A stretch of 64,000 nt of DNA. Source: an uncultured delta proteobacterium (GTDB lineage: Bacteria; Desulfobacterota; Binatia; UBA9968). Location: assembly GCA_963745035.1 (NCBI GenBank), contig CAVUVW010000013.1:416001-480000 (forward strand), given 5' to 3'. A program made the translations under genes and the position numbers. Position 1 is the stretch's first letter, and each line of letters opens with the position of its first letter. Of this stretch, positions 1 to 64,000 are shown one piece after another. The notes under the pieces are model-generated. The model saw nothing but the letters and a program-made list of their open reading frames with translations, had not been told where the DNA came from and made no database searches.

Positions 1-116
1 CTGCCTTATCCGCGCTAATCAAAATTCCCTGATCGTCATTTTATTGCTCCGCCGTTCGTATCGACACCTGCCGGTTTATGTTAGCGTGAAACTAACTATC
101 GGAAGGCGGACGCGCC

Positions 117-2183
117 ATGGAACACAAGCACACCAACCGGCTGAGCCGCGAGACCAGTCCCTATTTGCTGCAGCATGCCCATAACCCCGTCGACTGGTAT
201 CCGTGGAGCGAAGAAGCTTTCGCGAAGGCCCAGCAGGAAAACAAACCGATTCTTCTGAGCATCGGCTACTCGGCCTGCCACTGGTGTCATGTGATGGAGC
301 ATGAGTCGTTCGAGAACGAAAAAATCGCCGCGCTCATGAACGAGCTCTTCGTCAATATCAAAGTCGATCGCGAAGAGCGTCCCGATCTGGATGAAATCTA
401 TATGAACGCCGTGCAGATGCTTACGGGCCGGGGCGGTTGGCCGATGACGATGTTTCTCACCCCCGATCGTAAACCCTTTTACGGCGGCACCTATTTTCCG
501 CCGGAAGACCGCCAAGGGATGCCGGGTTTTCCGCGTGTTCTGATGGGCGTTTCCCAGGCCTACCGCGACCGCCCCGAGGACGTCGAGAAAAGCGTTACCC
601 AGATCTTGGCGGCCTTGCAGCGCATGTCGGAATCACAGGAAACGACGAAGGACTTTTCCAAGTCGATCATCGCCGAGGGCGCTGATAAGGTCGCCCGCGC
701 TTACGACGCCGATAACGGCGGTCTGGGACAGGCGCCCAAATTTCCCAACCCCGGCGTTTACGAGCTCTTTCTACGCCATTATTCGCGCTCCAAAGATGCG
801 CGCTTTTTGGAAATGGTCGTTCATACGCTCACGAAAATGGCCCAAGGCGGAATATACGATCATCTGGGCGGGGGGTTTCATCGCTATTCAGTCGATGCCA
901 AATGGCTCGTTCCCCATTTCGAGAAAATGCTCTACGACAACGCCCAACTCGTGCGTATTTACGCTCACGCCTATACGATCACTCGTGAACCGCTCTTCAA
1001 ATCGGTCGTCGATGAAACGGTAGCTTATCTGCTGCGCGAAATGCTTCACCGTGAAGGCGGCTTTTATTCCACTCAAGATGCCGACAGCGAAGGCGAAGAA
1101 GGAAAGTTTTTCGTCTGGACGGAAGATGAAGTTAAGCGGGTGCTCGGTGAAGCAGACGCCGAGATTTTTTGCCGCGTGTACGACGTGGGCGAGCCGGGAA
1201 ATTTCGAAGGTAAGAGCATTCTCCATCCCATTCTCACCGTCGAGCAGGCCAGCAAGCTGTTTCGCAGGGACCCGGCAGAAATCGAAGCGCTTGTTGCTAA
1301 TGCCAAGCGCAAACTCTTCGGAGAGAGAGAAAAGCGCATCAAGCCGTTCCGCGATGAAAAAATTATCACTGCATGGAATGGGCTGATGCTCTCGGGGCTC
1401 GCCGAAGCGATCAAGGTCTCGAACAGTCCTGGGGCGATCGACGCAGCAAAACAGACTGTCGACTTTATTTTCGCGAAAATGTTCCGGGACGGGTTCTTGT
1501 TCCACACCTACAAAGACGGGCAAGCCAAATTTTTCGGCTATCTCGACGATTATTCGTTTCTTGCCATTGGGCTTCTAGATCTCTACGAAGCTGTATTCGA
1601 TCGGGACTATTTGGATCGAGCGGTCCAGCTTGCGGACGTTATGCTCAGCGAGTTTTGGGACGAGCGCGGCGGCGGCTTTTTCTTCACGGGGAAGTCGCAC
1701 GAGCAACTGATTAGCCGCGCCAAGCCCATTTTTGACGCGTCGGTTCCATCTGGGAACGCGATGGCAACCCAGCTCCTGCTTCGTCTGCATCACTTCACCG
1801 GCAAGGAAGTCTATCGTGCCCGCGCCGAGAAAGTTCTGCGATCGTACTATGACGCAATGGAAAGCCAGCCTTTTGGCTTTGCCCACATGCTTTGCGCCGT
1901 GGATTTCTATATTACAGGAGCACAAGAGATCGTGATCGTCGGCAATGCGCCCGAAACGGCTGCGCAGGAATTGATTACGGCAATCCATTCGCTCTATCTA
2001 CCCAACAAAGTCATCCAATTCGCCGCACCGGGTAGTTCCCTCGCTCAAATTTCGCCGCTGCTCGAAAGGAAAACCCAAATCGACGGCAAACCCACTGTTT
2101 ACGTGTGCAGAAATTTCACCTGCTCGGCGCCGGTAACGAACGCCAGTGAAGTGAAGGCCTTGCTGGAAAGTAACGCCTCTTGA
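117..2183 (+). CDS. Thioredoxin domain-containing protein (YyaL/SPATA20, DUF255 family)
   Basis: 688-aa ORF; N-terminal [26 protein letters not shown] thioredoxin motif, [25 protein letters not shown]. Confidence 0.93.
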
Positions 2184-2231
2184 AGTGACTGCAGAACAAT
2201 CAGTCTGCTATGGAGTTTTCTCTGCAGCCTG

Positions 2232-3113
2232 CTAAGCACTCATCGGCGTCTTGGTGATGGTTTGAATAATCCGCTCTAGGTCGGCCAAGGCGTAATATTC
2301 GATTTCTATCTTGCCCTTACTTGAGCGCGCCTTCGGGATAAGGCGAACACGTGTTCCTAAAGCGCGCTGCAAATTTTCAACAATAGACTTCAAATCAGGA
2401 TCGATCACGGGCACGCCGCGGCGGCGTTTTCGGCCCACGAGCAGGAGCCGAACCATCTTTTCGGTTTCGCGGGTGGAAAGACCCTTGGCGATTACCTCGC
2501 GGCAAGCGGAAACGATTAAGGCTTCGGTGTGCAGACCGAGCAACGCCCGGGCCTGTCCCGCAGGCAGATTTCCTGCTGTAACTTCCTGCTGCACTTCGGG
2601 GGGCAAAGCGAGCAGGCGGAGCGAGTTAGCGATTGCCGGCCGGCTCTTGCCGACTCGTTCCGCCATCTCTTCTTGGCTCCATTGAAACTCCTCCTGCAGG
2701 CGCCGATACCCGCTCGCTTCTTCGATGGCGTTTAGATCCTCGCGCTGGAGATTTTCGACCAAGGCAAGTTGCAAAGCCTCATGATCGCTCGCGGCGCGCA
2801 CCACGACCGGCACTCGGCTGAGCCCAGCCTTCATGGCGGCGCGCCAACGCCGCTCGCCTGCGATCAACTCAAAGCCGTCGTTCTTGGGTCGGACGACCAG
2901 CGGTTGAATAATGCCTTGATTGCGAATGGACGCGGCCAGCTCTTCGATCTTCGCTTCATCGAAGGTGCGGCGCGGCTGAAACGGGCTCGGCGTAATGCGG
3001 TCGACCGCCACTTCGAGGGTCGCCCGCTGATCGCGACTTTCGTCGCTGGCTTGCGCGGCGCTCGGAATGAGCGCGCTGAGACCTCTACCCAAGCCCTTTT
3101 TCTGCGTCGACAT
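2232..3113 (-). CDS. parB: Chromosome partitioning protein ParB/Spo0J
   Basis: [13 protein letters not shown]-terminal peptide, [19 protein letters not shown] CTPase motif, [11 protein letters not shown]; ATG at 3113 with GGAG RBS. Confidence 0.96.
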
Positions 3114-3876
3114 AGTGCTCTCCACGGCTAATCAACTCCTTTGCTAAGTCTCGATAATCTTGCGCCCCGGTAGAGGCGGCATCGTACAGACAAATCGGTT
3201 TGCCGTAGCTCGGGCTCTCGCTCAGGCGCACGTTGCGGCGAATGATCGTGCGAAACAGCTTGTCGGGAAAGTGCGCGCGAATGTCCTCGACCACTTGATG
3301 AGAGATCCGATTACGGCTGTCGAACATCGTGATCACGATCCCTTCGAGCTTGAGTGTGGAATTCATGCCCTGCTGTACCAGCCTCATCGTCTCCAAAATC
3401 GCGCTTAGCCCCTCGAGCGCGTAGTACTCGCTCTGGATCGGAATCAACAGCGAGTCGGCGGCCGTCAGAGCGTTGAGAGTGAGCAACCCCAGCGACGGCG
3501 GGCAATCGAGCAAGACATAGTCATAATGAGCGCCAACGCCCGCCAGCGCTTCTTTGAGGCGATATTCTCTCCGGTCGGCACTCACCAACTCGACTTCGAC
3601 GCCGACGAGATCTTTGCTCGCCGGGATCAACATCAACTGGGGCAGCTCCGTCTGACGAAGCACTTCACCGAGAAAGCGGGTACCGTCCAACACTTGGTAG
3701 AGGCTATCCGCCAATTGCCGCTCAACGCCCAATCCCGTCGTCGTGTTGCCCTGAGGATCGAGGTCCACGAGCAAAGTTCGTTTCGCTTCCGAGGCGAGCG
3801 AGGCTGCCAGATTGATCGCTGTCGTAGTCTTGCCAACACCACCCTTTTGGTTCGCAATCGCAATGGTCCTATGCAC
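3085..3876 (-). CDS. parA: Chromosome partitioning ATPase ParA/Soj
   Basis: [11 protein letters not shown] deviant Walker [25 protein letters not shown]; GTG start; overlaps parB. Confidence 0.96.
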
Positions 3877-3890
3877 AAAAATCTCTGTAA

Positions 3891-3903
3891 AATCAGATAG
3901 TTA
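3891..3903 (+). promoter_or_regulatory. Candidate IHF-binding site upstream of parA
   Basis: AATCAGATAGTTA matches WATCARNNNNTTR in an AT-rich tract; short motif, could be chance. Confidence 0.3.
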
Positions 3904-3966
3904 TAAAGTTTAGGCCACTGCCGTAATAGATACCACAGTCGCAGCGGAATTGAAAGCAAAATAAAC

Positions 3967-3982
3967 CGTTTCACGTGAAACG
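3967..3982. promoter_or_regulatory. parS: parS centromere site
   Basis: Perfect palindrome CGTTTCACGTGAAACG matching the TGTTTCACGTGAAACA consensus, about 90 bp upstream of parA. Confidence 0.93.
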
Positions 3983-4079
3983 TGGTAGCCTAGGTGCGTG
4001 CTGCGATCGGAGATTGCCCGGACTTGGGGCCCGAGAGATCGCGCGTTCGATAGACGTAAGAACCCTAGAACCGAGCAGC

Positions 4080-5948
4080 TCAAGCGCTTTTTGCCTTGAT
4101 ATAAAACGAAAGGAGTGAAATGGCCGCCGGGGTGATTCCCGGGATACGCGCTGCTTGACCGAGCGAGCGCGGCTTGATCCTAGTCAGCTTCTCACAGACC
4201 TCACGGGAGAGTCCGCTGATGCGTGCGTAGTCGGTATTCTCCGGCAAACGTGCATGCTCCATCTTCTGGAAGCGTTCGACGATTTCCTGCTGTCGGGTTA
4301 CGTATCCCTGATATTTGATCTGGATTTCGACTTGAGCATCGACGTCCACCGGAAAACTCGGGATATCAGAGCGAAGGATTCTGAGTTGAGCGAGGGAGAG
4401 TTCCGGCCGTCGAAGTAGCTGTGCTAATGAGACTTGATTCCGCAGCGGCGCAGAGGGAAACGACTCGAGCAGCGAATTCGTTTCAGAGCTCGGCACAGCT
4501 TGGCTTCGCTCCAAATAGGAGGCTAACTCGAGAACAGCGCTCTGTTTGAGATCAACTCTCGCGAAGCTCTCATGACTAGCTAAACCGATCCTATGACCGA
4601 GCGAAGTCAGACGGAGATCGGCATTGTCTTCACGCAATAATAATCGGTATTCGGCTCGGGACGTGAACATGCGATAAGGCTCATCGTCGGTTCCTTTCGT
4701 GACCAAATCGTCGATCAACACACCGATATAAGCTTGCTCGCGCGACAATACCAAAGGTTCTTCGCCGCGCAGGCTAAGCACCGCATTGATTCCAGCTATA
4801 AGTCCCTGAGCCGCCGCTTCCTCGTAGCCCGTTGTGCCATTGATCTGACCGGCATGATAAAGACCGCGAACCGCCTTGGTCTCCAACGTCGGCTGAAGCT
4901 GGGTCGGCTCGAAAAAATCGTATTCGATGGCGTAGCCCGGCCGCATGATCTCCGCGGACTCGAGACCTTCGATCGAGCGCACCATTTCAATCTGCACGTC
5001 GAGAGGCAGACTCGTCGAGAGCCCGTTGGGATAGATCTCAACGGTGTCCAATCCCTCGGGCTCAAGAAATATCTGATGCCGCTCCTTGTCGGCGAAGCGA
5101 TGAATCTTGTCCTCAATGGAAGGACAATACCTTGGTCCGCGGCTCTTGATCACACCGGAATACATTGGCGAGCGATGGATGGCCTTCCGAATGATGTCAT
5201 GGGTCTTCTTGTTGGTATATGTAATATGGCAAGGAACCTGGCTCTGGGTAATCGTCGAGTTCGAAAACGAGAACGGCACCGGGCTTTCATCACCGGGCTG
5301 TTCGGTGAGCTTGGCGAAATCGATCGTGCGCGCATCGAGTCTTGGGCAGGTTCCGGTCTTGAGCCTGCCGACTTTGAACCCAAGCTTGACCAACGACTCG
5401 CTGAGACCATGGACGGCGAAATCCCCCGCACGGCCCGCAGAATAGTTCTTGTCGCCGATATGAATGAGCCCCTTCAGAAATGTTCCCGTCGTCAGAATCA
5501 CCCTACGACCAAAAAACTTTTCGCCGATCTGCGTCTCGACTCCCTTGACCTCGCCGTCCTCGACAACAAGGCTTTCAACGCTGCCTTGGCGCAGAGTCAG
5601 ACCAGCGGTATTTTCCAAAACGCGCTTCATCCGCTGACGATAAAGAGCCTTATCCGCCTGGGCTCGAGATGCACGCACCGCCGGCCCCTTCTTTGTGTTA
5701 AGGACGCGGAACTGAATTCCCGTGTCGTCGATTGCCCGACCCATCTCGCCGCCCAGCGCATCGATCTCCTTTACGAGATGCCCCTTGCCGATTCCGCCGA
5801 TCGCGGGGTTGCAGGACATTTGGCCGATGTGGTCTAGATTCAACGTCAACATCAACGTCGAACAGCCCATCCGGGCCGAGGCCAAACAAGCCTCGATACC
5901 GCCATGCCCAGCACCGACGACGATCACATCGAAAACTTTGTCGCTCAT
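4080..5948 (-). CDS. mnmG: tRNA U34 carboxymethylaminomethyl modification enzyme MnmG (GidA)
   Basis: [15 protein letters not shown] motif, [48 protein letters not shown]. Confidence 0.97.
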
Positions 5949-5964
5949 AGTTTCACGTGAAACA
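5949..5964. promoter_or_regulatory. parS: parS centromere site abutting the mnmG start codon
   Basis: AGTTTCACGTGAAACA, 15/16 match to consensus, immediately 5' of the mnmG ATG (5946-5948). Confidence 0.92.
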
Positions 5965-6021
5965 TTTCTGTTAAATCAATTTCAATTGCTTATTATTATA
6001 TGTATGATATTTATTATAAGA

Positions 6022-7399
6022 CTATTTTCCAATACAAAATTCTGCAAAAATACGTTCTAAAATATCATCGTTCTGAATTACTCCAGTGATTTCTTCGAGC
6101 GCAGCGCGGGCCTCGTTCAGATCCATCGCAACAAACTCAGGCGCATAGCCTTCCCCGAGCGAAGTCGCGGCGCGGCTTAGCGCAAACTGGCTTCGCTCAA
6201 GAGCGCTCCGATGTCGCAAATTGGTGATCACAACAGGCGTCTCCATTTCCGCATCTAGAGACGAGATCGCGCAAGCTTTGTTTGAGCGCAGCGATTCCTT
6301 CGCCGGTCTTTGCTGATACGGAGCGCACGTTGCGCCCGCCTACGAGCCGCCCAAGCTCGTTTACAGCGAGGCGCGTTGGCAAGTCCGCTTTGTTGATCAC
6401 GACAAGAATTTTTTTCGACGCCACCTGATCGAGTAACGACTTGTCATCCGTCGCCAGGGGCTGTGAGCCATCGAGAACCACGAGAACTGCATCGGCCTTG
6501 CTCACATGATGACGGCTGAGATCCACCCCGATACGCTCGATCTGATCCTCGCTCTCACGGATGCCGGCAGTATCCCAGAGCCGCGCAGGCAAACCATCGA
6601 GGCTGATCGCTTCTTCGATGACATCGCGGGTCGTCCCCGCTATCGGCGTTACGATCGCCCGGTCTTCGCCAAGCAAAGCATTCAGCAAACTCGATTTGCC
6701 GACGTTCGGGCGGCCGCAAATGCACACCGCAGCACCTTCCCGAAACAGCCTTCCCCAATCATAAGTATTTGAAATATCGTTAATTTTTCGGCTCAGGGCC
6801 GTGATCCTGTCGATCAGTTCGGAGCGCCGCAGGAGCTCGATTTCTTCTTCCGGAAAATCGATAGCCGCTTCGACCTGAACCAAAATGTCCAGAAGCCTTT
6901 CGCGCAACTCCACCACCCACTGCGACAGAACGCCATTGACTTGATCGAGCGCCATCCCCGCGCTCTTGTCAGTGCGCGCGCGGATGAGATCGAGCACCGC
7001 CTCAGCCTGAGCAAGATCCAGCCGTCCGTTGAGAAACGCGCGTTTGGTAAATTCCCCGGGCTCCGCTTGCCGAGCGCCCTGCCTGAGCGCGAGTCCCAAG
7101 ACCTCTCGCACAACATACGCGCCGCCATGGCAGTGAATCTCGACAACGTCCTCGCCGGTGTAGCTGCGCGGTTTGCGCATAATCGTCAGCAGCACTTCAT
7201 CGAGAATGCGTTCGTTTTGTGGATCGCGGATTTTGCCGTAGTGAAGGGTGTGCGACTTGAGCCTGCCGTTCTTACTACTAGGGCGAGTAAAGATCCGCTC
7301 CGCGATCGCTCCGGCATCAACGCCGCTGATCCGAATGATTGCGACACCGCCTTCGCCGGGCGGTGTTGCGATCGCTGCAATGGTATCTTCGCGGTACAT
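6022..7399 (-). CDS. mnmE: tRNA modification GTPase MnmE (TrmE); one apparent +1 frameshift near 6255
   Basis: DTIAAIATPPGEGGVAIIRISG, GRPNVGKSS, GTTRD, DTAG, NKAD in ORF 6197..7399; terminal IFAEFCIGK in ORF 6022..6246. Confidence 0.94.
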
Positions 7400-7482
7400 G
7401 GAAAAGCCGCATCATCTTAACAACTCCGCGGCTTTAGGCAACGCTCGCGAAAATGAACGCAGAACCGGATGAAGACGAGTGG

Positions 7483-8466
7483 CTAGTTACCGTACAACTT
7501 CTTCACGAAGCCGCTGTCTTCGATTTCTTTCAAGATCGAAGCATCGATAAAATCCTGCGGCTTCAAACCCTTGGCTTCCGGCCGGGTCTTGGCGAGATGA
7601 TCGATTATGGTTTGAATGCCGGGTGCGGTCGGATAGGGCACCGCCGGTATGAGTCTCTGAGCATAGTCGTCGTAGGTATCGTTCATCAGCGATACATCGC
7701 TCATGCGCGCGTATTTCTTGAGGGTATTGAGCGCAAGTTCTTTCTTCGTCTTGAACGCGTGAATCGCTTCGACGTATGCTCTCATAAATCGCACGACGAT
7801 CTCGCGCCGGTCGCGAATGTAGCTTTTCCGTGTACCGATACCGTGTAGTGTGTAAGGAGCATTCAACCGGCTGAGATCGGCGACAACGCTGAATCCCTCG
7901 CGCTGTGCGATCGTAGTGAACGGCTCCGAGATGGTCGCGGCATCCACCCCCTTGTTCTGCAGCGCCATCAAAGCTTCGCCCTCGCCGCCGACCTGGAGGA
8001 TGCCCACATCCTTATCCGGCACCAGCCCCCAACGGTCGAGAGCGTAACGCAGAGAGAAATCGCTGGCGCCGCCTAAACGCGAAATAGAGACACGTTTCCC
8101 CTTGAGCTGGCTCGGATCTTTGATACCCGGCTGGCCGATAATCTTGAAAACGAACGTGCTGATCGTCGAGGTGATCCCGACGAAATCGCCGCCTGCCATA
8201 TTGGCATTGATATTAGCCACTCCCCCGCTCGTCATGAACTGAATTTCGCCGGCCAGCGCCGCTTGAACCGCCCGCGAGCTAACCGGAATCATTAGGACTT
8301 CCGCGTCGAGACCATGTTTTCGCGGCAGATCCAAATCTTTCATCATGTAGACCGGCGTCATTTGAATGTTGATCGAGGTGTAGCCCATGCGGACTTTTGG
8401 CAACCCTTGCGCGCACACAAAAGAAGGCCAACCAAGAACTAATACCAAAAAGAAAAGTCTCTTCAT
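7483..8466 (-). CDS. ABC transporter substrate-binding protein (NMT1/SsuA-like), orphan
   Basis: Signal peptide, KHGLDAEV, LKGKRVSISRLGGASD, FIDASILKEIEDSGFVKKLY. Confidence 0.85.
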   Translation of the reverse strand: MKRLFFLVLVLGWPSFVCAQGLPKVRMGYTSINIQMTPVYMMKDLDLPRKHGLDAEVLMIPVSSRAVQAALAGEIQFMTSGGVANINANMAGGDFVGITSTISTFVFKIIGQPGIKDPSQLKGKRVSISRLGGASDFSLRYALDRWGLVPDKDVGILQVGGEGEALMALQNKGVDAATISEPFTTIAQREGFSVVADLSRLNAPYTLHGIGTRKSYIRDRREIVVRFMRAYVEAIHAFKTKKELALNTLKKYARMSDVSLMNDTYDDYAQRLIPAVPYPTAPGIQTIIDHLAKTRPEAKGLKPQDFIDASILKEIEDSGFVKKLYGN

Positions 8467-8600
8467 GACTGTGTCTCCCAATATCAGAACGCCAAAGCGT
8501 CCACTTGCTGGCGCTCCGTTTCATAACACAGGATGGTCTTCTGAGGGAACTTAGTCACCATGTTGTGTCGTGAGGAACGCCGGAGATTATTGCGCCAAAT

Positions 8601-8639
8601 AAAAAAGCCACGTCCGGTGCGACCCGAACGTGGCTTTTT
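8601..8639. terminator. Bidirectional intrinsic terminator
   Basis: AAAAAAGCCACGT..ACGTGGCTTTTT hairpin with A and T tails, just past the stop at 8656. Confidence 0.8.
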
Positions 8640-8655
8640 AGCAGGAAAGAAGACC

Positions 8656-10319
8656 TTACCTTCTGACCATCGTCAACGTCGCGCTCTTCGTGACGCCGCC
8701 GCACGACGCGCTGATGGTCGCATTGATCTTCTTGTTGGTCGCCGTCGTAGGAATGTTGAAAGCCACCGAGCTCGCGCCCGCCGGAACCGTCACGCTGGCC
8801 GCAACAATGGCTTTCGTCGGCTTCGTGCTCGAAAGAGTAACGAGCACGGGACTCGACGTTATTTTGTTGAGAGCGACCGTCCCAACTGAAGTCGTCCCGC
8901 CGACCACGGTCTTAGGATTCAACGTTAGAGAAGAGAGCACAGCAGGTGCAATGGGCGCAGGAGCAGTGACCGTCACTGTTACCGACTTGGTTACACCGGC
9001 ATAGGTGGCGGTAATGTTGCCGGCCGTCGTAGAACTCACAGCGGAGGTAGTTACAGTAAAGTTTGCCGCCGACGCAGCCTCGGGAATAGTAACGGAATTC
9101 GGTACCGCCGCTGCGGGATTGGCGCTCGCTAAACTTACCACCGCACCACCCGTCGGCGCTGAACCCGAGAGAGTCACTGTCCCGGTTGTTGATTGACCCC
9201 CGGCAACGCTTGACGGGCTGACACTTACCGACGTTAACGCTGCGGCAGGGGCAGTCGAAGGATTGTAGCCGAGTTGGATGACTTCGAAGTCGCTTGCCGT
9301 AAGATTTCTAAAGGCCGGATTCAGAATATCATTGTTCCAGCGCGTGTCGTGGGTGCCGCGTAATGTACATGTCCGAGCCATTGTCCGCCACGATCAAGCC
9401 GTACGCTCTGCATCGCGCGAAAGATTTTTTGCATGTTTGGATCGCTGGTTCGCTGCGTCACATCGACGCTTGCCTTCAGGCGCAAGCGCGCGCCCATGGG
9501 CAGTGCGCCCGATGTCGAACCGGCCCGATGCGAAGCCGGATAGACGTAACCATTGGTCGCCCGCACCGTCACCCGAAAAGCATGGCGAATCTCTGTCACG
9601 TTCGGATCGTAGACTTCCTCGTAGCGAACCAGGCCGGGGAGAATTGCCAGTCCGGCGGCGTCCGCGGACGTCCAGGTATCCGGCCGGCGATTGTTGGTGT
9701 TCATGTCGAAGAACGCGCCCGAGCCGGCGTACCATTTTCCTAGAGTGGAATTGTAGTAGACATTGTAAAGCTCGTAGAGATGATTGCGATCCTTATCGAC
9801 GATCAGCAGGTGGCGGTCCTGGCTGCTGCGCAGATCGACGTTGCCCGGATCGCCGCCCTCGACCCATGACGGCTGAGTGATCGCTTCCGGCGGAATCGGG
9901 TAAAACGGAAAACTCGTGTTGGTCGCGTGATCGACGCCGTCACTCTCTCTCGAATATTGAAACTGCACCGCCTTGAGATCCGCATTGGTGACATTGGTCA
10001 CGGTAGCGTACGGCATGCCGTAGATCGCATTTCCGGTGCCCGCGTTGCCGCCGAAGTCGGGATGCAATCGCCGTGTGCCGCCGTTGTTGATGAAGGAAAT
10101 GAAACTCGCTGAATTCGCGTCCACCGGCCAGTTGCTGATATCCAAGTTCCACCAGTTGTCCGGCGGAAAGAGCGGCAGCGGCTGTGGCAAGGCGCCGCCA
10201 CGCGCGGAATCCATCGCCAACGCCGGAACCGTCGAGCCGGCCAGGAAGGTCACCACCGTCAGCAGCGCCACCATGGATTGCCACTTGCGCGACAAAAAAC
10301 GAAACAGAAGTCTTTTCAC
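8656..10319 (-). CDS. Secreted protein: uncharacterised N-terminal domain plus two tandem Ig-like repeats; two apparent +1 frameshifts near 9404 and 9358
   Basis: Signal peptide (..PALA); joined reading gives RAMQ.YGLIVADNGSDMYITGTHDTRWNND; C-terminal repeats LTSVSVSPSSVAGGQSTTGTVTL and LSSLTLNPKTVVGGTTSVGTVAL. Confidence 0.75.
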
Positions 10320-10517
10320 GCCAGCCTCCTCGAAGCAAAAATTGTCTCCGGGATCGGCGCAAGCGACATGCCACTACGAGGTACGACACACCCTCGCGCA
10401 AACGCTACCAATTATTCCTTAAAGACAACGACAATCGACACCGTCCGACAAGAGCGAGCGGACAGTTTTGCAATCGATGTTGTTGGGCGGGATCGGATCA
10501 GAAACTAGACAAGCTTG

Positions 10518-11675
10518 TCAGGCGGCGCCTAAGGTTTTCTGGCGGATGGCCATTTCTTCGACTCCGGAAAACGCGAACCGGTGGAGCGCTTCTTGATCGA
10601 GCTCGACGCCGAGACCCGGTCGCTCTGGTGGGATGAGATAGCCGCTTCTCGACTTTGAACGGCTCGCGCAATAACTCCTCGCGCAGCGGATTATAGGTGT
10701 AGTCGAGCTCCATGACGATGCAATCCTTCAGCGCCGCAGCGAGATGCACACTTGCGGCCAGCGCCACGCCGTCGCCCCAGGTGTGAAACGAAACTGGAAT
10801 CTTGTGCCGTGCCGCGAGCTCGGTGATGCGCACGGATCTCGGTGATACCGCCCGCGCGGGCGACGTCCGGCTGAATGAAATCCACCGCGCCGCGGAGAAT
10901 GAAATTTTCGAAGGCATAGTAGGTATGCAAATTCTCGCCGACGGCGATCGGCACTTTGGTCTTCTCGCGCAGCGCTGCATGTCCTGCGATATCTTCGACG
11001 AAGAGCGGCTCTTCGAGCCAGAACGCGCCGCAATCGGCAAACGCCGCCGCCGCTTCGAGTCCCACGTCCAGCGTATAACCCTGGTTCGCGTCAGTCATGA
11101 CGACGAAGTCTTTGCCGAGCTCGGCGCGTACCGCGCGCACGATGCGAATATCTTGCTCGAGGTCGAAGCCGACCTTGATCTTGACGCCGTGGAAGCCCTG
11201 GTCGGCAAACGCGCGCGCCCGCGCGGCAACTTTCGTCGGTTCTTCAGGATAAAGAGCCGTGGCATAGACAGGAACTTTGTCCCGGCACTTGCCTCCCAAG
11301 AGCTGATAAACCGGAACACCGCGCACTTTGCCGAGAATATCCCACAGCGCGACATCGATGCCGCTCAGCGCCACGACGCCGATGCCGCGCGTGCCGAACT
11401 CTTTGTGCCCGCCGCGCACGTAGGCCGTATCCCAGATGGCGCCGATGTCTGTGGGGTCCATGCCGAGCGAGCAACGGCTTTAGAATTTTACTGACGATGA
11501 CCTCGATCAGCTCGCCGTTGCCGGAGCAAGAGCCGATGCCGGAGACGCCCTCATTCGTTTCGACCTGGACGAGAGTAGCCGAGCGCGTATTTCTCACGCC
11601 CGAGCGGCTGAAAACCTGACCTTCGGCGGGAATGCTCGCGCGTAGGCGAATCGTCCTGATGTCGGTGATTTTCAC
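10518..11675 (-). CDS. Mandelate racemase/muconate lactonizing enzyme family; three apparent +1 frameshifts (about 11470, 10830, 10645)
   Basis: MKITDIRT, ALSGIDVALWDILGK, KIKVG, DANQGY, WLEEP, GEN, QPDVARAGG, PERPGLGVELD reconstructed across three ORFs. Confidence 0.88.
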
Positions 11676-11680
11676 GGCTG

Positions 11681-12115
11681 CTATTTCATTTCCCAGAATT
11701 GCCCATCGACGACTTGGCCGTCCACGACTACAAAATCGACTTCTTCATCGGTTCTCTTGTTGCCTTCCGAGTCGACGCGCAAAACTTTCGGCTTGTTGCC
11801 TTTCTTGGCGCTCACCCGAAACAGCGCAAGCGGTTTATCGCCCGTGCTCTGAAAATAGTAGTAATGGTTCTCCGGCAGCATGATACCTTCGCCTTTGTTG
11901 AGCACCGTCGGCTGATGGTCTTTGTTATAGAAAGTCGCCTGGCCGTCCATCACGACAAACGTATGATCTTCGCCTGGATGGGTGTGTAGCTTATTTTTCC
12001 GTCCAGGGATGTAATAGTTGAGCCCGATCGTCATGTGCTCGGTCTTCGCCAGCGGGATATGGCTTCGCCCCCCGTCGATATGCGGCGTTTTCAGTTTGAA
12101 TGTGGAAGCTTCCAT
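11681..12115 (-). CDS. Cupin domain protein
   Basis: LHTHPGEDHTFVVMDGQATF cupin motif 1; 5 bp from the enolase-superfamily gene. Confidence 0.82.
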   Translation of the reverse strand: MEASTFKLKTPHIDGGRSHIPLAKTEHMTIGLNYYIPGRKNKLHTHPGEDHTFVVMDGQATFYNKDHQPTVLNKGEGIMLPENHYYYFQSTGDKPLALFRVSAKKGNKPKVLRVDSEGNKRTDEEVDFVVVDGQVVDGQFWEMK

Positions 12116-12204
12116 GGTCGTTCCTCCTTTTGCTCTCGTATATCGCAGCCCGGGAAACTTGAAAAGGGCCGGACGGTTGGTCTATTTTGCTCTGATCCGA
12201 CGCA

Positions 12205-12237
12205 TTGAACTGCTTGAACGTCTTAAACGATTTGAAC
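12205..12237. repeat. Four 9-bp-period TTRAAC tandem repeats
   Basis: TTGAAC/TTAAAC at 12205, 12214, 12223, 12232, directly before the RBS of the LLM gene. Confidence 0.75.
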
Positions 12238-12253
12238 AGGTTAAGGAGACATC

Positions 12254-13162
12254 ATGGCCAACATCGGACTCGCCTGGGTCACCGCCGCGCCTCTGACCAA
12301 ACCGGAGAATGTCATCAACTTCGCCAAGCAATGCGAGAAGATGGGCTGTCACTCCATGTGGACCATCGATCGCGTTGCGTACGACAATCTTGAGCCCTTG
12401 ACTATTCTCGCTGCGGCAGCCGGAGCGACGCAGAAAATCCGCCTGGGCACTTCCGTGTTGCTCGCCAATCTGCGTCATCCAAGCCATGTTGCCAAGATCG
12501 TCGCCACCTTGGACTTTATTTCTAATGGCCGCGTCACTCTCGGCCTCGGTTTCGGCAGCCGTGAGAACGATTACAAGGCTGTCGAGGTTCCGTTCGAGCA
12601 CCGCGGCAGCCGGGCGGTAGAGCAGGTGCAGCTTATGAAGCGCCTGTGGACCGAAGACAACGTCACCCACAGGGGCAAATTCTACAACGTCGAGAATCTG
12701 ACCTTGGGACCGCGCCCCATTCAGAAACCTCATCCTCCGATCTGGACCGGCGGCAGCGCCGAGGTCGCGCTCAAACGCGCCGGCACTTGGGCCGATGGTT
12801 TTATCTGCGGCAGCTCGGCGATTCCGGATTTCCCGGCGACCTGGGAAAAGATCAGCGGCTACGCCAAGACTGCCGGACGAGATCCGAACAAAATCACCAA
12901 AGCCGGTCTGACGTTCATGGCGATCAACGATGACCAGGCCAAAGCAGTCAAGACTGTCGAAGACTATGTCATGCGCTACTACGGGCGGCTGCGCGCCGAC
13001 GTCGCCGACACTTCGCTCGTCGGCTCGCCTGCCGCCATCGTCGATCGGATCGGCGCGTTCTTATCTCGCGGCCTCGATACCCTGATTATCGGCGTCGCCG
13101 ATCCCGATCCGCGCCAGCTCGATTTGTTCGGCGAGAAGATATTGCCGCGACTCAAATCGTAA
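12254..13162 (+). CDS. LLM-class flavin-dependent oxidoreductase (luciferase-like)
   Basis: AAAAGATQKIRLGTSVL, ATLDFISNGRVTLGLG, PRPIQKPHPPIWTGG. Confidence 0.9.
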   Translation: MANIGLAWVTAAPLTKPENVINFAKQCEKMGCHSMWTIDRVAYDNLEPLTILAAAAGATQKIRLGTSVLLANLRHPSHVAKIVATLDFISNGRVTLGLGFGSRENDYKAVEVPFEHRGSRAVEQVQLMKRLWTEDNVTHRGKFYNVENLTLGPRPIQKPHPPIWTGGSAEVALKRAGTWADGFICGSSAIPDFPATWEKISGYAKTAGRDPNKITKAGLTFMAINDDQAKAVKTVEDYVMRYYGRLRADVADTSLVGSPAAIVDRIGAFLSRGLDTLIIGVADPDPRQLDLFGEKILPRLKS

Positions 13163-13236
13163 TCATCCGCTCGCGAAACTTGGCGACTAATCGCGGCGTC
13201 GTGCGCAACATGAAGGCCTTAGCTCTCGGCGCTTGT

Positions 13237-13266
13237 TTGACATAATTTCCCGCCGTCGAGTACTCT
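13237..13266 (+). promoter_or_regulatory. Sigma70-like promoter for the DAHP synthase gene
   Basis: TTGACA-N18-TACTCT about 100 bp upstream of the ATG. Confidence 0.55.
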
Positions 13267-13368
13267 GTATGGTGAAATGCGCGATCGCTCTTCCTCGATA
13301 CGCAGCCCATCGGGTTTTCAAAGGACGCTGCTGCGCGATATGAAAAATCTTAGGTTGCAAACCACGCT

Positions 13369-14388
13369 ATGAAAACTGACGATCTTCGTATCGTCAAAAC
13401 CCGGCCGCTCCTCGCGCCCGCCATACTCGCCGAAGAGATTCCCCTCACCGACGCCGCGTCAACGACAGTCTACGAGGCGCGCCGCGCGATCGAGGCGATC
13501 CTCGACTGCAAGAATGACCGGCTTCTCGTCGTTGTCGGGCCTTGCTCGGTGCATGACACCAAAGCCGCTCTGGAATACGCAACCAAGCTCAAACCAATCG
13601 CGGACGCACTATCCGATTCGCTACTCGTGGTCATGCGCGTCTACTTCGAAAAGCCGCGGACAGTCGTCGGCTGGAAGGGCCTCATCAACGACCCGGATCT
13701 CAATGAGTCCTACCACATTAACAAAGGCTTGCGCCTCGCTCGAAGATTGCTGGCTGATATTTTGGAGCTTGGGGTTCCTGCCGGCACTGAGTTTCTCGAT
13801 ACGACTTTTGGTCAGTTCTATGCCGATCTCATCAGTTGGGGCGCGATCGGCGCCCGCACCGCGGAGAGCCAGATACACCGCGAGCTCGCGTCGGGCTTGT
13901 CGATGCCGGTCGGCATAAAAAATCGCACCGACGGTAACGTCCAGGTGGCCGTGGACGCGATACTCGCCGCACGTAGCCGCCACCTCTTCCCATCCCTCAC
14001 CAAGGAAGGCGCGCCCGCCATTCTGGAAACCACCGGCAATCCTTACGCTCATCTCGTGCTCCGTGGCGGAAGTGAGACCGGGCCCAATTTCGATGCCGCC
14101 TCGATTGAAGGCGCGATTCGCCTGCTTCGCGCCGCCCAGCTTCCAGAGATCCTCATGGTGGACTGCAGCCACGGCAATAGCGAAAAGGATGCAGCACGGC
14201 AGATCGATGTGGCGGATGCGATTATACAAACCTTGAAAGATTCACCGATCCGCGCGCTCATGATCGAGAGCCACCTTGTGGCCGGCCGTCAGAATGCCCC
14301 CGTAACGTACGGCCAGAGCATCACCGATGCATGTCTCGGCTTCGAGGAAACGGAAGCCTTACTCTATCGCCTTGCCGGCGCCGTCTAG
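13369..14388 (+). CDS. aroG: 3-deoxy-7-phosphoheptulonate (DAHP) synthase, class I-alpha (AroG/F/H type)
   Basis: VVGPCSVHD, MRVYFEKPRTVVGWKGLINDP, IGARTAESQIHRELASGLS, DCSHGNS, YGQSITDAC; isoenzyme identity not resolvable. Confidence 0.92.
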   Translation: MKTDDLRIVKTRPLLAPAILAEEIPLTDAASTTVYEARRAIEAILDCKNDRLLVVVGPCSVHDTKAALEYATKLKPIADALSDSLLVVMRVYFEKPRTVVGWKGLINDPDLNESYHINKGLRLARRLLADILELGVPAGTEFLDTTFGQFYADLISWGAIGARTAESQIHRELASGLSMPVGIKNRTDGNVQVAVDAILAARSRHLFPSLTKEGAPAILETTGNPYAHLVLRGGSETGPNFDAASIEGAIRLLRAAQLPEILMVDCSHGNSEKDAARQIDVADAIIQTLKDSPIRALMIESHLVAGRQNAPVTYGQSITDACLGFEETEALLYRLAGAV

Positions 14389-14444
14389 ACGCGCGCTGTG
14401 GCCTCACGTATTTACTTCCTCCGAATTTTAATTGCCATAGTGCT

Positions 14445-14725
14445 CGTTCAACCGGATCGTTTGCGCACCCGCATCATCTTGTGGACTGAGGAAGAGACCC
14501 GACTGGGTCATCTTCCGCCGAAATCGGGAAGTGTTCTCGAAGCCGTGCTCTATCGCGGCGAGCTGCCGCGGGGCGACGTAGCCAAGATCTTCGGCACCGG
14601 TGACCGCCAAGCGCGCCGTATTGTTTCGGCGTTAGTCGAGAAGGGAGTTCTTACGTCTGAAGGCCCGCGCGCGCAGCTACGCCTGGCGTTCCCAGCCGCA
14701 CTGGCGCCGCGCTGGATGCCAGGGC
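14445..14725 (+). pseudogene. C-terminal remnant of a Fic-family protein (wHTH region)
   Basis: PDRLRTRI..LEAVLYRGELPRGDV..GDRQARRIVSAL..LRLAFPAALAPRWMPG resembles Fic C-termini; no Fic catalytic motif or N-terminus. Confidence 0.6.
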
Positions 14726-14776
14726 CAATGTTTGGGGTTGAACGATTCGAGCGTTCTCATGTAGCCTGATTCCCTC

Positions 14777-15577
14777 ATGCGTCTAGAAGGAAAGACCGCC
14801 GTTGTCATCGGTGCCGGTCAGGGCCCGGGCGAGGGGATGGGCAACGGGCGCGCCACGGTGCTGCGGTTTACGCAGGAAGGCGCCAAAGTCATGGCTGTCG
14901 ATCGCGAGCTCCGATCCGCCGAGGAAACCGTGTCGATGGTCAAGCAGAGCGGTGGCGAATGCGTCGCCTTCGAGGCCGATGTCACCAGGGAATCGACCCT
15001 TGCCGCCGCCCTGGCGGCGGCGGAGCAGCGCTGGGGCCGCATCGATATTCTGCATTACAACGTCGGCGTCAGCATCGCCGGCGGCGATGCGCCGCTGCTC
15101 GAGTTCACCGAGGAGGCCTTCGACCGCATCAGCGCTATCAATCTGCGCGGCGCGATCATGGCCTGCAAGCACGTCATTCCGATCATGCGACAGCAGCGCG
15201 CGGGCGCCATCACCATGATCTCTTCGCTGGCCGCGCTCGAGAACTATCCGTTTGTCGCCTACAAGGCGACCAAGGCGGCGCTGATCGCGTTTACCAAGCA
15301 GGTCGCCATCCAGAACGCCGAGTTTGGTATTCGCGCCAACGTGATCCTGCCCGGCCTGATCGACACGCCCATGGCGGTCGACACGCGCGCCCGCGTGAGC
15401 GGCAAGAGCCGCGCCCAGGTCGCGGCGGAGCGCGACGCCCGCGTACCGCTGCGCCGCAAGATGGGTACGGCTTGGGACGTGGCCAATGCGGCGCTGTTTC
15501 TCGCCTCCGATGAGGCCAACTTCATCACCGGAGTGGCGCTTCTCGTCGACGGTGGCGGCGCGCTCAACGTCGGTTAA
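14777..15577 (+). CDS. SDR family oxidoreductase
   Basis: LEGKTAVVIGAG..GNG, YKATK catalytic motif, IRANVILPG, FLASDEANFITG. Confidence 0.92.
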   Translation: MRLEGKTAVVIGAGQGPGEGMGNGRATVLRFTQEGAKVMAVDRELRSAEETVSMVKQSGGECVAFEADVTRESTLAAALAAAEQRWGRIDILHYNVGVSIAGGDAPLLEFTEEAFDRISAINLRGAIMACKHVIPIMRQQRAGAITMISSLAALENYPFVAYKATKAALIAFTKQVAIQNAEFGIRANVILPGLIDTPMAVDTRARVSGKSRAQVAAERDARVPLRRKMGTAWDVANAALFLASDEANFITGVALLVDGGGALNVG

Positions 15578-15623
15578 GTTCCTGAAAACAAGAGTTCAAA
15601 GTTGATGGGTCGGAATTCCGTCC

Positions 15624-15650
15624 TTGAACCTGGAACATTGAACCTTGAAC
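15624..15650. repeat. Four 7-bp-period TTGAAC/TGGAAC tandem repeats
   Basis: Copies at 15624, 15631, 15638, 15645, preceded by an inverted GTTCAAAGTT and followed by a GGAGG RBS. Confidence 0.75.
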
Positions 15651-15669
15651 GAACCGATTGGAGGCGATT

Positions 15670-16659
15670 ATGAAAGCAATGCCTTGCAAAGTTATTGCTC
15701 TTGGCTTTGTCCTGATTTTCGGTCTTCCTGGCGCGTCTCGGGCGCAAAAACTCGTGGTCGGCTATTCCGGAATCACCGCGATACAAGCCCCCTTCTGGAT
15801 CATGAACGATGCCGGCTACTTCAAGCAGGAGGGTTTGGAAGCGAATCTCGTTTATATCGCCGCCTCATCGACTATGGCGCAGGCGATGATGGCCGGGGAA
15901 GTCGCGATCTCTACGGCTAACAGTCAGGCGATCATAGACACCGGCATTCAGGGGGGCGATCTCGTGGCGGTCGGCGCGATTGTTAATTTCGTCGCTCTGT
16001 ACGTGATAGCAGCGCCGGAGATCAAGAGCGTTCAAGATCTCAGAGGCAAGCCTGTGGGAGTTACGCGCTTTGGCGCGACCACGGACTTTGCGATGCAAAT
16101 GTTTCTCAAAAAATACGGTCTGGAGCCGGTCCGCGACGTGCCGATCATCCAGATCGGCGGATTGCCGGAGTTGGCCGCGGGCTTGTCGAATAAATCCATC
16201 TATGCCGCGGCCATGTCCTATCCCATGGGCTTGGTGGCTCAACAGGCCGGGATGAAGATGCTGGCCAATTTAGCCAAGGAGGGGATTCCCTTTGTGCATC
16301 AAGGCCTGACGACCACGGGCAAATTTCTGCGCGAACGCAGGGCCCAGGCCAAAGCGTTCGTGCGCGCTTACGGCAAGGCCGTTCACTTCATGCACACGCG
16401 CAAAGAGGAATCGAAGGCGATTGTTTCCCGCTACACTAAGGTCACGGATCCGGCCATGCTCGCGGGCACCATGCAATACGCCTACGATTTCGTCGAGAAG
16501 ATCCCACTAGTCAAGCGCGAGGCGTTTCAGGTGACCGCCGATGAGATCGGCAAGAAAAATCCCAAGGCCAAGCAAGCAAAGGTGGAGCAGTTCTATGACA
16601 ACAGCTTGGTGCAGGAGTTGATCAACGAGGGCTTTTTCACCTCGCTATGGGGAAAATAA
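15670..16659 (+). CDS. ABC transporter substrate-binding protein (NMT1/SsuA-like), orphan
   Basis: Signal peptide, GYFKQEGLE, DLRGKPVGVTRFGATTD, YDNSLVQELINEGF. Confidence 0.85.
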   Translation: MKAMPCKVIALGFVLIFGLPGASRAQKLVVGYSGITAIQAPFWIMNDAGYFKQEGLEANLVYIAASSTMAQAMMAGEVAISTANSQAIIDTGIQGGDLVAVGAIVNFVALYVIAAPEIKSVQDLRGKPVGVTRFGATTDFAMQMFLKKYGLEPVRDVPIIQIGGLPELAAGLSNKSIYAAAMSYPMGLVAQQAGMKMLANLAKEGIPFVHQGLTTTGKFLRERRAQAKAFVRAYGKAVHFMHTRKEESKAIVSRYTKVTDPAMLAGTMQYAYDFVEKIPLVKREAFQVTADEIGKKNPKAKQAKVEQFYDNSLVQELINEGFFTSLWGK

Positions 16660-16754
16660 GAGCTAAAAGCGGATTTGATCTCTTTTAGTGACTGGCTAAG
16701 CTCGTTGGACCTCGGAGTTGAATTCAAAAACTATGTTCAGAGCAGGAGGGCGTT

Positions 16755-17819
16755 ATGAAAAAACGGACTCTCGCAGGCGAATATTTTCTCCTGCTCCTCG
16801 TCGCTCTAAACGTTGCCTCGGTTTCCCTAGGCCACGCGCAAAGCGAGTCCTTCTATAAGGGAAAGACCCTCAAAGTCGTGGTCGGAACCACTGCAGGTTC
16901 TCTTTATGATATCTGGGCGCGCACGGTTGCCGCCCATTTGCCGAGGCACATCCCCGGCAATCCGGATGCGCTCACTCAGAACATGCCTGGAGCCGGCCAC
17001 AAGATTGCCACCAATTACATGTACAATGTGGCCAAGCCCGACGGCCTGACGATCATCGGATCGATCTTACCGGGAGTGTACATGGACCAGCTCGCGGGGC
17101 GGCCGGAGGTCAAATATGACTGGGCAAAGTTTGTCTGGATTGGCTCACCGGTCAAGAGTGAATCCCAGATGACCATGCGCGCGGACGCGCCCTACAAATC
17201 GATCGACGACATACGCAAGGCCAAAGAGCCGCCGCGCTGCGGCAGCACCGGCACTTCCGGCACAGACTATATGCTGTCGCGGCTTCTCGAAGATATTATG
17301 CCGCCCCTCAAGATCCACTCCGTGCTGGGATATCCGGGCGGGCCGGAGCTCGATCTCGGCATTGAGCGAAACGAGATACAGTGCCGGACCTTTACGATCG
17401 AAACGTTTTTCGCGCGCGAGCCTTATATTACGTGGAAAAAGAAGGGCTTCGTTCGCAATGTCTATCAAACAGGTTTCAAACGCGATCCGCGCTTGGCCGA
17501 TGTGCCGACGCTGTATGAGGTCATGGACGGTTATAAGATACCCGAGGCTGGTCGGCGCCTGGCGAGCGTGATCCTCGCCAACGGCACTCTGGGCAGGCCG
17601 ATATTCACTTCCCCCGGGACGCCACCGGATCGGGTGAAGATGCTGCGCGAAGCCTTTGGAAAGATGGTCAAGGACCCGGCTTTTCTGGAAGATGTCAAGA
17701 AAAACAACTTCGAGCTCGATCCGATCAGCGGCGAAGAGATGGAAGTCATCGTCAAAGAGGTCATGACACAACCGGCGGAGACCATCGCCCGCTTAAAAAA
17801 AATTCTGTTACAACAATGA
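16755..17819 (+). CDS. Tripartite tricarboxylate transporter substrate-binding protein (Bug/TctC-like), orphan
   Basis: FYKGKT.K.VVG, HIPGNP..QNMPGAG, KPDGLTI, PGTPPDRVKMLREAF. Confidence 0.85.
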   Translation: MKKRTLAGEYFLLLLVALNVASVSLGHAQSESFYKGKTLKVVVGTTAGSLYDIWARTVAAHLPRHIPGNPDALTQNMPGAGHKIATNYMYNVAKPDGLTIIGSILPGVYMDQLAGRPEVKYDWAKFVWIGSPVKSESQMTMRADAPYKSIDDIRKAKEPPRCGSTGTSGTDYMLSRLLEDIMPPLKIHSVLGYPGGPELDLGIERNEIQCRTFTIETFFAREPYITWKKKGFVRNVYQTGFKRDPRLADVPTLYEVMDGYKIPEAGRRLASVILANGTLGRPIFTSPGTPPDRVKMLREAFGKMVKDPAFLEDVKKNNFELDPISGEEMEVIVKEVMTQPAETIARLKKILLQQ

Positions 17820-18031
17820 AATGGGATGCGCGGTAAAGAGCAAAGCAACATGGTCCAGCAAAGGTGCTATTACCTGTGATTTATGAAGAGCCGCGACGGG
17901 GTTCTGCTATAATAATAATGGTAGACCCTGGTCTCTTTCTCTGGTCTCTGCCCAATCTCTTTCCTTGGTCAGCCATTGAGGGTCACGTCGTGCGGCGATG
18001 CTAATTCCACCCTCCGCCTACGAATCGACTG

Positions 18032-18064
18032 GTTCCAGTCGTTCCAAACGTTCCACTCGTTTAA
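18032..18064. repeat. Four 9-bp-period GTTCCA/GTTTAA tandem repeats
   Basis: Copies at 18032, 18041, 18050, 18059; reverse complement of the 12205 family. Confidence 0.72.
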
Positions 18065-18138
18065 GAGTCGGACCCTGAATGAGTAGACACTTTCGCGTGT
18101 AAACGCGTGAGCGGAAAGACCACGATAAATCGCCCGGC

Positions 18139-18750
18139 TCATTTTGCCGCGAAGCAGTAAATCGGCCAGCTCCTCCGCGCGGAGCGGCATCGGCGCAGCT
18201 GCCGTTTTCATGCGACGAGTTCCAGATGGCGTATCTGCCGGTCGGGTCGCCCATAGCCCAAGCCGTCGGAATGACCCACCTGAGCCTGGTGGTCTGAAGC
18301 CTCCGATGTCCAAATCGTTGCACGTCCTTCCAGCCATGACCTTACCATCGGCCGTCGAGCCGGTCAGAATGTCGTGCGCGTTGGGTCTCGGTGAATCCGG
18401 CCACTGGCCGGGAACGCGCTGGCCGCGCTCGTCGAGAAACACATCCGCGTCTCCTTTGCGGGCGTGCAGCTCGCCAAGATCCTTGGCGACCACGACGCCT
18501 TTAGCATTTGAACAGGGACCCGTGCCGATGCGGCTGCGCGTCGGTCGGCTTGTTGCCGTTGTCGGGATCTTTCTCCGCACTCAAGTAGGCGCGCCAGGCC
18601 TTGTTGCCGAGACCGACGGCGCTCGCCAGGTCCTGGCAAATCTTATCCGCTCCGCGCAGCCCGCCCAGGTTGGCCGTCTTGCTCCCGGTGCTGGTGACAA
18701 AAAAGCTCATGGCAGGATTGGCCTGGGCGCCTTCAGCGCCGATCGCTAAA
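18139..18750 (-). pseudogene. Degraded lectin-like (endostatin/C-type lectin fold) secreted protein
   Basis: MSFFVTS.G..NLGGLRGADKICQDLA, WRAYLS, HDILTGS, TCNDW, GHSD, WNSSH, G..YCFA pieced across frames; mixed insertions and deletions, 5' end truncated. Confidence 0.7.
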
Positions 18751-19025
18751 AATTTAGCACGCCTCGATAGCCGCGGAGTTTTCTAGCCGGTCAAAAGCGA
18801 CTGCACGAAACTTAAAAAGTAACGAGAATGGCTGGAAAACACCTCTTCAGAAACCATCTGAGGCACCATTGATTTTTCAAAGACACTTCGCAAGATAGAA
18901 GCTGCCCCACGGGTCGGAAGTCTTTTCACAACTCCGCGCGGGGTCACGCTGCGGCAGTGGGGCGTGAGTATTGACTAACTTCCCGCATTTCGCCGGCCAA
19001 GATTTGATGCCGCTACCGATGCCAA

Positions 19026-19754
19026 TCAGTAACTGGGTGAAATCGACCGCATAGAGAGCGCGGCAGCGCTGGTCTTCGTTTCCGTCAAGAGGCCGCCCAA
19101 CTTTCTAAGCTTGTAGTGTGCCGATCCATACACCAATCCCTCGTCTAAGCGGCAACCTAGGCCAACCGTCAACAGCAGTTGGCTGTGATATTCCATATCC
19201 ATCTTGTGCTCGATCTCGACGTGATAGCCGTCGATGAGGCCCGCCGGCGTGCTGAACTGCGACCGTGAAATTCGTTTTACTGAATGGGTCACACGGCCGG
19301 TGCGTTTGAGCTTGCCGGTCTCGATGCTATACATTTTGTACCCCGTCTGGCGCACACCGGCGCCGGCGGCGGCGATCTCGGCCGGCAGCACGTGCAGCGC
19401 CGGTTCGTAGATGACGTAGCTCTTGCTGTTGAACAGATCGAGCCGATCCATAATCAGGGCGCCCGAGCTGCTGCGCAGGGAGATACGCCCGTAATCGCCG
19501 AAGCTGAGCTTCCATCTTTTTTCATCCGTTGGATCAGCCTGAAACGTCAGCGGCACCAGTCTTCCCTGGTCCTTGCCGTCTATAATCTTGAATTCCTTCT
19601 GCGAGCTGGTGAGCGGTATCAGCTTACTGGCGGTAATGTGCTGCGGTAGGGGTAGCTGGGGTGCGATGCCGGCAAGGGTGGCCGTGGAAATCAAAAGCGC
19701 AACAGCGAAAACGATAAGGCGTGCACAATGCATCGGTTGCCGATGCTCCTTCAA
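19026..19754 (-). CDS. Hypothetical secreted protein
   Basis: 242-aa ORF with signal peptide (LIVFAVALLISTATLA); no recognised family. Confidence 0.65.
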   Translation of the reverse strand: MKEHRQPMHCARLIVFAVALLISTATLAGIAPQLPLPQHITASKLIPLTSSQKEFKIIDGKDQGRLVPLTFQADPTDEKRWKLSFGDYGRISLRSSSGALIMDRLDLFNSKSYVIYEPALHVLPAEIAAAGAGVRQTGYKMYSIETGKLKRTGRVTHSVKRISRSQFSTPAGLIDGYHVEIEHKMDMEYHSQLLLTVGLGCRLDEGLVYGSAHYKLRKLGGLLTETKTSAAALSMRSISPSY

Positions 19755-20033
19755 ATAAAATTACAAAGGCGCTGGAGCAAGAAACAACCGCTTCCGAGTC
19801 ACCGCTGTATCCTTCAGTGTATCGGGATAAAAGCAGAATGGAAGTAGGGGGTCGAGCGGAATGCCCCATGGCGGAACACGAGGGAAGCGACGTGTAGGTC
19901 AGTCGTGAGACTGACTAGCTTCCGCATCTCGCCGGCCAGAATCTCATTGACAGCGCCGGATACGGTGGTCCTTTTTCCTCGGCGGTCTTTGCCCAGTCCA
20001 ACTCGAGCCTCAGCTCGTAGATCATAGATTACT

Positions 20034-21872
20034 TTAGCGGGCGGCATTTCGCCCCTTTCGTGGCTTCTTGCGGGCTCGCAGCTTCGAAAGGAACCGCGCT
20101 GAGCGGCCGAAGCTCTTTTGCAGCGATTCATCGCGGACCAGGCGCGCACCCTCGGGGTGGTATTCCAGCACGAGCTTGCGCGTATGAAATGCTTCGAGCT
20201 CGGCGCGGTGGCCCACGCTGATGACGGTGGCTTCAGGGAGCCGCTCCAGCACGAGTTGCATCAACTGTTGCTGGCTCAAGGGATCGAGAGCGGCGGTCGC
20301 CTCGTCCATCACGATCGTTATTGGACGCTGAATGAGGGCACGGGCGAACGCAAGCCGCTGTTTTTCGCCTCCGGAGAGCACATGCTCCCAGCCCGTGTCT
20401 TCATCGAGGCGGTCGAGAAAATGACCCAAGCCGACTTCTTCAACTGTTTTACGGACCAACGCGTCCTCAACGTCTTCAGGCGACAGAGGATAGGTCACCG
20501 CGCGGCGCAGTGTTCCGAGCGGCACGTAGGGCTGCTGCGGCATTAGAAACAATCCTTCGAACTTGATGCGGATCTCTCCCGTACCCCACGGCCACAAGCC
20601 GGCGATCGCCCGCACCAGCGTGCTCTTGCCCGTGCCGGATTCGCCGACGACCAGCACCTTCTCGCCGGGGGTAATCTCGATATCGGCTTCGTTCACCACC
20701 GCGCTACCATCGTCCAAGGTCACCGAAAGGTCGCGCAGCCGCAGCGCTCCATCCTCGGCTGGATTGCGCACGATTCGGCCGGTCGCTTCTTCGCGGTCCG
20801 CCCGCTCTAAACGGTCGAGCGAAACCAACAAGGAGGCAAGCCGGCACGCCGACGCGGTCCAATCGGCAAGCCGTGGATAATTCTCAACCAGCCAATTGAA
20901 GGCGACCTGCACGATCATGAACGCCGAAGCGGCCTGCATGACTTCGCCTAGGGTCATGGTGCCGGCGACGTACTTCGGGGCGCAGAGGAGGATCGGAATG
21001 ACCGGCGCGAGGCCGTAACTGGCCTGTGAGACAACCGTCGTGCGGATGTACTGCATCATCAGCTCGCGCCAACGCTTGCGGACAGTAGTGAATGCCTCAT
21101 CGAGGCCGACGCGCTCTTCAGCCTCGCCGCCGAGCATCGCGATACTCTCGCCATTTTCGCGCAGGCGTGTGAACACGTAGCGGTAATCGGCTTCCGCCTG
21201 GTTTTTATTCTCGGAGACGACGACGAAGCCGCGGGCGATCATGACCATCGATCCGCTGGCCAGCAGCGCGTAGATGAACGCGGCGATCACCAGGAACCCC
21301 GGCAAGCGGAGCACGGTATTTCCAAGCGGAATCGCGAGCTCGCCGCCGATGAACCAAAGCACGCCGATGAAGACGATCGCCGAGCTGACGGCAGAGAAAA
21401 CGCCGATGGCAAATTCCACCGGCGCCTCGACGCCGAGGCGCAGATCCTCCGCTACGCGATATTCCGGATTGCTGTGATCACCCGGAACCAAGTTGAGCTG
21501 ATAGTAGCGTCCGCTGGTGAGCCACTGATCGAGCACGTGCGCGTTGAGCCAATCGCGCCACCTGCGCTGCAGGGTCATTTTCGCGTAGGTCGCCCCCGCG
21601 GCCACGGCGACGACGGCGAAAATCAGAGGGAAAAAGACTACGGTTTGGTACAGCACGCCGCTGCCATCGCGTTGATCGAGCGCATCGAACATGCCGCGGT
21701 GCCATACGTTCAGCCGGTACTGAATGCCGAGATTCACCAGCGCAATGGTGATGACCGTGAAGGTCAGCAACCAGGCCGTCTGCCCGCCGCCTTTGCGCCA
21801 GAAGCCCAGGGCCGCTTCCCAAAAACGCGCGAGCAGGTATTGCCTGGTTTGTTGTTCCTCGTCTTCAGACAT
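20034..21872 (-). CDS. Fused ABC transporter permease/ATPase (YddA/ABCD-like)
   Basis: TM domain with NPEYRVAED, RLRENGESIA; Walker A GESGTGKS, AGLWPWG, LSGGEKQRLAFAR, DEATAALD. Confidence 0.9.
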   Translation of the reverse strand: MSEDEEQQTRQYLLARFWEAALGFWRKGGGQTAWLLTFTVITIALVNLGIQYRLNVWHRGMFDALDQRDGSGVLYQTVVFFPLIFAVVAVAAGATYAKMTLQRRWRDWLNAHVLDQWLTSGRYYQLNLVPGDHSNPEYRVAEDLRLGVEAPVEFAIGVFSAVSSAIVFIGVLWFIGGELAIPLGNTVLRLPGFLVIAAFIYALLASGSMVMIARGFVVVSENKNQAEADYRYVFTRLRENGESIAMLGGEAEERVGLDEAFTTVRKRWRELMMQYIRTTVVSQASYGLAPVIPILLCAPKYVAGTMTLGEVMQAASAFMIVQVAFNWLVENYPRLADWTASACRLASLLVSLDRLERADREEATGRIVRNPAEDGALRLRDLSVTLDDGSAVVNEADIEITPGEKVLVVGESGTGKSTLVRAIAGLWPWGTGEIRIKFEGLFLMPQQPYVPLGTLRRAVTYPLSPEDVEDALVRKTVEEVGLGHFLDRLDEDTGWEHVLSGGEKQRLAFARALIQRPITIVMDEATAALDPLSQQQLMQLVLERLPEATVISVGHRAELEAFHTRKLVLEYHPEGARLVRDESLQKSFGRSARFLSKLRARKKPRKGRNAAR

Positions 21873-22435
21873 CGTGAAAACTTTTCTTGCCGGCGTATCC
21901 ACGCGCCACATGCACTGGCGCCGGACTAGCGTTGGTAGCCCTCATTCTACATCCTGTCACCTCCGTAGGGCCCTCACCACACATATCCCCGTCAGGGTTC
22001 ACACAAGGTTGGGGAGCATAAGAGCAACGCCCACATCATGCCGATTTCAGATCTGGGACACACGTTCCGACTTCAACCTATGTGAACGATATTCCAATCT
22101 CGAATTTTGAAGGCAAACAGACCCTTGCGGATTTGATCCTGGCAGCGAAAGGCTATGTACGCTGGCATAAACGTTGCCGCCCCGAGATAGTGGAGATGAA
22201 CGGGGCCCGAAGGCCGGCGAAGGGGCGGTGATTCACCACTCTTCCGGCGAAGCAGAATTCGATGGTTCATCGGGAAGCGTCCCACCTCCAAGCAAGGACG
22301 CCGATCGCGATCTGCCATACCCGCAGAAAAAATCTGCTGATTAGGCTCGCCCCTGTATACGTGTTCGTGTAGCGTGGTTGTATTGGTTTCACGGCCACGT
22401 TTGACGAATACGCCTTACTTTCCGTGGGCTAAGCG

Positions 22436-23740
22436 ATGAAGCATGACACCGCCAAAGTTCTGTCGATCAATGGACGCGAAGTCCGGGTAACCAATCCCGA
22501 CAAGCCGTATTTCACCAGGCAGACCAAGCTCTCGAAACTCGATCTCGTACGCTACTATCTTTCAGTCGCGCCGGGTGCCCTCCTAGGAATACGGGACCGT
22601 CCGCTGGTGCTGAAACGGTTCGTCGACGGTGCCGAAGGCGAAGCGTTCTATCAGAAACGCGCGCCGGAGAAGCGGCCGCCCTGGCTGCGAACGGTTACAT
22701 TGTCATTTCCATCGGGGCGCGAAGCAGAAGAGATCGTCGTCGATGACGTAGCCGGGCTTGCGTGGGTCGTTAACTTGGGCTGCATCGAGCTCCATCCCCA
22801 CCCTGTGCGCTCAACTGATCTCGAGTATCCGGACGAGCTGCGCGTCGATCTCGATCCGGGTCCCGGCGTCGCATGGGAGGATGTGCGTCGTGTGGCTCTC
22901 GAGGTGAAATCGTTTCTCGAGGAGATGGGACTTCGCGGCTGGCCCAAGACGAGCGGCTCACGAGGTATGCACGTGAACGTGCGGATCGAGCCGCGCTGGA
23001 CGTTCGTCGAGGTGCGCCGCGCCGCGCTCGCGTTATCACGCGCAGTCGAGCGACGTCTCCCGGAACTGGCAAGCTCGAAGTGGTGGAAGGAGGAACGCCA
23101 CGGGGTGTTCCTCGACTATAACCAGAACGCAAAAGATCGCACGACATGCTCCGCCTATTCCGTGCGCCCACTGCCGGACGCACGCGTCTCCACGCCGCTT
23201 CACTGGGACGATGTTCCCGACTGCGATCCCGCCGATTTCACCGTGCTCACGATTCCGAAACGTTTCGCGGAAATCGGTGATCCGCACGCGGATATGGACT
23301 CCGCGCCGGGTTCTCTCGAAAGACTGCTTGGACTTGCCGCGGAAGACGAAGCAGCGGGCCTCGGCGACGCGCCCTGGCCACCCCACTTTCGCAAGATGGA
23401 AGGTGAAGCGCCGCGCGTGCAGCCTTCGCGCGCCCGCTCCGCGGCGAAGAAATCCCCGACCAAAAGGCCACGGACGAAAATGCCGCTTCTGGTAGTCGCG
23501 AACTCACCGGACAAAGCGGCGGCGCTCGCCGGTCTGGAAAGGTGGAAGAGTAAACATCCCGACGTAGCCGTGCTTCTCGCAGTGGATGACGTGTTGATCG
23601 ACTCCATGCGCGGCAGGTCATCAACCTGGACACGCGTACGAGTCAACCTCAGACACGTGCCCGAAGAGTTGCGCCCCCAACAAGAGACTCCCGACCCGGA
23701 CAACGATCCCACGCGTGAATGGCGCAACCGGCGCGCATAA
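22436..23740 (+). CDS. LigD-type primase-polymerase domain protein (Prim-PolC-like) with C-terminal extension
   Basis: TNPDKPYF, FYQKRAP, PDELRVDLDPGPG, KTSGSRGMH, KWWKEER.GVFLDYNQNAKDRT. Confidence 0.9.
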   Translation: MKHDTAKVLSINGREVRVTNPDKPYFTRQTKLSKLDLVRYYLSVAPGALLGIRDRPLVLKRFVDGAEGEAFYQKRAPEKRPPWLRTVTLSFPSGREAEEIVVDDVAGLAWVVNLGCIELHPHPVRSTDLEYPDELRVDLDPGPGVAWEDVRRVALEVKSFLEEMGLRGWPKTSGSRGMHVNVRIEPRWTFVEVRRAALALSRAVERRLPELASSKWWKEERHGVFLDYNQNAKDRTTCSAYSVRPLPDARVSTPLHWDDVPDCDPADFTVLTIPKRFAEIGDPHADMDSAPGSLERLLGLAAEDEAAGLGDAPWPPHFRKMEGEAPRVQPSRARSAAKKSPTKRPRTKMPLLVVANSPDKAAALAGLERWKSKHPDVAVLLAVDDVLIDSMRGRSSTWTRVRVNLRHVPEELRPQQETPDPDNDPTREWRNRRA

Positions 23741-23921
23741 GGGGCGGACAATTCATGGACGCTGCAGCTAAACCCTAGTTTTATCGAATAAATGATGCAG
23801 ATCTATTGATTGTCTATCAGTGTGGCCTAACGCTGACTTCTTTTGTGAAACTCAACAATGGGGGTTGCTTTTGCATATCAGCGGGCGCTTCAGTATCGAG
23901 AGAACAAGGCTGCGCTCGAAA

Positions 23922-24602
23922 TCACTTCGGCTTTCCACTCCAAGAGAAGCCGCAGGACGGGCACCGATATTGTGGTTCGATGCCTTTTTCGTAGCTCTTG
24001 AGATTCTTTGGCAGGCTCTCCAGCAGAAATGTTTTGACACTGCGGCGCGTAAGCTCCCATTCGCCGGTTCGCGCTTCTGCCATGACCCGCTCGAATTTGT
24101 CCTTCGGCGCCTTGGCGAGACGGCGGCACCATGACGAGAGATTCTTGTCGATTCCGAGCTCGCGAAGCGTAAAACCATTCCTGTTGTCAGGAACGGTTTT
24201 CGATGGCCTGCCGCCCTTGCTCAGCCGTGTCTTTTGAAGCATTTCGCCAAGCTGCGTTTCGCACCTCAATTTTAGCTCGTTGGCCAAGTTGACGAGCTGC
24301 ATGTCCCTCGATGCTCGAACGAGCTGTCGGATTGCGTCCGCCTTGCCCCGAAAAGCCATCAGCTTAACAAGGCTGTCGGCGGCCAGAATTTCACGCTTAG
24401 CGGCGTCGATACGCGCTAGGATATGGTCACGTTGCGATAATTTCACAACCGAATCATCGCCGGCTTTGCAGACGATGGTCCAGCCGGTACCGCCTTCTCT
24501 TGTTAAGGGGTCTGGCGAAATCGCAGGAGTTGAGAGGTCCGGGGTCGGCTCGAAGTCGGGGCCCGTCGCTCCGACCGCGATGATTTGTTTCTTACGATCC
24601 AT
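23922..24602 (-). CDS. Phage-type hypothetical protein with C-terminal zinc ribbon
   Basis: KADAIRQL..ELKLRCETQLGEML..KGGRPS..TLRELGIDKNLSS..LAKAPKDKFE pattern; terminal YRCPSCGFSW. Confidence 0.55.
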   Translation of the reverse strand: MDRKKQIIAVGATGPDFEPTPDLSTPAISPDPLTREGGTGWTIVCKAGDDSVVKLSQRDHILARIDAAKREILAADSLVKLMAFRGKADAIRQLVRASRDMQLVNLANELKLRCETQLGEMLQKTRLSKGGRPSKTVPDNRNGFTLRELGIDKNLSSWCRRLAKAPKDKFERVMAEARTGEWELTRRSVKTFLLESLPKNLKSYEKGIEPQYRCPSCGFSWSGKPK

Positions 24603-24683
24603 AGCCAGCAATTACCAGGGAGGAGTCGCGGCGGTCAACTTTTTTCAGCTGGTTGCGTCACGGAATTACCGCGATTCGTAATC

Positions 24684-24712
24684 ATAGGGGCGGATTTGAA
24701 GCCCGGCCCTAC
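24684..24712. repeat. REP-like palindrome (GTAG family)
   Basis: ATAGGGGCGGATTTGAAGCCCGGCCCTAC; sibling at 25966. Confidence 0.7.
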
Positions 24713-24751
24713 CGGATAGCGGCGATTGCGTCACTTGGCAAGATTCAAAAT

Positions 24752-25840
24752 TCAGCGGCCACCGGCGAAAATCACCGCCAGCTCTTCGGGTGGAACGACT
24801 TCGAGTTGGGCGTAGGTGCACTCCTTCGGCTTCTTGTCCGTGCGCCAGCGGCGAAACTGTGCGGTGTGGCGGAAACGGTCGCCCTGCATGTGGTCGTAAG
24901 CGACTTCGACGACCAACTCGGGACGCAGAGGCTCCCAGGACAAGTCCTTGCCGCCGCTCCAGCGGCTGTGGCCGCCAGGCATGCGATGCGCGGTCTCACC
25001 ATCCCCTGATGCCTGCTCGGCCCAGTCGCTCCAAGGGTGGGCGGCGCGAGCGTTCTTCCGGTAAGGCTCCAAGAATTCCACCAGCTCGCGCCGCTTCTTG
25101 TCTGTGAAGCTCGCGCAGACGCCGACATGCTGCAACGCGCCGTTGTCATCGTAAAGCCCGAGCAGGAGGGAGCCGACGGCGCTCCGCTCGCCCCTCTTGT
25201 GCCAGCGAAACCCGGCGACGACACAATCGCAGTCGCGCTCGTGTTTGACCTTGAGCATCACGCGTTTATTGGGCTCGTAGGTTCCCGCTACCGGTTTGGC
25301 GACAACGCCATCGAGACCGGCGCCCTCGAAGCGGCGAAACCAATCGGTCGCTGTGCTCAATTCGCCGGTTGCCGGCGTCAGGTGAAGCGGGGGCGCCAGA
25401 GATGAGAGAAGAGATTCGAGCATGCGCCGGCGCTCTTGGAACGGCACGCCGCGCAGATCCCGCTCTCCCTCGCCGAGCAGATCGAAAAATACAATGGACG
25501 CCGGGATTTGCTTTGAAAGCAGCTTGATCCGCGAGGCGGCGGGATGAATACGGAGCTGCAAAGCGTCGAAGTCGAGCACGCCGTCCTGCGCAACGACGAT
25601 TTCCCCGTCAAGCACACAGCGGGACGGCAACTGTGAGCGGAGCGGCTCGAGTAGTTCTGGAAAATAGCGGTTCAGTGATTTTTCGTCGCGGCTCTGGATC
25701 AGCATCTCGTCGCGGTCGCGGAAAACCAGCGCACGGAACCCATCCCATTTCGGCTCGAAAATCCACGCTCCGGCTCTCGGCAGTTCGCCGATTCGCTTGG
25801 CGAGCATCGGCAGAACCGGTGGATTCACAGGAAGATGCAT
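24752..25840 (-). CDS. ligC: ATP-dependent DNA ligase, LigC-type
   Basis: PMLAK, FEPKWDGFR adenylation motif, LDGEI, FEGAGLDGVVAK, KVKHER, SRWSGGKDLSWEPLRPELVVEVAYDHMQG. Confidence 0.92.
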   Translation of the reverse strand: MHLPVNPPVLPMLAKRIGELPRAGAWIFEPKWDGFRALVFRDRDEMLIQSRDEKSLNRYFPELLEPLRSQLPSRCVLDGEIVVAQDGVLDFDALQLRIHPAASRIKLLSKQIPASIVFFDLLGEGERDLRGVPFQERRRMLESLLSSLAPPLHLTPATGELSTATDWFRRFEGAGLDGVVAKPVAGTYEPNKRVMLKVKHERDCDCVVAGFRWHKRGERSAVGSLLLGLYDDNGALQHVGVCASFTDKKRRELVEFLEPYRKNARAAHPWSDWAEQASGDGETAHRMPGGHSRWSGGKDLSWEPLRPELVVEVAYDHMQGDRFRHTAQFRRWRTDKKPKECTYAQLEVVPPEELAVIFAGGR

Positions 25841-25965
25841 ACCCCAGTCTACACCGCACCGCGCTCCATATCTACAATGGACGGATTCAGATTCGTTCGA
25901 AACGTTCCACGTTCGGATAATGGCGAGGCGTACCGAAAAAATGCCATCTGCATGGTGCAGAAGCT

Positions 25966-25994
25966 GTAGGGGCCGGTTTGAAACCCGCCCCTAC
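25966..25994. repeat. REP-like palindrome (GTAG family)
   Basis: GTAGGGGCCGGTTTGAAACCCGCCCCTAC. Confidence 0.78.
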
Positions 25995-26040
25995 ATTCCA
26001 GAAGCAAACGATCGCGTAGTGCCCAAGGGCTTCCGCGACA

Positions 26041-27177
26041 TCACTTCGCGCTCTTCAGAAACGGCTTCCAGTTCCATTCGAAGTTCGCATCCGTGTACGC
26101 TTCGGATGGCATAAGCGAAGTCAGGCCGCGTTTGGCGAGCTCTCCTTCGAATTTTTCTCTCACCCACTTGTCCTCGTTGACGTACTCGATCTGATCTTTG
26201 GCGCGATCTTCGACTTTCTCGGCGTGGCCATGGAACTGCATCGGCGGATGTAGCGCGAGATAGCGCGCGGGCTCGCCGCCGGCGTTGAAATGCTGGTGGA
26301 ACCATTTGTTCGGCGGCACGAAGCAGCTCGCTTCGTGCCAGGGCACGACGACTTTGTCTTTTCCTTCTTCCCACATGATCGAGTAACCCTCGCCGACCGG
26401 AATGACGATCACCCGGCCCGGGCCGTGGCGGTGCGCCTTCTTGTATAGCCGTGCGTCGAAGACCGACATATGGCAGGACATTTCGGAATCGGGAAACTGA
26501 ATGTAAACACTCCGGCCGCCGGCGCCCCGCCGCGCGTTGCTGTCGAGCTTGTCCCAGGCGCGCATGTCAGGGAAAAAATTGCCGTACCAGTAGGCGCGCC
26601 GGCCCCAGGATTCGTCGAGATTGGCCTGCGAAACCATCTTGGCCTCGGAGTAGAAATCCATCTCGTTCTGGATATCCGCGCCTTCGTAATTATTGCCGAA
26701 GATGAAATTCACGTCGCGCACGCCGGAGAGAGTGAGCGGCATGTAGTTGTAATGGAGCAAGCGCACCGGCTTGTCGCCCTGCATGTTGGTGAACTGGTGG
26801 GTGTAGTTGTGCGGCACCAAAAACATGCTGTGCTTTTGCCACTCGAAAGTTTTCTTCGGCCGCTTTTCGCCGGCCCAGATAGTCGTGAGGCCGCGCCCTT
26901 CGACGACGTAGACAATCTCGTCGAGCGCGAACTTGAGCGGCGGCAAGGTCTTTCCCGCGGGAATCTCGGTGACCCGCGCTGAGGTGACGCCTTCCTGGCC
27001 GACGAGTTGAATGAAAGCGGAATTGCACTCGCGCGCCTTCCACCAGCCGAGCTCCAGGGTGCGCAAGTCCTCGATGTAATAGCCACGGTGAACGGGTATT
27101 CCCTGCGCCTCCATCCACTCGTCGTAGGTGTAATACTTGCTCCACATTTTCCGCTCGCCTTGCATCGCCTTGGACAT
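26041..27177 (-). CDS. Bicupin protein B (gentisate-dioxygenase-like fold), paralog of 30696..31829
   Basis: N-cupin DEIVYVVEGRG..FEWQKHSMF; C-cupin KKAHRHGPG..PPNKWFHQHFN; ATG 27177 with GGGAGG RBS. Confidence 0.85.
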   Translation of the reverse strand: MSKAMQGERKMWSKYYTYDEWMEAQGIPVHRGYYIEDLRTLELGWWKARECNSAFIQLVGQEGVTSARVTEIPAGKTLPPLKFALDEIVYVVEGRGLTTIWAGEKRPKKTFEWQKHSMFLVPHNYTHQFTNMQGDKPVRLLHYNYMPLTLSGVRDVNFIFGNNYEGADIQNEMDFYSEAKMVSQANLDESWGRRAYWYGNFFPDMRAWDKLDSNARRGAGGRSVYIQFPDSEMSCHMSVFDARLYKKAHRHGPGRVIVIPVGEGYSIMWEEGKDKVVVPWHEASCFVPPNKWFHQHFNAGGEPARYLALHPPMQFHGHAEKVEDRAKDQIEYVNEDKWVREKFEGELAKRGLTSLMPSEAYTDANFEWNWKPFLKSAK

Positions 27178-27246
27178 GACGCTCTTCCCTCCCAATGGAC
27201 TTTGGCCATTCATATCACCACCGTAAATTGAAACAAATTGCGGCCG

Positions 27247-28107
27247 CTATTTCGCCAGCACTACGAGGATCGTGCCGACCACCGTCAAGAGCGCGCCGGT
27301 GATGACCCGCAGATTGATCACTTCCAGGTCTCTCAAAAAAATTGCCGTGAAAAGCAACGTCAGCACCGGATTCGAGCTGACCAGCGGCTCGACGATGACC
27401 ACTTTGCCGTGGCTCAGCGCATAGAATACCGAGAGCATCGCCGCGGTGTTGATAAAGCCGGCGGGAAACAGCCAGGCGGCGCTTCGGCGGCTCAGCTTGA
27501 AGGCGACCTTGCCGCCTTGAACCTGCAACAGCGCGAATGAAAAGAGCGCCGCCGAGCCGGCCGTCACCGCTCCCGCCAACACCGGAATGGGGATTTGATC
27601 CAGGCCGGCCTTGCGGAGAATCGCCGAGGCGCCGAACGCCATGGCGCCGACCAACGGATAGATGACATCGAGCTTGCGCCACTCGCCCGTGGCCGGTTTC
27701 GAGAGCGACAGAACCATCGTGCCGCCGATCACGAGTAGGGTGCCGGCGATATTCTGCGGCACCCAAGCCTCGGCGAGAAAAGTCACGGCGAAGATCGACG
27801 CGAAGATCGGCGACGAGTTGGCGATCGGCACCGATCGAGCCACACCGATCTTCTCGATGCCCACGTAGCTCAGAGTGCGGCCGATGCCGGGAGCGAATAT
27901 TCCTGCGATGACGAAGATCAGCACGGCCGGCGACCACAAGGCCGAAAGCGGCGCGAAGAAGGGCACCAAGATCCACAACAGCACGGCGCTCATGGATAGT
28001 GAAATGAACGATCCGGTCATCGCGTTCGATTCGACCAGGCCGCGGCGTATGAGAATATGCGCGATGGAAAAACAGAGCGCGCCCTGAAACGAAAAATAGA
28101 TATCCAT
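27247..28107 (-). CDS. EamA/DMT family transporter
   Basis: About 10 TM helices, GIEKIGVARS..NSSPIFA, ALSHGKVVIVEPL. Confidence 0.88.
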   Translation of the reverse strand: MDIYFSFQGALCFSIAHILIRRGLVESNAMTGSFISLSMSAVLLWILVPFFAPLSALWSPAVLIFVIAGIFAPGIGRTLSYVGIEKIGVARSVPIANSSPIFASIFAVTFLAEAWVPQNIAGTLLVIGGTMVLSLSKPATGEWRKLDVIYPLVGAMAFGASAILRKAGLDQIPIPVLAGAVTAGSAALFSFALLQVQGGKVAFKLSRRSAAWLFPAGFINTAAMLSVFYALSHGKVVIVEPLVSSNPVLTLLFTAIFLRDLEVINLRVITGALLTVVGTILVVLAK

Positions 28108-28115
28108 GAAGCTGC

Positions 28116-28976
28116 TTACCTCGCTGTGACCACGAGGACCGTGCCCGCGACCGTGAAGAGCGCCCCCAGGATGATGCGCCCGCTGAGCGTTTCAATCTGA
28201 CGGAGAAAAATACTGGTCCAGAGAATGGTCAGTAGCGGATTGCAGGCGACCACCGGCTCGACCCGCACGATCTGGCCGAGGTTGAGGGCGGCGAAGAAAG
28301 ACAGGATCGCTCCGGAATTGAGCACCGCGGCGGCGAACAGCCAGCGGCTGCTCTCTCGATGGAAGCGCAGTGCCGCTGTTCCGCCCCGGCATTGAATGAT
28401 GAACAACAAGGTCACGAACGCCGTGACGAGAGTCACCGCGGCCGCGAGCAGAGGCTCCGGAATTACGGTCAAGCCGGCCTTGCGCAAGTTGGTCGAAATC
28501 CCGAAGACCAGCGCGCCCAGAAGCGGATAGACGAGGTCCTTCTTCTGCCATGCGCGATCTTCCAGCTTGCCGGAGGAAAGAATCACCACGCCGACGATCA
28601 CCAAGAACGTCCCAACGATGTTTTGCAGGACCCAGCGCTCCCCCAGTAACAAAACCGCCAGGATCGAGGAGAAAATCGGCGAGGTATTGACGATCGACGA
28701 GGCGCGCGCGACGCCGAGCCGTTCCATGCCGATATAACCGAGGGTCTGGCCGATGGCCGGGGCGAATACGCCGCCCGCGATGAAATAGCCGACGTTCGGA
28801 TTGAGCAGGGAGGAAAGCGGAACAAAAACGACGAGGAGGAACCAGAAGATGACGGTGCTGGTGCCCAGCGAGATCAACGAGCCGGTGAGCGCATTGGACT
28901 GCAGCAGGCCGCGCCGGACGAATATATGGGTGATCGAAAACAGCAGTGCGGACTGGAGCGAAAAGTATTCGGCCAT
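28116..28976 (-). CDS. EamA/DMT family transporter (paralog of the adjacent gene)
   Basis: GMERLGVARAS..NTSPIFS, ALNLGQIVRVEPV; ATG at 28976. Confidence 0.88.
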   Translation of the reverse strand: MAEYFSLQSALLFSITHIFVRRGLLQSNALTGSLISLGTSTVIFWFLLVVFVPLSSLLNPNVGYFIAGGVFAPAIGQTLGYIGMERLGVARASSIVNTSPIFSSILAVLLLGERWVLQNIVGTFLVIVGVVILSSGKLEDRAWQKKDLVYPLLGALVFGISTNLRKAGLTVIPEPLLAAAVTLVTAFVTLLFIIQCRGGTAALRFHRESSRWLFAAAVLNSGAILSFFAALNLGQIVRVEPVVACNPLLTILWTSIFLRQIETLSGRIILGALFTVAGTVLVVTAR

Positions 28977-28991
28977 GCGCGTGGTTGCAAC

Positions 28992-29016
28992 AAAAAGGGC
29001 CGCTTCGTCGCGGCCC
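28992..29016 (-). terminator. Intrinsic terminator-like hairpin after the eutA-like gene
   Basis: Minus strand GGGCCGC-gacgaa-GCGGCCC-TTTTT. Confidence 0.6.
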
Positions 29017-29065
29017 CTATCTGCCGAAATTGCGACCACGCTCGGTTTGCGCGGTCTCTGTTCGG

Positions 29066-30606
29066 TCAGTCCGCCTGGGTCGTGGGAAACATGAGCGACT
29101 TGACGGTGACTGGAATCACTTCCGTAATGCCCAGGCACTCGCCGATATCGATGTAGTCCAAGTCGCCGACTTCGATGCCGTCGATGGCGATGATGTCGCG
29201 CGTCACTTTGAATTCATCCCTCAGCATGCCGCCGAGCGACTTGGCGATGTCGAGGTCGAGGGTCAAATAGAGCGGGCACTTCGGATCGTCGGCGTCTTTG
29301 AGAATCTCGGCGACTCCTTCGGCAATGCGCCGCACCGATTGGTACGTCGGCACGCCGCTCACGTTGAGCGACAGCGCCAGGCCGGCGGTGAACTGGGTCA
29401 AGTCGAACTTGCGCAAGGATTGCTTGAGCGCGTCGCGTGACCGACTCGCCCTCGCGAATGGGCGCCTGAATCACCTTGAGGCCGTGCACCGGCAGGGCCT
29501 TTTCGTTGGAGACGTAGCTCGTGTTGCCGCTCGCCTGAATCGTATATTCGCCGGCGCCGATGACCGTGGCGCGGATGCCTTCGATCGGTTCGCGCAAAAC
29601 GTCCTTGGGCAGCTTCTTCAAATACTCGCGCATGTTCTTGCCGAGCACCGGACCGATGTCGCCATAGGCTTTCGGATCGCGATCGTAGACATGCTCGGAA
29701 ACGCCGCCGGAAAAAACGATGTGCTGCACCTGCTTGAAGCCTTTATAGTTGACGAAAGGCGGCGTGACCATGAGCGAGCTTGCCATCGGCGAGTTGGGTC
29801 CTTCCTCGATGATCTCGAAGAGGATCTTCGCCATGTAGGCGCCGAAGTCTTCTTTCATCTTGTCGTTGATCTGTCTGGCCCAGCTCGACTTTGTAGCCAA
29901 GCTCTTTCATCATCGTCCGCCCCGGATCTTCGATCCGCGTGATCTTGTCTTTTTCGTCGAAAGCGATCAGCCGAGCGCCAACGCTGATCGACGCCGTTTG
30001 GCTCACAACGCCGTCTTCGACCAGAGAAAACTTGGTGGTGCCGCCGCCCATGTCGACGTTGAGCACGGTTTTATGCTCGCTTTTGGACAGATCCACCGCG
30101 CCGCAGCCGTAGGCCGCGAGCAGCGCTTCGTGGTTGTGGCCCGCCGCGGCGCAGATAAATTTGCCGGAGTATTTGGCGAAGTTCTCGACGATCGGTTGGG
30201 CGTTTTCTTTCTTCAGCGCCTCGCCGGTGATGATCACTGCGCCGGTGTCGACGTCTTCGGGGGTTAACCCTGCGTCTTTGTAGGCTCCGTGAATGAAATC
30301 GTTCACCTTATCGGTGTCGATCTTGGTGGCCGAGGTATAAGGCGTCAGCATGATCGGCGAACGATAAAGCACCTCGCGGTTGGTGACTCTAAACTTGCCC
30401 GATAGCGACGCGCCCTCGCGCCGCAACGTAATCAAGGAAAAAATCAGATGCGAGGTCGAAGAGCCGATGTCGATGCCCACGCTCTTGAGCGAGAACATCT
30501 CCAGCCCTTCGATATCGGTGACGATCTCGTCTTCCTTGATGATGAAATTGTCGGGATGGTCGTGATCGTAAATATCGTCGTGCATGGTCTTGCCTCGGTC
30601 CGCCAT
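29066..30606 (-). CDS. eutA: EutA-like (ethanolamine ammonia-lyase reactivase family) ASKHA ATPase; two apparent +1 frameshifts (about 29871, 29436)
   Basis: SVGIDIGSSTSHLIFS, YRSPIMLTP, DTGAVIITGEA, DMGGGTTK, FSGGV, IRATVIGAG, DYIDIG..IPVTVKSLMF across three ORFs. Confidence 0.85.
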
Positions 30607-30622
30607 TTTTTGCTTCCTTTAG

Positions 30623-30658
30623 AAAAAAGGAATCCCCGCTCGCTGGAGCGGGGATTCC
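30623..30658 (-). terminator. Strong intrinsic terminator between bicupin A and the eutA-like gene
   Basis: 13-bp perfect stem GGAATCCCCGCTC/GAGCGGGGATTCC, 4-nt loop, followed by T6 on the minus strand. Confidence 0.85.
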
Positions 30659-30695
30659 ACAAACGACTTCTGGGAGATTTTCGCCGTTCTGGCTC

Positions 30696-31829
30696 TTACT
30701 GTTTGCCCATCGCTTTGGACCACTCGTAGTCCGGGTTGCTGTAGCACTCGGCCGGCATTTCGCTCTTGATGCCGCGCTTGGCCAGCTCGTCTTCGAACTT
30801 CTTGCGAATAAACGGATCTTCGCGCGGATACTCGATCTGGTCCTTGGCGCGGTCTTCGACCTTCTCCGCGTGGCCGTGAAACTGCATCGGCGGATGGAGC
30901 GCGAGATAGCGCGCCATGTCGCCGCCGGCGTTGAAGTGCTGATGGAACCATTTGTCCGGCGGCGTGATCATGCTGCATTCGTGCCACGGGCAAACGATCT
31001 TTTCCTTCCCCTCTTCCCACATGATCGAATATCCCTCGCCGGCCGGGATGATGATCGCGCGGCCCGGGCCATGGCGGTGCGCCTTCTTATAGGTCTTCGG
31101 CGCGAACACCGACATATGCGCGGTTAGCTCGGAATTCGGGAACTGCATGAACACGCTCTTCCCGCCGGCGCCGCGCCGCTCGTTGGCGTCGAGCTTGTTC
31201 CAGGCGCGCATGTCGGGAAAAAAGTTGCCGTACCAGAAAGCGCGCATGCCCAGGCCTTCATCGGCGTCCTTGGCCTGCACCATCTTGGCTTCGGAGTAGA
31301 AGTCGCCGTCCGCCACCGTGACTTTCGGCTCGTAGGGATTATTGAAATACATGTCCGGCTCCGGCAACGCGGACATCGCCATGGGCATGTAGCTGTAATG
31401 GAATATCCGGAGCGGCTTATCGCCCTGCATGTTGCTAAACACGTGCCAGTGATTGCGCGGCACGAGAAACATCGAATGCTCCTGCCACTCGAAGTTCTTC
31501 TTCGGCTTGCCCTCGCTCGCCCACACGGTGGTGAGACCGCGGCCGGCCAAGACATAAACGATTTCGTCGAGCGCAAATTTCACCGGCGGCAAGGATTTTC
31601 CCGGCGGAATTTCCGACACCCGCGACGCGCTCACGCCTTCCTGCCCGAGGAGCTGGATGAACGCCGATTTGCAGCCGCGCTCCTCCCACCACTCCAGTTC
31701 GATGGTGCGCAGATCTTCGATGAAGTAGCCGCGGTGAATCGGAATCCCTTTCGATTTCATCCAGCGATCGTAGGTAAATTCCTTGCTCCACATCGTGATG
31801 ACAGGTTCTTGTTTGGCGGTCTCGGCCAT
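30696..31829 (-). CDS. Bicupin protein A (gentisate-dioxygenase-like fold)
   Basis: DEIVYVLAGRG..WHVFSN; KKAHRHGPG..PPDKWFHQHFN; AGGAGG RBS; 30 bp downstream of atpC. Confidence 0.85.
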   Translation of the reverse strand: MAETAKQEPVITMWSKEFTYDRWMKSKGIPIHRGYFIEDLRTIELEWWEERGCKSAFIQLLGQEGVSASRVSEIPPGKSLPPVKFALDEIVYVLAGRGLTTVWASEGKPKKNFEWQEHSMFLVPRNHWHVFSNMQGDKPLRIFHYSYMPMAMSALPEPDMYFNNPYEPKVTVADGDFYSEAKMVQAKDADEGLGMRAFWYGNFFPDMRAWNKLDANERRGAGGKSVFMQFPNSELTAHMSVFAPKTYKKAHRHGPGRAIIIPAGEGYSIMWEEGKEKIVCPWHECSMITPPDKWFHQHFNAGGDMARYLALHPPMQFHGHAEKVEDRAKDQIEYPREDPFIRKKFEDELAKRGIKSEMPAECYSNPDYEWSKAMGKQ

Positions 31830-31859
31830 AAAGCGTCCTCCTTAACTTTCTGTTCTTTT

Positions 31860-32276
31860 CTATCTTCTTGCTTCCCGGCTGGCAACCTGAAGCCTCGCGG
31901 CCGCTCGGCGCAGCGCCTCTTCGGCCGCCTGCCGCTCCTCATCCTCGTAGTTGGTCGCCGCCAAAGTTTTCTCGGCCTGCTCCTTGGCGTACTGCGACCG
32001 GGCGACATCGATCTCCGCAGGAAATTCCGCCGATGACGCCAGCACGGTCATCACATTGTCCAGCACCTCGGCATAGCCACCGCTGATCGCCAGGCTGGTT
32101 TTGGTCGTTCCCTGCTTGAAGCTCAGCTCGCCGGGGACGAGGGTGGACAAAAACGCGATGTGGTTCGGCAGCACGCCGAATTCGCCCAACTCGCCCGGCG
32201 CGGTCACTTCGTCGACTTCCTCGTCGAGCACCAGCCGGCTCGGCGTCACCACTCTCAGTGTGATCTTGTCTGCCAT
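31860..32276 (-). CDS. atpC: ATP synthase F1 epsilon subunit
   Basis: LRVVTPSR, GEFGVLPNH, ISGGYAEV, EIDVAR. Confidence 0.96.
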   Translation of the reverse strand: MADKITLRVVTPSRLVLDEEVDEVTAPGELGEFGVLPNHIAFLSTLVPGELSFKQGTTKTSLAISGGYAEVLDNVMTVLASSAEFPAEIDVARSQYAKEQAEKTLAATNYEDEERQAAEEALRRAAARLQVASREARR

Positions 32277-32292
32277 TTTTCTCGATCAAATC

Positions 32293-32320
32293 GCAGGGGC
32301 GCAGCATGCTGCGCCCCTGC
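32293..32320. repeat. Perfect 28-bp REP-like palindrome between atpD and atpC
   Basis: GCAGGGGCGCAGCATGCTGCGCCCCTGC. Confidence 0.8.
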
Positions 32321-32353
32321 TCCGGCCGCCTGCTGCGGGTACGTGATGCGTGC

Positions 32354-33852
<1,499 letters not shown>

Positions 33853-33856
33853 GTAT

Positions 33857-34723
<867 letters not shown>

Positions 34724-34759
34724 GTTTACTGCTGTTTCGGGTTGACCCGAAACTCGAAA

Positions 34760-36268
<1,509 letters not shown>

Positions 36269-36278
36269 GCTGAGTTCC

Positions 36279-36821
36279 TCACTGTCCGCGCGCGATGCGC
36301 TGTTTCATCTTTTCCAGTTGGGTGCGAATGCTGCCGTCGTAAATTTTTCCTTCGAGCTCGATCAGCAGCCCGCCGAGCAGGCTCGGATCGGTCTCCTGCT
36401 GCAACAAAACTTCTTTACCCGCCAGGCCGCGCAACCGTTGACGCAACTGCTCGACCATGGCCGTATCGAGGGCGCCGGTGCTCACCACCCGCGCTTCGAC
36501 CCGTCCCTTGGCCTCGTTGAGCAGACGCCGATAGCAGCTTACAATGCCGGCCAGCTGCACTAACCGGTCGCGCTCGAGCAACAAGGACAAAAATTTGACC
36601 GTCAACGGTGAAAGCTGCTGGCCGTCGAGCACCTGCCTGAGAATTTTCATGCGCGGCGCCATGGCGAACGCCGGATTGGTCAGCACTTTCTGCAAATCCG
36701 AGCCGCTATAGATCGAGAAAAACCGCTCGATTTCCTCGCCGGTCTTTTCCTCCGCGCCGGCTTCGCGCGCCAGCTGGAAAAGCGCCCGAGTGTATCTTCG
36801 ACTGAGCCTGCCCTCGATCAT
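36279..36821 (-). CDS. atpH: ATP synthase F1 delta subunit
   Basis: [28 protein letters not shown]. Confidence 0.95.
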
Positions 36822-37366
36822 CGAGCCTGTCCGATTTGCTGTATGAACTCTTGTGCCAGCCGGGCTTGATCCGCCGCGGAAATATTTTTTTGCACCAACT
36901 CGCGCGCCGTCGATTCGGCCTTGTTGGCCAGTTCCTCACGGAGCTTTTCCCGCGCCATGATCACTTCCCGATCGGCGAGAAAATGCGCGTCTTCCTGTAT
37001 CTTCACGGCCATAGCCTCGGCCTCGCTCAGCGTTCTGGCCTTTTCGCGCTCCGCGTCGGCGCGCCGCGATACTTGAATCGATTGAGCTTCCTGGTCGACA
37101 CCGGCGACTTTCCCGCGGTATTCAGCGACCAGCGCCTCGGCCTGGTGTTTTTTTGCCGATGCCTGGGCGATCGTCGCCACGACCTCTTCCCGCCGCGCAC
37201 GCAAAAGGTTACGTACCATCGGCAGCGCAAAGTAATAAAGAACCGCCGCGTAAATGATAAAATTGATCGCCGGCAAGACGACTTCGCCGATGGTTGGAAC
37301 ATGGTGCTCGGCGCCGGCCGCCGAAGCCCAGGCGTTAGCGGCTACGAAGACGTTCAGTCCGCTCAC
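36818..37366 (-). CDS. atpF: ATP synthase F0 subunit b
   Basis: TM segment INFIIYAAVLYYF followed by charged coiled coil; overlaps atpH and atpF'. Confidence 0.9.
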   Translation of the reverse strand: MSGLNVFVAANAWASAAGAEHHVPTIGEVVLPAINFIIYAAVLYYFALPMVRNLLRARREEVVATIAQASAKKHQAEALVAEYRGKVAGVDQEAQSIQVSRRADAEREKARTLSEAEAMAVKIQEDAHFLADREVIMAREKLREELANKAESTARELVQKNISAADQARLAQEFIQQIGQAR

Positions 37367-37791
37367 GCGACCCTCCTGCCCAGAACCTTGCTGGCGATCT
37401 CCGCCGCGATCGTCGCCGCTTCCGCGGGGGCAAGACGCCGCTCGGCCTCGAGCGCCGTCGCGATCTCCTGGCGCCTTAGCGAGAGGGTCTGTCCCGCCTC
37501 TTGGCGCGCCTTGGCTAAAATCTTTTCCCGCTCCTCGCGAGCGGCCTGAAGGATGCGCTCTCTTTCGACGGCAGCGACCGCCTGGGCTTGAGCGATTTTC
37601 TCTTCGTATTGCGCCCGCAGCCGCGCGCCGTCGTGCTCCAATTCGGCGGAATCATGTTGCGCGCCGGTGGTTTTGCGCTCGCGCTCGTCGAGCAGCTTTA
37701 AGTAGGGTTGGAAAAGGACTTTGTTGAGGATCAGCCAGAGGATGACAAATAAAATCACCTGATACAGGATGCTGATGTCTAAGGAAATCAT
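37363..37791 (-). CDS. atpX: ATP synthase F0 subunit b' (AtpX)
   Basis: QVILFVILWLILNKVLFQPYLKLLDERE, ASKVLGR C-terminus. Confidence 0.9.
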   Translation of the reverse strand: MISLDISILYQVILFVILWLILNKVLFQPYLKLLDERERKTTGAQHDSAELEHDGARLRAQYEEKIAQAQAVAAVERERILQAAREEREKILAKARQEAGQTLSLRRQEIATALEAERRLAPAEAATIAAEIASKVLGRRVA

Positions 37792-37926
37792 CTGTCAACT
37801 TTCGCTTCTAACCGCACCGTCGCGAGGGCTGTAAGCGCCCGGGCGGTTCAACCCCTAGGCCGAATAATAAAAACCTACCTTCGGTGAAGAACGTAGGACT
37901 GGGATGGAAGAACGGCTAACCGAAGT

Positions 37927-38514
37927 CTAATTCTTGGAATCAGCTTGTAGCGTCGCCACAGGCGCCACCGCGGCTTTCTCAACGCTCACGTTCTGTGAAT
38001 TTACGCTGCCGCTTTTTGCCTTCGCCACACCCATGGAGCAATCACCGTCAAACACAGCACCCTCGGTGATCACCAGTCGGGGGGCGCTCACGTTGCCGAT
38101 TAAGCGCGCCGGTGCGAATAATTCAATCTTTTCCTTGGCTGTCACATTCCCTTCGACTTTACCGCGAATAATCACGACCTGTCCGGTGATCTTGGCCCGC
38201 ACCTCGGCTCCTTCGCCGATGGTCAGCGCGCCCTGGCACTGGATCTCGCCCTCCACCACACCATCGATTCTGGCGGGCCCCTGAAAACTTAGCTGCCCGC
38301 TGACACGGCATCCTTTATAAAGATAACCCACCAATCCCGCTGTCGAAGGCGCCGGGGCAACTTCGACTTTCGGCGCAGGCTTCGGCTCAGACGCTGCGGC
38401 CACGATTGGCTTCGCCGGTTCCGGCGCCGCGGCCGGCTTGGCAGCTTCCGCAACTTTCTGCGGCTCTACTTCTGAAGTCTTTTTTCCACCAGGGTTACGA
38501 TCAAACCAAGCCAT
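37927..38514 (-). CDS. Bactofilin (polymer-forming cytoskeletal protein)
   Basis: Pro/Ala-rich N-terminus, then G.LSFQGPARIDG.VEGEI..LTIGEGAEV..GNV.A..ITEGAVFDGDCSM beta-helix. Confidence 0.92.
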   Translation of the reverse strand: MAWFDRNPGGKKTSEVEPQKVAEAAKPAAAPEPAKPIVAAASEPKPAPKVEVAPAPSTAGLVGYLYKGCRVSGQLSFQGPARIDGVVEGEIQCQGALTIGEGAEVRAKITGQVVIIRGKVEGNVTAKEKIELFAPARLIGNVSAPRLVITEGAVFDGDCSMGVAKAKSGSVNSQNVSVEKAAVAPVATLQADSKN

Positions 38515-38864
38515 ATTATCTTCCCCCTGTTTGGGCAGAATTTCCTATAACATCCGCTAACCTTATTGTCAAAACGCATTGCTCATGGGATCGAACTGAG
38601 ATTTCCCGATGCCGCCTCTGTAGAATTCGACTGGGAGCAGAATGACGCTTCGTACGAAAACCGATCTTTCGCGAAATTTTCGCCACTTGCCTTGACGGCC
38701 TGAGAAACTTCGGATTAGCTTAAGGGCTGCCAATTTTTGATGCCGCAAGCGACTTGTCGTCATCTCGAGAAGTGAAGCGACGCCTAGCGGAAATTGTACA
38801 GTATTTGTTTCATCCGTATAAGGTGAAAATCAGCTCCGCAACTGGGCCTGAAGAAGGAGTTCCC

Positions 38865-39806
38865 ATGCACCGCCTGATTTGTTTGCTCGCTTTGTTGGCG
38901 CTTCCCGGCAGCCTGAGGGCGGAGCCCGCGCGCGGCGCCTATCCATCGGCAAACGTTCAGTTTTTACCCGCCTTCGTGGCTTTGGAAAAGGGCTTCTACA
39001 AGCGCGAAGGGCTCGACGCCGAGCTGATCTCGGTGCGGAACGCCGTAACCGCGGTGCAGGCGCTCATCGGCAATCAAATCCATTTTATCTTCTCGGTGGG
39101 CCCGCAGATGCCGTCCATCTGGGAAGGGAGCGATATTGTATTGCTCGCGCAGATGATCGGCCGGCCGACCTTCTCCATGGTCGTCACCCAAGACATTCAA
39201 AAGGTGACCGACCTCAAAGGCAAGAAGATCGGCGTCAGCTTCGGCGGCTCCACTTTCGCCGGCACCAAGGCGCTCTTGGAGCTCTACAAGATGAACCCGG
39301 AGAAGGATGTTCAGTACGTCAGCATCCCCGGCAGCCAGCCGAAGATCGCCGCGATGCAGCAAGGCATCATCCAAGCCGCGCTGTTGGCGCCGCCCTCCGA
39401 CTACATTGCGATCAAAGCCGGCTTCAAGCGCCTGGTGAGCCTGGCGGATCTTTTCAAAGACACTTCGTTCAGCGGCCTCGCCGCCACCGGCAAGACGATC
39501 AAAGAGAATCCGCAATTCGTCAAACGCATGGTGCGCGCCATCGTGCGCGGTGTAATTCACAGCCGCGAGTACCCCGAAGACGCGGTGCAGACGATGGTCA
39601 AGCACTGGCGCATGGAACGTGATGTCTCGGTGGATGCCTATAACCTTGTAAAGGAAGCGCTTCACCCCGTACCGACAGAAAAGGGCGTCGAGCTCATGGC
39701 CCACTGGCAAGCCGTGGCTTTGAACGTGCAGCCCAAGCGCCCGGTGCGCGAATATATGGACTTGCGCTTCGTCAATGAAGTGGTCGCCGAACTAGGAAAA
39801 AAATAA
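38865..39806 (+). CDS. ABC transporter substrate-binding protein (NMT1/SsuA-like), orphan
   Basis: Signal peptide, KGFYKREGLDAELI, DLKGKKIGVS; ATG 38865 with AAGGAG. Confidence 0.85.
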   Translation: MHRLICLLALLALPGSLRAEPARGAYPSANVQFLPAFVALEKGFYKREGLDAELISVRNAVTAVQALIGNQIHFIFSVGPQMPSIWEGSDIVLLAQMIGRPTFSMVVTQDIQKVTDLKGKKIGVSFGGSTFAGTKALLELYKMNPEKDVQYVSIPGSQPKIAAMQQGIIQAALLAPPSDYIAIKAGFKRLVSLADLFKDTSFSGLAATGKTIKENPQFVKRMVRAIVRGVIHSREYPEDAVQTMVKHWRMERDVSVDAYNLVKEALHPVPTEKGVELMAHWQAVALNVQPKRPVREYMDLRFVNEVVAELGKK

Positions 39807-39819
39807 GGAGCAGCGAATA

Positions 39820-40419
39820 ATGTTGAAAAAACTGTTTTTGATCGCAACCCTGCTGGTTGGCGTGGCGCACGGCTTCGCCGCCGAGACAAACGATAAAAAA
39901 GGCCCGCTGTACGCAACCTTAAAAACCAGCATGGGCGACATCGTCATCCAGTTGTTCGACGACAAGGCGCCCAAGACCGTCGCGAACTTCGTCGGCCTGG
40001 CGACCGGAACCAAGGAGTGGGTCGATCCCAAGACGGGGGAGAAAGTCAAAAAACCATTGTACAACGGCACCATCTTTCACCGCGTCATCCCCGGTTTCAT
40101 GATCCAGGGCGGCGACCCGCTTGGCAACGGCACGGGCGGACCGGGCTATCGCTTTGAAGACGAGTTTCATCCCGACTTGCGCCACACCAAGGGCGGCATA
40201 CTCTCGATGGCCAACGCGGGGCCGAACACCAACGGCAGCCAGTTCTTCATCACTCTTGCGCCGACCTTACATCTGGACAACCGCCACAGCGTCTTCGGCG
40301 AATTGGTCAAAGGACAGGAAGTCGTCGTGGCGATCGGCAACGTGTCGCGGGGCTCCAATGACCGGCCGGTGAAAGAGGTCGTATTGAAAGAAGTGGTGAT
40401 TACCCGCGGTAATTACTAG
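39820..40419 (+). CDS. Cyclophilin-type peptidyl-prolyl isomerase, exported
   Basis: APKTVANFVGLA, FHRVIPGFMIQGGDP, SMANAGPNTNGSQFFIT; signal peptide. Confidence 0.95.
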   Translation: MLKKLFLIATLLVGVAHGFAAETNDKKGPLYATLKTSMGDIVIQLFDDKAPKTVANFVGLATGTKEWVDPKTGEKVKKPLYNGTIFHRVIPGFMIQGGDPLGNGTGGPGYRFEDEFHPDLRHTKGGILSMANAGPNTNGSQFFITLAPTLHLDNRHSVFGELVKGQEVVVAIGNVSRGSNDRPVKEVVLKEVVITRGNY

Positions 40420-40473
40420 CGCTGTCCAATGCGTCTTAGACGTGATTCACCCGTCGATGCTTGAGGGCGCTTT

Positions 40474-41541
40474 CTACTCTAAGTCATAAGCCACGCCCAC
40501 TTGAGCACCGACGTCGCGTAGTCCTTTCAGCACCGAGGGCAGCAGCGGGATACCGTGCTCGCGCCGCTCATCGGCGGTTTCGAACTCGATCTCGCCGGCC
40601 GCATACACGCGCTCTTGCCCCTCGATGGGCGGAGTGGACTTCAGCTCGCGCAGCAGCCGATCCATGTCGCGTTTGAATTCATCGACGGGTCGAAACGTAT
40701 CGATGCGGATGGCGCCGAAAAAATGGCCGCGCGGATCCTGATCCGCATTCAAGGCCGTAAGCGTTCCGGTGAGCACGCCGCAAAGAATCTCGACGAGAAT
40801 CGCCAGGCCGTAGCCTTTGTGGCTGCCGCCTTCGCGCGAGCCGCCGAGGGGCAGAAGCTTGCGCGCTTTCTGCGCCACCCGCGGATCATCCGTCACTTGC
40901 GCCTGTTCGTTCAAAGCCCAACCCGGCGGAATCGGTTTGTCCTGCCGCGCCGCGAGTTCCAGCTTTCCCGCTGCCGCCGTCGTGGTTGCCATGTCAAGGA
41001 CAAACGGCAGCTCTTTCCCCGTCGGCACCGCGAAGCACATCGGATTGGTGCCGAACCGCGCCTCGCGGCCGAATGTCGGCACTACCTGCCTGCTCGCATT
41101 GGTCATGGCGATGCCGATCATGTCGTGCGGCAATGCCATCATGGCGTAATAGGCCGACATGCCGTAGTGGCGGCTGTTGCGCACGGCGACCATGCCGATG
41201 CCGGACTCCTTCGCTTTCCGGATCGCCATTTCCATCGCCCGGTGACCAACGACCATGCCCATACCGCGATCGCCATCGAGCAGCGCCGATGAAGCGGTTT
41301 CAGAAATCACGCGAACGTTGGGTTTGGCGGTCATCGAGCCCTCGGTCAGCCATTTCACGTACCAGGCATTCGGACTGAAACGAATCACGCCATGGGTATC
41401 GACGCCGCGCAGGTCGGCCTGAACGAGGGCGTAGGCGCCGATCTCGGCGTCTTCTTTGGGCACGCCGAGTTTTTCGAAAGCCGCGGCAACGAAACTCAAA
41501 AGTTTTCGGTGACTGACCCGGATCGTTTCATGAGTTGCCAT
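40474..41541 (-). CDS. Ldh-2 family oxidoreductase (type 2 malate/L-lactate dehydrogenase-like)
   Basis: ADLRGVDTHG, VRNSRHYG, GTNP, LDMATT, PLGG..HKGYGL. Confidence 0.92.
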   Translation of the reverse strand: MATHETIRVSHRKLLSFVAAAFEKLGVPKEDAEIGAYALVQADLRGVDTHGVIRFSPNAWYVKWLTEGSMTAKPNVRVISETASSALLDGDRGMGMVVGHRAMEMAIRKAKESGIGMVAVRNSRHYGMSAYYAMMALPHDMIGIAMTNASRQVVPTFGREARFGTNPMCFAVPTGKELPFVLDMATTTAAAGKLELAARQDKPIPPGWALNEQAQVTDDPRVAQKARKLLPLGGSREGGSHKGYGLAILVEILCGVLTGTLTALNADQDPRGHFFGAIRIDTFRPVDEFKRDMDRLLRELKSTPPIEGQERVYAAGEIEFETADERREHGIPLLPSVLKGLRDVGAQVGVAYDLE

Positions 41542-41675
41542 GCATTTTCCTCCTGCAATAGCTTGCGCTCTGCTTAACTTTGAGCAGCCGTACCTGTCAA
41601 GCAATCCTCCTTGACGCTCTCAGCGTGTTTGCCTATGTTACGCGCAAATCTCCTCCGCCACACCTACGGAGGTTC

Positions 41676-42782
41676 ATGACGATGAATCGTACGACTCCAT
41701 CAGGGCAATGCTGCGCTTTGCTCGCTTCCTTGCTGCTGATCGCAGCAATCTTCCAGCGCGACCTCGCCGCCGCCGAGCTCGCGAATGTCCGTATCGCCCA
41801 CGGCGCCTTTAGCGAAAAGATCGCGATCATGTGGATCGGCGCCGAGCAGGGAATTTTTCGCAAGCACGGCGTGCATGTCGAAGTCATCAATATTCGCAGC
41901 GGGCCTCAGACCATGGCCGCGCTCGCATCCGGCGATATTCAAGTCGCCTACACGATCCCCGGAACCGTGGTGAGCGCCGCGACCGGTGGTTTCGATGCGG
42001 TCTTTTTCGCCGGCATCGTCAACAAAGCCGACGGCGATTTTATCGCCTCGCCGCGCATCCGCGGACCGGAGGACTTAAAAGGCAAGCGCGTCGGCGTTCA
42101 GAGCATCGGCGGCGGAGTGTGGTCGATGGCGATGCTCGCTCTCGAGCATCTCGGCTTGGAGCCGAATAAGGACAAATTGACCGTCATGATCATCGGCGAC
42201 TCGCCGGTGCTAGCCCAGTCGTTGGAATCCGGCGGCATCGAGGCGACTTATCTCAACTATACGCACAGCCGGTCGCTCAAGGAGAAAGGCTTTCCGGTTC
42301 TTCTCGACCTGGGCAAAGCGCCGATTCCCTACCAAGGCCTGGCGGCGGCGACCCGGCGCTCCTACCTCCGGCAAAATACAGTAACAATTGACGCGCTGAT
42401 GCGCGGCTTTGTAGAGACCATCGCGTTCATTCACAAGCCGTCCAACAAGGAGGTGGTGGTAAAGGCGCTGATGAAAAACCTGCGGCTAAGAAATCTCGAC
42501 GATGCCGAAACTGGCTATCAATCCCTCCAGTGGCTTTACAAGCCCGATATCAAGCCGACTATTCCAGGCATTCAGAACATGGCGCGCTTGCTTGCTCTCG
42601 GCAATCCGAAAGTTAAGACAGTAAAAATGGAGGATGTGGTCGATGACGCGCCTTGGCATCGGCTAGAGAAAAGCCCTTTCTACCGAGACTTGGTCTCCAG
42701 ACAAATCAAGAAGGTGATGCGGCGGATTCTCGCGAGGCACAGAGTCAGTGCCGGCGTAAGTCGGCAAAGGCCGCTATTCTAA
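41676..42782 (+). CDS. ABC transporter substrate-binding protein (NMT1/SsuA-like), orphan
   Basis: Signal peptide, GIFRKHGVHVEV, DLKGKRVGVQSIGGG. Confidence 0.83.
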   Translation: MTMNRTTPSGQCCALLASLLLIAAIFQRDLAAAELANVRIAHGAFSEKIAIMWIGAEQGIFRKHGVHVEVINIRSGPQTMAALASGDIQVAYTIPGTVVSAATGGFDAVFFAGIVNKADGDFIASPRIRGPEDLKGKRVGVQSIGGGVWSMAMLALEHLGLEPNKDKLTVMIIGDSPVLAQSLESGGIEATYLNYTHSRSLKEKGFPVLLDLGKAPIPYQGLAAATRRSYLRQNTVTIDALMRGFVETIAFIHKPSNKEVVVKALMKNLRLRNLDDAETGYQSLQWLYKPDIKPTIPGIQNMARLLALGNPKVKTVKMEDVVDDAPWHRLEKSPFYRDLVSRQIKKVMRRILARHRVSAGVSRQRPLF

Positions 42783-44594
42783 TAGCAGACTTTCCGCATA
42801 GACAAAGATCGTGATCACCGCGAACATCTGCAAGATGATCGGGGTGATTTCCTTGATCCATTGAATCGGCGTGTAATGTTCGTCGACATCCCGGCGGATA
42901 AACGCGAAAGCCACGACGGATTGCGCCGAGCCGATATGCGTCCAACAGCCGCCGAGCGCGTAACCGGCGATCTGCGCCATCGCGAATAAGTGCATAATCG
43001 TTACGTCCAACCGCTGGAGCGCCCGGGAGGCGAAATCCGCCACCACATTGTTGTCCAGAATCGCAGAAAGGAACGTGCAGCCCACGAATTGCGCGAACGC
43101 GACATGGCCATGCCCCAGGACCTGGACGCCTTCGCGAATCAGCACCTGGAGCACGTCGAAGAATCCCGCTTTGGTCAAGAGCGTTATCGAGAGAAACAGC
43201 GGAAAGAGAAAATAATACTCGGCAAATTCATGCCGCGCTTCGCGCAAAGCAAGCCCGCGCATCTTCGGGATATTCCAAATGCCAAGCAGCGCGACACAAA
43301 AGCCGGCCAAGGATGCTAAGAAAAGCGGCACGTTATGATTGATTCCATGGGCGATGAGAAAGCCGATGAACGGCACCAGCGCCAACGCGCCGATTTTTTG
43401 CGCCCATCGCCTGCGCCTGGCAAAGCTCGCGATCGTCGCATCGACGCTTTTTCCCGCCTCGAGCGCGCCGCGCTGGTCGCCGGCGGCATCGAGCACATAA
43501 TGGCGATCGAGCGGATCCGCGAGCTCTTCGCTAACGAAGTGGCCTAACAATTTTTTGCGCGTCTCGGGCGCAACATTTTCATGAACGAGAGCAATGCCCA
43601 ACGATTCGCCGGCACGCAGGCGTTCGATCACACGATCGGCCTTTTCTCCAAGCTCGGCGGCGCTCGCTTCGACAAGCTCAACGCCGCTCAAAACCTCCCC
43701 GTGGCGCGACGCCTGGAGAAAGCGTACATCTTCCGCGTTAGCATCGACCACATCCATGGCATCCAGATGGATGCGGCCGCCAGCAATCTTGCGCTTCAGT
43801 TGCCAGGCGATGATCAGATAGCACGCCACGGCAATCGGCGCGCAGTAACGTAGAAAAAAAACGTCGTCAAGAAACGGCTGCAAGTTCGCTTTCATGATCA
43901 AATTGGGCGGCTCGCCGTAAGCCAGCCAGATGCCGCATATCGTCGTCACCGCCGTGCATACCATGACCGCATGCCGGATGGCGGCGGTCGGCGCTGCCGC
44001 CAACATCATGATGATCGTGAGAGTACGGATCGTTAATCCGATCATAGAAACGCCGTCGAGAATTCCCGAGGCAAAAGCGACCACAGCGGTAACTGAAATC
44101 ACCGTGGGCAAGATACGGCCCCCATACCGATGCAGCAGATAGAATGTGATTCCTTCGAGCAGCCGGGTTTGGGCGATCACCGCGACAAAAAAGGTCAGGC
44201 CGAGAATGAACAGCATCGTGTCGGCATGAATCAGGTCATCCAGGCCGTGAAATGAGAACAGATTGCGCCAAGCCCAGGTCCACCAGCCGCCCTCGGCAAT
44301 TTCCCCATGCCATTGAGAAGTCGCTAAGCCGCAAAAAGTCGCCACGATGACGAGCAGCATGCCGTAGGTGAGAGCGTTTTTGTGAATCTGATAGCGAAAC
44401 GAGCCGAACAGAAACAGGCCAAGAATCGTCGCAAAGACTTCGCCGGCCAAAAGGCCGAGCGGCAGGGTGACAACTCTGCCCGCTGCAAACAACGCGGCGG
44501 CGAGGACGGCGCAGCCGAAAAGAAATCGTTTTTCAGAGATCATCACGACGCTGGCGACGTCGTTTTCGGCGGTATTCGGCTCAATCGTGGACAT
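42774..44594 (-). CDS. Ion transporter (IT) superfamily permease (ArsB/NhaD/NhaB/SLC13-like)
   Basis: Multiple TMs; ASGILDGVS, GEPPNLI, LSAILDNNVV, LGGCWTHIGSAQSVVA. Confidence 0.8.
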   Translation of the reverse strand: MSTIEPNTAENDVASVVMISEKRFLFGCAVLAAALFAAGRVVTLPLGLLAGEVFATILGLFLFGSFRYQIHKNALTYGMLLVIVATFCGLATSQWHGEIAEGGWWTWAWRNLFSFHGLDDLIHADTMLFILGLTFFVAVIAQTRLLEGITFYLLHRYGGRILPTVISVTAVVAFASGILDGVSMIGLTIRTLTIIMMLAAAPTAAIRHAVMVCTAVTTICGIWLAYGEPPNLIMKANLQPFLDDVFFLRYCAPIAVACYLIIAWQLKRKIAGGRIHLDAMDVVDANAEDVRFLQASRHGEVLSGVELVEASAAELGEKADRVIERLRAGESLGIALVHENVAPETRKKLLGHFVSEELADPLDRHYVLDAAGDQRGALEAGKSVDATIASFARRRRWAQKIGALALVPFIGFLIAHGINHNVPLFLASLAGFCVALLGIWNIPKMRGLALREARHEFAEYYFLFPLFLSITLLTKAGFFDVLQVLIREGVQVLGHGHVAFAQFVGCTFLSAILDNNVVADFASRALQRLDVTIMHLFAMAQIAGYALGGCWTHIGSAQSVVAFAFIRRDVDEHYTPIQWIKEITPIILQMFAVITIFVYAESLLLE

Positions 44595-44902
44595 GGCGCT
44601 TTGGCCGTTTGCGTGCCGGCAATTTGTCGAGCATTAACATGGCGCGCGCGCAAAACAAGCGCCGATGCGGGGTCCAGACGCGATCATGCAAGCTTAAAAC
44701 TAGCCGGGATGAATTTCGCTACGAACAGGAGCGCCTTCATGAGGAAAGCGCGAGCTCCTGTGTAAGAGGGAATTTCACTTTCGTCTGAAGTCTCTCCTGC
44801 GTAGGATCGAACGGAGAGGAATTTCAACTATCGCCGAGAGAGGCATTAACGCGAACACATGGACTAGCGCCCGTTCCTACCTGAACGGCGGCCGTAACGC
44901 GC

Positions 44903-47182
44903 CTAGTCGCGCCGATCCGACTTGCCCTCGAGCGGCGCCAGCAGCGCGCGCAGCAGGCCGATCACTTCATTGCTGTTACGAATGTTGTACTGCGCATGGG
45001 TTGCCGACATGCCGACCCGAATGGAGAAGGCGGAATCAGGCAGCGCTCTGAAGAAATCCTCGTCGGTGGTGTCGTCGCCGATGCCAAGGATGAAGTCGTA
45101 ATCGTCATGACCCATCCAAGTTAACGCGGCGCCGCCCTTATTGACGCCGGCGTGGCGAACCTCCACGACCTTATCGCCCTGAACCACCTGGAGGTCGGTT
45201 TTGGCGATGAGTTTCAGAAGATGATCGATCAACTCCGGGGCGCAAAGCCCCGCCTGTTCCGGGTCCGCCATACGGTAGTGCCAGGCGACCGATTCCTCCT
45301 TGTCTTCGACCAGCGCGCCGGGCAGCCGGTCGGCATAGGTTTCGAGAATCGGCAGCAACTCGCGCTTCCACTCACTCGCCAGGGGCTTGGCCCGGCGCCA
45401 AGGTTGATCGGCCAACTTGAGCCAAGCGCCATGCTCCGCCACCAAGCCGAGAGGCAAGTCGCCGAGCCACTCGTCGAGCGTGCGGCGGTCGCGGCCGCTG
45501 GCGACGACCACGGTATTTTCCGGCTCCGCGGCAAGCGCGCGCAAGAGATCGCGTCTGGTGGGATCGAGTCCCGCCAATCCCGGATGACGAACAAGCGGCG
45601 TCAGCGTGCCGTCATAGTCCAGAAAGAACAAGCGGCGGCGGCTGGCGCGATAGCGCGCGACGATTTCCTGGCGCGCGGCGGGAGACAGCAGCTTGAACTC
45701 GATGCGGCCTTGCACCTCGCGCATGCCGAGCAGAGTCGCGAGAAAATCGCCCGCCCACCGCGTCACGTTGTAGCGCCTGAGCCGCCGCTGCATGAGGCGG
45801 TGGCGTTTCTGTTGCTCGGGCAGCGGCATTCTCAGCGCGTCTTTGAGCGCCCCGGCGATCTCGCCGCGGTCGTTCGGGTTGATAATGATCGCCTCGGGCA
45901 GTTCCTTGGCGGAGCCGGCCATCTCGCTCAGAATCAGCACCCCGCCGTCGGCTCGCGTGGAAACATATTCCTTGGCGACGAGATTCATGCCGTCGCGCAG
46001 CGGGGTCACCAGGCAAACATCGCTGACCGCGTAAAGCGCCGCCAGCGAGGAAAAGGCCACCTGGCGGTATTGATAGACCACCGGCGTCCAACCAACCCGC
46101 CCAAAGCGGCCGTTGATTTTGCCGACCAACTCCTCGATCTGGCGCTTCATGACCTCGTATTGAACGACGCCGATGCGCGAGGGCACGACGACCATCAACA
46201 AGGCCACCTTGCCGTGATGCTCCGGACAGTTTTCGAGAAATAGCTCATAACCTTCCAGCCGGTTCGATATGCCCTTCGAATAATCCAGCCGATCAACCGA
46301 AAGGATCAGCTTCATCCCGGCGATCGCGGTCTTGAGTTCGCGTATTTCCCGCTCGGTTTCATCGCCGCGCGGGGCGCCGGAGAATTTTTCGACGTCAATC
46401 CCCATCGGAAAGGTATCCACCCGCACCACGTGGTCCGGCGCCAACACCTGGCTCATTTGATGCTCGTAGCCGAGTATTCGCAGCACGCATTGCAGAAAGT
46501 GGTGCGCGTACTCGTAGGTGTGAAAGCCGACGAGGTCGGCGCCCAAAAGTCCCTCCAGGATGTCGCGGCGCCATTCGCCCGGCAGCAGGCGGAACACCTC
46601 GAATGACGGAAAAGGAATATGCAGAAAAAACCCGACCGTCAGTTGCGGCAAGCGAGCTTTGAGAAACCGCGGCAGCAGCATCAAATGATAATCGTGCACC
46701 CACACGACGTCGTCGGGCCGAAGAATCGTCTCCAGCGCATCGGCGAACAACTGATTGATCTGTTTGTATTGTTCCCAAAACGACGCTTGGTACAGCGCGA
46801 AAGACGGGAAATAGTGGAACAGCGGCCAGATCGTCGCGTTGCAAAACCCGAGATAAAACCGCTCCATCTGCTCTTCGGTAAGAAACACCGGATAGGAGCG
46901 AAATCGCGCCAAGGATTCCTGAATGACTTGCTTTCGGAGCGACTCATCGATGCTGCCACCCGGCCAACCGACCCAGAGATGCTCGGCGGGAAGAGCCCCC
47001 GCTTGCTCGCGCGATTCACGAAACGAGGCCAGTCCGGTAACCAAGCCGCCGGCGCTCGGATGAAACAGCGGGCGGCCTTCTTGGATTTCGACGTTGAAAG
47101 GCAAGCGGTTCGATACGATCACCAATCGCCGCCCGCTCAACTCCGCCGCCCCGTTGGTTTTTGCTATGGAAGGCTCCGTCAC
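44903..47182 (-). CDS. otsAB: Bifunctional trehalose-6-phosphate synthase/phosphatase
   Basis: VSNRLP, WVHDYHL, FFLHIPFP, DRLDYSKG, RDGMNLVAKEY; HAD domain DYDGTL, GDDTTDED; start (GTG 47182) uncertain. Confidence 0.94.
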   Translation of the reverse strand: MTEPSIAKTNGAAELSGRRLVIVSNRLPFNVEIQEGRPLFHPSAGGLVTGLASFRESREQAGALPAEHLWVGWPGGSIDESLRKQVIQESLARFRSYPVFLTEEQMERFYLGFCNATIWPLFHYFPSFALYQASFWEQYKQINQLFADALETILRPDDVVWVHDYHLMLLPRFLKARLPQLTVGFFLHIPFPSFEVFRLLPGEWRRDILEGLLGADLVGFHTYEYAHHFLQCVLRILGYEHQMSQVLAPDHVVRVDTFPMGIDVEKFSGAPRGDETEREIRELKTAIAGMKLILSVDRLDYSKGISNRLEGYELFLENCPEHHGKVALLMVVVPSRIGVVQYEVMKRQIEELVGKINGRFGRVGWTPVVYQYRQVAFSSLAALYAVSDVCLVTPLRDGMNLVAKEYVSTRADGGVLILSEMAGSAKELPEAIIINPNDRGEIAGALKDALRMPLPEQQKRHRLMQRRLRRYNVTRWAGDFLATLLGMREVQGRIEFKLLSPAARQEIVARYRASRRRLFFLDYDGTLTPLVRHPGLAGLDPTRRDLLRALAAEPENTVVVASGRDRRTLDEWLGDLPLGLVAEHGAWLKLADQPWRRAKPLASEWKRELLPILETYADRLPGALVEDKEESVAWHYRMADPEQAGLCAPELIDHLLKLIAKTDLQVVQGDKVVEVRHAGVNKGGAALTWMGHDDYDFILGIGDDTTDEDFFRALPDSAFSIRVGMSATHAQYNIRNSNEVIGLLRALLAPLEGKSDRRD

Positions 47183-47332
47183 AGGAATACTCTGCTTTGG
47201 TCGTTGGAAAGGCCGCGCCCTCGGGCAGCACATGCTACGCTGGCGGCGCTGCAGGTCCGCAACGCCCGTCCGGCGTTTATAATATCACTTCAAAACCGCC
47301 CTTCACAGAAGAGTACGGAAAAATCCTCCGCT

Positions 47333-47887
47333 CTACTTGCCGTGCGATTTGAGCAGCTCCGAAAATTGCTTGTGCAGTTTGTTCAACTTCGGCGGGATCG
47401 TGTACTGGCAGTAGGATTGAAAGGGATTGTTCGCGAAGAACTTTTGATGGTAGTCCTCCGCCGGATAGAACTCCGCCAGCGGCTCCAGCGTGGTCACGAC
47501 CGGATTGCGAAACGTCTTGGCATCGTCGAGCTCCCGAATGAACGCCGCTGCCTGCCGTTTCTGCTCGTCGTCGGTATAGAGAATCACTGAGCGGTACTGC
47601 GTGCCCGCGTCGTTGCCCTGGCGATTGAGGGTGGTCGGATCATGCGTGGCGAAAAAAACCGTCATCAAGTCGCGGAAAGAAATCTCCGTCGGGTCGAATT
47701 CAACCTTGATCACCTCCGCGTGCCCCGTCTGTCCCGAACAGACCTGCTCATAGGTAGGATTTTTCGTCGCGCCGCCGGCGTAGCCCGAGACCACCGAACG
47801 CACACCGCGCAGCTCGTCGAACACCGCCTCCGTGCACCAAAAACAGCCGCCGCCAAATACTGCCATTTCCTTTTTGCCGTTGATCAT
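47333..47887 (-). CDS. msrA: Peptide-methionine (S)-S-oxide reductase
   Basis: GGGCFWC, GHAEV, HDPTTLNRQGND.GTQYRS, FYPAEDYHQ. Confidence 0.96.
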   Translation of the reverse strand: MINGKKEMAVFGGGCFWCTEAVFDELRGVRSVVSGYAGGATKNPTYEQVCSGQTGHAEVIKVEFDPTEISFRDLMTVFFATHDPTTLNRQGNDAGTQYRSVILYTDDEQKRQAAAFIRELDDAKTFRNPVVTTLEPLAEFYPAEDYHQKFFANNPFQSYCQYTIPPKLNKLHKQFSELLKSHGK

Positions 47888-47949
47888 TTTCACCCCCAAT
47901 TCGCGAATGACTTCGGGCTACATGCTGAAATCAAACACTTTTCGCCGCC

Positions 47950-48819
47950 TCAAGCCAAGCCCTCGTTGTAATTGCTTTTGGGGACAAAATTGAAAAAGTG
48001 CCCCGAACCTTCAACGATGCGTTGCGAGTGGCGCGTCCCCGCGGGGATGTTTACCCCGACCGGACTTTCGACCACAATCTTCTCATCAAGAATCTGAAAC
48101 TCGATCTTCAAACCGGTGAGCTCCGGTCCGGTGCCGATGGCGATATGCTGTGTATCGCAGTTGTGGGCGTGCAGGTCGACATAATTGGCTTGGCTGGGCT
48201 GAACGTTCGAGACGCTGCGCACGACGGTGTAGAACCCCGCCTCGGGCTTAAGCTTGCCGTCGACGAACACATAGCGCACCCCCGGCGCCGCGTCGGTGTG
48301 ATATTTGATCTCGGTCGTCGGCCGCACCTCAGGAGGGAAAATATAGCCCGCATATTTGGCGAAATCGCGCGTTCCCTTTGCCAGATCGAACGATTTGTCC
48401 TCATGCGTATAGCCACGATCGCGAAATAGAACAGTGACCGTGCCCGCGCCGTTGGTGACCTTGTACTCGTGCACCGCGCCGGTGGGAATATACACGCAGG
48501 CGGGGGAGACGATCTTGTGCGCTTTCCCTTCGAAGATGATCTGTCCTTCCAAACCGCTGAGATCCCCATGATTGCCGATGAAATAATAAAACTCATCGGT
48601 GTTGTGGCAGTGCGGCACCTGATAATCCGGCACCGGTGACGGCAAATCCTTCGCTTCATGAATCGCCACGTAGATATTCGCTTCGGGGTGCGAGTCGCGA
48701 TTGATGAACACGTGGCGCTTTACCGGCAGCGCGCTAAGCTGGCGCAGCGGGCGCTTCTCTTCATGCTTGCCGCCCAGCGCCCCTGGCCGCGCTTTGGCGA
48801 TATATTTCGTCAGGTCCAT
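47950..48819 (-). CDS. Tandem-cupin hypothetical protein
   Basis: PHCHNTDEFYYFIG..SPACVYIPTGAVH and LHAHNCD..SPVGVNIPAGTRH. Confidence 0.72.
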   Translation of the reverse strand: MDLTKYIAKARPGALGGKHEEKRPLRQLSALPVKRHVFINRDSHPEANIYVAIHEAKDLPSPVPDYQVPHCHNTDEFYYFIGNHGDLSGLEGQIIFEGKAHKIVSPACVYIPTGAVHEYKVTNGAGTVTVLFRDRGYTHEDKSFDLAKGTRDFAKYAGYIFPPEVRPTTEIKYHTDAAPGVRYVFVDGKLKPEAGFYTVVRSVSNVQPSQANYVDLHAHNCDTQHIAIGTGPELTGLKIEFQILDEKIVVESPVGVNIPAGTRHSQRIVEGSGHFFNFVPKSNYNEGLA

Positions 48820-49046
48820 CGACAGATCCTCCGATCCCTTCACGTCGCGCACTACGGCACCATTATTTCCGCAAAATCTACAGAATCTTCACGCGCGCCA
48901 GCGTTAACGGATGCTAGGGATCGCATACCATTTCTCCCCTTTCGAATGCCAGCAGCGCATCCGGCCATACCGCGCCGAGCAATTCTTGACTTCCATTTAT
49001 GAACATGATTTTTCTCTTATTTCTACGAAGATTTAGGAGGACCAAT

Positions 49047-50519
49047 ATGGCCAAAATGTTAATCGCCGGTGAGCAGGTCGATTCGGACAGCGGGCAAATC
49101 ACCGAAGTCCGCAATCCGGCTACCGGGGAAGTTGTCGACACCGTTCCGAAAGGCACGATCACCGATATTCGCCGCGCCATCGACGCCGCCCAAGGCGCGT
49201 TAAAGAAATGGTCCACCATGGCGCCGTCGAAACGTGGCGCCGTTTTACTCGCCGCAGGCCACACGATCCTCCAGCAGGAAAAAGAGCTCGCCACCCTGCT
49301 CACCAAGGAGCAAGGCAAACCGATGCGCGAGTCGATTCTCGAAATCCGGCGCTTCGTTCACACTTTGGATCATTATGGGGGCATGGCCAAAACGATGCGC
49401 ACCAGCGCCGTTATGCTCGACACCGGCCGCCATGGGCTGGTGCTGCGCAAGCCTCTCGGCGTGTGCGGCTCCATCGTGCCATGGAATTTCCCGGTATCGC
49501 TGATGGGGAACAAGCTCGGTCCCGCCCTGCTCGCGGGCAACACCGTGGTCGTGAAGCCGGCGGGCACCACGCCCCTCACCGACCTGCGCACCTGCGAGAT
49601 TATCGACAAGGCGATTCAGGACGCGGGCGGCCCGAAGGGCGTGTTGAATGTTGTCACCGGGCCCGGCAGCGTCGTCGGTGAAGAGCTGCTGGTCAATCCG
49701 ACCGTGAGAAAAATCGGTTTTACCGGCGCTACCGACACCGGCCGCAGAGTCATGCAGTCGGCGGCGAAGGACTTCAAGCACGTGACCTTGGAGCTCGGCG
49801 GCAGCGATCCGATGATCGTCTGCGACGACGCCGATCTCGAGCGCGCCGTCAGCGCCGCTTCGGTGGGGCGGTTTTTCAACTGCGGCCAAGCCTGCCTGGC
49901 GGTCAAGCGGCTTTACGTCTTCGATAAGATCGCCGACGTCTTCATGGAAAAGCTCGTCGAAAAAGCCCGGAAGATCAGCGTCGGCAACGGGCTCAAGTCG
50001 GGTGTTTTGATGGGCCCGCTGCACACCAAAGACCAGCGCCAGGAGGTCGAAGAGCAGGTCGATGACGCGGTCAAACGCGGCGCCAAGGTCATCTTCGGTG
50101 CCCAGCGGCCAAAAGGCGACGACTACGACAAGGGCTTTTATCTGCAGCCAACCCTGGTGGCCGACGTTGACCCCGCTTCGCGCATGATCCAGGAAGAAGT
50201 ATTCGGCCCCGCGCTGCCGATCGTGCGCGTGAAGAACCTCGACCAAGCCATCGAGCAGGCCAACAGCTCGATCTTCGGCCTCGGCTCGTCGATCTGGACC
50301 AAAGACATCAACCGCGCGATGTACGGCGCGGAGAATATCGAAGCCGGTTACACCTGGGTCAATTCGGCGCAAATTATTTACGACGAGCTGCCCTTCGGCG
50401 GCGTCAAGCAAAGCGGGCTCGGCAAAGAGCACGGCGACGAGGCGATCGAGCACTACACCGATTCCAAGTCGGTCGTCATCGCCACCGAGACCGACTCGGA
50501 AATCATCGGAGGAGAGTAA
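49047..50519 (+). CDS. Aldehyde dehydrogenase family protein
   Basis: IVPWNFP, GFTG, LELGGSDP, FFNCGQAC, EEVFGP, PFGGVKQSGLGKE. Confidence 0.95.
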   Translation: MAKMLIAGEQVDSDSGQITEVRNPATGEVVDTVPKGTITDIRRAIDAAQGALKKWSTMAPSKRGAVLLAAGHTILQQEKELATLLTKEQGKPMRESILEIRRFVHTLDHYGGMAKTMRTSAVMLDTGRHGLVLRKPLGVCGSIVPWNFPVSLMGNKLGPALLAGNTVVVKPAGTTPLTDLRTCEIIDKAIQDAGGPKGVLNVVTGPGSVVGEELLVNPTVRKIGFTGATDTGRRVMQSAAKDFKHVTLELGGSDPMIVCDDADLERAVSAASVGRFFNCGQACLAVKRLYVFDKIADVFMEKLVEKARKISVGNGLKSGVLMGPLHTKDQRQEVEEQVDDAVKRGAKVIFGAQRPKGDDYDKGFYLQPTLVADVDPASRMIQEEVFGPALPIVRVKNLDQAIEQANSSIFGLGSSIWTKDINRAMYGAENIEAGYTWVNSAQIIYDELPFGGVKQSGLGKEHGDEAIEHYTDSKSVVIATETDSEIIGGE

Positions 50520-50577
50520 CGGAAAAGATCGAGGGATGGACGATAGAGGATCGCGATCCTCGACCATCGGCGGTTTC

Positions 50578-52119
50578 ATGAACCTCAATCTGCCCGACAT
50601 CTATAACGCCGCCACGACCTTCGTCGACGAAAATATCCGTCTAGGTCGGGGCGGCAAAGTCGCCATCTACTATCAAGATCGGAAAATCACCTACCAGGAA
50701 GTCTTTGAAAACGTCAATCGCAGCGGCAACGCGCTCAGGGATCTCGGCATCGAGATCGAAAACCGCGTCCTGGTGATCCTGCCGGACTCTCCCGAATTCG
50801 CCTACTGTTTTTTCGGCGCCATCAAAATCGGCGCGGTGGCCGTGCCGACCAATCCTTGGATGTTCGCCAAGGATTACGAGTATCTGATCAACGACAGCCG
50901 GGCGCGGGCGATCGTCGTTCACGAATCGGTTTTGCCCGAAATCGAGAAGATCTGGGACCGCACCCCTTTTTTGAAGCAGATCGTCGTCGTCGGAACACCG
51001 AAGGGTAAGGCGGTCTCATACGAAAGCCTGATCGCCAAGGCTTCCGACAAATTGGAAGCGGAGAAGACCACCCGCGATGACGTTTGCTTCTGGTGCTACA
51101 CTTCGGGGAGCACGGGAAATCCTAAGGGCGCGGTGCACCTGCAGCACGACATGGTCACGATCAGCGATCTGTTCGTCGAGCCGGTGCTGAAAATGAACGA
51201 AAACGACCTGTGCTTTTCTGCATCCAAGATGTTTTTTTCCTACGGGCTCGGCAACTCGCTTTATTTTCCTTTTCGCTTTGGCGCCTCGACCGTCCTTTGG
51301 CCGGAAAAGCCGGATCCGGAAAAAATTCTTCAAGTCATAGAGAAATACCGGCCGACGTTTTTTTTCTCCGTGCCGACCCTGTTCGCGCGCTTTCTGCGCA
51401 TCGAGAAGAAATACGACGTAAGCTCCCTGCGCGTCTGTTTGTCGTCCGGCGAGCCGCTGCCACCGGCGCTTTTCCACCAGTGGAAAGAGCGTACCGGATT
51501 GGAGCTCTTGGATGTGGTCGGCTCCACCGAGGCGACCCATGATTTTCTCGCCAACCGTCCGGGGCGGGCCAAAGCCGGCAGCAGCGGCGAGGTCACGCCG
51601 GCGTTCGAGGCCAAGATCGTCGACGACGACGGACGTGAGGTTCCAATCGGCGAGGTCGGTAACTTGATGGTCAAAGGCGACGCCAACGCGCCTTACTATT
51701 GGAATAAACACGAGCAGACCAAGCGCATGATGCAGGGCGAATGGCTTAAAACCGGCGACACCTATTACCGCGATGCTGAAGGCTATTATTGGTACTGCGG
51801 CCGGTCGGACGACATGATGAAAGTCGGCGGCCTGTGGGTTTCGCCGATCGAGATTGAAAATACCTTGATGGAGCATCCTGCCGTGCTGGAGTCCGGCGTT
51901 ATCGGCGATACAGATGCCGATGGCCTGCTTAAACCCAAGGCATTCGTTTTGCTGAAGAACGAATTCAAGCCGAGCGCTGAACTGCGCCAGGAGCTGCAGA
52001 ATCACGTGAAGAGCAAGCTCGCGCCCTACAAGTATCCCCGCTGGATCGAGTTCGTCGACGACCTGCCGAAAACCGTCACGGGTAAAATCCAAAGATTTCG
52101 CCTGCGCAACAAAAACTGA
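50578..52119 (+). CDS. Benzoate-CoA ligase family (aromatic acid-CoA ligase)
   Basis: YNAATTFVD, YTSGSTGNPKGAVH, SKMFFSYGLGNS, GSTE, GRSDDMMKVGGLWVSP, LPKTVTGKIQRF. Confidence 0.9.
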   Translation: MNLNLPDIYNAATTFVDENIRLGRGGKVAIYYQDRKITYQEVFENVNRSGNALRDLGIEIENRVLVILPDSPEFAYCFFGAIKIGAVAVPTNPWMFAKDYEYLINDSRARAIVVHESVLPEIEKIWDRTPFLKQIVVVGTPKGKAVSYESLIAKASDKLEAEKTTRDDVCFWCYTSGSTGNPKGAVHLQHDMVTISDLFVEPVLKMNENDLCFSASKMFFSYGLGNSLYFPFRFGASTVLWPEKPDPEKILQVIEKYRPTFFFSVPTLFARFLRIEKKYDVSSLRVCLSSGEPLPPALFHQWKERTGLELLDVVGSTEATHDFLANRPGRAKAGSSGEVTPAFEAKIVDDDGREVPIGEVGNLMVKGDANAPYYWNKHEQTKRMMQGEWLKTGDTYYRDAEGYYWYCGRSDDMMKVGGLWVSPIEIENTLMEHPAVLESGVIGDTDADGLLKPKAFVLLKNEFKPSAELRQELQNHVKSKLAPYKYPRWIEFVDDLPKTVTGKIQRFRLRNKN

Positions 52120-52190
52120 GGATCAAGAATCCGAAATCGCGATCCTCCATCCTCAATTTTCAATCGTCAACCCATTCTCAAGGAGCAACC

Positions 52191-52901
52191 ATGGCAGCCA
52201 ACCTCAAGGAATTAAAAGAAACCCTCGCCTACTCCTGCAATATCCTCGCGCACGAAGGCCACTGGGATAACATTCTCGGCCACGTTTCGGTGCGCATCCC
52301 CGGGCAGAATCGGATTCTCATGAAGCCGCACAGCTTCGGCTTCGAGGAAATTCGCCCGCAGCATATCATCGTCGTCGATATCGAGAGCGGCAAAAAGGTC
52401 GAAGGCAAGCACGAGCGGCACTCGGAGGTTTTTATTCATACCGAAATCATGAAGGCGCGGCCGGACGTGAATTGCGTGGTCCACTCCCATCCGCCATACG
52501 CCACCGCCTTCGGCGCGCTGGGCCAGAAACTCCGTCCGATCAGCCACGAGGGCAATATTTTTTACGAAGGCTTGCCGACCTTCGACTACACCACGGCGTT
52601 GATCCGCACGCCCGAACTGGGAGTCGAAGTGGCGAAAAGTCTGGGAAAATGCCGCGGCGTGCTGATGAAAAACCACGGCTCCACCGTGGTTGGCGAATCG
52701 ATCGAGGTAGCAACGCTCTACGCAGTGTTCTTAGAAAAGGCGGCGCGCATTCAATTGATGGCCATCGCCTCCGGCGATCCGTCCTGGACGAGTGACGAAG
52801 AAGCCGCGGTCAAGTACGAGCAGATCTACACGCCGCATCGTTTGGAATCCATGTGGGAGTATTTCGTGCGCCGCGCCAAAAAGTTTCGGAAATCCAGCTA
52901 G
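52191..52901 (+). CDS. Class II aldolase/adducin family protein
   Basis: GHVSVR, EVFIHTEI..RPDVNCVVHSHP, LMKNHG. Confidence 0.92.
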   Translation: MAANLKELKETLAYSCNILAHEGHWDNILGHVSVRIPGQNRILMKPHSFGFEEIRPQHIIVVDIESGKKVEGKHERHSEVFIHTEIMKARPDVNCVVHSHPPYATAFGALGQKLRPISHEGNIFYEGLPTFDYTTALIRTPELGVEVAKSLGKCRGVLMKNHGSTVVGESIEVATLYAVFLEKAARIQLMAIASGDPSWTSDEEAAVKYEQIYTPHRLESMWEYFVRRAKKFRKSS

Positions 52902-52962
52902 CCGACGCCTGGAAGCCTGCTACCAACGCTGGTGTTCTTGGACCGTATTTGAGTCCGAAGCG

Positions 52963-53925
52963 TTACTTTCCGCCGGTCTTCTTCTCCAATTCGGCGACGA
53001 AGCGCATATCCATCATATCTTCAGGCTTCATGCTCCGGACCGCGGGCTCTTTGTCTCCGATCTCGGCGAGCACCGCTTCCATTCCTTTGCGGCTCACGTA
53101 AGGCGGATATTCGAGATAATCCTTAAACTGGGTATACGCATCTTCGCGAATTTCGGGGTCGCTTACCTTGAGCTGTCTTTCAATCATACGCAAAGAAGCT
53201 GCTTTATTGTTCTTGAACACCTGGATGCCTTCGGCGTACGCGCGCACCACGCGTCGTACGACGTCTTCATTGGCCTTGATATAGCTCCGGCTCGTCCCGA
53301 TGGCCACCGAGACGAACTCCGGCCCTTCTTTGGCGATGTTCATCAACTCCACGAAGCCCGACTTTTTCGCCCTCGCGTTGGTGGGCGGCGACATCACGCC
53401 GGCATCGATCTGCCCCGCAGCCAGGGCAGTAAAGATGTTCGGCACCTCGAGCAACGGCAGAAGCTGATAATCTGCGCCTTTGAGTCCCGCAGTGGTGAGA
53501 GCGTAAAGCGCCGATGTATGGGTCGATGAACCGACGCGGGTGATACCGATCTTCTTGCCCTTGAGATCAGCGATTTTTTTAATGTCCGATTTGGCCATCA
53601 GGGAAAACACCTGCCGATTGGTTCCCGCAGCAACCAATACAATGTTGGCTCCCTTCAAGGTTGCCTGTGTGGCGTTGGAACCGTCCATAAACGAAAAGGC
53701 GATCTCGCCGGCGAGGATTGCCTGGATGCCGCGGGAGCTCGACGGGATGTGGATCAATTCCACATCGAGGCCGTGTTTTTTGAATAAGCCTTCCTGGTGC
53801 GCCATGAAAATGCCGCTCTGGGCACCGGTGATTGCGGTCCAATTGATGCGCACGGGCTGGGCGAACGCTGCGGACGCAGCCGTGATAAGAAGTATGATGC
53901 TGGGGAAAAACAGTCGCAATTTCAT
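52963..53925 (-). CDS. ABC transporter substrate-binding protein (NMT1/SsuA-like), orphan
   Basis: Signal peptide, GLFKKHGLDVELI, DLKGKKIGITRVGSST. Confidence 0.85.
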   Translation of the reverse strand: MKLRLFFPSIILLITAASAAFAQPVRINWTAITGAQSGIFMAHQEGLFKKHGLDVELIHIPSSSRGIQAILAGEIAFSFMDGSNATQATLKGANIVLVAAGTNRQVFSLMAKSDIKKIADLKGKKIGITRVGSSTHTSALYALTTAGLKGADYQLLPLLEVPNIFTALAAGQIDAGVMSPPTNARAKKSGFVELMNIAKEGPEFVSVAIGTSRSYIKANEDVVRRVVRAYAEGIQVFKNNKAASLRMIERQLKVSDPEIREDAYTQFKDYLEYPPYVSRKGMEAVLAEIGDKEPAVRSMKPEDMMDMRFVAELEKKTGGK

Positions 53926-54042
53926 TACTGTAACTCCTTTAAGATCTGAGCCAGAAGGCTCTTAACAAAGACGTGCGATCGAGTCAATTCATTCACTGCG
54001 GGAATATTTGGCAAAGCCCGACAAGCGTGTTAGATAGGCGCC

Positions 54043-55008
54043 ATGAGCAAGAAAATTCATCTCACCTTGGCCACAGGCGATTACGAAAGCATTCGCGCTT
54101 TGAAGGAAGGAACGGTCAAAGCCGACGGCATCGAGCTCACCGTGTTGACCGATATGACTTCTGATATTCGCCACTGGCGCATGCTGCGCAATCGCGAGTT
54201 CGACGTCGCCGAGCTGTCCATGTCGAATTACTTGATGGCGAAATACACCGGACTGCCCTTCGTTGCGATCCCGGTGTTTCTGCACCGGCGTTTTCGCCAC
54301 GGTTTTATCTTTCTGAATGCCAATAAGGGAATCAAGAAACCGTCGGATCTGATCGGCAAAAAGGTCGGCCTGCGAAATTTTCAGGCGACGGCAAATCTAT
54401 GGATTCGCGGCATTCTGGAGCATGAGCACGGCCTGCCGCACCGCAGCATTCATTGGTTCAAGCAGGACGAGGAAGAAGTGGACTGGACCCCGCCGCGGGA
54501 TCTGGACATCCAAAGGATCGCGCCGGGAAAGAGCGTTGAGAAAATGCTTGTCGATGGCGAGCTTGACGCGCTGATCCATCCGGAAGTGATTCAACCTATT
54601 CTCGAAAAAGACCAAAGGATAACTCGGCTGTTTCCCAATTATCGCGACTTGGAAATCGACTATTATAAGCGTACCGGGTTCTTCCCGATCATGCACACGA
54701 CCGCGATCAAGCAGGAGATTGTCGACAAGCACCCGTGGGTGCCGATCAATTTGATGCAGGCCTTCGAGGAGTCAAAAAAAATCGCCTACAAGAGGATGGA
54801 TAATCCGCGCATTGTGCCGCTTGCGTGGTTCCGCCATTTCTGGGAAGAACAAGAAGAACTCCTGGGCGCCGACCCGTGGGTTTACGGCCTCGGCGAAATT
54901 AATCGGAAAGCGCTGGAGACTTTGATGCAGTATTCGCAGGAACAGGGACTGATCGGACGCAAACTGGCTTTGGACGAGCTGTTCATCGCCACCGCGGCGC
55001 ATTCCTAA
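54043..55008 (+). CDS. 4,5-dihydroxyphthalate decarboxylase-like protein (periplasmic-binding fold)
   Basis: LTLATGDY, EFDVAELSMS, IPVFLHRRFRHG, WIRGIL, FPIMH, DPWVYGL; no signal peptide. Confidence 0.85.
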   Translation: MSKKIHLTLATGDYESIRALKEGTVKADGIELTVLTDMTSDIRHWRMLRNREFDVAELSMSNYLMAKYTGLPFVAIPVFLHRRFRHGFIFLNANKGIKKPSDLIGKKVGLRNFQATANLWIRGILEHEHGLPHRSIHWFKQDEEEVDWTPPRDLDIQRIAPGKSVEKMLVDGELDALIHPEVIQPILEKDQRITRLFPNYRDLEIDYYKRTGFFPIMHTTAIKQEIVDKHPWVPINLMQAFEESKKIAYKRMDNPRIVPLAWFRHFWEEQEELLGADPWVYGLGEINRKALETLMQYSQEQGLIGRKLALDELFIATAAHS

Positions 55009-55010
55009 AT

Positions 55011-55718
55011 ATGGAAACCGCCATTGTCGCAGGGGTTGGACCCGGCACCGGCGCCGCTCTCGCGCGCGCCTTTGCCAAAGAAGGCTACGCGATGGGATTG
55101 CTGTCGCGCCGCAGTGAATCCAGCGAGCCGGTCGCTGAAGAGATTCGCGCCGCGGGCGGCAAGGCGCTCGCTGTTCAAGCCGATGTGACCGACCGTCGCA
55201 GTGTGCAAGCCGCCGTCGCGCAAATTCGCCAGAGTCTGGGAACGGTAACAGCGCTCGCTCATAACGCCAGCGGATACGGCCGCGGTGATTTCCTGCAGAT
55301 GGACCCCGACCAGATCCGCCAGTCATTCGAAGCCAACGTGATGGGCGCGGTGCATCTCGCCCAGGCAGCGATTCCCGATATGCTCAAGGCCGGCCATGGA
55401 TTCATCTCACTCACCGGCGCGACGGCGGCCCTCCGCGGCCGCGCCGGCTTCGCGCCGTTGGCGATCGGCAAAGCCGGCTTGCGCATGCTCGGTCAGTCGC
55501 TCGCGCGGGAATTTCACCCGAAAGGGATCCACGTCATCCACGTGATCGTCGACGGCCAAATCGACACTCCTCGGCTGCGTTCGCGCGAACCCGATCGCGC
55601 CGGTGACACCGTCATTCCCCCAGGCGCCATTGCCGACGCGGTCATCTCTTGCCTGCGCCAGCCGCGCACCGCTTGGTCGCACGAGATCGACTTGCGGCCG
55701 TTCTTGGAGACCTTCTAG
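55011..55718 (+). CDS. SDR family oxidoreductase
   Basis: AIVAGVGPGTG, TGATAALRG, QSLARE..GIHVIHVIVDG, WSHEIDLRP. Confidence 0.9.
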   Translation: METAIVAGVGPGTGAALARAFAKEGYAMGLLSRRSESSEPVAEEIRAAGGKALAVQADVTDRRSVQAAVAQIRQSLGTVTALAHNASGYGRGDFLQMDPDQIRQSFEANVMGAVHLAQAAIPDMLKAGHGFISLTGATAALRGRAGFAPLAIGKAGLRMLGQSLAREFHPKGIHVIHVIVDGQIDTPRLRSREPDRAGDTVIPPGAIADAVISCLRQPRTAWSHEIDLRPFLETF

Positions 55719-55822
55719 GCTGGCTGCTTACAAGATTGATCTTACAGCGGTATTGTCGTAAGTTTTTACAACCTGACGACGAGTCTAACGCTGCGCCGAG
55801 TGAATCCGGCGAGGGAGGTTGT

Positions 55823-56185
55823 ATGTTCGGAAAGGGAGTTTTCCAGGAAGAGGAAAGCCTGCTGCGCGACATTATTCGGAGCATCGACAAGCGTGTCGAT
55901 TATTCGGCAAAGGAAGGCGCGGGGACGCACTTCACCGTCCACGTCAAGCTGCGCGGCCACGAGGCCGATGTCGTGCTCGATCTGGAGGACCTGAAAGCGG
56001 CCCGCACCGACATGGTGAGGCGACAGCAGATCCGCCACAAGATCAAGGCGCGCTGCGATCATCTGGACAAGACGCGTTACGGCGCCGACGTTCTCGGTCT
56101 AAAGTCGGCAAGAATTCTGCGCGCGGCCCCCAAGCCGGAAGCGCCCCCCCACCGCGGCGGATTTGGCCGGGGCGTAAGAAGATAA
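55823..56185 (+). CDS. Small basic hypothetical protein with RGG-like tail
   Basis: ATG 55823 with GGAGG RBS; 120 aa; ends PPHRGGFGRGVRR. Confidence 0.7.
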   Translation: MFGKGVFQEEESLLRDIIRSIDKRVDYSAKEGAGTHFTVHVKLRGHEADVVLDLEDLKAARTDMVRRQQIRHKIKARCDHLDKTRYGADVLGLKSARILRAAPKPEAPPHRGGFGRGVRR

Positions 56186-56250
56186 TGGCTTCATAGCGCG
56201 GGTTTGTGCATCCCGACATGCTGGATCATTGACGGCCACGTAGCCGAATC

Positions 56251-57114
56251 ATGGACAAAGCCAACCTCATTCGTGATGCCTTGGCGCATCATGGTCAGCT
56301 CATCATGCCCGGCGTTTACGATGCTCTCAGCGCCAAGATCGCGGCGCGGGCCGGATTTGAGGTTGTTTTCATCACCGGCTACAGCCTGTCGGCTACCCTG
56401 CTCGGCGAGCCGGATTTCGGCGTGCTGACCCAGACCGAAGTGGTCGGAGCTACCCAGCGCATCTGCTCGGTGATCGAGACCCCGGTCATCGTCGATGCCG
56501 ATACCGGTTACGGCAACGCCATCAACGTGATCCGCACGGTCGAGGATCTGCTGCGTGCCGGCGCTGCGGGCATGTTCTTGGAAGATCAGATCTGGCCGAA
56601 GCGCTGCGGCCACATGAAGGGCAAACAAGTCATCGCGCTCGACGAGCAATTAAAGAAACTCTCGGCGGCGGTCGAGGCAAAGGCCGGGCGGGACTTCTTT
56701 ATCGTCGCGCGCACCGATGCGCGGCAGGCATTGGGGTTGCCCGAGGCAATCAAACGCGGCAAAGCCTTCAAAGACGCCGGGGCCGACGCCGTCTTTATCG
56801 AAGCGCCGGAGACCAAGCAGGAAATGGCAGAAATCGCCCGCCAAGTGCCTGGGCCGCTGGTCGCCAATATGCTCGAACGCGGCGTGACCCCGCTCATGGC
56901 GCCAAAGGAGCTCAAGGAATTGGGCTTCGATCTGATCGTTTGGCCTCTGGCACCGCTCTACTCGGCCGCTAAGTCGCTAGCCGACGTTTACACGACTTTG
57001 CGCCGCGACGGATCCACGATAGCGATACTGGATCGGTTAATGCCGTTCGACGAGTTTAACCAGATCGTCGGGCTGGAAGAGAAATATGCGCTGGATGAAA
57101 AGTACAGGAACTAG
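56251..57114 (+). CDS. Isocitrate lyase/PEP mutase family (methylisocitrate lyase / oxaloacetate decarboxylase-like)
   Basis: PGVYDALSA, DADTGYG, EDQIWPKRCGH, ARTDA. Confidence 0.92.
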   Translation: MDKANLIRDALAHHGQLIMPGVYDALSAKIAARAGFEVVFITGYSLSATLLGEPDFGVLTQTEVVGATQRICSVIETPVIVDADTGYGNAINVIRTVEDLLRAGAAGMFLEDQIWPKRCGHMKGKQVIALDEQLKKLSAAVEAKAGRDFFIVARTDARQALGLPEAIKRGKAFKDAGADAVFIEAPETKQEMAEIARQVPGPLVANMLERGVTPLMAPKELKELGFDLIVWPLAPLYSAAKSLADVYTTLRRDGSTIAILDRLMPFDEFNQIVGLEEKYALDEKYRN

Positions 57115-57152
57115 GCAAGTTCAACGGAATGAATTTGTTCAAGTTTCGCTTA

Positions 57153-58259
57153 TCACAACCGCATCGGCATCAACACATATAAGTAGTTATCGACTCCCGC
57201 CTTACGAATGATACTCGGGCTCAACTCGTCCTTGAGCTCGATATCGATCTCGCCGTCCCCGCCGAGCACGCTCAGAACGTCGATCAGATAACGCGCATTA
57301 AATCCGATTGATAGCGGTTTGCCCTTGTACTCCGCCTCGATTTCTTCAACCGCCTCGCCCAGATCCGGGTTATTGGCGGAAATCGAAACTTTGCCGTCCG
57401 TGAACTCCATGCGAATTCCCTTGTAACGCTCGCTCGAGAGAATCGACACGCGGCGCAAAGCCTGGAGCAGCTCATCATGCTCTAGCTTTACGATATTCGG
57501 GTTTCCCTTCGGAATGACCTTTGTGTAATCGGGAAAGTCGCCGTCGATCAAGCGCATAAAAAGCTCGATCTTATCTTTCGTGACCAGTCCCATGTTTTCC
57601 TTGAAGCCGAGGGAAACAGCGCCGTCGGAGCCGTTCTCCAAAAGTTTCTTGAGCTCCGCCAAGCCCTTGCGCGGCAGGATCACGCCCTTGGCCAAACCGA
57701 AGGAACCAACGGCTTTTTCCTCGAAAGCGAGACGATGGCCGTCGGTGGCGACCATGCGAATGTTGCCGCTGTCGCCCTGCTCGATAAACACGCCGTTTAA
57801 ACTGTAACGTGTTTCATCGGTAGAAACCGCAAAAATCGTGCGTTCGATCATTTGATGCACAGTGGAGGCTGGAGTGGTCGACAGCGCCTTACCATCGAAC
57901 TTCGGAAACTGCGGGAATTCCTTTGCGTCGATGCCGACGATTTTAAAAACCGACTTTCCGCTGCGAATCTCCACCCAGTCGTTGTCCAGACGCTTTAATT
58001 GCACCTGCTCGTTGGGCGCTTCCCGAATGATCTCGTAAATCTTTTTCGCGTTTACGGTGACCGTGCCCTCTTTGACCACGTCGCCGTCGACTTCGCCTCT
58101 GACCCCTACTTCCAGATCGGTCGCGGTAACGCGAATGGACCCTTTGACGCACTCAAAAAGAACATTGGCGAGGATCGGCATGGTATTGCGCCGTTCCACA
58201 ATACTTTGCGTCCAATAAAGCGTTGCGAGAAGACTTTCCCGCTTGGCTTTAATCTCCAT
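57153..58259 (-). CDS. dnaN: DNA polymerase III beta sliding clamp
   Basis: PILANVL, ATDLEV, DETRYSLNGV, ATDGHRL, GFNARYL, YVLMPMRL. Confidence 0.97.
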   Translation of the reverse strand: MEIKAKRESLLATLYWTQSIVERRNTMPILANVLFECVKGSIRVTATDLEVGVRGEVDGDVVKEGTVTVNAKKIYEIIREAPNEQVQLKRLDNDWVEIRSGKSVFKIVGIDAKEFPQFPKFDGKALSTTPASTVHQMIERTIFAVSTDETRYSLNGVFIEQGDSGNIRMVATDGHRLAFEEKAVGSFGLAKGVILPRKGLAELKKLLENGSDGAVSLGFKENMGLVTKDKIELFMRLIDGDFPDYTKVIPKGNPNIVKLEHDELLQALRRVSILSSERYKGIRMEFTDGKVSISANNPDLGEAVEEIEAEYKGKPLSIGFNARYLIDVLSVLGGDGEIDIELKDELSPSIIRKAGVDNYLYVLMPMRL

Positions 58260-58287
58260 ACTTTCCCCCTGTGACTTCTATTGCCTT

Positions 58288-58484
58288 ACTTATATATAAA
58301 TTCAAGAAGTAATAGTAGAGGCTGTGGACAAGGCGGAAAACTTCGCTTTGGCGAGGAAAATCAAAACTCTAGCTTGTGACTTAAAACGGGAGCTTAATCT
58401 CGTTTTGCACTTCTTTAACGACGCGTTCGGATGAGGGCGTGGTCTTTCACAGCAACCTTGACCGTTAATCACAGGATATTCACA
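58288..58484. other. oriC: oriC unwinding module between dnaA and dnaN
   Basis: Minus strand TTTTCCGCC-TTGTCCACA (DnaA boxes)-GCCT-CTACTATTACTTCTT (DnaA-trios)-AT-rich TTTATATATAA; further degenerate boxes TTAATCACA (58465) and ATATTCACA (58476). Confidence 0.85.
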
Positions 58485-58485
58485 G

Positions 58486-59821
58486 CTATTTGCGGATGTG
58501 CAGATTTCTCTCGAGCTTTTCGATGGTGATCTGCATCTGCGGGTCTTCTTTCATTTTCCGCTCGATGGTCTTAGATGCATGGATTACCGTCGAGTGATCC
58601 CGGCCGCCGAATTGGTCGCCGATGCCGGGGAAGGAAGCACCAGTGTACTTGCGGCAGAGATACATCGCTACCTGGCGCGGCAGCGCGATGTTTTGTGTTC
58701 TTCTCTTCGCTTTCAGGTCGTTGACTTTGATATTGAAATAGTCGCAGATCGTTTTTTGTATATTCTCGACCGTAATTTCCCTTTTCGCACCGTTCAGGGT
58801 ATTGCGCAGGACGTCTTTGGCCAAATCTACCGTAATCGTAGCTTTGGTAAGGGAGGCAAAGGCTCCGAGGCGGGTGAGAGATCCTTCCAACTCGCGCACG
58901 TTGGAATCGATATTCGAAGCCAGAAAGATCGCCACGTCGTGGGGCAGTTGGACCGACTCCGCCTCGGCCTTCTTCTGCAAGATCGCCACGCGCGTCTCCA
59001 TGTCGGGTGGTTGAATGTCGGCGATCAAACCCCACTCGAAGCGGTTCCGCAGACGGTCTTCGATACCAGGAATTTCCTTGGGAAATTTATCCGACGTGAT
59101 GACGATCTGTTTGTGCGATTCGTAGAGCGAGTTGAATGTGTGGAAAAATTCCTCCTGCGTTCGCTCTTTGCCCGCGATGAACTGCACGTCGTCGAGGATT
59201 AGGAGGTCCACGTTACGAAATTTTCGCTTGAATTCGTCCATCTTGTCGCGCCGAAGGGACGCGATCAGCTCGTTCATGAACGATTCCGAGCTCAGATAGC
59301 CCACTTTTAGGCCGGACCGCTGCGCCGTCGCGTGGTGGCCGATGGCGTTTACCAGATGAGTTTTTCCGAGGCCGACGCCGCCGTAGATAAACAAGGGATT
59401 GTAATTGTCTCCTGGCTGATTGGCCACCGCGACGCAGGCGGCGTGGGCAAACTGATTGCTGGCGCCGATCACGAAGTTCTCGAACGTATACTTTGCGACG
59501 AGATTGCTTGCGCGCTGCGGCTTGTCTCGCTCCCGTTCATCTTTTTTCGCGGCTTTTTCCGAGGTCGGCAGCTTTGCCGCTTTTTCATTGACTTGAAAAA
59601 TCACGCGCACGGCAAGCCGCGCCGACGAGCTCAACACGGCTTCAAGCTTGTTGATATAGTGTTCCGTGAGCCAATCGCGAAAAAACTTGTTGGGAACTTC
59701 TAAAACAACTTCATTTTTGTTTCGCGACACGAAACGAATCGGCGCAATCCAGGTCTCGAAATTTTGCGCGCCGATTTGCTCTTTGATTTCGGCTCAACGC
59801 CTGGGTCCATTGCTCGCTCAT
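58486..59821 (-). CDS. dnaA: Chromosomal replication initiator DnaA; one apparent +1 frameshift near 59793
   Basis: MSEQWTQAL/EIKEQIGAQNFETWIAP reconstructed; YTFENFVIG, GGVGLGKTHL, DDVQF, QEEFFHTFN, GGRDHSTV. Confidence 0.97.
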
Positions 59822-59870
59822 TTCAGCACCCGCTAAGCTTCTGAAAAGACAGGACAACCTATGCAAATAG

Positions 59871-59902
59871 TTACACACAAGGTTATCCACAGTTGTGGAT
59901 AA
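59871..59902. promoter_or_regulatory. DnaA-box cluster upstream of dnaA (origin part / autoregulation)
   Basis: TTACACACA (59871), perfect TTATCCACA (59883) and inverted TGTGGATAA (59894). Confidence 0.9.
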
Positions 59903-60006
59903 CTAAAATAGCTGACAATTCCCATGGCTTTGCGTGAAGTTGAGAGCCTGGCGATCCATAGGACGCCGATAGAAACACCGCTTGTGCCCGCGCTGAAAAA
60001 TCTCCA

Positions 60007-60038
60007 TATGGTGGAAGTTTTTTATGGTGGAAGTTTTT
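60007..60038. repeat. Perfect 16-bp tandem duplication
   Basis: TATGGTGGAAGTTTTT x2 in the dnaA-hemL divergent spacer. Confidence 0.85.
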
Positions 60039-60209
60039 TCGCGCCTCGGAAAAGAAAACCGACGGCGATGCGCTTTAATTTCGGAAGCGTTGTTAATAGT
60101 CCTTTTCAAAATTCTTTGCAAGAAAAAAACATCGACAAATTTTTTTTTCCCGTTTCTGCAATCATGTTGACAGCATAGCAGCGCGATGTTAGCTACGGTT
60201 TTTCGAACG

Positions 60210-61490
60210 ATGTCGCGATCAAGAAAAATTTTTTGCCGCGCGCGCGAAAAAATTCCCGGCGGCGTCAACAGTCCCGTGCGCGCGTGGAAGGCGGTGGGCG
60301 GCGAGCCGTTGATCATCGCGCGCGGGCAAGGAAGTCGCATCTTCGACGCCGACGGAAGACGCTACATCGACTTTGTCGGATCTTGGGGGCCGCTGATCTT
60401 GGGTCATGCCCATCCAAGGATCGTGCAAGCGGTGAAACGGCGGGCAGCAATGGGTTTTACGTTCGGCGCTCCGACGGAAGCGGAAGTTCGCCTCGCCGAG
60501 ATGGTGGCGCGGATCGTGCCGTCTATAGAGTTGCTGCGTCTGGTGAGCTCCGGCACCGAAGCCGCGATGAGCGCGGTGCGGTTGGCGCGGGCATTTACCG
60601 GAAAACGGAAAATAATCAAGTTCGACGGTTGCTATCACGGTCACGCCGACGGCTTGCTGGTAAGGGCCGGGTCGGGCGTCGCGACCCTGGGTCTTCCCGA
60701 TAGCCCGGGAGTTCCGCCCAGCTACGCGCGTGAAACGTTGATAGCTAAATACAACGACATCACATCCGTGCAAAGAATCATGAACGCGCACCGGAGTGAT
60801 ATCGCCGCCATCATCGTCGAGCCGATTTGCGGCAATATGGGAGTCATTCCGCCGGAAGCGAATTTTCTCAGGAGTCTCCGTCAGATCACCCGACAAAGCG
60901 GCGCGCTGCTCATCTTCGATGAAGTCATCACCGGGTTCCGCGTCGCCCGCGGCGGCGCGCAGGAAATTTTTCGGATAAAGCCGGATCTGACTTGCTTGGG
61001 AAAGATCCTCGGCGGCGGCTTCCCGCTGGCGGCCTTCGGCGGCACGGCGCGGATCATGAAGCTGCTCGCTCCCGCGGGCGCGGTGTATCAAGCGGGAACT
61101 CTTTCGGGAAACCCCATGGCGGTAAGCGCGGGCATCGCGACCCTCGAGGCATTAAGCCGGCAGGGCATCTACGAATCTTTGGAGGAAAAAGCGCACTACC
61201 TCGAGCAAGGATTCCGGGACGTTCTCACGAGACACGATATCAAAGCTGCGCTCAACCGTGCCGGCTCGATGATGACCCTGTTTTTCGGGCTGGAAGAGGT
61301 GCACAACGCGGACGACGCGCGCCGGTGCGACCGTAAGAAATTCGCCCGCTATTTTCACGGCATGCTGCGCCGCGGGATCTACCTTCCACCGGCTCCGTTC
61401 GAGGCCATGTTTGTCTCCACGGCTCATTCCCGTGCGGATTTAGATGCGACAATTCGCGCTTTTAACCAGTGGGCGGCGGCGGATGCCTAA
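60210..61490 (+). CDS. hemL: Glutamate-1-semialdehyde 2,1-aminomutase
   Basis: IPGGVNSPVRA, SWGPLILGH, SGTEA, GCYHGH, FDEVITGFR, GKILGGG, QAGTLSGNP. Confidence 0.96.
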   Translation: MSRSRKIFCRAREKIPGGVNSPVRAWKAVGGEPLIIARGQGSRIFDADGRRYIDFVGSWGPLILGHAHPRIVQAVKRRAAMGFTFGAPTEAEVRLAEMVARIVPSIELLRLVSSGTEAAMSAVRLARAFTGKRKIIKFDGCYHGHADGLLVRAGSGVATLGLPDSPGVPPSYARETLIAKYNDITSVQRIMNAHRSDIAAIIVEPICGNMGVIPPEANFLRSLRQITRQSGALLIFDEVITGFRVARGGAQEIFRIKPDLTCLGKILGGGFPLAAFGGTARIMKLLAPAGAVYQAGTLSGNPMAVSAGIATLEALSRQGIYESLEEKAHYLEQGFRDVLTRHDIKAALNRAGSMMTLFFGLEEVHNADDARRCDRKKFARYFHGMLRRGIYLPPAPFEAMFVSTAHSRADLDATIRAFNQWAAADA

Positions 61491-61530
61491 ACTTGATCGA
61501 CATAACCGGGCATGTTAGAAGACAAGCCCA

Positions 61531-61797
61531 GTGGGGAACGTCGCGGGCCGCCCCGACAACCGGCAACAAGACCAAGCTCCCTTCCTGCGCCGAGCGGGCT
61601 TATATTTAGGAGTAGCTTTCGAATTACCGGGCACCATTCTTGCCGGATTGGTGGTCGGGTACTACGCCGATGAATATTTCCGCAGCTCGCCATGGCTGCT
61701 GATTACCTTCACGGCTCTTGCATTCGTCGGCGCATTTGTGCGGCTCTTGCGCTGGGCAAAATTTTTTGCGCGCGCGCGTGATGGAAACAGCCGCTAA
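61531..61797 (+). CDS. atpZ: AtpZ/AtpI-family small membrane protein
   Basis: Two TMs, GYYADEYFRSSPWLLI; start uncertain. Confidence 0.8.
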   Translation: MGNVAGRPDNRQQDQAPFLRRAGLYLGVAFELPGTILAGLVVGYYADEYFRSSPWLLITFTALAFVGAFVRLLRWAKFFARARDGNSR

Positions 61798-62158
61798 AAA
61801 AAGCATAATCCGCATCGAGCTTTGGCATGGAGTGTTGCTGCTCGCATTACTGGTCACCTTGGGGCCGGCGCGGTTGATCGATCCAGCGGCGCTCTTGGCC
61901 GGCGGGATTTTTATGGGAGTCAATTTTCTCCTGTTGAGTCTGGGTATTGCCTGGGTATTGACGCCCTTGGCCGGGAAGGGTCGCGTCAAGGCGGGGATCG
62001 GATTCCTGGTGCTTAAGATTATTCTTTTTCTGGGACTTCTGACCATGTTGTTTTTTCATTTCGCACTGGACGCCCTCTCTTTTGCCCTCGGTTTTTCGAC
62101 TTTAATCCTGGCGATAGTTTTGGAAAGCGTCGTAAGAACGACGCACGCGCAAGCCTAG
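61781..62158 (+). CDS. atpI: ATP synthase protein I
   Basis: Four TMs with GG..MGVNF; directly before atpB. Confidence 0.78.
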   Translation: METAAKKSIIRIELWHGVLLLALLVTLGPARLIDPAALLAGGIFMGVNFLLLSLGIAWVLTPLAGKGRVKAGIGFLVLKIILFLGLLTMLFFHFALDALSFALGFSTLILAIVLESVVRTTHAQA

Positions 62159-62167
62159 AGAAAAGAA

Positions 62168-62962
62168 ATGGAACATCCGTTTACTTGGTACAATCTGCTG
62201 CCGCAAAGCTTTCAGCATGCGATTGGCGATCACACGTTTTTTGCGCTGGTCGCCGCGATTTTACTCTTACTGTTTGCGTTCGCCGCACGCGCGGCGCTGG
62301 CCAAGGCGCAAGACCCCGCGGTCCCGGCCGGGGAGCTGGGCGCGAGAAATATCGCGGAGCTTTTGCTCCAGTTAGTGGTGAACCAGAGCGATCAAATCAT
62401 CGGCAAGCAAGGCCGTAAATATGTGCCTTTTTTCGCGACCTTCTTTATGTTCATCCTGCTGAGCAATTTGCTCGGGCTGCTGCCTGGCTTTGCGCCGCCG
62501 ACGGGCAATCTCAACACGACGATCGGTTTAGCGCTTTGTTCTTTCATTGGCTACAATATAATCGGCGTGCGCGAACAAGGCGGCGCATATTTCAAACACT
62601 TCATCGGGCCGATGACCGGGCTTCCCGCCAGCACGATCATCGGCAAGTTGGCTTTCCTACCCCTTTTGCTGATTTCCGCGACCTTCTTTTTTATCCTAGA
62701 GGCTTTCTCACATGGTTTTCGGCCGGTTTCACTGTCTTTGCGGCTTTTTGGCAACATGATGGGAGATCACGAGGTGATCACGGCGTTCATCAAGCTTACG
62801 AAAGTGGTGGTGCCGGTGGCATTTTATGCCATGGGTACGCTGGTTGCCGTGATTCAAGCTTTTGTTTTCACGCTATTGAGCATGATCTACGTCGCTCTGG
62901 CGATAAGCCACGGGCATGATGAAGAACATGATCACGAAGCGCCGCATCAATCACGTCACTAA
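62168..62962 (+). CDS. atpB: ATP synthase F0 subunit a
   Basis: SNLLGLLPG..PT.NLN, RPVSLSLRLFGNM, IQAFVFTLLSMIY. Confidence 0.96.
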   Translation: MEHPFTWYNLLPQSFQHAIGDHTFFALVAAILLLLFAFAARAALAKAQDPAVPAGELGARNIAELLLQLVVNQSDQIIGKQGRKYVPFFATFFMFILLSNLLGLLPGFAPPTGNLNTTIGLALCSFIGYNIIGVREQGGAYFKHFIGPMTGLPASTIIGKLAFLPLLLISATFFFILEAFSHGFRPVSLSLRLFGNMMGDHEVITAFIKLTKVVVPVAFYAMGTLVAVIQAFVFTLLSMIYVALAISHGHDEEHDHEAPHQSRH

Positions 62963-63031
62963 GCGATCGCCCGCGTGGCGAGGATGAGGAAAGATGAGAG
63001 GTGGGCTAAAGTCGCTGGAAAGGAGAGGAGA

Positions 63032-63358
63032 ATGAAGCAGCTGTTTGTATTTGTCGGCACTTTTTTCATGGGCCTGCTGACCGCCGGTACGGCCATGGCC
63101 GCCGCCGAGGCCGCCGCCGGCGGCGACTCGAATCGCGCTGTCGCGATTGCGATCTCCGCCGGCATCGCCGTCGCTATTGCCGCCTTCGGTGCCGCCTTGG
63201 GCCAAGGTCGGGTCGGCGCGGCAGCAATGGAAAGCATCGGCCGCAATCCGAATGCGGCTGACAAGCTGTTCTTGCCGCTGGTTCTAACCCTCGCGCTGCT
63301 CGAAGCTTTGGCTTTGTACGGCTTCGTCATCGCGATCTTGCTGCAGGGCAAGATCTAG
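63032..63358 (+). CDS. atpE: ATP synthase F0 subunit c with N-terminal signal-like extension
   Basis: AAFGAALGQG..ESIGRNP..ALLEALALY; GAGGAG RBS. Confidence 0.95.
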   Translation: MKQLFVFVGTFFMGLLTAGTAMAAAEAAAGGDSNRAVAIAISAGIAVAIAAFGAALGQGRVGAAAMESIGRNPNAADKLFLPLVLTLALLEALALYGFVIAILLQGKI

Positions 63359-63376
63359 CGCTTTGCGAGCAGAGAA

Positions 63377-63411
63377 AAGGGCGGGGAGAAATTTCCCCGC
63401 CCTTCCTTTTT
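63377..63411 (+). terminator. Intrinsic terminator after atpE
   Basis: AAGGGCGGGGA-gaaatt-TCCCCGCCCTT followed by a T-tract. Confidence 0.85.
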
Positions 63412-63539
63412 GGCCGGCAGGGTGGTGACCGATTGCAGAAAAAGACGTTGCGGCCGCGCATCGTGTCTTTACGACTTCAGGATCGCGCCACGCGGTTGCC
63501 GAGCCAGGTTGCGACCACGGAACCCGGGATTACTTCGAA

Positions 63540-64000
63540 TCAGAGCGCCGGCAGATCGACCTTGAACAGATGCACTTGGGTGTAGCGCAGTAATTCCTCG
63601 AGGGTCTGCAGTTTATAGGCTTTTTCGTAGTGGATCTCTTTGATCCCGGTATTTACCAGAACCTTGAGGCAATGAATGCACGGCGTGTGCGTGATATAAA
63701 TCGCCGCGTCCTTGATGCTCGCGCCGTTTTTTGCCGCCTGGGCGATGGCATTCATTTCCGCGTGGATCGTGCGAAAGCAGTTCTGCTCGGTATCCCCGTT
63801 GGGCGTCTTGGATTCGTAAATGAGACAACCGACGTCGGTGCAGTGGGGCATGCCCGCCGGAGCGCCGTTGTAGCCCGTCGCCAGAATGTTCTTGTCGCGG
63901 ACGATCACCGCACCGACTTTGGCGCGGGTACAAGTCGACCGCTCCGCCACCTGTCGCGTGATAGTCATGAAGTATTGCTCCCAGCTCAAGCGTTCACTCA
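63540..64000 (-). CDS. dCMP deaminase / ComEB-like cytidine deaminase (5' end beyond window)
   Basis: SWEQYFM, RSTC..VGAVIV, TGYNG, HAEMNAI, PCIHC. Confidence 0.9.
   Translation of the reverse strand, partial: SERLSWEQYFMTITRQVAERSTCTRAKVGAVIVRDKNILATGYNGAPAGMPHCTDVGCLIYESKTPNGDTEQNCFRTIHAEMNAIAQAAKNGASIKDAAIYITHTPCIHCLKVLVNTGIKEIHYEKAYKLQTLEELLRYTQVHLFKVDLPAL

Follow-up and report, generated by a model that had tools for sequence, protein, structure and literature searches.

A EutA-family ATPase gene paired with gentisate-dioxygenase-like bicupin genes in Binatia and other bacteria

The window, that is, the whole 64,000-nucleotide stretch of Binatia DNA analysed, contains five co-oriented genes on the minus strand, which encode bicupin A, a EutA-like ATPase, the permeases EamA1 and EamA2, and bicupin B, as the initial annotation had read them. 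The run begins directly downstream of atpC. The stop codon of atpC is 33 nt from the start of bicupin A; the corresponding gap does not exceed 100 nt in 62 of 65 related loci, with a median of 26 nt. The features are listed below, with positions in PF06277 counted along the 475 positions of the model.

31863..32276, minus strand: atpC (ATP synthase epsilon; Pfam ATP-synt_DE_N and ATP-synt_DE), the last gene of atpAGDC
30699..31829, minus strand: bicupin A, 377 amino acids (Cupin_1, 27.9 bits; Cupin_2, 27.1 bits)
30629..30658, minus strand: hairpin (13-bp stem, then a T-run) in the spacer that separates bicupin A from the EutA-like gene
29875..30606, minus strand: EutA-like ATPase, frame piece 1, first ASKHA half (PF06277, 220.5 bits, model 3–208)
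29872..29874, minus strand: first +1 insertion in the EutA-like gene (alignment column 778), which shifts the frame
29439..29870, minus strand: EutA-like ATPase, frame piece 2 (PF06277, 81.5 bits, model 221–348)
29435..29436, minus strand: second +1 insertion in the EutA-like gene (alignment column 1214), which shifts the frame
29069..29434, minus strand: EutA-like ATPase, frame piece 3, C-terminal domain (PF06277, 79.1 bits, model 360–474)
28995..29018, minus strand: terminator-like hairpin in the spacer between the EutA-like gene and EamA1, 9 pairs and a T-run
28119..28976, minus strand: EamA/DMT permease 1 (EamA1), 286 amino acids (EamA, 87.3 bits, two repeats)
27250..28107, minus strand: EamA/DMT permease 2 (EamA2), 286 amino acids (EamA, 82.6 bits, two repeats)
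26044..27213, minus strand: bicupin B open reading frame; 26044..27177 from the likely start, which is positioned as in relatives, 378 amino acids

The bicupins are 66–68% identical over their full length, close to the two-thirds estimated previously by eye, and the permeases, which had been described as paralogs, share 53% identity. The stop codon of EamA1 is 8 nt from the start of EamA2. The likely true start of the EutA-like gene is the ATG at 30585, giving the N-terminus MHDDIYDHDHPD; the methionine at this position is the start used by the relatives L028, L045, and L051. The hairpin at 30629..30658 has a folding z of −3.7 and looks like a terminator or attenuator. The intergenic spacer that holds this hairpin, about 105–115 nt long, folds strongly in near relatives, and it contains a T-run of at least four in only 20 of 67 loci. 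The whole region has eight terminator-like sites, compared with a shuffle expectation of 7.8; therefore, the hairpin at 28995..29018 alone is weak evidence.

The EutA-like gene of the window occupies three reading frames, and the breaks are most likely assembly errors. Both frame-shifting insertions are single bases private to this assembly. The window is one base longer than three relatives at alignment column 778, and of 67 related loci, 65 have the gene in a single uninterrupted frame. At 29435/29436, the extra base is missing at full depth from near-identical contigs of three other studies, which represent every run with coverage of the site (X1, X5, and X6). Only X6 covers positions 29872–29874; two of its contigs omit one base each, at 29872 and 29874, and represent a fraction of the local depth (2.3 of 4.6 and 2.3 of 9.1). 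The three pieces are each open and 89–96% identical in protein sequence to the ortholog L018. The ratios of synonymous to non-synonymous codon differences from this ortholog are 83:13, 50:6, and 45:13 for pieces 1, 2, and 3, and synonymous changes thus dominate also downstream of the shifts. Similar breaks affect other genes of the assembly, including several of its 26 bicupin matches, and atpD has frame breaks in other long-contig MAGs of the group (L037 and L070). It is very unlikely, given this evidence, that the locus is decaying, with a true pseudogene carrying two frameshifts and a cassette that no longer works as described. Such decay would be in line with the three frames needed to read the sequence as given and with the absence of a homopolymer run at either insertion; moreover, the contigs came from related organisms, and the best run contains only 0.46 of the sampled words. 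The initial annotation had named real frameshifts as a result that would count against it, and the near-identical contigs lend the insertions no support.

The bicupin and EutA-like genes are adjacent in 70 of 75 Binatia loci, where the same order recurs. In five related genomes of about 4 Mb each, a bicupin gene occurs within 2 kb on the same strand for 17 of 25 EutA-family genes and is directly upstream of 16. This neighbourhood is more than chance, because the association is this frequent in both samples despite the presence of only 9–63 bicupin genes in each of the five genomes. The linkage in other genomes on which the earlier proposal depended extends beyond Binatia. Among 80 loci sampled from Proteobacteria, Chloroflexota, Actinomycetota, Armatimonadota, and Paenibacillus, 51, under at least six phylum labels, have the two genes side by side in the same orientation and no more than 300 nt apart; most of these gaps are 7–150 nt. 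No bicupin is encoded within 5 kb at 21 of the 80 loci, some of which are on short contigs. The distance matrices of EutA-like proteins and adjacent bicupins correlate with r = 0.81 over 60 pairs, a value inflated by shared ancestry, and the maximum from shuffled data is 0.13. A literature search found no published description of the pair. The genome of the window contains a second, divergent bicupin–EutA pair (L016). An adjoining EutA-like gene is absent for most bicupin paralogs (13 of 16 in this genome, about 58 of 63 in G145); therefore, the helper, if needed, acts in trans or serves only some paralogs. Of 75 Binatia loci, 36 have EamA homologues; in the cross-phylum set, these are limited to five loci of the Binatia type. 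By this distribution, the EamA pair lies outside the conserved core and is a Binatia-specific addition.

The EutA-like ATPase has the family (PF06277), architecture, and ASKHA motifs of E. coli EutA (b2451). Residues 40–508 of an ortholog, in which all the ASKHA nucleotide-binding motifs are intact, align with residues 6–467 of the E. coli protein over the full length at 34% identity. Canonical EutA acts on adenosylcobalamin-dependent ethanolamine ammonia-lyase, whose damaged cofactor it exchanges. By contrast, the EutA-like ATPase is encoded next to a bicupin, in a genome and an order without EutBC. The window had been described as free of eutB, eutC, and genes for B12-binding and microcompartment proteins; accordingly, none was detected among the window open reading frames scanned, and EutB (PF06751) was not found in the whole genome (92.6% complete, 5.8% contamination). 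The possibility that eutBC lies elsewhere had been raised with the original proposal; however, EutA-family genes are present in all 61 genomes of the order and EutB in none, although 52 of them are at least 90% complete and several are single contigs. Neither EutB nor EutC is encoded within 5 kb at any of the 80 cross-phylum loci. In a tree of 98 rows, the window copy lies among 92 non-canonical rows that are split with an SH-aLRT of 98 from six canonical ones, which are EutB-adjacent or enterobacterial, and it is thus not nested in canonical reactivases. The summed score against the NCBIfam EutA equivalog is about 324 bits, below the cut-off of 598. In one Paenibacillus genome, a canonical EutA encoded next to EutB coexists with a cupin-linked copy at another site. 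Relatives of the protein are named "ethanolamine ammonia-lyase reactivating factor EutA" in public records, and the incompleteness of the assembly could explain a missing gene. Nevertheless, the absence of EutB throughout the order, the low equivalog score, the separate clade, and the cupin linkage kept across phyla make it extremely improbable that this is an ordinary EutA whose eutBC partner is missing from the assembly and whose cupin neighbours are unrelated. The missing EutB, the conserved linkage, and the separate clade instead support the previously suggested non-B12 client.

The N-terminal cupin of bicupin A lacks the HxH pair, and the C-terminal cupin retains His251, His253, His296, and His298. 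Bicupin B has the same four residues, which are invariant in the C-terminal barrel of the bicupin. The AF2 model of bicupin A (pLDDT 73.9, pTM 0.78) is matched best by VIA-align to gentisate 1,2-dioxygenase 3bu7 (Z 18.9, rmsd 3.8, 267 aligned residues), followed by salicylate 1,2-dioxygenase 2phd (Z 18.7, rmsd 3.5, 250 aligned residues). These enzymes share the bicupin fold and a histidine-lined metal site with the modelled protein at 9–16% sequence identity; however, the histidine cluster of the latter is in the C-terminal barrel and its N-terminal barrel is without HxH. The dioxygenase assignment is soft, because the Z-scores are near those of oxalate decarboxylase (17.3) and of the seed globulins (18.3), which are non-enzymatic bicupins. 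MncA and OxdC rank at the top in Foldseek, and 3bu7 is the sole solved chain reached by the sequence profile (E = 1.4e-5).

The predicted complex of the EutA-like ortholog L018 with the bicupin scores 0.62, compared with 0.00 for the best of three controls, and supports binding of the two proteins as judged by the confidence of one model. In the calibration, 116 of 157 solved complexes attained this level, as did 2 of 215 mismatched pairs; these counts apply approximately here, because custom alignments were used. The runs share at least 48% of contacts, with a partner pLDDT of at least 71. The predicted interface comprises residues 361–362, 418–425, 451–464, and 495 of L018, in the C-terminal part that corresponds to piece 3 of the window gene. 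Interface residues are equally conserved in EutA-adjacent and orphan bicupin paralogs and therefore carry no mark of specific partnership.

The EutA-like ATPase carries an N-terminal extension of about 39 residues that is additional to E. coli EutA. The EutA-like proteins typically start with MHD or MHE followed by HxH (MH[DE]..HxH), and 62 of the 92 non-canonical rows have the motif H[DE]x2-6HxH at 26–40 residues ahead of the ATPase core, compared with neither of two canonical rows and none of 120 enterobacterial EutAs. At least three histidines occur in the N-terminal extension or C-terminal tail of 80 of the 92 non-canonical rows and of neither canonical row. The L016-type EutA paralog lacks the motif. 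In the model, residues 1–35 are disordered (pLDDT about 30). Genes for metal uptake are seldom found nearby: homologues of NicO are encoded within 5 kb at three of the 80 diverse loci and none of the 75 Binatia loci, and NikR at one of the 80. The histidine-rich motif and the predicted complex strengthen the original suggestion of a metal-loading or reactivating factor. We give an even chance to the proposal that the EutA-like protein is an ATP-driven factor of this kind for gentisate-dioxygenase-like bicupins.

A different arrangement would be a two-component enzyme, in which the EutA-like protein is the catalytic partner, either a kinase for small molecules or an activating subunit that depends on ATP, and the bicupin then acts on the activated substrate in a metal-dependent step. 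The carboxylases of the hydantoinase/acetone-carboxylase kind, which are ATP-dependent, are a model for such a subunit. The solved folds nearest to the EutA-like model are Ppx/GppA phosphatases, ROK kinases, and ATP-dependent activators of 2-hydroxyacyl-CoA dehydratases and benzoyl-CoA reductase, and weak Pfam matches include BcrAD_BadFG (32.1 bits), Ppx-GppA, and Hydantoinase_A. The tight gene coupling also fits this arrangement, and the predicted complex that passes the controls is as compatible with a stable hetero-complex as with a chaperone. However, conserved histidine-rich tails are typical of metal handling and not of kinases, and the protein is a full-length homologue of EutA, a family whose known activity is cofactor exchange and not substrate phosphorylation; the E. 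coli record carries the name "reactivase". Furthermore, most bicupin paralogs have no ATPase partner, the terminator-like spacer between bicupin A and the ATPase gene in near relatives suggests unequal expression, and in L213 the EutA-like gene is preceded by that of a LigB-type dioxygenase instead of a cupin. On balance, the two-component enzyme is unlikely.

For the metal-loading or reactivating factor, known systems provide partial parallels. By analogy with EutA, a role as a client-bound ATPase is plausible. The diol and glycerol dehydratase reactivases DdrAB and GdrAB, which use an ATP-dependent actin/Hsp70-like ATPase subunit to release the damaged cofactor, are the mechanistic template for a reactivase, with B12 enzymes as clients; their absence from the Foldseek matches listed for the EutA-like model carries no weight either way. 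The MH[DE]..HxH motif resembles the nickel site of HypA, the metallochaperone of [NiFe]-hydrogenase and urease, in which, according to PMC7055735, Ni(II) is bound at an MHE motif by the N-terminal amine and His2. The Met-His-acidic N-terminus is common to both; however, the folds are unrelated, the EutA-like protein has no zinc CXXC domain, and it has the ATPase in its own chain, whereas HypA relies on its partner HypB. XylT-type [2Fe-2S] ferredoxins reactivate catechol 2,3-dioxygenase, as stated in titles cited in PMC3318906. These ferredoxins are reportedly dedicated accessory proteins, encoded beside a ring-cleaving dioxygenase, that restore an inactivated metal centre, but they are small ferredoxins of another fold, act by electron transfer and not ATP, and have an extradiol enzyme and not a cupin as client.

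The EutA-like ATPase probably loads or repairs the metal site of the bicupin. It is predicted to dock on the bicupin, where it would use ATP to insert, exchange, or restore the metal of the histidine-lined C-terminal site, while its flexible MH[DE]..HxH tail may hold the metal ion. The genes present, the conserved pairing, the lack of EutB, the distinct clade, the histidine motif, and the intact gene in relatives are direct observations; the binding, the metal role, the metal identity, and the substrate are what we infer for this system. The conserved core is a gentisate-dioxygenase-like bicupin metalloenzyme with a dedicated EutA-family ASKHA ATPase. In the Binatia locus described here, the pair is placed at the end of the ATP synthase operon and is joined by a second bicupin and two EamA permeases, which are probably transporters for the substrate or product; this compound may be an aromatic or other organic acid.

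The cassette lies on the minus strand of a 7.43-Mb genome in 28 contigs (92.6% complete, 5.8% contamination), whose relatives are MAGs under the label Candidatus Binatia. The initial annotation described it as five co-oriented genes with two paralogous bicupins and two paralogous permeases, and this description is correct in gene order, strand and paralogy. Bicupins A and B are 66–68% identical, and EamA1 and EamA2 are 53% identical. The permeases have the organization of EamA/DMT transporters, with two EamA stretches in each protein of approximately 290 residues.

Features of the cassette and its flanks, in the direction of transcription
36268 down to 31863, minus strand: atpA, atpG, atpD and atpC, ending 33 nt before bicupin A
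30699–31829, minus strand: bicupin A, 377 residues
between bicupin A and the ATPase gene: hairpin of 13 bp with a T-run, z = −3.7
29875–30606, 29439–29870 and 29069–29434, minus strand: EutA-family gene in three frames, each with a PF06277 match
28119–28976, minus strand: EamA1 (EamA matches of 87.3 and 82.6 bits for the two permeases)
27250–28107, minus strand: EamA2, with two EamA repeats
26044–27177, minus strand: bicupin B, followed by a LigD-type ligase

The structured spacer between bicupin A and the ATPase gene is kept in near relatives, with a clear T-run in only 20 of 67 loci, and in more distant relatives the gap is short and unstructured. A second hairpin and the results of a promoter scan did not exceed the chance expectation for this stretch. 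Just downstream of the cassette, the LigD primase-polymerase domain (22436–23737, plus strand) and the ATP-dependent ligase domain (24755–25840, minus strand) are separate genes on opposite strands; an ATP-dependent ligase is also positioned 3′ of bicupin B in the related loci L050 and L061. The presence of dnaA, dnaN, parA/parB, mnmG and mnmE (57156–59730 and 2235–7399, both minus strand) identifies the window as a replication-origin region. The ATP synthase genes are divided, with atpB (62168–62959, plus strand) approximately 26 kb from atpAGDC. A fused gene for trehalose-6-phosphate synthase and phosphatase, encoding 776 residues, is located at 44906–47233 on the minus strand.

The EutA-like gene of the window contains one surplus base at each of two sites relative to three orthologous loci. 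The initial annotation had named real frameshifts as an observation that would count against its proposal; the open frames of the relatives, the codon differences and contigs from near-identical organisms make it likely that the shifts are not real. Of the related loci, 67 contain both the N-terminal and the C-terminal piece of EutA; the two pieces share a frame in 66 of them and form a single open frame in 65, the exceptions being L085, which switches frame, and L064, in which the frame stops early. Each piece from the window is 89–96% identical in protein sequence to the intact ortholog L018, and the ratios of synonymous to non-synonymous codon differences from L018 are 83:13, 50:6 and 45:13 for the three pieces. 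Since the differences are mostly synonymous in all pieces, selection has also acted on those behind the shifts. No public sequencing run contains this exact stretch, the best one holding 0.46 of the sampled words, and the contigs used for comparison belong to near-identical organisms. The base at 29435/29436 is missing, at full depth, from contigs of three studies (all three covering runs). The site at 29872–29874 is covered by a single run, in which two contigs omit one base each in part of the depth. Several of the 26 bicupin matches in the same genome are also broken, which fits a raised indel error rate of the assembly, and breaks in the frame of atpD occur in other long-contig MAGs of the group. 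The bicupin paralogs that are split or carry in-frame stops are located at C4:42929–43981, C13:60810–61796, C7:17490–18585, C16:24034–25096 and C10:91905–92922. The two shifts are best explained as assembly errors, and very recent mutations are less likely.

The three pieces together span positions 3–474 of the 475 positions of PF06277 (220.5, 81.5 and 79.1 bits; cut-off 27), whereas the two intact EutA paralogs in this genome reach 412.9 and 389.6 bits. The blocks DIGSSTSH, DTGA..TGEA, DxGGGT.K and FSGGVSE are fully conserved among 17 sequences and align with EutA of E. coli, to which the EutA-like ATPase is 34% identical over its full length with all nucleotide-binding motifs kept. These motifs are those of ASKHA ATPases, and the AF2 model shows the ASKHA fold. 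To our knowledge, EutA is known only as a repair factor of one B12 enzyme. The best match of the window gene to the NCBIfam equivalogs NF007991–NF007994, however, is to NF007992 with 192.2 + 62.2 + 69.5 = approximately 324 bits, which is below the cut-off of 598.

EutB (PF06751) was not found in the genome of the window, in any of 61 genomes sampled from its order (52 of them with a completeness of 90% or more and a contamination of 5% or less) or in the 71 genomes of a class sample outside the order. EutA-family genes are present in all 61 genomes of the order, usually three to five in each. A phylum sample of 101 genomes yielded, outside the genome of the window, only short and weak FtsA-like matches. 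Homologues of E. coli EutB or EutC were found within 5 kb of none of 80 cross-phylum loci, and of five genomes that contain such loci, four lack EutB. In the remaining one, that of Paenibacillus thalictri, a canonical EutA immediately precedes EutB, and the cupin-linked copy is on another contig.

A quick maximum-likelihood tree with 98 rows separates the six canonical EutAs, a small and long-branched sample, from the other 92 with an SH-aLRT support of 98. The outgroup is thin because the query with E. coli EutA returned only enterobacterial proteins. The next branch is a small Asgard clade without cupins, followed by a clade of 89 rows (support 99) that contains all 63 cupin-adjacent rows. 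The window copy is positioned among the 92 rows, and it does not group with EutB-adjacent EutAs. The Asgard loci L166, L196 and L210 (Thor- and Heimdallarchaeota) have their own EutA-like clade, without a His-rich tail or a nearby bicupin, and the neighbors of L196 include a gamma-glutamyltranspeptidase and parts of a peptide ABC transporter. A function as an ethanolamine ammonia-lyase reactivase is very unlikely, because the protein scores below the NF007992 cut-off, EutB was not found and the copy lies outside the canonical EutA group.

The EutA-like gene adjoins a bicupin gene in 70 of the 75 Binatia loci that were found with bicupin A, and in one more the two are on opposite strands. The first bicupin follows atpC after a median of 26 nt, the distance being no more than 100 nt in 62 of 65 loci, and a second bicupin follows 3′ in most of the 75. 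There are zero, one or two EamA genes per locus, with homologues in 36 of the 75. The EamA pair and the adjacency to ATP synthase are specific to Binatia. The genome has two more EutA paralogs, L016 and L015; L016 is directly 3′ of a bicupin that is only 31–35% identical to bicupin A. Five genomes of the order together contain 25 EutA genes, 17 of which have a same-strand bicupin no more than 2 kb away; for 16, a bicupin immediately precedes the EutA gene at a distance of 80–285 nt. With 63 bicupin-profile matches and 8–9 EutA-family genes, the complete genome G145 from the same order shows a large lineage-specific expansion relative to others of the order, which have 9–10 bicupins and 4 EutA genes. 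A third type of Binatia EutA paralog, represented by L015 (contig C13, 1683330–1684751, minus strand, in the genome of the window), L153, L154 and L134, has no bicupin neighbor and in some cases, including L015, carries a His-rich C-terminal tail. Genes of the L015 type are located beside a DUF4175 protein and, in the genome of the window, also near a MoxR-type AAA ATPase.

The EutA-like profile matches 3555 cluster representatives at E ≤ 1e-3 and 1128 clusters (50% identity) at E ≤ 1e-30, canonical EutAs included. A locus search with the single paralog L016 reached Binatia only, and an alignment of 27 diverse representatives gave the 80 cross-phylum loci, with labels from Alpha- and Betaproteobacteria, Chloroflexota, Actinomycetota, Armatimonadota, Paenibacillus, Asgard archaea and Binatia. 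Of these 80 loci, 51 have a same-strand bicupin as the adjacent gene, separated by no more than 300 nt; in 8 the bicupin is more distant or oppositely oriented, and in 21 no bicupin was seen. Distance matrices of the EutA-like proteins and their adjacent bicupins are correlated with r = 0.81 over 60 pairs (shuffled maximum 0.13), a value that is inflated by shared ancestry, and five of nine paralogous pairs within one genome share their nearest neighbor in both matrices. Fused EutA-cupin proteins were considered and rejected, because the additional N-terminal region of approximately 200 residues in six representatives is not a cupin and has no Pfam match. These representatives (P0207, P0214, P0219, P0241, P0243 and P0270; 671–831 residues) come from low-GC organisms and have a CxxC..HH pattern in that region. 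No description of the bicupin-EutA pair was found in the openly accessible literature.

The EutA homologue of the window therefore belongs to a large clade tied to bicupins and not to a B12 enzyme. A non-B12 client had been proposed in the initial annotation, which named a eutBC locus in the genome together with nesting among canonical reactivases, and the lack of a conserved linkage to cupins, as observations that would count against it. None of these was observed: EutB was not found, which argues against a B12 client, the cupin-linked copies fall into one clade apart from the canonical EutAs, and the pair is conserved across phyla.

The bicupin has two barrels, and its AF2 model (pLDDT 73.9, pTM 0.78) aligns with bicupins over residues 33–343. 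The residues His251, His253, His296 and His298 of the C-terminal barrel are conserved throughout the 26 aligned sequences and the 16 near-full-length paralogs of the genome, and the HxH pair is missing from the N-terminal barrel. The putative metal site does not differ between EutA-linked and orphan bicupins, as all 16 keep the four histidines. The best structural match is gentisate 1,2-dioxygenase 3bu7 (Z 18.9, rmsd 3.8, 267 aligned residues), followed by salicylate 1,2-dioxygenase 2phd (Z 18.7); this lead is nearly tied with seed globulins (18.3–17.7) and oxalate decarboxylase (17.3). A sequence profile of solved chains gave only 3bu7, as a weak match (E = 1.4e-5). Foldseek placed the bicupin model among generic bicupins with a TM of approximately 0.44, MncA and oxalate decarboxylase being on top. 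Sequence searches of solved structures returned nothing close for either the bicupin or the EutA-like ATPase, and the protein Atlas returned only unnamed cupin clusters.

The complex of bicupin A with the intact ATPase ortholog was predicted with a score of 0.62, against 0.00 for the best of three controls. Of 157 solved complexes, 116 attain the mark for this score, as do 2 of 215 mismatched pairs, a rough calibration because our own alignments were used. The runs share at least 48% of contacts, with a partner pLDDT of at least 71, and in the predicted contact the N-terminal barrel loops of the bicupin (residues 77–79, 97–101, 110–116 and 132–137) meet the C-terminal domain of the ATPase. The prediction supports a putative binding of the ATPase to the bicupin. 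Conservation of the interface was discarded as a marker of partners, because the contact residues are as conserved in orphan as in EutA-adjacent bicupins and are thus no mark of a specific partnership. We give even chances to the ATPase being an ATP-driven factor that loads metal into, or reactivates, a gentisate-dioxygenase-like enzyme. The main rival, which we consider unlikely, is that it is itself a catalytic ATP-dependent partner or a kinase. Foldseek matched the EutA-like model to generic ASKHA proteins.

The putative clients of a loading or reactivating factor can be approached through gene neighborhoods in other phyla. The loci were hand-picked for taxonomic spread, not at random, and comprise 15 cupin-linked loci with 130 ORFs and 11 further loci, mostly without a cupin. 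The 15 include Rieske/LigXa-like oxygenases, TctA/TctC transporters and MFS transporters in four loci each, as well as BenE, UbiD decarboxylases, IclR/MarR regulators and class II aldolases. Five contain parts of an ABC importer that combines a double permease with a TOBE ATPase, an architecture known from ferric-iron importers. ABC importer genes for double-domain permeases, TOBE ATPases and binding proteins of the SBP_bac_6/8/11 types recur beside the EutA-like genes of loci L222, L223, L226, L157, L198, L209, L163 and L185. In L213, one of the 11 (a Natronospirillum record, 3956–6503), the EutA-like gene is directly 3′ of genes for a LigB-family extradiol dioxygenase and a LigXa-like oxygenase and is followed by an RraA-like aldolase, an MFS transporter and an IclR regulator, in a protocatechuate/gallate-like cluster. 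It is possible that the LigB-family enzyme of L213 is a second type of client. The neighborhoods elsewhere point to aromatic acid catabolism, with ring-cleaving metalloenzymes as clients. Beside the pair in the window, where the neighbors are ATP synthase and LigD genes, there are no Rieske/LigXa, IclR/MarR, UbiD, BenE, TctA or MFS genes.

The EutA-like ATPase has approximately 39 additional N-terminal residues. Relatives start with Met-His-Asp-Asp, and a matching ATG is present in the window at 30585. The pattern H[DE]x2-6HxH occurs 26–40 residues ahead of the ATPase core in 62 of the 92 non-canonical rows, and in neither of two canonical rows nor any of 120 enterobacterial EutAs. At least three histidines are present in the N-terminal extension or C-terminal tail of 80 of the 92 non-canonical rows. 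The AF2 model shows this tail as disordered, with a pLDDT of approximately 30 for residues 1–35 versus 79.5 overall. The N-terminal MHE motif of HypA binds Ni(II) via the N-terminal amine and His2 (PMC7055735). The likeness to HypA is limited to the N-terminal motif; the remainder of the protein is an ASKHA ATPase, which does not belong to the HypA-type metallochaperones. By analogy, the Met-His-acidic tail may hold a metal, which we regard as a lead. NicO together with NikR was found in one of the 15 hand-picked loci. NicO homologues are beside the pair in 3 and NikR in 1 of the 80 diverse loci, and neither is in any of the 75 Binatia loci. A link to nickel through the neighbors was therefore dropped, because these genes are too rare for the metal to be named from them.

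We tentatively propose, at somewhat less than even probability, that the cupin-linked EutA clade represents a previously undescribed class of metallochaperones or reactivases. Its members would be ATPases of the actin fold that carry, at the N-terminus, a Met-His-acidic metal hook resembling that of HypA, and would use ATP to insert or renew a metal (nickel, iron or another divalent ion) in ring-cleaving dioxygenases whose metal site is lined by histidines. Most of these enzymes would be bicupins, with a LigB-type enzyme in one or more lineages. The pair is directly testable, because the records include culturable carriers: Paenibacillus thalictri, with both kinds of EutA, and a Micromonospora strain. 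EutA has a large sister clade linked to cupin metalloenzymes instead of a B12 enzyme, and if the proposal holds, many database entries named “ethanolamine ammonia-lyase reactivating factor” would be unrelated to ethanolamine or B12. Confirmation that the ATPase loads or repairs a metal center would extend the few known metallochaperone designs by one that is ATP-driven and has an actin fold, set right a widespread misannotation, and explain how some oxygen-sensitive ring-cleaving enzymes stay active in soil bacteria.
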